A stretch of DNA of 29,064 nucleotides from a virus (Duplodnaviria; Caudoviricetes), in IMG/VR virus record IMGVR_UViG_3300020403_000060, positions 1 through 29,064 of that record; one strand, written 5' to 3'. Within the stretch, counting starts at the first letter, position 1. The number at the start of each line of letters is the position of its first letter. Positions 1-29,064 of this stretch are shown here, piece by piece. The position numbers and the translations under genes are program-made. A model generated the notes under the pieces. The model saw only the letters and a program-made list of their open reading frames with translations, did no database searches and was not told where the DNA came from.

Positions 1-123
1 GTAAGTAGAAACGGTCATAGAATTATGGGTGACTCAGATGATATGACAGTTAATACTGACAATGCAGGATTTGCTCTAGTTTATTATAACGCAACTTACG
101 GATGGAGGTTAAAAGAGAACTAA
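1..123 (+). CDS. C-terminal end (partial) of a tail-fibre/baseplate-type structural protein
   Basis: Frame 1 reads VSRNGHRIMGDSDDMTVNTDNAGFALVYYNATYGWRLKEN*, which matches the RNG..I.G...D......F.LVY....GW pattern common at the ends of marine phage fibre proteins. Its stop overlaps the next ATG (TAATG). Not in the ORF track. Confidence 0.7.
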   Translation, partial: VSRNGHRIMGDSDDMTVNTDNAGFALVYYNATYGWRLKEN

Positions 124-761
124 TGGGTTTGTATGCAAAATATAAAGTAATGCCATCTGGATTAGTTGCTCCTGGACAACATGTCTATCATGATTTTCAG
201 CATACTGGTGATAGTGATATGGGTCAAGAGCCTCACAGTTTGGTAAATGTATTAGTACATAAAGGAAGTAACATTCATATTGGTACTGGACCTACTATTA
301 GTACTGAGAGAGAAGGTGCCTTCTACAAATATCATAATATTGTAGCAATAAATGGTGTTGGTAGAGGAGCAGGTAATGGTGTAGATGTTTTAAGATGGAC
401 TGCAAAAGATAATAGAAATGATCAAGCACCAGCTAGCAGTTCGTTTTACTCTGTAGTTCAAGTACATATGAAATCAGCTGGACATACATCTGCTGGAGGT
501 AACGGTTCAAAATATGAGATAGCATCTGTAGAATATAACGGAGGAGCACCCTCAACTCTTAATCAAACATATCCAGTAGCTATAGGATACAATCCTTTGT
601 TTACATTATCACATAGCGGTTACACTACTACTCTTGAAGTTGCCGGAGGAGGATCAGGAGCCGGTGGTTTCAGTGGTCTTTTTGAAGTTGAAATTTATTT
701 TTCAAGAGGACAAGGTTCAGCTGGTAGTTATATTTTATTTGATTTAGAGGAGCTAATTTAA
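123..761 (+). CDS. Hypothetical Gly/Ser-rich structural (fibre-associated) protein
   Basis: ORF 102..761; the ATG at 123 is coupled to the upstream stop. Gly/Ser/beta-rich composition, lies in the fibre cluster, one GDSD. Confidence 0.6.
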   Translation: MGLYAKYKVMPSGLVAPGQHVYHDFQHTGDSDMGQEPHSLVNVLVHKGSNIHIGTGPTISTEREGAFYKYHNIVAINGVGRGAGNGVDVLRWTAKDNRNDQAPASSSFYSVVQVHMKSAGHTSAGGNGSKYEIASVEYNGGAPSTLNQTYPVAIGYNPLFTLSHSGYTTTLEVAGGGSGAGGFSGLFEVEIYFSRGQGSAGSYILFDLEELI

Positions 762-949
762 TGGATTCGGAAGGATATGTTTTTGGAGGTAATGTAACTC
801 AAAGAAATTTGAGAGTTGTTACAGATAGACAAAAAGCCTATTCTGAACAATTAGGTGGTTGGCAAGAACAGCTAGAAATGATTTATGAAGATGAGGCTGG
901 ATGGAGAGCTAAGATTGCTCAAATAAGAATAGACAATCCAAAGGAATAG
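761..949 (+). CDS. Small tail-fibre assembly chaperone-like protein
   Basis: 62 aa ending RQKAY..GGWQEQLEMIYED..W..I..I...NPK, typical of small ORFs that follow fibre genes in marine phages. TAATG coupling and GAGGAG SD. Confidence 0.55.
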   Translation: MDSEGYVFGGNVTQRNLRVVTDRQKAYSEQLGGWQEQLEMIYEDEAGWRAKIAQIRIDNPKE

Positions 950-957
950 GTTAAATA
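950..957 (+). promoter_or_regulatory. T4-type late promoter variant (GTTAAATA), 4 nt before ATG
   Basis: TAAATAGAATATG is identical to the element upstream of ORF 25357; no SD. Confidence 0.45.
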
Positions 958-961
958 GAAT

Positions 962-2566
962 ATGGGAATTAGATCAAAATCGTGGTATATTTCTAGACTA
1001 GTTCGCTCAACTGGTATTGTTAGAAATGAAGTAATAGAAGCTACTGGAACTGCAGACTCTGATGTTGCAGCTATTGCTGCACTTCGTAGAGAAGCCGATT
1101 CTGATACAGTTCGTATTCAATCAATAGCTACTGAAATTGAAGGTCTAGATGTATTAGTAGATTCAGATCTTAAAGCTATAAGTGATTTAAGAAATGATGT
1201 AGATAGTGACAGCTTAAAAATTCAAGCATTAGAAGAGACAGTAGCTGGACTACCAACTACTTCTTTCGATAGTGATCAAATAGTTGCTATTATAAATGAG
1301 AACTCGACAAGCGGGTCTGTAGATTCCGATGTTGCAGCTGTTGCAGCTTTACGAAGAGATGCTGATAGTGATAGTATAAGATTGCAACAAATACAAGCTG
1401 CTGTTGATTCAGATTATGCTCTCTTTAATGCTAAGATTGCATTGTTTAATGGTCTTACTGATAGTGATCTTTCAGTTGTAGCTGAATTAAGAAACGATTT
1501 AGATTCTGAAATAGCTAAAGGTCAAAATATATCTCAAACTGTATTCGAATATACTACTACAGCTCCTACTACTACTTTTTCAGGAGCAGATGATAATGGT
1601 AAACTCTTAAGTTATAGTGTAGGTAGAATACAAGTATACTTAAACGGTTTATTATTGTCTGAAGGAGCATCAAGAGATTATACAGCTACTAATGGTACCT
1701 CTATAGTACTGACAGAAGCTTCAGACTCTGATGATGTTTTAACTGTGGTTAAGTTTTTAGGACAACCGGATGATGTACTAACCGAAAGAACTGTATTTAA
1801 AGTAACAAGCGGAGAACATTCAGCAGGTGATTCTGAGTTTTCAGTAACTTATACTCCAGGTAAGATTCAAGTATTCTTAAACGGTGTTTTACTTAATGAT
1901 TCTGATGACTATACAGCTACTAATGGAACTTCCATAGCTCTTACCACTGCACCAGATTCTGACGATGTGTTGTCAGTATTTAGATTTTTAGGTACTGAAA
2001 TAACCCATACAGGATTTGATTCTGATCAAGTTACAAGCATAGTAAAAGAAACATTTACTAACTTAGGTAATAGAAATATTCAACTGGGTGGTGCAGAAAA
2101 AGACTCTGATATTTTAGGATATCATATTAAGATTCTTGGTAATGAATCAAATGTAGACAGTGAACAAAATACATTTAATCTTAGAAATTATGTTGAAAGA
2201 AAAGTTTGTGTAGTTAATTCAAGTGCAACTATAGCATACATTTATTATGGTGGTTTTGCTAACGAACAAGGTGGTAACCAGTATGATAGAACTACTGTGT
2301 TTATAAATTGGACAGGTCATCAAAGTAGTGGTGCTGGTACAGTTTTTGGCAAAGCGCTTCATGCAACTATTCAAGCTACAACCTGGACTTCAGGACAAGC
2401 GTTTGCAGGTTCAACACACGGAAGTTTACCTGATTTTGCCATCACACATGATTCATCAAACGAAAGATTTATAGTAAGTATAGGTACATCTACTAATGGT
2501 TGGGGAACAGCTGACGTTACTATTCAAGTTGGTAGATATCCAAAACAGATAGAGTGGTTGGTATAA
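962..2566 (+). CDS. Fibre/structural protein: DSD-repeat coiled coil, two DYTATNGTSI beta repeats, C-terminal head domain
   Basis: 534 aa with 14 DSD + 3 DSE. Two copies of Y..G.IQV.LNG.LL...DYTATNGTSI.LT...DSDDVL, with DNA similarity near 1680 and 1911. Confidence 0.7.
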   Translation: MGIRSKSWYISRLVRSTGIVRNEVIEATGTADSDVAAIAALRREADSDTVRIQSIATEIEGLDVLVDSDLKAISDLRNDVDSDSLKIQALEETVAGLPTTSFDSDQIVAIINENSTSGSVDSDVAAVAALRRDADSDSIRLQQIQAAVDSDYALFNAKIALFNGLTDSDLSVVAELRNDLDSEIAKGQNISQTVFEYTTTAPTTTFSGADDNGKLLSYSVGRIQVYLNGLLLSEGASRDYTATNGTSIVLTEASDSDDVLTVVKFLGQPDDVLTERTVFKVTSGEHSAGDSEFSVTYTPGKIQVFLNGVLLNDSDDYTATNGTSIALTTAPDSDDVLSVFRFLGTEITHTGFDSDQVTSIVKETFTNLGNRNIQLGGAEKDSDILGYHIKILGNESNVDSEQNTFNLRNYVERKVCVVNSSATIAYIYYGGFANEQGGNQYDRTTVFINWTGHQSSGAGTVFGKALHATIQATTWTSGQAFAGSTHGSLPDFAITHDSSNERFIVSIGTSTNGWGTADVTIQVGRYPKQIEWLV

Positions 2567-3762
2567 TGGGAAAAGCAACTAAAGCATTACATTTAGCTAG
2601 AGCTATGACCTCGCAAGCATCTGGTGTTAACATAAGTCCCGATCTGGGTTCTAATACAAAAAGTTTTAGAAACTTATTAATGAATGGTGATATGAATATA
2701 GCTCAAAGATTAGCTGTAGAGCAAAGCGGTCTTGGTGCATCTTCATTTACTGGTATTAATACAACAACATATATAATGGACAGATGGAGATGGGCTCAAG
2801 ATGCTGATTGTGTAGTAACTTTAAGTAGAAGTACTGATGTTCCAGCTGGCCTTGGATTTCCCGCTTCATTTAAAGTAGATGTAACTACAGTAGATTCTTC
2901 TATAGGTGCTGATCAACTTGCTCATATTCAAACAGCAGTAGAAGGAAGAGATTTACAACATCTTGCATACGGAACTTCTAGTGCAAAAAAACTAACTTTG
3001 TCATTTTGGGTTAAGTCTACTAAAACAGGTACATATTGTATTTGTTTAAGAAAGCCTGACAATACTGCTTATGGGTTTATAAAAGAATATACTATTAACA
3101 CTGCTGATACATGGGAAAAGAAAATAATTCATATAGAACCTGATAGCAATATAAAAGCTTCTGGTGGTGCTATAGATAATGATACAGGATTAGGTTTTAG
3201 AGTTATCTGGGCATTGTGTGTTGGATCTAATGACACAGGTACTGATAATGCATGGAATGCTGATAGTAGTGGAGCAAAGACTGCAACTACAAATCAAGTT
3301 AACTTTTTAGATAATACTGCAAATGATTTTTATCTAACCGGTTGTCAATTAGAAGTAGGAGACAAAGCAACAGAATTTGATTTTGTTCCAACCGATATAG
3401 AAACTTTTCGTTGCAAAAGATACTATCAAAGATATAATAGAAATGCAAACTATGCAGGACTTGGTGTTGTAGTCCCATGGAGTACTACTAATGGTAATTT
3501 ATTATGGACAATGGAAGTACAACCAAGAGGTAATCCTTCTATTGAATATGGTGATCTTTCTCATTTTGACATATTTGGAGTTACTGGAACAGGATCAACT
3601 GGTGTTCCTACAGGTTTTAGCAATTCTGGATGGGCTGGAGGTACTAGTATAGATATAGGTGTAACCGGTTCGGGGTTTGTTGCAGCAAGAGCTATGCTTG
3701 TTGAATATGATAACACATCAACAAACTTACCAGCTTTTTTAGCAATTAACGCGGAGTTATAA
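2566..3762 (+). CDS. Tail-fibre / carbohydrate-binding-like receptor-binding protein
   Basis: Motifs RNLLMNGDMNIAQR, DRWR, TLSFWVKS, YLTGCQLEVG..AT.F and RCKRYY, typical of marine phage fibre beta-sandwich domains. Start at ATG 2566 is coupled to the upstream TAA. Confidence 0.7.
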   Translation: MGKATKALHLARAMTSQASGVNISPDLGSNTKSFRNLLMNGDMNIAQRLAVEQSGLGASSFTGINTTTYIMDRWRWAQDADCVVTLSRSTDVPAGLGFPASFKVDVTTVDSSIGADQLAHIQTAVEGRDLQHLAYGTSSAKKLTLSFWVKSTKTGTYCICLRKPDNTAYGFIKEYTINTADTWEKKIIHIEPDSNIKASGGAIDNDTGLGFRVIWALCVGSNDTGTDNAWNADSSGAKTATTNQVNFLDNTANDFYLTGCQLEVGDKATEFDFVPTDIETFRCKRYYQRYNRNANYAGLGVVVPWSTTNGNLLWTMEVQPRGNPSIEYGDLSHFDIFGVTGTGSTGVPTGFSNSGWAGGTSIDIGVTGSGFVAARAMLVEYDNTSTNLPAFLAINAEL

Positions 3763-3763
3763 T

Positions 3764-3931
3764 ATGGCGAGATATCAATTAGTAAGAAAAAAAGATGGAA
3801 CTGTAGCTGGAGTTTTTAGTGATGAACTTAAAAAAGGTATTCCAGCAGATTCGGATAATATGGACTGGCTAGAATATTTGGAATGGGTTAAACAAGGCAA
3901 TGTAGCAGATCCTCCAGTAGGTGAAGAATAA
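3764..3931 (+). CDS. Small fibre-associated chaperone-like protein (55 aa)
   Basis: MARYQLVRKKDGTVAGVFSDELKKGIPADSDNMDWLEYLEWVKQGNVADPPVGEE, with an IP.D..N.D...YL.WV..GN motif and a GGAG SD upstream. Not in the ORF track. Confidence 0.7.
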   Translation: MARYQLVRKKDGTVAGVFSDELKKGIPADSDNMDWLEYLEWVKQGNVADPPVGEE

Positions 3932-3952
3932 ATATTTAAAGAGAAATAATTT

Positions 3953-5251
3953 ATGGCTTATAATTTTGATTCTGAATTTTACCCTATGATGGTCCGCGTA
4001 GAAGCGCAGACTGGAATCATTGTTCATTTCGATGAGAATAGTGATTATGAAGGTGTGTTTAGAGTTGAAATTGATTCTGATTATATAGTAGGAATAATTG
4101 ATAGTAGAATAGCTGCAGTATCTGGACTTGATTCTGATCAGACTTATAACATGATTCAAGAGCATGCTAAGTTTACAGATTCAGATCTAGCTGTAGTAGC
4201 TACTCTTAGAAACGAAGTTACAACTTTACGTTCAGATGCTGACTCAGATAGTACTAAACTTCAAGCATTGGAGGTAAAAGTTGAACTTATTGAAGCTTCT
4301 CTCGATTCAGATCAAACAGTATCTCTAGATCTTATTAGAAGAATAGATAGTGATGCAGCTAGAATATCTGATCTAACCAGAAATGCAGATTCAGATGCTA
4401 ATACTATTAAAGAGCTTGTAGGTACGTTAGACTCAGATGGTAGATTGTTAGAAAAAGTATTACAAGCAGAATCAGATATTATTAAATTAAGGTCGGACTT
4501 AGATTCTGAATCAGTTCAGGTTAGAGCTCTTAGAAGCGATGTAGATTCAGACTTGTTTGATATGAGTGATGTTATAGCAAGACTAGATTCAGATGAGCTT
4601 AAGGTTCAAGATTTGGAAAGAAGATTAGCAATCTTAGAAGCTAATGTAGATTCAGATAGACTATGGACTAGAAACGAAGTATACAATCAAATTGAACCAA
4701 GACTTGATAATCTAGAAGATTCAGATTATTATGATTCTGATAGAGTGGTAAGAACTATAGCTCTTAATAGACTTGATCCTACAGATAGTGATACATTACT
4801 AACAGCTATTAAGAACGAAACTGGTAGTCATTTAACAAGAATTATTTCGTTAGAAAGTTTATTAGGAATAAGTTCATCGTCAGCTGCAGTAGCTTCACCT
4901 AGTGACTCAGATCTAAATACAATTGAATATGCTCAAGATGGTTCTACTTTATCAGTAAACACAGTTATAAGCTGGTATATGTATAGCTTAGGCGGCGGAG
5001 AGATTATTAGAAGACAGTTTACTATAACGGAAGGTTCCCCTTATAGTGCAATAATTAGAACATTAGCTTACACAGTCAATAATGATTCTGTAGCTATGGA
5101 ATATTTAGACAGCTTTAGAATAGATTATGATCAACCTGGTGACGCAGACGATAAGATTCATTTTAGATTTAAAACCGGGTTTGAAGATATGACATTTGAT
5201 GCTGAAGTCGATATTACTGGTGACTCTGGTAGATTGACAGTTACACAATAA
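3953..5251 (+). CDS. DSD-repeat coiled-coil structural protein (fibre/whisker-like)
   Basis: 432 aa with 15 DSD + 2 DSE in a heptad-patterned helix. AATAAATA late-like element at 3927-3934. Lies directly before the sheath gene. Confidence 0.65.
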   Translation: MAYNFDSEFYPMMVRVEAQTGIIVHFDENSDYEGVFRVEIDSDYIVGIIDSRIAAVSGLDSDQTYNMIQEHAKFTDSDLAVVATLRNEVTTLRSDADSDSTKLQALEVKVELIEASLDSDQTVSLDLIRRIDSDAARISDLTRNADSDANTIKELVGTLDSDGRLLEKVLQAESDIIKLRSDLDSESVQVRALRSDVDSDLFDMSDVIARLDSDELKVQDLERRLAILEANVDSDRLWTRNEVYNQIEPRLDNLEDSDYYDSDRVVRTIALNRLDPTDSDTLLTAIKNETGSHLTRIISLESLLGISSSSAAVASPSDSDLNTIEYAQDGSTLSVNTVISWYMYSLGGGEIIRRQFTITEGSPYSAIIRTLAYTVNNDSVAMEYLDSFRIDYDQPGDADDKIHFRFKTGFEDMTFDAEVDITGDSGRLTVTQ

Positions 5252-5258
5252 TGAGAAA

Positions 5259-5266
5259 TATAAATA
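5259..5266 (+). promoter_or_regulatory. T4-type late promoter TATAAATA
   Basis: Perfect gp55 consensus in the intergenic gap before the sheath gene; AGGAG SD follows. Confidence 0.8.
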
Positions 5267-5293
5267 TAGAAAGAGTATAATAGGAGTCTCACA

Positions 5294-7411
5294 ATGGCAT
5301 TTTTAGTTAGTCCAGGTGTGCAAATTGTAGAAAAAGATCTTACTAACATCATCCCAGCGGTGTCTACATCGATTGGTGGTTTTGCTGGTAAATTTGAATG
5401 GGGTCCAGCGTTAGATGTGACAACGGTATCTTCAGAGAAAGATCTTATAGCTAAGTTTGGATACCCAAAAATTTCAACAAATGACGCATCTAGCACTAGA
5501 GATGACTGGTTTGCAGCTGCTAACTTTTTAGGTTATGCTAATCAGTTACAAGTTGTAAGAGCAATATCAGATGGAGCTAGAAATAGTGCTTCAGAGCCAG
5601 TAGTTGGTTCTTCATCTACAGTTTCAGTTGTTCTAACAGGTACAGTATCTTCTACAGTGTTTACATCATCTAATGTAGTTCTTTATGATGGTTCTACTTC
5701 AGTTTCATTTACAGCAGATGCTAGTACATTAGGTTCAGTTGCAGATGCATTTAGAGCAGCTTTGGTTTCTGCAGGGGTTGGTTCTGTTTCAGTTGACTCA
5801 GATGGTATAGCAGGTATTGTTGACCCAACAGTTAAGTATGCTGCATCAGGTATTACTTTACCAGCTGCACAAACAATTAACGGTGTAACATTTACATTCT
5901 TTGTAAACACAGATGCAGCTGCTACAGCTACTACATTAACATCGGCTCAGCTTAATAACTTAGACGATTTCTTAGTAGAAAAAAGTACATTAGTTAACGG
6001 ATCAATATATGCAAGATTTCCTGGAAAATTAGGAAACAGTATTGGTGTTATCTTGATGGATGCATCTATTGATGAATCTGACTTTAAGAACCATGTATTA
6101 TTTGGAAGTACAAAAGCGTCAGATCTATTTGATACTAAACCTGGAACTAGCTCTTGGGGTTCAAATTATTCGACAGCTCCTCAAGATGAACTCCATGTTA
6201 TTGTATATACTACAGATACTCTTATTACAGGTAACGCAAATGAAATATTAGAACAATATGGTTACTTGTCAAAAGCTAAGAATGGTAAGACTGCAGATGG
6301 AGGTCCAAACTTCTACGTAGATATTATTAATGACCAGTCTCAATGGATTTATGCACTAAGTGAAGAATCATCAGCTCAAAGCGCAGTAATTGATTCGGAC
6401 TCAGGAGGAAGCGTACTACAATCTATTGGAGATACATTAAGCAGCCTTACATCTTCAACAAGGTTTAAGTATTTTCTTACTAATATGTCCTTAACAGGGT
6501 TTAGAAAATATGCGTTGGGTGGAGGAACCGATGGTGCTTCTGTATCGGATGGTAATTATACCACAGCATATGACTTGTTAAAGGATGATCAAGTAATTGA
6601 TGTTAACTTACTTATTACAGGTGAAAGATCTGCAACAGTTTCTAAACATGTAATAACAATAGCAGAAGCGAGAAAAGATGCAATTGCATTCTGTTCACCA
6701 AGTTATTCTGCTGCAGTTAACAATCCAACAGCAGAAAAAGTAATTAATTATTTTTCTACATTTAACTCTTCATCATATGCAGTATTTGACTCTGGTTATA
6801 AGAGACAATACGATAGATACAATGATGAGTATTTTTGGATGCCTCTTAATCCAGACACAGCAGGACTAACAGCTAGAGCAGAATTTACAAATGATGCTTG
6901 GTTCTCTCCTGCAGGTCTTAACAGAGGATTTATTAACAATGTAGTTAAATTATCATTTAATCCAAATCAAACAGACAGAGATCAGCTATATCCAAATAGA
7001 GTTAACCCTGTAGTTACCTTTAGAGGTCAAGGTACACTTCTATATGGAGATAAGACTGCCTTATCTAGACCATCTGCATTTGATAGAATTAATGTTCGTA
7101 GATTGTTTATTGTTCTTGAGAAAGCAATTGCAACTGCAGCTAAGTTCCAGTTGTTTGAATTCAACGATGACTTAACAAGAAGAACATTTGTTAATGCAGT
7201 AGAACCTTTCCTTGCTGAAATTTCAGCTCGTAGAGGTATAACAGACTTTAGAGTTGTTTGTGATACTTCAAACAACACTGGTCAAGTCATTGATGGTAAC
7301 AGATTCGTTGCTGATATCTACATTAAACCAGCTCGCTCGATTAACTTTATTACACTTAATTTTGTTGCGGTGAGAACTGGAGTTTCATTTAGTGAGGTAG
7401 CAGGAGCATAA
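5294..7411 (+). CDS. gp18: Tail sheath protein
   Basis: N-terminal FLVSPGVQIVEKDLT and FEWGP; C-terminal WFSPAG.NRG, LYGDKT, SAFDRINVRRLF and IYIKPARSINFITLNFVAVRTGVSF. Confidence 0.97.
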   Translation: MAFLVSPGVQIVEKDLTNIIPAVSTSIGGFAGKFEWGPALDVTTVSSEKDLIAKFGYPKISTNDASSTRDDWFAAANFLGYANQLQVVRAISDGARNSASEPVVGSSSTVSVVLTGTVSSTVFTSSNVVLYDGSTSVSFTADASTLGSVADAFRAALVSAGVGSVSVDSDGIAGIVDPTVKYAASGITLPAAQTINGVTFTFFVNTDAAATATTLTSAQLNNLDDFLVEKSTLVNGSIYARFPGKLGNSIGVILMDASIDESDFKNHVLFGSTKASDLFDTKPGTSSWGSNYSTAPQDELHVIVYTTDTLITGNANEILEQYGYLSKAKNGKTADGGPNFYVDIINDQSQWIYALSEESSAQSAVIDSDSGGSVLQSIGDTLSSLTSSTRFKYFLTNMSLTGFRKYALGGGTDGASVSDGNYTTAYDLLKDDQVIDVNLLITGERSATVSKHVITIAEARKDAIAFCSPSYSAAVNNPTAEKVINYFSTFNSSSYAVFDSGYKRQYDRYNDEYFWMPLNPDTAGLTARAEFTNDAWFSPAGLNRGFINNVVKLSFNPNQTDRDQLYPNRVNPVVTFRGQGTLLYGDKTALSRPSAFDRINVRRLFIVLEKAIATAAKFQLFEFNDDLTRRTFVNAVEPFLAEISARRGITDFRVVCDTSNNTGQVIDGNRFVADIYIKPARSINFITLNFVAVRTGVSFSEVAGA

Positions 7412-7412
7412 G

Positions 7413-8039
7413 ATGACAGTTCGTATTGATGATTTTAAAACAGCTTTAGCTGGTGGTGGTGCAAGAGCTAACCTATTTAGAGTAAATTGTAACTGGCCTA
7501 ATGGAGACATTCAAGGTGGTGCTAATACAGCATTCGGCGCAAGTGCAACAGAAGCTCTTAGTTCTTTTATGATAAAAACTGCCGCAATGCCAGCTAGAAC
7601 AATCGGAGAAGTTATTGTTCCGTTTAGAGGTAGACAATTAAAAGTATCTGGAGATACTATCTATGATGCTTGGACGGTACAGGTTATTAACGATAACAAC
7701 TTTGCTGTAAGAAATGCTTTCGAAAGATGGCAAGATGCGATAAACGGTGCAGCTACAAACGTATCAGGAAGAGGTGTTGATGCTTCTTCATTTGACTCAT
7801 ACACGGCTAATATGGAAATTGAACAACTTAGTCGTACAGGTGCAGTCATAAAAAGATATGTATTGTATGCTGCATGGCCTACTGTTGTGGATACTATTGA
7901 TGTCTCCTACGACAGTACAGATACAATTGAAGAGTTTGCTGTTACATTTGCATATCAGTGGTGGGAAGCTAACACTACTAGTGAGCCTACAACTGGTAGA
8001 GTCACTGCTGATGTTGCTGAAGTACCTGTAACACAATAA
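7413..8039 (+). CDS. gp19: Tail tube protein
   Basis: GGGARANLF, PFRGRQLKVSGD, W.VQVINDNNF.VR.AFERW and IEEFAVTFAYQWW; follows gp18. Confidence 0.95.
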   Translation: MTVRIDDFKTALAGGGARANLFRVNCNWPNGDIQGGANTAFGASATEALSSFMIKTAAMPARTIGEVIVPFRGRQLKVSGDTIYDAWTVQVINDNNFAVRNAFERWQDAINGAATNVSGRGVDASSFDSYTANMEIEQLSRTGAVIKRYVLYAAWPTVVDTIDVSYDSTDTIEEFAVTFAYQWWEANTTSEPTTGRVTADVAEVPVTQ

Positions 8040-8062
8040 CTCTTCATTACATAATGAGGAGT
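8039..8062 (+). promoter_or_regulatory. Hairpin sequestering the portal ribosome-binding site
   Basis: ACTCTTCATT-acat-AATGAGGAGT forms a 10-bp stem (one G-U) covering GAGGAG, 5 nt before ATG 8067. Confidence 0.55.
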
Positions 8063-8066
8063 CCTT

Positions 8067-9671
8067 ATGGCTATTCAAAAAGAAGAACTTTTCGGATTCG
8101 AACTAGTTCAGAACAAGAATGATAAACCAGTTCCGTCACCCATACCAAAACCTATGGATGATGGAACTGATCTTCCTGTTGGCGGCCGTATTGGTTATAC
8201 TTACGAACAGTATAGCAAAGCGCGTAATGAACATGCTCTCATAGCTCAGTACAGAGATATATCTTTTTATCCAGAAGCTGATTCAGCTATAGATGATATT
8301 GTAAACGAAGCTTTTACAACTGAGCATGAAAGACCTACTGTATCAATTAGATTAGATTTACTTAACATAGATGATAGAATTAAAGAAACTATTAGAGAAG
8401 AGTTTAAAAACACTCTTCATTTACTTAAGTTTCAAAGAAGATCATATGATATTTTTAGACAATGGTATGTAGATGGTAGAGTCTATTATCAAGTAATTAT
8501 TGATCCTAATGATTCTAGAACAGGGATTAAAGAACTTAGACCTATTGACGCTTTAAAAATTAAAAGACATGTTAAGCCGTTCTATGAAAAAGACCCTAGA
8601 ACAGGTGTCCCTATCTTAATAAAGGTAGATGAGTTTTTTGAATACTCACCCGATGGAGGCAATAATGGAGTAAAACTATCTAAAGATAGTATTGTATTTT
8701 GCCCGTCAGGTTTAGTTGATAGAAACAAAGGACAAATAGTAGGTTATTTAGACAAGGCAATTAAACCATTTAATAATTTAAGATCAATGGAAGATGCTCT
8801 TATTGTATATCGTATAGCAAGAGCACCTGAAAGAAGAATATTTTATGTAGATGTAGGAACATTACCTAAAATTAAAGCAGAGACTTATCTTCGTGATATG
8901 ATGAATAGGTATAGAAATAAAATAGATTATAACCCTAACACAGGAGAAATTCGTGACTCTAGAAAATTTATGTCACTCCTTGAAGACTTCTGGCTCCCTC
9001 GTAGAGAAGGTTCGCGTGGTACAGAAATTTCGACACTCCCTGGAGGACAAAATCTTGGAGACCTTGATGACGTCAATTACTTCAAAGAAAAATTGTACCA
9101 ATCACTCAACGTCCCAATCTCAAGAATCAACCAAGACAACAACTTCCAGCTCGGAAGAGCATCAGACATCTCAAGAGATGAGATCAAGTTCAGTAAGTTC
9201 ATTAAAAGAATAAGAAAACAATTTGCTGAGATTTTTAACGAAGTATTAAGAGTTCAATTAGTACTAAAAGGTGTATGTACTCAAAAAGAATTTGAAGAGA
9301 TGAGACAATATATCTCTTATGACTATCTCAAAGATATGCACTTTGATAAACTTAAACAAGTAGAACTACTTAATGACCAATTAAGTGTATTAAGAGATGC
9401 TTCTGAGTATGTAGGTAAATATTTCTCAATAGAATATGTACGCAAAGTAATCCTTGGTCAAACAGAAGAAGATATTGCAAGAATAGATAAAGAAATTATG
9501 GATGAGATGACTAAAGAACAAATTAAAGATCCTGATGCACCTCCTTCTCCGTTTGGATTTGAGAGTGTTGATCTACCAGGACCTGAAATAGTACCATCCG
9601 GAGAAAAAGATGTTCTTACTATAAATACTGAAACGGAGATTGTTGAGCAAGATGCCTCTACCTTACAATAA
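8067..9671 (+). CDS. gp20: Portal vertex protein
   Basis: FRQWYVDGR, MEDALIVYRIARAPERRIFYVDVG.LPK.KAE.YL, EDFWLPRREG.RGTEISTLPGGQNLG and I.RDEIKF.KF. Confidence 0.98.
   Translation: MAIQKEELFGFELVQNKNDKPVPSPIPKPMDDGTDLPVGGRIGYTYEQYSKARNEHALIAQYRDISFYPEADSAIDDIVNEAFTTEHERPTVSIRLDLLNIDDRIKETIREEFKNTLHLLKFQRRSYDIFRQWYVDGRVYYQVIIDPNDSRTGIKELRPIDALKIKRHVKPFYEKDPRTGVPILIKVDEFFEYSPDGGNNGVKLSKDSIVFCPSGLVDRNKGQIVGYLDKAIKPFNNLRSMEDALIVYRIARAPERRIFYVDVGTLPKIKAETYLRDMMNRYRNKIDYNPNTGEIRDSRKFMSLLEDFWLPRREGSRGTEISTLPGGQNLGDLDDVNYFKEKLYQSLNVPISRINQDNNFQLGRASDISRDEIKFSKFIKRIRKQFAEIFNEVLRVQLVLKGVCTQKEFEEMRQYISYDYLKDMHFDKLKQVELLNDQLSVLRDASEYVGKYFSIEYVRKVILGQTEEDIARIDKEIMDEMTKEQIKDPDAPPSPFGFESVDLPGPEIVPSGEKDVLTINTETEIVEQDASTLQ
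9620..9627 (+). promoter_or_regulatory. T4-type late promoter inside the portal 3' end, upstream of gp13
   Basis: Perfect TATAAATA ending 24 nt before ATG 9652. Confidence 0.6.
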
Positions 9672-10767
9672 ACAAGAGTTAGCAGATTGGATCTTACGTA
9701 GACTCGGTGCACCGGTTATCAACGTAGAGATTGCTGATGTTCAACTTGAAGATTGTATTGATGAAGCAGTTCAGTTCTTTCACTATTATCATTATGACGG
9801 TGCTCAAAGATCTTATAGAACAATTAAAGTAGATACTAATCTATTAAACCGTAACAAAAGAATACATCAAGATTTAACAGCTGAAGATTTTGACTCTGAT
9901 ATTTTAAACACCTATAGAGTAGGTGATAGAGTCATGCTTAAGAAAGATAATGTACAAGGTAAAAGAATTTATATTAAGAAAGATTCAGAAGCTCCTGATT
10001 ACGATTCAGATCAGTATGGAGCTTTAGTTTTAGATTCAGATGGTGTAACTTATAGAGCTTTAGATTCTGATTTAGATTTTTCTGATTCTGATTCTCCAAC
10101 CAGATTTACTCAAGTAACTAGACATGATGGCTTTAACAAATACTTTGTAGAAGAACAAGTATTGCTAGAAGAACAAAATATTACAGTCACTAGTACTGGT
10201 CAAATAGGAATTAAAGTGCCAGATAGTATAGTATCAGTTACAAAGGTTTCTAAAGTTGATTCCTTTACTCAAGCGGGTATGTATAATTTTGAGTATCAAT
10301 ATTTTTTAAACAACTTTGATATGTTCTATAGCGGTGCTCATGGTACAGGTTTATCAAATTATTATACACAAAAATTAAATGTAGAACATATTGATTTTCT
10401 TCTCAATACAATGCCTGCTATTAGATTTAACATGTATAAAAGTAGATTATACTTAGATGTTGATTGGAAGAGAATTAATACTCAAGCAAGTAATAAGAAT
10501 TTTTATTTACTTTGTGAAGTTTACGAAGTAGCCGATCCTGAAATTAATGGAGAGGTATATAAAAATACGTGGTTAAAAAGATATGCAACCGCGTTAGCAA
10601 AACAGCAGTGGGGTTCTAATTTGAAAAAATATCAAAACACAGAACTACCTGGTGGAGTACAACTTGATGGTCAAGGGTTATGGCAAGAAGCTACAACTGA
10701 AATTCAAGAGTTAGAAGAAGAGTTAAAGAATGCAACACTTGAAATGGATTCTATACTCTGGGGTTAA
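9652..10767 (+). CDS. gp13: Neck protein with a DSD-rich insertion
   Basis: ILRRLGAPVINVEI...Q..DCID.A.Q.F..YHYDG and WLKRYATALAKQQWGSNL.KY....LPGGV.LDG. Likely start ATG 9652. Confidence 0.93.
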   Translation: MPLPYNKQELADWILRRLGAPVINVEIADVQLEDCIDEAVQFFHYYHYDGAQRSYRTIKVDTNLLNRNKRIHQDLTAEDFDSDILNTYRVGDRVMLKKDNVQGKRIYIKKDSEAPDYDSDQYGALVLDSDGVTYRALDSDLDFSDSDSPTRFTQVTRHDGFNKYFVEEQVLLEEQNITVTSTGQIGIKVPDSIVSVTKVSKVDSFTQAGMYNFEYQYFLNNFDMFYSGAHGTGLSNYYTQKLNVEHIDFLLNTMPAIRFNMYKSRLYLDVDWKRINTQASNKNFYLLCEVYEVADPEINGEVYKNTWLKRYATALAKQQWGSNLKKYQNTELPGGVQLDGQGLWQEATTEIQELEEELKNATLEMDSILWG

Positions 10768-10772
10768 AAAGG

Positions 10773-10780
10773 AATAAATA
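10773..10780 (+). promoter_or_regulatory. Late promoter variant AATAAATA, 4 nt before ATG
   Basis: One mismatch to TATAAATA; same spacing to ATG as three other sites. Confidence 0.5.
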
Positions 10781-10784
10781 AATT

Positions 10785-10943
10785 ATGATGGACTTTAGAG
10801 ATTTTTTACAAGCTGATGAGTCAGATGATTTTAATAAATCTTTCAAAGAAGAGATGACTAAGCGCGTTTTTGCTAAACTCGACGACATGAAACGTACTAT
10901 GGCCAAAGATTATTTGACGAGTGATGAAAATGAATCTTCTTGA
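10785..10943 (+). CDS. Small prohead core protein (gp67-like)
   Basis: 52-aa charged helical ORF MMDFRDFLQADESDDFNKSFKEEMTKRVFAKLDDMKRTMAKDYL..., in the gp67 position. Not in the ORF track. Confidence 0.55.
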   Translation: MMDFRDFLQADESDDFNKSFKEEMTKRVFAKLDDMKRTMAKDYLTSDENESS

Positions 10944-11754
10944 ATGGAAACAATATCAGACTCAAACGTTTAGAGAAGAGTTGAAGAGACAGATGCATGC
11001 TGGCGTGTCTCATGATACTCACTTCTTGTTTTCTGACGAACAGTTAGAAGAAATGAAGCAAGAAGTTGAAATAGAACGTTTTGAAGAAACAGTAACCTTT
11101 GATGGTGAGATTGATTTAGACCCTCAACTAATCGAAAATCATTCTGAAGTACAAGAAGTATTTGACTTTGTTCCTAACGAAGAAGGTCAAGTAATGGATT
11201 TGGTATTTGAATTTGATTTAAATGTAATCGATCCTTCTATTAATAGCATGAATGCTTTACGTGAGCTTTTATTTGCTGAAGATTATGAAATGGAAATGAT
11301 AGAAGAAGAGAGTATAAAAGAAGGTGAAGATTTAGACGGAGAAGATAAAAATTGTGGTTGTGGTCAAACTCCATGTAAGACTTACGGAATGAAAGATGCA
11401 TTATCTGATGAAGATTTAGATCGTTGTAATGAAAATGTAATCGCCGAGGAAAAGAATCCAGCCGGAGGTAAAAAGACAAAAGGTAAACCACAAAGAGCAA
11501 AAGTAATTTTTAAGAGAGCTAAAGGTCAAGTAAGTAAAAAGAAAATTTGTGGACCAGGAATGAGATTAGCAGGTAATAGATGCTTGCCTCAAACAGGAAC
11601 TCAGAAAGCAAAGATGCGCCGCGCTGGTATAAAACTTAAAAGAGCGAAAAGAGCTATGGGCGGCGGCGCTAAGAAAAAAGCAGCATTGAAAGCTAAGATT
11701 ACCAAACGTAGAGTTAAAGGTAGATCTAGATCATTGGCTAACACGACTAATTAA
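10930..11754 (+). CDS. Prohead core protein (gp68-like) with acidic N-terminus and very basic C-terminus
   Basis: Position upstream of gp21; Lys/Arg-rich tail (KLKRAKRAM..KKKAALKAKITKRR). Confidence 0.55.
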   Translation: MNLLEWKQYQTQTFREELKRQMHAGVSHDTHFLFSDEQLEEMKQEVEIERFEETVTFDGEIDLDPQLIENHSEVQEVFDFVPNEEGQVMDLVFEFDLNVIDPSINSMNALRELLFAEDYEMEMIEEESIKEGEDLDGEDKNCGCGQTPCKTYGMKDALSDEDLDRCNENVIAEEKNPAGGKKTKGKPQRAKVIFKRAKGQVSKKKICGPGMRLAGNRCLPQTGTQKAKMRRAGIKLKRAKRAMGGGAKKKAALKAKITKRRVKGRSRSLANTTN

Positions 11755-11765
11755 AGGTATAGAAA

Positions 11766-12110
11766 ATGGCAACTAATGTAGTATCAAAAAATTTAAAAGG
11801 TGGTGGCTCTACACCAGGAAATAGAGTAGTGTATCATATATACGATGCCAATGCTTCTTTAACAGCTCAAGATTTTACTTTCGCTAGAGGTTCAGGAGCT
11901 ATAGGAGATTCTGAATATGTGCCTGTAAGAATAATTGAGTCAGTTATTAACATGGGGCAATCTCCTGTAACAATTGATGGTAAAGATTTTGAAACAGGAA
12001 GATGGGAAATGTCAATGCATGGTGGAATTAGATTAGATACAGTCGGTGTATGTGCTGTAACTTTCGGAACTGCTAGTCAAGGAAATGTATTGATAGAATT
12101 CAGGAGCTAG
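11766..12110 (+). CDS. Hypothetical head-module protein
   Basis: 114-aa beta-rich ORF directly before gp21; contains GDSE. Confidence 0.6.
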   Translation: MATNVVSKNLKGGGSTPGNRVVYHIYDANASLTAQDFTFARGSGAIGDSEYVPVRIIESVINMGQSPVTIDGKDFETGRWEMSMHGGIRLDTVGVCAVTFGTASQGNVLIEFRS

Positions 12111-12112
12111 AC

Positions 12113-12775
12113 ATGAAACTTATTAAAGAAGATATTAGCTTTAATGATATGCAAGTTTTGTCAGAAGGTAAAGGTTCTGATAAAAGAATGTATATATCAG
12201 GTCCTTTTTTGCAAGCAGTAAAAGAAAATAAAAATAAAAGAATTTATCCAGAACAAGTAATGGATAACGCTGTAGCTAATTATCAAAAAGATTATATTGA
12301 CGAAAAGCGCGCACTCGGAGAGTTAAACCATCCAGCAGAACCTATTGTTAATCCTGAGCGTGCTGCTATAATGACAGAAAGTTTAAAGAAGACACCTACA
12401 AAGGAAGCTATCTATTATGAAGGTAAAGCTAAAGTACTCTCTACTCCTATGGGTAAGATTGTAGAAAACCTTTTACAAGATGATGTTAAAATTGGTGTTT
12501 CTTCTAGAGGTTTAGGATCGCTGATGCCAACTAATGGTATTAATATAGTAGGAGAAGATTTTACTCTTACAACTGCAGCTGATGTTGTATTCGATCCTTC
12601 TGCTCAATCTTCTTTTGTTGAAGGTGTTTATGAGCAAGCAGAGTGGATTTACGAGTCTGGAATGTGGAAACAAATTGACTTAGACTTCCAGAGAGAGAAA
12701 TTAAAAAGAGCTAAAATGAAAGAGCTCAACAAAGTTAAGTTGGAAGTATTTGAGAGCTTCTTAAAAACACTTTAA
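12113..12775 (+). CDS. gp21: Prohead protease
   Basis: MKLIKE, N.N.RIYP, RALGELNHP, TPMGKIV, IGVSSRGLGS and AADVV.DPSA..FVEG. Confidence 0.96.
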   Translation: MKLIKEDISFNDMQVLSEGKGSDKRMYISGPFLQAVKENKNKRIYPEQVMDNAVANYQKDYIDEKRALGELNHPAEPIVNPERAAIMTESLKKTPTKEAIYYEGKAKVLSTPMGKIVENLLQDDVKIGVSSRGLGSLMPTNGINIVGEDFTLTTAADVVFDPSAQSSFVEGVYEQAEWIYESGMWKQIDLDFQREKLKRAKMKELNKVKLEVFESFLKTL

Positions 12776-12783
12776 TATAAATA
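12776..12783 (+). promoter_or_regulatory. T4-type late promoter TATAAATA
   Basis: Perfect consensus immediately after the gp21 stop and before the gp22 SD (GGAG). Confidence 0.8.
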
Positions 12784-12803
12784 GATTAACGGAGTTTAAT
12801 ACA

Positions 12804-14882
12804 ATGGAAAAAAATAACGGTTTAATTGATGTTATTGAGGAGCTTTTGGAAGCAGATATGACTGCACCTAAAAAGGTTAAAAACCCTCAAAATAAAATGG
12901 CTGCAGAAGAAAAAGTTGAAGAAGCACAAGACAAGTCAGATGCTTCTGTTAAAAAGCTTCCTAATTCAAAGCCTAAAGCAGATAATCAATCAGATAATTC
13001 ATCTGAGATTATCGGATCTGAAAAAGGCGCAGCTATGGATGCTGGCGGTGATAAGGATGTAGGTAAGATGGATAAAGGTAAACTTCCTTCTGATGCATCT
13101 GATAATTCTAGCGAGGTTATCGGTAAGAACTCCGGAGCAGCATTAGATGCAGGGGGTGATAAAGATGTTGGAAAGCCTAAAAATAAAGATAAAGGTCAGC
13201 CTTCAGATGCTTCACCAGCAGCTGAGCCAAATAAAGGACCACATAATCAAGCTATGGATGAAGATCTACATGATGCAGATGACAGCATTGCTGAAGATGA
13301 CGGAAGTGATAATGAATCTGTGGAAGAAGGTCAAGACACCAAAGTAGAAAAAGATTCTAACGATGAACAGCTTCCAGATGAAGAAAAAGAATCAATGAAG
13401 AATATGAAATCTGAAGAAGTTGAAGAAGATATGGAATGGGATTGGGATAAAATTGATTCATTATCAGAAGACGAATTTAATGAGCTAGTTGATCAATTAA
13501 GTGAAGACGAGCTTAAAGAGTTTAATGATCATTATGAAGAGCTTAAGGAAGCTAAGCATAAAGATAAAGAAGATGATGATGAAGATCATGATGATAAGGA
13601 AGAAGCAGACGAGTCAGTTGAAGAAGGTCATGATAAAGATCATGATGACGACGATGACGATGACGATGACGATGATGACAAAGAAGAAGCTGATGAGTCT
13701 GTAGAAGAAGAAATGGAGTGGGATTGGGAAAAGATCGAAGGTCTTACTGAAGAAGAATTCCATGATTTCTATACAAACTTATCAGAAGAAGATCAGGCAG
13801 AGATTGAAGACCATTATAAAGAAGTCACTGAAGCTCATGACAAAGGAGACATGGATGGTGATGGAAAAGATGAGCCTGACGATAAAGAATATATGGACAA
13901 TAAAGATAAAGCTATCAAAAAGGCTATGGGCAAAAAAGCTGAAGAGTCTGTAGAAGAAGCTAAACATAAAGATAAAGAGGATGATGAAGAAGAGGTTGAA
14001 GAAGCAACTGGTGAAAAGCTTGAAGCAGCTCCTTCTAAAGCTGAAAATGATGCTATGCGTCCTAATGAAGAAAAAGGTAAAAATGAGCCTACATCTAAGG
14101 GTGGTAATCCTGGTGAAGGAGCTCATGACCAATCTAATGATCCAAATGAAACATCTACAAAAGCTAATCCTAAAGGACCAGTTAAAGAAGATGTTGATGA
14201 TTTAACAGAAGATCTTGAAGATGACTTCAAAGAAAAAGCAGCAGTTATTTTTGAAACAGCTGTTAATGAAAAAACAAATATCATTAGAGAAGAAATCGAA
14301 GCTGAGTACGCTCAACAATTAGAAGAAAAAGTTGATGAGATCAACGAAAGAGTTAATGAGTATGTTGACTATGTCGTAAATGAATGGCTCGAAGAAAATC
14401 AACTTGAGATTAAATACTCACTTCGTACAGAAATTGCAGAAAACTTTATTCGCGAAATGAAGACAGTTTTCGAATCAAACTTTATCGATATTCCAGAAGA
14501 AGAAGTATCAGTTGTTGATGAATTGACTGAAGCAGTTGAGTCATATAAAGAGCAAATTGAAGAGCAATCTTCTGAGCTTGAGACAGCTAAGAAAGAGCTT
14601 TTGGAAATAAAGAGAAAAGAAATTGTCGAGTCTATCGGTGATGACCTTCCACAGACACAAAAGATCCGCTTAGAAAAGTTGTCTGAGAATGTTGAAGCTG
14701 AAGACATCGAAGAGTTCAGATATAAAGTCGAGCAGCTTAAAGAAGGCTATTTTGATGAGTCATCTGAGCAACCGCTTCTTAGCTCATTGAGTGAGGAAGT
14801 ATTCGGTGGAACCGTTATCGAAGAAGATGATAGTTCTGTATCGCAGTACGCGAAGTTTCTTTCAAAGACTGTGACTAAGTAA
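12804..14882 (+). CDS. gp22: Prohead core scaffold protein with a long, acidic, repetitive N-terminal extension
   Basis: C-terminal FKEKAAVIFETAV, YVDYVVNEWLEEN.L.I...LRTEIAENF, F..NFIDIPEE and L.EGYF; lies between gp21 and gp23. Confidence 0.92.
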   Translation: MEKNNGLIDVIEELLEADMTAPKKVKNPQNKMAAEEKVEEAQDKSDASVKKLPNSKPKADNQSDNSSEIIGSEKGAAMDAGGDKDVGKMDKGKLPSDASDNSSEVIGKNSGAALDAGGDKDVGKPKNKDKGQPSDASPAAEPNKGPHNQAMDEDLHDADDSIAEDDGSDNESVEEGQDTKVEKDSNDEQLPDEEKESMKNMKSEEVEEDMEWDWDKIDSLSEDEFNELVDQLSEDELKEFNDHYEELKEAKHKDKEDDDEDHDDKEEADESVEEGHDKDHDDDDDDDDDDDDKEEADESVEEEMEWDWEKIEGLTEEEFHDFYTNLSEEDQAEIEDHYKEVTEAHDKGDMDGDGKDEPDDKEYMDNKDKAIKKAMGKKAEESVEEAKHKDKEDDEEEVEEATGEKLEAAPSKAENDAMRPNEEKGKNEPTSKGGNPGEGAHDQSNDPNETSTKANPKGPVKEDVDDLTEDLEDDFKEKAAVIFETAVNEKTNIIREEIEAEYAQQLEEKVDEINERVNEYVDYVVNEWLEENQLEIKYSLRTEIAENFIREMKTVFESNFIDIPEEEVSVVDELTEAVESYKEQIEEQSSELETAKKELLEIKRKEIVESIGDDLPQTQKIRLEKLSENVEAEDIEEFRYKVEQLKEGYFDESSEQPLLSSLSEEVFGGTVIEEDDSSVSQYAKFLSKTVTK
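12990..14000 (+). repeat. Internal duplications in gp22 and a (GAY)n poly-Asp tract
   Basis: SDNSSE.IG...GAA.DAGGDKDVGK x2; EE.MEWDW.KI..L.E.EF x2; EAKHKDKEDD x2; DKEEADESVEE x2; GATGAC-type run at about 13644-13679. Confidence 0.85.
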
Positions 14883-14950
14883 GAAAATATAAAGAGTATT
14901 AAATATATAAGAAAATTTAGACATTATAAAATTTTTGAAGGAGAAACAAA

Positions 14951-16435
14951 ATGTCAACCGATGTCCTTATGGAAAAATGGGCACCAGTAATTAACCACGA
15001 CGATCTCGATCCTATTCAGGAAAGAGACAAGAAGGCGGTTGTTGCTCAGGTCCTTGAAAATACTGAAAAGGCATTGAAGGAAGAGGCAGGTGTTCTCGAT
15101 GAGTCAATGGTATCTGGTGCTGCTTTTGGTGGCGCATTCTCAGGTGCTGGTTCTAACGCTACAGTAAATGCTACTGGACGCGCTGGTTATGACCCGATTA
15201 TCATCTCACTCGTCCGTCGTGCTATGCCACAAATGATGGCTTTTGATCTCTGCGGTGTGCAGCCAATGTCTGCTCCAACCGGATTGATCTTCGCACTTCG
15301 TGCTCGTTACGGTGCAAACAATGAAACCGAAGGTGGAATTAACGCTGCAGAAGCTTTCTACAACGAAGTATTCCCGAACTATTCAGGTACAGCATTTAAT
15401 ACTGGTTCACCAGGAACTCATGCTGCAGGTTCAAATGATGCGGATGCAACCAATCCATTTGCTCCTGGTCGCGCACATAATGATGGCGCTGCTACTTCAT
15501 CTGAATCAGATGGTTTCGGTAACACAGGAACACCTGTAAATGATCCTTTCCAGGATACAGTTACTAGTGATCCAGCACTGAACACTAACTACAACCCAAC
15601 AATGGCAGAAGGTACTACACCTTATGGCATGACCACCAGAGAAGGTGAAGGGGACAACTTCCGTGAAATGTCATTCACAATTGAACGTACAGCTGTAGAA
15701 GCTAAGACACGTGCGCTCAAGAGTGAGTACACCATGGAATTGGTACAAGATCTTAAAGCAGTTCACGGCCTTGATGCAGAAGCTGAGTTGTCAAACATTT
15801 TGTCAACTGAAATTCTTGCTGAAATTAACCGTGAAGTGGTACGCACAATGGTTAGCCAAGCTAAGTATGGTGCAGACGGTTTAACTAACGATGGTATCTT
15901 TGACCTGATTGCTGATGGTCAAGGTCGTTGGTCAGTTGAGCGCCAGAAGGGCCTTATGCTGCAGCTTGAAAAAGAAGCTAATAAAGTAGCTTTCGAAACT
16001 CGCCGTGGTAAGGGTAACTTTGTACTCTGCTCAGCAAACGTAGCTTCTAGCTTGACAATGGCTGGTCTTCTTGACTACTCATCAGGCTTGAGCGATAATC
16101 TAAACGTTGATGTTACCTCAGGTGTGTTTGCAGGTACCCTCAATGGTCGTATGAGAGTCTATGTAGACCCATATGCAACATCAGGTGACTACGCTGTTGT
16201 TGGATATAAAGGTTCAAACAACATGGACGCAGGTATGTTCTATTGCCCATACGTTCCGTTGCAGATGGTTCGTGCAGTTGCACAGGAGACATTCCAGCCA
16301 AAGATTGGATTTAAAACTCGTTACGGCATGGTATCAAATCCATTTGCTGCTGGCGCAGGTGCAATTCAGTCACAAGGTTTGGCTGCTCCTAATACCAACG
16401 TATACTATCGTAAGTTCCGTATCGACAACGTCTAA
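14951..16435 (+). CDS. gp23: Major capsid protein
   Basis: KWAPV, DP..ISLVRRAMP...AFD.CGVQPM..PTGLIFA.R, FREMSF.IE...V.AK.RALK.EY..EL.QDLKAVHGLDAE.EL.NIL..EI..EINRE, FYCPYVPL and FQPKIGFKTRYG. Confidence 0.99.
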   Translation: MSTDVLMEKWAPVINHDDLDPIQERDKKAVVAQVLENTEKALKEEAGVLDESMVSGAAFGGAFSGAGSNATVNATGRAGYDPIIISLVRRAMPQMMAFDLCGVQPMSAPTGLIFALRARYGANNETEGGINAAEAFYNEVFPNYSGTAFNTGSPGTHAAGSNDADATNPFAPGRAHNDGAATSSESDGFGNTGTPVNDPFQDTVTSDPALNTNYNPTMAEGTTPYGMTTREGEGDNFREMSFTIERTAVEAKTRALKSEYTMELVQDLKAVHGLDAEAELSNILSTEILAEINREVVRTMVSQAKYGADGLTNDGIFDLIADGQGRWSVERQKGLMLQLEKEANKVAFETRRGKGNFVLCSANVASSLTMAGLLDYSSGLSDNLNVDVTSGVFAGTLNGRMRVYVDPYATSGDYAVVGYKGSNNMDAGMFYCPYVPLQMVRAVAQETFQPKIGFKTRYGMVSNPFAAGAGAIQSQGLAAPNTNVYYRKFRIDNV

Positions 16436-16455
16436 GTCGTTACGATTCTTTCTAG

Positions 16456-16483
16456 AGAGGCAGCTTCGGCTGCCTCTTTTTTT
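16456..16483 (+). terminator. Rho-independent terminator with a cUUCGg tetraloop
   Basis: AGAGGCAGC-TTCG-GCTGCCTCT followed by a T run, just after gp23. Confidence 0.9.
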
Positions 16484-16485
16484 AT

Positions 16486-16493
16486 GATAAATA
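16486..16493 (+). promoter_or_regulatory. Late promoter variant GATAAATA, 4 nt before the gp3 ATG
   Basis: Directly downstream of the terminator, so gp3 needs its own promoter; one mismatch to consensus. Confidence 0.6.
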
Positions 16494-16497
16494 TAAT

Positions 16498-17079
16498 ATG
16501 GCACTATCTTATAACTCAGTATCAGCTAGACTTCCAGAGCTTTCTTATGTAGCTCCTCAAAACTTTTATGCAGTAGCAGAAAATTTACCAGGTGTTATTT
16601 TTAATTTACAAGGTTTAACTATACCTAATTTAACAGGAGGTGAGGTACCTCTGGCTAATAGATTAAACCCTAGTAGAGCATTTTTACCTGGTAATGGAGT
16701 AGATTATGCTGCTTTAGATTTTACCTTTTTAATTGATAAAGATTTTAACAATTATAGATCTATGGTAGAATGGATAAAAGGAATAAACCATCCTGAAAAT
16801 CATGAACAGTATTCTGAATATACTAACATAGCTGATCAAGCAGGATCAACTGGATGGAATAAAGTAACAGCTAATATTACAGTTTTTGGTTGTGATGATG
16901 GAAACAATCCATTAGTACATTGGAATTTTGTAGATTGTTTTCCTATAAGTGTAGACGGTCCAACTTATGATGCATCATCAGCTAACATAGATTATATAAC
17001 ATCATCTGCTAGTTTTAGGTATTTGTATTTTGAAAATCAAACCTATACTAACGGAGCACTAAATAACGATATGATATGA
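16498..17079 (+). CDS. gp3: Tail completion / sheath stabilizer protein
   Basis: LPGV.F..Q...IP, PG....Y..L...FLID.D..NY.....WI, F.DCFP.S and ..F.Y.YF; post-gp23 position as in marine T4-like phages. Confidence 0.8.
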   Translation: MALSYNSVSARLPELSYVAPQNFYAVAENLPGVIFNLQGLTIPNLTGGEVPLANRLNPSRAFLPGNGVDYAALDFTFLIDKDFNNYRSMVEWIKGINHPENHEQYSEYTNIADQAGSTGWNKVTANITVFGCDDGNNPLVHWNFVDCFPISVDGPTYDASSANIDYITSSASFRYLYFENQTYTNGALNNDMI

Positions 17080-17086
17080 GAGTAGT

Positions 17087-17332
17087 ATGGGAAAGAAAAG
17101 AACAAGAGCGAAACAAATATCAAAAGGTTTAACACATCAAAGACCTTGCAAATGGAGCAAGTTAGCAAGAAGAGAATGGATGACATCTAGTAAGAGACAA
17201 AACGCACAGTTAAATGCTTTTCTTAGTTTTAAGAATGTAGTTCTTACTATTCCTAATCCAAATAAGCATGAGACAAACAAAAAATTTATTAAGGTTAACG
17301 CTAGGGAGGTTTGGGGTAACCCAAAGAGATAA
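17087..17332 (+). CDS. Small basic hypothetical phage protein
   Basis: 81 aa, K/R-rich, with NVVLTIPNPNK.ETNK.FIKV.A.EVWG. Confidence 0.7.
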   Translation: MGKKRTRAKQISKGLTHQRPCKWSKLARREWMTSSKRQNAQLNAFLSFKNVVLTIPNPNKHETNKKFIKVNAREVWGNPKR

Positions 17333-17334
17333 AA

Positions 17335-17670
17335 ATGAGTATATTGACTGGTAAAAATGTTTTCGAAGGAGTAAAAGTTTCACTTAACGAATGGGGTGAA
17401 GTTGAAGAGCAAGCTGTTTATGAAGAGGAAGATGGAAAGAAAAAGAATGTTACTCTTAATAAACCTTTTCTCACACCAGGAGGACCAAAAAAGCGTTCAG
17501 TGTATGTTAAGAATGAAAAGGGTAACACTATAAAAGTTAACTTTGGAGATCCTAATATGGAGATAAAAGCTGATAATCCAGCAAGAAGAAAATCTTTTAG
17601 AGCAAGACATAATTGTGATAATCCTGGTCCAAAAACTAAAGCTAGATATTGGAGTTGTAAACAATGGTAA
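17335..17670 (+). CDS. Hypothetical protein (possible internal virion protein)
   Basis: Acidic N-terminus, then the basic domain LNKPF.TPGGPKK..VYVKN.KGN..KVNFGDP.M.IK..NP.RRKSFRARHNC..PGPKTKARYWSC. Confidence 0.7.
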   Translation: MSILTGKNVFEGVKVSLNEWGEVEEQAVYEEEDGKKKNVTLNKPFLTPGGPKKRSVYVKNEKGNTIKVNFGDPNMEIKADNPARRKSFRARHNCDNPGPKTKARYWSCKQW

Positions 17671-17942
17671 TGAGAGGTAGTGTATCAACACAACCCATCC
17701 AAAAACAAAATTTTAGAAAGCCTGCTGCTCCTAAACCAGTCAAGCAAGATATGGCTAAAGAAAATTTTATGGATGGTAAAAATCCACAAGACAAAGGTGA
17801 TAGTAAACGTCATGGTGTTCCTACTAAATCATCTGTATCTAATCTTAGAAAAGTTGCAAAACAAGGCGGTCGTAAAGGTCAGCTAGCTCATTGGATGGCT
17901 AATATGAAAGCTGGAAAGGCTAAGAAGAAACGTAAAGGTTGA
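17670..17942 (+). CDS. Small basic hypothetical protein (possible internal virion protein)
   Basis: ATG coupled to the upstream stop; ENF.DGKNP..KG.....LRK.AK...AHW.ANMK.G. Confidence 0.65.
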   Translation: MRGSVSTQPIQKQNFRKPAAPKPVKQDMAKENFMDGKNPQDKGDSKRHGVPTKSSVSNLRKVAKQGGRKGQLAHWMANMKAGKAKKKRKG

Positions 17943-17948
17943 TAAATT

Positions 17949-18410
17949 ATGGCACCTAAAATTAATGAAGGAACAGAGGTCGCGTTACCACTTAGAAATA
18001 TAATTAGTATGATTGCTGCTACAGCTTTAGGTACGTGGGCTTATTTTGGTCTTGTAGAAAGAGTTAACAACTTAGAAACAGAACAAACTATGATGCATGC
18101 TGATTTGACACAAAACACTGAATTTAGAATTAAATGGCCTAGAGGTGAATTAGGTTCACTTCCAGCAGATAATGAACAGTTTATGTTAATTGAACATTTG
18201 TCAAATGAGTTAGAAAAATTAACAGAAGAAATTGAAAGTGGAGCTGCTCCGTTTGATCAACAGCAAAAATTACAAATTGATTTTATGCTAAAACGTATTG
18301 AACAGCTTGAGGCTACTCATGAAAAAATTCGTAATGATATAATGGATCTTATACACTCAAATAATAATATGAGACCACCAACAGCAAATCAAGATCATTC
18401 AGGACACTAA
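17949..18410 (+). CDS. Membrane-anchored coiled-coil hypothetical protein
   Basis: Hydrophobic segment IISMIAATALGTWAYFGLV, then coiled coil with EFRIKWPRGELG.LPAD.EQFMLIEH. Confidence 0.7.
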   Translation: MAPKINEGTEVALPLRNIISMIAATALGTWAYFGLVERVNNLETEQTMMHADLTQNTEFRIKWPRGELGSLPADNEQFMLIEHLSNELEKLTEEIESGAAPFDQQQKLQIDFMLKRIEQLEATHEKIRNDIMDLIHSNNNMRPPTANQDHSGH

Positions 18411-18411
18411 A

Positions 18412-18582
18412 ATGGAAGCAATGGCAATAGTATTAATGTTAATGAAAGCAGATCATTCTATGATGGAACTTGGTAAGTATAAGTCTATGGAAGAATGTCA
18501 TGTAGCTATGGAAATAGCAAAAACACAGTTTAAGAAAGGACATTTATCTTGCCTCAAAGAAGGCGAGAAAATGAAACATTAA
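18412..18582 (+). CDS. Small hypothetical protein with hydrophobic N-terminus and two Cys (56 aa)
   Basis: MEAMAIVLMLMKADHSMMELGKYKSMEECHVAMEIAKTQFKKGHLSCLKEGEKMKH; fills the gap exactly, with an AGGA SD. Not in the ORF track. Confidence 0.6.
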   Translation: MEAMAIVLMLMKADHSMMELGKYKSMEECHVAMEIAKTQFKKGHLSCLKEGEKMKH

Positions 18583-18821
18583 TGACAGTAGGAACTTTTT
18601 TTGTATTGTTAATGTATTTTGGCGAACCTGTTGCTCTAAAAGAGTATACAATAAGAGAAAATTTAAGTGAATGTCTTTCCGCTAAAAGAAAAATTAATCG
18701 TACATTAAGAGGTGGTAAGTCAGGTAAGTATAATGGTTCTGTTAGAGTAGAATGTAAAGAACTTGAAGTAGAACATGATGAAGATTTTCGAATTACAAAG
18801 ATTATTAGCGGGTTAAATTAA
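18582..18821 (+). CDS. Small hypothetical protein with hydrophobic N-terminus and two Cys
   Basis: Start at TAATG 18582: MTVGTFFVLLMYF...LSECLSAKRKI.R...VECKE. Confidence 0.65.
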   Translation: MTVGTFFVLLMYFGEPVALKEYTIRENLSECLSAKRKINRTLRGGKSGKYNGSVRVECKELEVEHDEDFRITKIISGLN

Positions 18822-19126
18822 TGGTTACATTAACAGATAGTGCCAGAGACTATATGAAAAAAGTAGTCTCTGATGGTAAAAGTAAATACGTATACCTATC
18901 AGTTAAAGGCGGAGGTTGTTCTGGTTTTCAATATGACTGGTCGCTATCTGAAATGAGAGGTTTTGGTCCTACAATAGATGATATATTGTGTATAGATGAT
19001 ATGGCTGAAATGTTTGTAGCTGGATGTACTATTGATTATGTTAATGAATTAGGTGGATCTTTTCTTAAAGTTATCAACCCCAACGCGACAGCATCATGTG
19101 GATGTGGTGAATCATTTGCAGTATAA
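18821..19126 (+). CDS. iscA: A-type Fe-S cluster carrier (IscA/SufA/HesB family), auxiliary metabolic gene
   Basis: MVTLTDSA, V.GGGCSGFQY, G.TIDY..ELGGS...V.NPNA.ASCGCGESF; all three Cys ligands present. Confidence 0.93.
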   Translation: MVTLTDSARDYMKKVVSDGKSKYVYLSVKGGGCSGFQYDWSLSEMRGFGPTIDDILCIDDMAEMFVAGCTIDYVNELGGSFLKVINPNATASCGCGESFAV

Positions 19127-19187
19127 ACATATGGTCCGGGGGGCTTAAGTACATCTCAGACAGCTGTACAGATTATAAGAAAAAGAA

Positions 19188-19337
19188 TTAGTTTTTTCTA
19201 TTTTCCTCTCTTTCTTTTAACTTTTTCTTTCCATTTTGCCACCAAGTAATTCTATCCTTAATACTTTTTTCTTCACAAAAACCACAAACATGGATAATCT
19301 GATTTAATTTATTATATGTACAAGTTGGACATTTCAT
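19188..19337 (-). CDS. Zinc-finger microprotein (49 aa)
   Basis: MKCPTCTYNKLNQIIHVCGFCEEKSIKDRITWWQNGKKKLKEREENRKN; CxxC-11-CxxC; ATGA overlap with the phoH stop. Not in the ORF track. Confidence 0.65.
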   Translation of the reverse strand: MKCPTCTYNKLNQIIHVCGFCEEKSIKDRITWWQNGKKKLKEREENRKN

Positions 19338-20020
19338 ATATTATTTCTAGCAAACATCTTTACTAATTGAGCAACTATATCTGATCTAACTATATGGTCA
19401 GTTGTAAAACGAACTATAGGAGCTTCTATACCATAATGATGGCACATCTCTACAAATTCATCTAAAGCTTCTCCGTCATGTACATCTGATTGAGCTGGAT
19501 CTCCTAATAGAACTAGCTTAGCATTTTCACCTATTCGAGTTGTAATAGCTTTTATCTCTGACATGTTTAAGTTTTGAGATTCATCTACTACTATGATACA
19601 ATTTTCAAAAGAGTTACCTCTTATAGTTTCAATAGGTTGTATTTGTATTTGTTCTTTAGAAACCATGTAGTCAAAACGACCTTTTCCTAAACCATCTTGA
19701 AGCACATTCATAATGGGTTTGAGCCATGGCGTCATTTTTTCTTCTACAGAACCAGGAAAATAACCTAATGATCTTCCTGTTGATACATTAGGTCTTGTTA
19801 GCACTATTTTATCATAACCACCTTTCAAAATTAATTGAGCTGCTTTCATTCCTGTACAAAACGTTTTACCAGTACCAGCAGGACCAATACATATTGTCAT
19901 TACGGATTGATCTATGCAGTCTAAGAGATATTGTTGTGTTGGATTTTTAGGTTGAATATGGAAGGCGATAGATGATTGTATTTCTTTCACGAAAGAATCT
20001 TTCTTTTTTGCTCGTGCCAT
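19334..20020 (-). CDS. phoH: PhoH-family ATPase
   Basis: Walker A GPAGTGKT, LGYFPG..EEKM.PW, RG.SF, DESQN, LGD..QSD and IVRS..V; AGGAG SD. Confidence 0.95.
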   Translation of the reverse strand: MARAKKKDSFVKEIQSSIAFHIQPKNPTQQYLLDCIDQSVMTICIGPAGTGKTFCTGMKAAQLILKGGYDKIVLTRPNVSTGRSLGYFPGSVEEKMTPWLKPIMNVLQDGLGKGRFDYMVSKEQIQIQPIETIRGNSFENCIIVVDESQNLNMSEIKAITTRIGENAKLVLLGDPAQSDVHDGEALDEFVEMCHHYGIEAPIVRFTTDHIVRSDIVAQLVKMFARNNI

Positions 20021-20047
20021 TTAAATATGCTCCTGGGGGTTAAAATT

Positions 20048-20080
20048 AAAAAACTCCCATTGCCGTCAAGGCTGGGAGTT
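20048..20080 (-). terminator. Hairpin plus U-tract in the phoH 5' leader (terminator/attenuator-like)
   Basis: Minus strand reads AACTCCCA-GCC-TTGAC-GGC-AA-TGGGAG-TTTTTT. Confidence 0.5.
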
Positions 20081-20114
20081 AAATTGAGATAAGTAAAGAA
20101 CTTTACCATTAAAC

Positions 20115-20122
20115 TATTTATA
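20115..20122 (-). promoter_or_regulatory. T4-type late promoter on the minus strand, facing phoH
   Basis: TATTTATA on + is TATAAATA on -; overlaps a + strand TATAAT at 20119-20124. Confidence 0.55.
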
Positions 20123-20130
20123 ATAGAAGC

Positions 20131-20565
20131 ATGTTGACGCATGATGAATTGCTAAAATTATGGGAAGAAGATGCAGCTATAGATAAAACCGCTCTAGATT
20201 CTGCTTCCGTAGATGTACCTAAACTACATCACAAATATCTATCTATGCTTATGGATCTTAAAGCTAAAAAAATAGCAGTATATCATAAGCTAGATGCTCT
20301 TAAGAAAGATAAAGAACTATATTACTCTGGTCAAGCAACTGCAGATGAATATAAAGAGAAGCCTTTTGATCTTAAACTTAAAACTAAATCGGGTATCGAT
20401 AAACATGTCAATACAGATCCAGAAGTTGTTGCACTTGAACAGAGAATAGAGTATATAAATATTCTACTTGAAGGACTCAATCATATACTTGAGCAAATAA
20501 AGTGGAGAAACCAATCTATAAAAAACGCTATTGATTGGGCGCGATTTACTTCTGGCAGTCTATGA
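20131..20565 (+). CDS. uvsY: Recombination mediator UvsY
   Basis: W.ED..ID...LD..S...PKLH.KYL, YYSG.A..Y.EKPFDLK and I..R...IKNAIDW.RF.SG; precedes uvsW. Confidence 0.9.
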   Translation: MLTHDELLKLWEEDAAIDKTALDSASVDVPKLHHKYLSMLMDLKAKKIAVYHKLDALKKDKELYYSGQATADEYKEKPFDLKLKTKSGIDKHVNTDPEVVALEQRIEYINILLEGLNHILEQIKWRNQSIKNAIDWARFTSGSL

Positions 20566-22016
20566 TAACATTTAAAAAGAAGAACGATGTGTATCTCGAG
20601 TTTGATGGTGACAAAAGTGACCTGAGAATGTTGAGCGATTATTTTACTTTCAAAGTACCAGGTGCTGAGTTTACACCACAGTATAGAAATAAGTATTGGG
20701 ATGGTAAGATAAGATTAGCTAACTTACGAGACAGTACTATATACGCAGGCTTAATGGGCGATATAACTAAGTTTGCAAAAGATATGGATGTAGATTGTTA
20801 CTTTGAAGGTAATAAATCTGATATATTAGAACCAAGTAATACAGATTTTCTTGATCAATTTCTTGATATACTCAAACCTTACTCTAAAGGTAAACGTATT
20901 GAAATGAGAGATTATCAAAGAGAAGCGTTCAAGACGTCTGTACTTAAACAAAGATGTTTATTATTATCACCTACTGCATCAGGTAAATCGCTTATTATCT
21001 ATGCTCTTATAAGATGGTGGTTAGAAACTCATGATAGAAAAATACTTATAATTGTACCAACAATATCTTTAGTAGGACAGATGTTTAGTGATTTTCTTGA
21101 TTACTCTAATGAAAAATTTACTGACATGCATGGTATAACTGGTGGTGTACAAAAACAAACTAATCAAAGAGTAGTTATATCTACATGGCAATCAATCTAT
21201 AAACAACCTGCTAGTTGGTTTGCTCAATTCGGTTCAGTAGTTGTAGATGAAGTACATCATGCTCAAGCAAAGTCTATACAATCTATTATGAATAAGATGA
21301 TAATTTGTCCGGATAGAATAGGACTTACAGGTACTTTACAGGAAGCTAAAACTCATGAGTTAGTATTGAAAGGTCTCTTTGGTTCTATACATAAGTTAAT
21401 ATCTACTAAAGAACTTATGAGTAGAGATGAAGTATCTCAAATGAATATTAGACTAGTCCAGTTACGTTATGGTGAAGATGATCGTAAAAAAGTTAAAGAT
21501 ATGAACTATAATGAAGAGGTAGAGTTTATAATTACTCACGAAGAAAGAAATAAACTTATTGCGAAAATGGCTAGCACTCTACCTGGTAATACGCTAGTAG
21601 TATTTTCGCGACTAGACCATGGAAAAGATTTATATGAAAGACTTGACACTAACAAACAAACACATTATGTTGCTGGTGAAACAGATAAAGATACGAGAGA
21701 AGCTGTTAGACAGATGGCAGAGAATAACGATGTTGTTATCGTGGCATCACTGGGCGTATTTTCTACTGGCATCAATATACGCAATCTTCATAATCTTCTT
21801 TTTGCTCATCCTACCAAATCTAAGATAAAAGTATTACAATCCATAGGACGTATCTTACGTAAATCAGATAATGGACAAAAAGCAACTGTGTTTGATATTA
21901 TAGATGACTTGAAATATAAATCAAGAGATAATTTTGCTTTAAGACATTCTAATGAACGTTTTAAGTATTATACTACAGAGGAATTTGATTACAAGATCAA
22001 CTCAATAGATATATGA
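20562..22016 (+). CDS. uvsW: UvsW SF2 DNA/RNA helicase
   Basis: YFTF.VPGA.F.P.YR.K.WDGKIRL, SPTASGKS, STWQS, DEVH, GLTGT, FSTGINI.NLHN and LQSIGR.LRK; ATGA coupling at 20562. Confidence 0.96.
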   Translation: MITFKKKNDVYLEFDGDKSDLRMLSDYFTFKVPGAEFTPQYRNKYWDGKIRLANLRDSTIYAGLMGDITKFAKDMDVDCYFEGNKSDILEPSNTDFLDQFLDILKPYSKGKRIEMRDYQREAFKTSVLKQRCLLLSPTASGKSLIIYALIRWWLETHDRKILIIVPTISLVGQMFSDFLDYSNEKFTDMHGITGGVQKQTNQRVVISTWQSIYKQPASWFAQFGSVVVDEVHHAQAKSIQSIMNKMIICPDRIGLTGTLQEAKTHELVLKGLFGSIHKLISTKELMSRDEVSQMNIRLVQLRYGEDDRKKVKDMNYNEEVEFIITHEERNKLIAKMASTLPGNTLVVFSRLDHGKDLYERLDTNKQTHYVAGETDKDTREAVRQMAENNDVVIVASLGVFSTGINIRNLHNLLFAHPTKSKIKVLQSIGRILRKSDNGQKATVFDIIDDLKYKSRDNFALRHSNERFKYYTTEEFDYKINSIDI

Positions 22017-22615
22017 CAGTAAAAAGAACAAGACAAAAACCTGGTGACGAGCATTATGTAAATAATATAGAGTTTACTTTAGCTTTAGATGAGTATAGTC
22101 AAGCATGTAAAAAAGCTCTATCTAAAGGTCAAGAAAGACCTATAATGTCACGCTACTTAGGAGAGTGTGTATATAAAATGGCTAATAGATTATCTCTTAC
22201 TCCTCGCTTCAAAGGTTATATGTATAGAGATGAGATGGTACAAAATGCTATTCTTGGTGCTATGAAATATATGTATCGTTTTGACGGTACTCGTTTTGAT
22301 AATGGCTTTGCATATGTAACTCAGATACTTTTTAGTCATATGATTCAAACTATTAAAAATGAAAAAAAGAAGTATGAACTAAACTTAAGATTGATACAAG
22401 AAGCAGAAGTATCTGTTATGGGTGATCAAGAGTTTGAAGGTGTAGCAGACACACATGCAAGATCTATTGCAGATCAAAAACTTGAAGAATTACAGAATCA
22501 GAAAGTAGAAAAAGGTAAAGGTGGGTTCTCTTTACGTACAGGTTATACTAAAGAGTCAAGAGCAGCATATAAAGGTGGTACACCGTTACGACCACAGAAG
22601 GAAAAGAAGAAGTGA
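22013..22615 (+). CDS. gp55: Late-transcription sigma factor
   Basis: HYVNN.EF, YLGEC..K.A.RLS..P.F.GY.YRDEM and FAY.TQI......I..EKK. Confidence 0.93.
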   Translation: MTVKRTRQKPGDEHYVNNIEFTLALDEYSQACKKALSKGQERPIMSRYLGECVYKMANRLSLTPRFKGYMYRDEMVQNAILGAMKYMYRFDGTRFDNGFAYVTQILFSHMIQTIKNEKKKYELNLRLIQEAEVSVMGDQEFEGVADTHARSIADQKLEELQNQKVEKGKGGFSLRTGYTKESRAAYKGGTPLRPQKEKKK

Positions 22616-23646
22616 AGATAGCGTTTATAGGTGACTTACATTTTGGTTGCCGTAATTCTAATCAAGTTATTCAAAGACATCAAGAAATATTTTTAGAGAA
22701 AGTTTTTTGGCCTTATATAAAAGAACAAGGTATAAAAACTATTATTCAAACTGGTGATTATTTCGATAATAGAAAATGGATTAATCTACAAACAATGTCG
22801 TTTCAAAAACGAGTTTTTGTTGATAAAGCTAAAGAGTTAGATGTAGTAGTTCATGGTATTATTGGTAATCATGATATACCTTTACGGCATTCTTTGTCTA
22901 TGAACTCACCTCAGCAGATACTTACTGATGATCATATGAACTTTTATAGTGAACCTAAAGTAATTAACTTTGACGGAATAGATATTACTTTTATTCCTTG
23001 GGTGTGTAAAGAGAATGCAGAAGAAATAACATCCGTAATTAAAGCTGGTGGTGATTTGTTAGTAGGTCATTTAGAGACGCAAGGTGCAGTACTACTACCA
23101 GGTAGATTATCTGATGAAGGTTATGCACCTAAAGACTTTAAGAAATGGAAAGAAGTTATATCAGGTCACTATCATACTCAGAATAAGATTGCTAACGTTC
23201 ACTATATTGGATTACCTTATCAGCTTATGTGGAATGATACTGCATCTAAACAAGGTTTTTGGATACTAGATACTACTGACCGGTCCTGGGAGTTTATAGA
23301 AAACGAATATAGTTATTTTCATAGATTAACTTGGAATGACGGTTGTGATTATAACTTAGAGTTGCTTGCAGATAGTTATGTTAAGGTAAACATAAAAAAG
23401 AAAACTAGCTTTGAAGAGTTTGAACGTTTTATAGATAAAGTAAACTTTCAAGTACCATTTGAGGTAAAAATTGTTGAGTCGTTCGAAGAATATAATCAAG
23501 AGAATGTAAAAGATATTATTCAATTGTCTTCTACTACAGAGCTAATAGGTGAATATATTGATGATGTAGCTACGGATAATAATAAAGAATCTATTAAGAA
23601 CCTTATGATAGATATATATGAAGAAGCTATGAGCATCGAAGAATGA
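22612..23646 (+). CDS. gp47: Recombination endonuclease subunit (Mre11/SbcD-like)
   Basis: Metallophosphoesterase motifs GDLHFG, GDYFD, GNHD, GHLE and SGHYH; GTG start. Confidence 0.95.
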   Translation: MKIAFIGDLHFGCRNSNQVIQRHQEIFLEKVFWPYIKEQGIKTIIQTGDYFDNRKWINLQTMSFQKRVFVDKAKELDVVVHGIIGNHDIPLRHSLSMNSPQQILTDDHMNFYSEPKVINFDGIDITFIPWVCKENAEEITSVIKAGGDLLVGHLETQGAVLLPGRLSDEGYAPKDFKKWKEVISGHYHTQNKIANVHYIGLPYQLMWNDTASKQGFWILDTTDRSWEFIENEYSYFHRLTWNDGCDYNLELLADSYVKVNIKKKTSFEEFERFIDKVNFQVPFEVKIVESFEEYNQENVKDIIQLSSTTELIGEYIDDVATDNNKESIKNLMIDIYEEAMSIEE

Positions 23647-25346
23647 TAATATTTAAAACAGTATCATATAAAAACTTTTTGTCTACTGGCAATACACCTA
23701 ATGTTATTCTACTAAACAGAGTACCTTCTGTACTAATAACAGGTCAAAACGGTTCTGGTAAATCTACTATACTTGACGCTTTATGTTTTGGTATATTCGG
23801 TAAACCATATCGAAATATTAACAAACCTCAACTTATGAATACGGTTAACGAAAAAGGTTTGGAAGTACAAGTTGAGTTTACAGTCAATGGTGTAGACTAT
23901 AAAGTAGTAAGAGGTTTAAAACCTAATAAGTTTGAAGTTTATCGTAATGAAAAACTAATGCCGCACGACGCAGCAGTAAAAGACTATCAGAAAAAATTAG
24001 AAGATATAATAGGACTAAACTATAGAGCTTTTACTCAGATAGTAATATTAGGTTCTGCTAGGTATCAATCGTTTATGGACTTACCAACTAACGATAGAAG
24101 AGTTATTATCGAAGAGATTCTAGATATTACTGTATTCTCAAAGATGAATAATATTCTTAAAACTAGAGCTCAAAACACTGAGTTAGATATAAAAGAAAAC
24201 GATTATCAAAAAGAAATTACAAAGACAAAGATATCAGGTCAAAAAGGTTTAATTAACAACTTAGTTAATCGTTCTAAAGAGTCAGAAGAAAAAATTATAC
24301 AAGAAAAAAATAAGATTGACGGTCAAATAACTCTTATTGAAGATAAAATTACAAAAGCAGATAGTGATATAAATCTTATTGAACTTATAGATGTAGTAGA
24401 GTTACAAGAAAAACTTAACAGCGCTAAGTTCAAAGGTCAAGAGATAAAAAAGAAAAGAGCAGAAGTAGATGGTAGAATAAAATTTTATGAAGATCATGAT
24501 CATTGTTATGTTTGTGAGCAAGATATAGATACAACAGTAAAAAAGAAGCAAGTAACTATATTATCTCAAGAAGCGATGAAACTAGAAAGTCTTAAACCTG
24601 TTGTCATATCAACTTATGAAACTCTAGAAGAGAAGATAAGAGAAGCTCATGAAGTACAACAGCAGTATGATTCCATAATAGAAGTAAGAAGAGATTTAGT
24701 TAACCAGAAAAAAGCTTTGTTTACTTTATATGGTAATCTAGAAGTAAGAACAGAAGAGTCAGATAATAAATCTCTAAAACAAGCACAAAAAGAATTAGAA
24801 GAGTATGATAAAGAGTTTAAAGAGTTAGAAAAAGAATCTCATACTTTAGTAGAGTTAAAACATTATTACGAAATTTGTAAGATTCTACTTAGAGATGATG
24901 GTATCAAAGCTAAAATTATTAAGCAATACTTACCGGTTATGAATCAACTTATTAACCAGTACTTAGATCGTATGGGTGCTAACTATTCTTTTCATTTAGA
25001 TGAGTCATTTAACGAAGTTATTAAATCTAGATATAGAGATACATTTTCATATGCTTCATTCTCTGAAGGAGAAAAAATGCGTATCGATCTAGCTCTTATG
25101 TTTACTTGGCGTGAGATTGCTAAGTTAAAAAATAGTGTTAATACTAATCTACTTATTATGGATGAAGTTGGTGATAGCTCTCTTGATGCAGAAGCTACTG
25201 ATGTGTTGTGGGATATCTTAGGTGGTCTAGATAATACTAATGTGTTTGTTATTTCTCACAAAGGTCAAAACGGAGATAGATTCAAATCTCTTATTGAGTT
25301 TACTAAAGACGGTAACTTTTCTAAAATAATCGACTCTAAAAAATAA
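23643..25346 (+). CDS. gp46: Recombination ATPase subunit (Rad50/SbcC-like)
   Basis: KNFLSTGN, Walker A GQNGSGKST, central CYVC zinc hook in coiled coil, SFSEGEKMRIDLAL, LLIMDE and VISH. Confidence 0.96.
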   Translation: MIIFKTVSYKNFLSTGNTPNVILLNRVPSVLITGQNGSGKSTILDALCFGIFGKPYRNINKPQLMNTVNEKGLEVQVEFTVNGVDYKVVRGLKPNKFEVYRNEKLMPHDAAVKDYQKKLEDIIGLNYRAFTQIVILGSARYQSFMDLPTNDRRVIIEEILDITVFSKMNNILKTRAQNTELDIKENDYQKEITKTKISGQKGLINNLVNRSKESEEKIIQEKNKIDGQITLIEDKITKADSDINLIELIDVVELQEKLNSAKFKGQEIKKKRAEVDGRIKFYEDHDHCYVCEQDIDTTVKKKQVTILSQEAMKLESLKPVVISTYETLEEKIREAHEVQQQYDSIIEVRRDLVNQKKALFTLYGNLEVRTEESDNKSLKQAQKELEEYDKEFKELEKESHTLVELKHYYEICKILLRDDGIKAKIIKQYLPVMNQLINQYLDRMGANYSFHLDESFNEVIKSRYRDTFSYASFSEGEKMRIDLALMFTWREIAKLKNSVNTNLLIMDEVGDSSLDAEATDVLWDILGGLDNTNVFVISHKGQNGDRFKSLIEFTKDGNFSKIIDSKK

Positions 25347-25352
25347 TAAATA
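25345..25352 (+). promoter_or_regulatory. Late promoter variant AATAAATA, 4 nt before ATG
   Basis: TAAATAGAATATG, identical to the element before ORF 962. Confidence 0.55.
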
Positions 25353-25356
25353 GAAT

Positions 25357-27090
25357 ATGAAATTATATTTAGTACAAATGCACAACCAGCAACCTGGTAT
25401 TATTTTGTATGACTATACTAGAGCTAAAGCTAGTAAACGAGCAAAAAGAATGTTCGGTGCAGATAAAGTAGACGAAGTTATTCCAATCTCTAGACAAGAT
25501 GCTGAAATTGAATTTGGTGATAACTATATGCAGCAAGCAAGATGGAATATGATGAGGAGTGAAGATATGAATGAGGTATCTGTTCTTACAGGAGACAATC
25601 CTTTTCTTGATGAAAAAATGAATATGAAAAAAGCTGATATGGGTGACGTTATTGATGATTTTTATCAGTCAGATGCTCCTCAGTTTCAAGGTAAGTCTAA
25701 AGCTAAAAGACGTCAAATGGCTATAGCTGCCAAGCTTCAAGCTAATGAAGAAGAAAAGCAACACTACAAACTATCTACAGTTTCTGAAGGTATAGATCAA
25801 AAAGTTCTTACTCAGTTTAAGACTATGATAAAAGATGGTGAAGAAGATAGTGTTAGACTACTACTGCAAGGGATGCCTAAGCATACAAAGAAGATGTATA
25901 TGTCTCGTTTAGGTATTAAAGAGTCTGATAAAGTTGATGGGCGTACTAAAGCATTCAGAGAAACTATTAATCGTTTAAATATGACTAAAAAAGAAGTAGT
26001 AGAAGCAGCTAAGCATGAAATGACTGTAGATGGTTATACTACTACTCATTTTTATCTATGTCCTAGTGCTCTTAAAGCAATGACTGAACATCAAGAAGTT
26101 GATGGTGCTAAAGAGCTAACTAAAATGCAAGATAATTATTTTAAGTTCGAAAAGAAATTTATGACTTCAGAACCTTCTGATGCAGATAAAGAGAAAGCTC
26201 AATCTATGTATGAGTCAATTATCGATAAAGCAGAAGCAGCAGGAATAAAAGAAGATGTCGATGCTTACATGAAAGATCATAGAGATTCTATTACAAAAGG
26301 TGATCCCAAACCAGGTTTTGGTAAAGTTGAAGAAGATAAAACTATGATAGGGATTGCTAAAGCTTTAAAAGGTTCTAGTAAAGGTCACGCTAAACAAGCT
26401 AAGCAAATTATGAAACATGTCAAAGATATGGATAAAGTAGACGAAGATATATCTAAGATGCCTCACTCTCATGTTAAGTTTTTTGCAACTAAAAAAATAC
26501 CACACGGTAGATACACTAGAGCTGAAATTGATGATGAGCATAGAAGAAGACAAAAAGTAGAACCTAATTATCATAAAGTTAAACCTTCTATTAATGAAGC
26601 AGAATTAGATGAACTTTCATATAAAACTATGAACTCATACTATGACAAAGCAAAGAGATCTCTTCATCGCGCTCACAACTCTCAGGGTGCTAATATCTTA
26701 AGAGGTACAGATCCGTCTAAAGATCAAAATACTGTAAGTAAAAGAGCAAAAGGTATTAAGTTAGCTAAAAGTAGAACTGTTGATAAAATAAGAAAAGGTC
26801 AAAGTGAAGACTTATCAGCTTATCTAAGAGCTAAAGATGCACCTAAAAAAACCACATCTACAGTTTCTGATTATATGTCATTGAAATCAGCACTCAAGAA
26901 AAAAAGAGAAGACTTAAGAAAGAGAACTAATGAAACAAAAGAAGCACCTCCAGGTACTTACTTTACTAGATCAGGTCAACTTAAGAAGGGTGATCCAGCT
27001 TCTGATGGTAAGGGCGGAGCAAAATTAGCATCTGATCCGTTAGACAAACAAAGAAAAACTATTGTCAATCTAAAAAACTATCCTAAGTAA
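25357..27090 (+). CDS. Large modular Lys/Glu-rich protein, putative internal virion protein
   Basis: Late-type promoter; modules bounded by LDE/VEE/INE/IKE sites resembling gp21 cleavage motifs, e.g. DMGDVIDDFY.SDAPQF.GKSK.KRR.MAIAAK and ELDELS..T..SY..KA. Confidence 0.6.
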   Translation: MKLYLVQMHNQQPGIILYDYTRAKASKRAKRMFGADKVDEVIPISRQDAEIEFGDNYMQQARWNMMRSEDMNEVSVLTGDNPFLDEKMNMKKADMGDVIDDFYQSDAPQFQGKSKAKRRQMAIAAKLQANEEEKQHYKLSTVSEGIDQKVLTQFKTMIKDGEEDSVRLLLQGMPKHTKKMYMSRLGIKESDKVDGRTKAFRETINRLNMTKKEVVEAAKHEMTVDGYTTTHFYLCPSALKAMTEHQEVDGAKELTKMQDNYFKFEKKFMTSEPSDADKEKAQSMYESIIDKAEAAGIKEDVDAYMKDHRDSITKGDPKPGFGKVEEDKTMIGIAKALKGSSKGHAKQAKQIMKHVKDMDKVDEDISKMPHSHVKFFATKKIPHGRYTRAEIDDEHRRRQKVEPNYHKVKPSINEAELDELSYKTMNSYYDKAKRSLHRAHNSQGANILRGTDPSKDQNTVSKRAKGIKLAKSRTVDKIRKGQSEDLSAYLRAKDAPKKTTSTVSDYMSLKSALKKKREDLRKRTNETKEAPPGTYFTRSGQLKKGDPASDGKGGAKLASDPLDKQRKTIVNLKNYPK

Positions 27091-27103
27091 TTATAATGAA
27101 TAT

Positions 27104-27958
27104 ATGCGAGTATCTCTCTTCACTGACTACGGAGCACTCAACTCCCCAGAGGTCTTTTCTGCCTTTGCAGAAGGATGTGACGCTGAAATCGTATTCAATG
27201 AAATGGACGCAGACGTTGCAGTCATTTGGTCCATATTATTCGCAGGAAGAATGGAACCAAACCGTCAAGTATGGGACCATTACAATAAACGGAATAAGCC
27301 TATCATCGTACTTGAAGTCGGAGCAATCAAACGAAACGAAACATGGCGAGTAGGTATCGGCGGCATCAATAATGGTGCTATTTTTGCTAACAAAGAAAAC
27401 TTAGAAGAAGGCAGGGTAGAAAAGTTTGGTTTAAAACTCAAGCCCTGGATAGATGATGGACAGTTTATTACAATCGCTACTCAACGACCAGACTCCCACC
27501 AATGGTCCTCAATGCCAAGAGTTGAAGACTACTTACGAGATGCTATTCGGGAAATTAGAGAGTATAGCTCCAGAGATATCGTTATCAGACCCCACCCTAG
27601 AGACAGGATTACAGACTTTCCTTCAATTGCTAGAGAAGTTAGGGGCGTGTATTTCGACGTCCCCAAACATACCGGTATAGCAGATAATTATAATTTTTCA
27701 GATATCTTAGATAGATCTTGGTGTGTAGTAAATCACTCATCTAATCCTGCAATAGAAGCTACAGTTAGAGGAGTACACACATATACAGGATGTCAATCTT
27801 TTGCTTACCCTATGTCTATAAGAAATTGGAGAGATATAGAAAATCCTCCTCGTAAAGATAGAAACTTGTGGTTACAACAACTTACTCATATTGAATGGTG
27901 GCCAGAAGAAATAGCAGAAGGAAAACCATGGAACCGTTTGAAAAACTATCTTTGGTAA
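27104..27958 (+). CDS. Glycosyltransferase-like protein (resembles capsule-polysaccharide KpsS/KpsC type), paralog 1
   Basis: LKPW...G..I.I.TQRPD, IVIRPHP, L..SWCVV.HSSN.AIEA...GV and W..EI..G..W. Confidence 0.6.
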   Translation: MRVSLFTDYGALNSPEVFSAFAEGCDAEIVFNEMDADVAVIWSILFAGRMEPNRQVWDHYNKRNKPIIVLEVGAIKRNETWRVGIGGINNGAIFANKENLEEGRVEKFGLKLKPWIDDGQFITIATQRPDSHQWSSMPRVEDYLRDAIREIREYSSRDIVIRPHPRDRITDFPSIAREVRGVYFDVPKHTGIADNYNFSDILDRSWCVVNHSSNPAIEATVRGVHTYTGCQSFAYPMSIRNWRDIENPPRKDRNLWLQQLTHIEWWPEEIAEGKPWNRLKNYLW

Positions 27959-28734
27959 TGCCAAGACCATCTCCAAAGATGGAAAGAATATATGCAGCGT
28001 TAGAAGAAGGTCATCCTGACGCTAAAATTAATGCTCATACATTTACAAGATATGTGCTATGGGGATTAATTGGAAATAATGTCTTATATACTAACGGTGA
28101 TTTTATTTTTTGTGATATGCCTTATAATGGAAGGTATGACCCAAACAACGAACAATGGGATGAAACATATTGGAGATGGTGCTACCAAGGACTTCACGAT
28201 AACAGAAAACTAGATGTACCGTCTGATAGATTTGAACAATGGCAGTTAAATATTAAGCCATGGAAAAACGATGGAGATTATATTCTTATCTGCCCGTCTT
28301 CTGAAACTATGACGTTCTTTATGCACGGGCCTAAAAATGTAGATGAATGGTTAGAACAAACAATAAATGAAGTTAAACAGTATACTAATAGACCAATTAA
28401 GATTAGACGGAAGCCCAGAAAAGGTGGTACCAGCGGCCCTTCTGTTGCTGATGTTTCTCTTGAGTCCGATCTTGCTAATGCTCATTGCGTTGTGGTTAGC
28501 GGTTCTATTTGTGCGATTGATGCTCTTGCCGCTGGTGTTCCTGTTTTTGCTACTTCTAATGTGGCACCTTCTGCCTGGTGTACTAACAGAGATTTTTCCA
28601 ATATAGAAAATCCTTATAAATACGATAGAGAGCATCTCTTTTATAATCTGGCTTACAAACAATACAGTATTAAAGAAATGCGCGAAGGTATATGTTATGA
28701 AAATTCAATGCGATTTCTCTACGATAAAAGCTAG
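27928..28734 (+). CDS. Glycosyltransferase-like protein, paralog 2
   Basis: IKPWK..GDYILICP, W......EV..YT.RPI.IR.KP, L..A.CVV..GS..AIDA..AGVPVF and LAY.Q....EM..G. Start 27928 or 27958. Confidence 0.6.
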   Translation: MEPFEKLSLVMPRPSPKMERIYAALEEGHPDAKINAHTFTRYVLWGLIGNNVLYTNGDFIFCDMPYNGRYDPNNEQWDETYWRWCYQGLHDNRKLDVPSDRFEQWQLNIKPWKNDGDYILICPSSETMTFFMHGPKNVDEWLEQTINEVKQYTNRPIKIRRKPRKGGTSGPSVADVSLESDLANAHCVVVSGSICAIDALAAGVPVFATSNVAPSAWCTNRDFSNIENPYKYDREHLFYNLAYKQYSIKEMREGICYENSMRFLYDKS

Positions 28735-29064
28735 TAAACGTCATCTTTTATCTAATCCTATAACAGCAGCATTTCATGCTATTCAAGCTGCAACTTCCGA
28801 ATGTGATTATAAAATAGTTCAGGACAACCCTGATGTAGTTTTTGTATTTGGTTCAATTACTAAACGAAAAATGGATACTGAAAGAGCTATTTCAATCCAA
28901 CGACATAGAGATAATGGTACTCCTATTTTCTCTTTAGATTCAGCTTTGTTTTCTACCTACATAAGAAATAAAATGGACAGCCCCGAAACTTATATGTTTA
29001 GAGTTGGAATGGGTGATTGTGTAGGAACAGGAAACTTTCTAAACAAAAACTCGGACTCACAACG
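28697..29064 (+). CDS. Glycosyltransferase-like protein, paralog 3 (runs off the window end)
   Basis: Open frame MKIQCDF...PDVVFVFGS...PIFSLDSA...FRVGMG..GTGNFLNKNSDSQ parallels paralog 1 (ADVAVIWS...PIIVLEVG...WRVGIGG..NGAIFANKEN). Not in the ORF track. Confidence 0.55.
   Translation, partial: MKIQCDFSTIKASKRHLLSNPITAAFHAIQAATSECDYKIVQDNPDVVFVFGSITKRKMDTERAISIQRHRDNGTPIFSLDSALFSTYIRNKMDSPETYMFRVGMGDCVGTGNFLNKNSDSQ

Follow-up and report, generated by a model that had tools for sequence, protein, structure and literature searches.

A D-S-D/E tripeptide concentrated in predicted outward-facing proteins of a marine T4-like phage clade as a candidate sequon for serine O-glycosylation

In one clade of marine T4-like phages, the tripeptide D-S-D/E was concentrated in predicted outward-facing proteins of the tail, neck, baseplate, and fibres, where it is likely, with a probability of about one half, to be a sequon for serine O-glycosylation by a phage-encoded glycosyltransferase (GT). 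This reading is based on an enriched, strict, and conserved motif, gained repeatedly and confined to one clade, together with the presence of a glycan cassette in the same genome. Marine T4-like phages encode many GTs, which are usually ascribed to modification of host LPS or DNA. With a well-defined acceptor motif on the outer tail, the virion itself becomes a substrate that can be tested, with peptides and enzymes named.

Gene content of the window

The stretch of DNA analysed, here called the window (29,064 nt), carried T4 core genes in the order gp18-19-20, gp21-22-23, gp3, UvsY, UvsW, gp55, gp47, and gp46, and is therefore a T4-like marine myophage. The neck gene gp13 was relocated in the clade, lying between gp20 and gp21. 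Features bearing the motif or belonging to the glycan cassette are listed in Table 1. The product of ORF 962 possessed a heptad stalk and a beta domain, present twice, that also occurs in pelagiphage fibres; that of ORF 3953 had a long predicted helical stalk followed by a C-terminal beta domain (monomer model of low confidence, pLDDT 47). A family search with ORF 11766 found no family, and the motif was 24-fold enriched in its clade orthologues (n = 30).

Table 1. Window features relevant to the DS[DE] motif and the glycan cassette
Feature	Position (nt)	Strand	Motif content and remarks
C-terminal end of virion/fibre-type ORF, contig-cut	1..123	+	1 DSD; phrog_31104, phrog_35687 matches
212-aa fibre-block ORF	123..761	+	1 DSD at residue 30; without PHROG or Pfam family
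Small 62-aa ORF, fibre block	761..949	+	DSE at residue 2; phrog_9114
Tail-fibre protein	962..2566	+	14 DSD + 3 DSE; phrog_38058
Motif-free tail-fibre protein (internal negative)	2566..3762	+	phrog_4492
Small 55-aa ORF, fibre block	3764..3931	+	1 DSD
Clade fibre	3953..5251	+	15 DSD + 2 DSE
Tail sheath gp18	5294..7411	+	DSD at residues 168, 367
Neck protein gp13	9652..10767	+	5 DSD + 1 DSE
114-aa ORF, 5' of head protease gene	11766..12110	+	1 DSE
Glycosyltransferase, first gene of glycan cassette	27104..27958	+	WbbB/KpsC beta-Kdo-transferase-like fold, model pLDDT 94
Second paralogue of ORF 27104 GT family	27895..28734	+	
Third paralogue of ORF 27104 GT family, contig-cut	28697..29064	+	

Motif load

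A tally over the 35 window ORFs gave 39 DSD and 8 DSE in nine ORFs within positions 1-12110 and, 3' of this region, a single DSD in gp46 (nt 23643-25346), figures identical to those of the preliminary description. Its statement that portal, tube, capsid, scaffold, and the 2566-3762 fibre lack the motif was likewise reproduced, with 0 DS[DE] in these window proteins and an expectation of 2.15 for the scaffold. The proposed enrichment over shuffled controls was borne out: against the 48 sites present, 2000 per-protein shuffles averaged 8.8 and never exceeded 20. ORFs 962, 3953, and gp13 were each significant (p 0.0005). DSD was the top tripeptide of the window (40 versus 4.87 expected, Poisson p 3e-23), the runner-up being RAK (11 versus 2.0). 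Amino-acid composition as the cause of the excess was ruled out by the shuffles and by the motif-poor interior proteins. Neither the window sheath (2 sites versus 0.56 expected, p 0.11) nor any single-site ORF (p 0.02-0.06) was significant alone; their support comes from relatives.

A neighbouring site at a distance of 14, 21, or 28 residues was present for 23 of the 48 window sites, so the count partly reflects repeat amplification within coiled coils. Such periodicity favours an explanation by neutral expansion of repeats or by a motif at the DNA level; D-S codons read GANTC, the alphaproteobacterial CcrM site, and AGY serine codons were somewhat rarer in the motif (9-17% versus 21-32%; p 0.12 to 6e-7). 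However, serine at the 48 sites was encoded by TCT (18), TCA (17), AGT (9), TCG (3), and TCC (1), the mixture described earlier. The sequence GANTC showed no enrichment where it encodes E-S or in the two other frames, which rules out a DNA-level cause, and the sites span unrelated folds, outlast their flanks, and shun interior domains. This explanation is thus largely refuted and highly improbable.

Strictness and conservation

Among pooled motif-bearing proteins (window and G001-G004), DSD occurred 456 times (18.7x) and DSE 98 times (9.5x). The near-variants gave DTD 4 (0.2x), ESD 8 (0.8x), DND 0.6x, and DDD 0.3x; with a hydrophobic third residue, DSA reached 0.9x, DSL 1.1x, DSI 1.1x, and DSV 0.6x, and DT-x was not enriched. 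Of 530 contexts, one had proline directly after the motif. Across 18 ORF 3953 orthologues, 16 of the 17 sites were retained in 83-100%, with D at position 1 and S at position 2 in 263/263 cases each, position 3 switching between D and E (228/35, with 2 T). Identity was 88% at motif serines versus 31% at other serines; the sites are held while flanking residues drift. The ORF 962 fibre domain shared 56% identity with a motif-free HTVC109P fibre, the motif being inserted at a loop, and the motif has been acquired independently at many sites, including on this borrowed domain. The strictness of the tripeptide and its conservation above the flanks support the earlier view that the peptide, not a DNA repeat, is selected.

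Clade restriction and placement on the virion

All 32 enriched loci fell inside one 37-row sheath clade of marine T4-like phages in a gp18 tree built with FastTree. The clade is uncultured, and its closest GenBank capsid protein was 51% identical; a GTDB scan for a host relative gave no match, and IscA homologues were uninformative on the host. In the clade sheaths, 139 of 141 sites lay within window residues 98-410, spread over 22 alignment columns. This stretch aligns to T4 domains I-II, the window sites at residues 168 (nt 5795-5803) and 367 (nt 6392-6400) aligning to domains I and II, respectively. In T4 these domains are exposed to solution (PMC3004832); by analogy, the clade sites would be solvent-facing, which agrees with the exterior location claimed for them.

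Interior proteins of the clade were poor in the motif, which was absent from 28 tube and 29 protease sequences and occurred 4 times versus 14.5 expected in the portal. In G015, 27 tail, baseplate, and neck ORFs contained 175 sites versus 11.2 expected and the remaining 169 ORFs 18 versus 20.8. The gp13 sites of the window all lay within a variable insertion (about nt 9830-10115), which distant gp13s do not have and which carried 15 sites in L013; the highest load on one fibre was 65 sites (G004).

Two observations on placement weigh against glycosylation. The clade capsid, the largest surface, was hardly tagged (15 versus 7.4 in 31 sequences), and the four S74 chaperone domains found all bore two sites with the self-cleavage motif seemingly intact. 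As these domains are expected to be shed, they favour instead a non-covalent docking tag for a phage folding or assembly factor, or for a small decoration protein, acting in tail assembly; sites in the small fibre-block ORFs, and a few small clade-only genes without known function, point the same way. A load of 65 sites per fibre and free growth of the gp13 insertion nevertheless resemble a coat, and a tripeptide would probably be short for stable binding, which makes such a tag quite unlikely.

Heptad stalks and possible cation binding

The 391 heptad-periodic contexts had the third motif residue at core position d, with hydrophobic peaks at -8, -5, -1, +6, +9, and +13 placing D/E at d and serine at c. 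Placement at e-f-g would spare the core, and this register weighs against a glycan. It favours an unmodified motif that itself coordinates a seawater cation (Ca2+, Mg2+, or Fe3+), with three heptad-d aspartates holding an axial ion in trimeric stalks and the loops forming an acidic, metal-bridged surface. Ion-holding polar d layers are known, e.g. the Ca2+-binding NxxQD motif of the P22 tail needle, and an adhesin stalk has D at d (PMC13580157). A writer enzyme would be unnecessary, and none was pinned down among the clade records. However, heptad-periodic sites made up just 23 of 48 in the window and 24 of 193 in G015, the others lying in loops, insertions, and termini belonging to unrelated folds. 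The depletion of DTD, DND, and DDD also stands against this alternative, as acidic metal motifs usually accept other middle residues. Direct cation binding is therefore possible but unlikely; it would still amount to an undescribed virion-wide surface code.

Glycan cassette and candidate enzymes

The model of ORF 27104 resembled the retaining beta-Kdo transferases WbbB, KpsC, and KrkA (Foldseek E 1.2e-7, TM 0.47-0.56, 12-15% identity). In relatives, the cassette runs on into sugar-nucleotide enzymes and GT-A, GT8-like, and PmgQ-like GTs, and the island contains KdsA-like and cytidylyltransferase-like genes, the KdsA label being a reading from sequence. The cassette was found in three sublineages and, in G015, shared one molecule with DSD-bearing proteins. 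Co-occurrence of the motif with a GT cluster, as suggested previously, was thus seen, but it does not discriminate, because most or all of the cassette also occurred in Mosig, G007, and G008, which had no clear DSD excess (DSD 9 versus 13.8, 30 versus 27.1, and 12 versus 8.6, respectively). P1, which possesses PmgQ, likewise had DSD 10 versus 8.0, against the glycan reading.

The PmgQ-like GT, a GT8-like relative of P1 PmgQ, resembled LgtC/GT8 (E 2e-4) and shared 62-69% identity between sublineages and at most 40% outside. In relatives it was conserved to the same degree as terminase, and its high conservation may be plain vertical descent. A 57% homologue was fused to TPR (P0239), and the P1 homologue lies 3' of a late promoter. 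PmgQ-like homologues of 34-43% identity occurred in G020-G024, a sheath being within reach in 0 of these 5 records.

Under O-glycosylation, the serine of DSD/E would be modified inside the infected cell by a phage-encoded GT, giving a tail with a predicted sugar coat. The PmgQ-like enzyme at the cassette end may add the first sugar, though it is a candidate initiator only and carries a small part of the total probability. Chain extension with an acidic sugar would fall to the three Kdo-transferase-like enzymes together with other GTs, and in seawater the coat might restrict sticking, decoy binding, or proteolysis, with fibre heads remaining mostly bare.

Other candidate writers were rejected. 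The ORF 27104 family was estimated to occur in about 1900 viral stretches (from 21 of 64 parts scanned) and was present in the complete G007, which has no DSD excess, and thus is not specific to the motif. GT25 was confined to the islands of G002 and G013 and was absent from the G014 and G012/G015 lists. The AGT-like gene, sampled in G001/G015, adjoins thymidylate-synthase-like and nucleotide-modification genes and is therefore read as DNA-directed. The basic loop of the PmgQ-like GT was dismissed as a DSD-binding site, as outside homologues also have a basic stretch. Among enzyme-like genes, none was found across the sublineages while missing from the outgroup set, with about 70 kb sampled in one sublineage only.

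Equally sequon-like strictness would be expected of a non-sugar covalent change, namely serine phosphorylation or a phosphodiester, or beta-hydroxylation of aspartate by phage 2OG-Fe oxygenases giving an iron-chelating coat. Asp/Asn-hydroxylase-like genes (PF05118) were present in G001, G002, and G011, and a RIO1-like kinase in the G002 island. Yet the oxygenase genes occupy variable islands, their products sharing at most 30% identity between sublineages, and PF00069 and PF01163 were found in 0/5 and 1/5 clade records, neither in the 85% complete G015. The phosphate suggested before hence finds no shared phage kinase, although a host kinase might supply it; a non-sugar change is on the whole rather unlikely.

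Comparison with known systems

SdgB O-GlcNAcylates the bare DSD tripeptide, so that, as in the proposed phage system, the soluble SdgB/SdgA enzymes act on the serine of a minimal Asp-Ser-Asp in surface-displayed proteins (PMC8561734). The 18.7-fold enrichment and invariant serine agree with this acceptor. The staphylococcal substrates are long tandem SD repeats in one protein family, whereas the phage motif is scattered among some 25 unrelated virion proteins, with DSE accepted and no long (SD)n tract; spacing peaked at 14 and 21 residues and equalled 2 in just 20 cases. SdgB/SdgA use GT-B with PF00534 and DUF1975 (PF09318), each detected in 0/5 clade records, the best of which is 85% complete.

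Mycobacteriophage GTs are also reported to coat the particle (Freeman et al. 2023, as cited in PMC12619734 and PMC10877033), as is predicted here for a likewise GT-encoding clade. Those glycans are reportedly on C-termini of capsid and tail tube, whereas DSD is internal where inspected and lies in sheath, neck, baseplate, and fibres, its near-absence from tubes and capsids testing the motif, not glycans.

T4-type sheath, neck, and baseplate proteins assemble in the cytoplasm. Bacteroidota O-glycosylation, by contrast, takes place in the periplasm on non-cytoplasmic proteins, its third residue being L/I/V/T/A/S/M (D or E each <1%) with Thr accepted (PMC12871550). Both motifs have Asp right before the serine and refuse Glu there, but DS-hydrophobic tripeptides are near chance and Thr is excluded in the phages; the analogy drawn previously with this system accordingly fails on third residue, Thr, and compartment.

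Pelagimyophages and cyanomyophages share the marine T4-like plan, GT8-rich islands, and radical SAM and curli genes; the main text of PMC7029224 ascribes their GTs to host O-chain modification, against a virion role, and contains neither 'DSD' nor 'motif'. Cultured Mosig differs from the clade in having the cassette and no DSD excess. Ion-binding trimeric coiled coils (N at d, NxxQD) share the polar heptad-d residue of the phage stalks, but the motifs described in PMC13580157 occur in coiled coils only, the paper does not mention DSD, and most phage sites lie outside heptads. A literature search covering main texts, mostly of papers outside subscription, gave no description of the DSD motif.

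If serine glycosylation is correct, abundant ocean phages would have a genetically placed sugar coat that influences adsorption and decay as well as viral carbon, and glyco-engineering would gain a useful tool in the form of a three-residue serine tag and its soluble writer. It is conceivable, if doubtful, that large aquatic myophages share an old cassette (PmgQ/GT8-like initiator and Kdo-transferase-like extenders) combined with a lineage-specific acceptor code on outer proteins. Beside D-S-D/E in the present clade, such codes would be G-N-[IV], in 5-6x excess in the jumbo phage G007, and G-T-G, in 3.6x excess in G005. A sequon system of this kind, dispersed across the whole virion and with a portable three-residue serine tag and its enzyme, would be new for tailed phages.

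Distribution of the DS[DE] motif

The preliminary description had counted 39 Asp-Ser-Asp (DSD) and 8 Asp-Ser-Glu (DSE) tripeptides in nine ORFs of nt 1-12110 plus one DSD in gp46, and these numbers proved exact. Over 2000 shuffles the total averaged 8.8 and never exceeded 20, against the 48 observed, and DSD was the top tripeptide of the window (40 versus 4.87 expected). Since only three ORFs (962, 3953 and gp13) were significant individually and 23 of the 48 sites were heptad-periodic, the pattern was tested in relatives. In a FastTree phylogeny of 93 distinct sheath proteins (at least 520 aa each; excess called at p < 0.01), all 32 loci with a DS[DE] excess fell within one clade of 37 rows with a support of 100, and the 56 rows outside it were all without an excess; three of the five in-clade rows below the cut-off still carried five sheath sites. 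The motif is a trait of one clade.

A single 152-kb record of this clade (G015) possessed 151 DSD (18.2 expected) and 42 DSE (13.7 expected). Its 27 tail, baseplate and neck ORFs accounted for 175 DS[DE] (11.2 expected) and the remaining 169 ORFs for 18 (20.8 expected), 10 of which were in two ORFs that the motif predicts to be virion proteins. The motif-bearing products included gp7-like, gp8, VrlC-like, gp9-like, gp13, gp14, gp15, sheath and fibres, whereas gp6 and gp25 had none and the hub genes 0 to 1, some of these labels being drawn from gene order plus sequence. The densest case seen was a fibre of 1769 aa with 65 sites. Outside the clade, C48C1 (OQ984149), a deposited complete Kyanoviridae genome, had a weak DSD excess (19 versus 10.4, p 0.0075, a repeat protein being excluded and three sites appearing twice), with two of its DSD sites in the outer sheath.

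Strictness and turnover of the motif

Among the motif-bearing proteins of the window and four related records (G001-G004), where 1-kb overlaps between pieces cause a few sites to be counted twice, DSD was enriched 18.7-fold and DSE 9.5-fold, as against 0.2-fold for DTD, 0.8-fold for ESD and at most 1.3-fold for any other DS-x. Pro directly followed the motif in one of 530 distinct contexts. Among 18 orthologues of ORF 3953, neither Asp at position 1 nor Ser changed in any of its 263 cases in which the other two residues were kept, while the third residue alternated between D and E; identity at the three positions was 0.87, 0.88 and 0.75, versus 0.49 in the flanks. The sites themselves turned over: 22 alignment columns carried the motif in the clade sheaths, the gp13 insertion had 2 to 15 sites depending on the relative, and unrelated propeller fibres of relatives were also motif-bearing. 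One fibre domain shared 56% identity with its counterpart in pelagiphage HTVC109P and had DSD at places where HTVC109P has other residues. Ser codons were mixed, AGY being somewhat rarer than elsewhere, and GANTC showed no excess where it encodes E-S or in the other reading frames; therefore, selection acts on the peptide and not on the DNA, as the preliminary description had held, and neutral or DNA-level causes are very improbable. The tripeptide behaves as a recognised motif would.

Location on the virion

The 37 sheaths of the clade carried 141 sites, of which 139 lay within window residues 98-410 (10.0 expected), two were at the boundary and none was in residues 1-97; in the 56 outgroup sheaths, 19 were found versus 23.0 expected. 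Residues 98-410 aligned to domains I-II of T4 gp18, which are described as solvent-exposed, with domain I protruding (PMC3004832). Sheaths lacking domain I retained two sites at the junction. The motif was absent from 28 tube and 29 protease sequences, fell below expectation in portal (4 versus 14.5) and scaffold (24 versus 48.6), and was enriched only 2-fold in capsid. From these positions, the sites appear to lie on the outside of the virion. ORF 11766, in which the motif was enriched 24-fold, belonged to no family; it may decorate the head or neck.

Proposed mechanism and alternatives

Because a strict, Ser-centred tripeptide recurs without fixed position on exposed regions of proteins that are unrelated, the motif may be a sequon for phage-encoded Ser O-glycosylation, a reading to which we give a probability of about 0.5. 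A first sugar would be added to tail proteins in the cytoplasm, and further sugars, perhaps including a Kdo-like one, would follow. Freeman (2023) is said to have described phages that glycosylate their particles. Two observations fit glycosylation poorly. All four S74 tail-chaperone domains found, members of one orthologous group, had a single loop bearing two DS[DE], in a portion that should be shed. In 391 periodic contexts, heptad position d held the third residue and Ser faced outward at c, a register suited to an axial cation site, and axial ion-binding sites are described in coiled coils (PMC13580157); cation binding by the unmodified motif is judged unlikely. Another covalent change is less likely still (no shared kinase was found in five clade records), and a docking tag is marginally less so again.

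The staphylococcal enzyme SdgB is soluble and glycosylates bare DSD (PMC8561734). The phage motif resembles this acceptor, but the phage system lacks a tandem tract and such an enzyme, no SdgB-type glycosyltransferase (GT) being found in five clade records, and is not a member of that type. Nor is it the Bacteroidota O-glycosylation system, from which it differs in the third residue, Thr and compartment (PMC12871550). From mycobacteriophage glycosylation it differs in targets.

Candidate enzymes

The model of ORF 27104 (pLDDT 94) matched the beta-Kdo transferases WbbB and KpsC. In relatives, the island continued with sugar-nucleotide enzymes and with GT-A, GT8-like and PmgQ-like genes. Three sublineages retained these genes, and in G015 the cassette (105-6996) was on one molecule with the motif-bearing proteins. 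The PmgQ-like gene, beyond the window end, was read from a related record, G014 (27104 orthologue 86% identical). Its identity across sublineages (62-69%) resembled that of terminase (66-69%), and homologues from elsewhere reached no more than 40%. Of the 574 confirmed viral matches, the best 80 comprised nine with 70% identity or more, none of the others exceeding 43%. The product resembled LgtC (E 2e-4) and, weakly, glycogenin; a 57% homologue was fused to a TPR. P1 PmgQ (26% identical), downstream of a late promoter and near a gene annotated as sialyltransferase, is described as non-essential (PMC10695390). Because of this terminase-like conservation, the LgtC likeness, the TPR fusion and the late-promoter homologue, the PmgQ-like GT is a candidate, and no more, for an enzyme that would modify the motif. 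Its tree fitted vertical descent (33 of 74 outside rows kept). C48C1 had a PmgQ-like gene, and the 136 kb compared contained no Kdo-type GT. Mosig, G007 (a jumbo phage) and G008 had most or all of the cassette and no DSD excess; P1 had none despite PmgQ. Where PMC7029224 deals with such GTs, they are treated as host-directed.

In G007 (347 kb, complete), the same cassette accompanied another motif in virion-like proteins (GNV 5.3-fold, GNI 5.9-fold), often G-N-x-T. The T4-like outgroup G005 (L314-L320), with no DSD excess, had GTG enriched 3.6-fold in 16 of 25 virion-like proteins.

The literature searches, with most subscription papers and all supplements beyond their scope, yielded no account of the motif. 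This analysis adds the count by sheath domain, the case of the borrowed domain, the register within heptads, the PmgQ-like candidate together with its negative controls, and the weak excess in C48C1. The motif is a real, strange and testable feature, its mechanism unproven.

Gene content and relatives

The window was a 29-kb fragment (35% GC) of a T4-like myophage, encoding a fibre block, sheath gp18, tube, portal, neck gp13, head protease, scaffold and capsid, followed by gp3, IscA, PhoH, UvsY, UvsW, gp55, gp47, gp46 and, at the end, three GT-like genes. No close relative was present in GenBank, since the nearest capsid match there shared only 51% identity; the relatives were marine metagenomic contigs, and a GTDB scan and IscA homologues yielded no host. 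Gp13 lay between portal and head genes clade-wide, not adjoining gp14 and gp15. Scaffold gp22 (692 aa; 614-729 aa in full-length relatives) had a long acidic N-terminal extension ahead of its T4_CASP domain (461-665). Directly before the GT cassette was a Lys/Glu-rich ORF of 577 aa without family, whose length in relatives ranged between 313 and 923 aa. Some clade members carried curli CsgF and CsgG and an alternative oxidase.

Table. Coordinates of features in the window, its relatives and comparison phages
Feature	Location	Remark
gp13	window 9652-10767	
Scaffold gp22	window 12804-14882	
Lys/Glu-rich ORF	window 25357-27090	
S74 domains with motif	L006:2816-4285, L009:1-753, L111:1-1590, L130:2690-3736	self-cleavage motif looks intact
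Unannotated G015 ORFs	36231-36881 and 41968-42933	within replication region; 5 DS[DE] each
Densest fibre	G004:27243-32552	
C48C1 DSD regions (fibres, sheath, gp15) and PmgQ-like GT	OQ984149: 10340-11890, 126305-131011, 137672-139045, 154814-3884	
P1 pmgO-pmgQ	L327:1123-3681	two GT-annotated genes downstream of late promoter
G007 motif	L288-L305	strongest at 200000-240000
Curli CsgF and CsgG, alternative oxidase	L114:14546-15891, L115:4340-4879; G001
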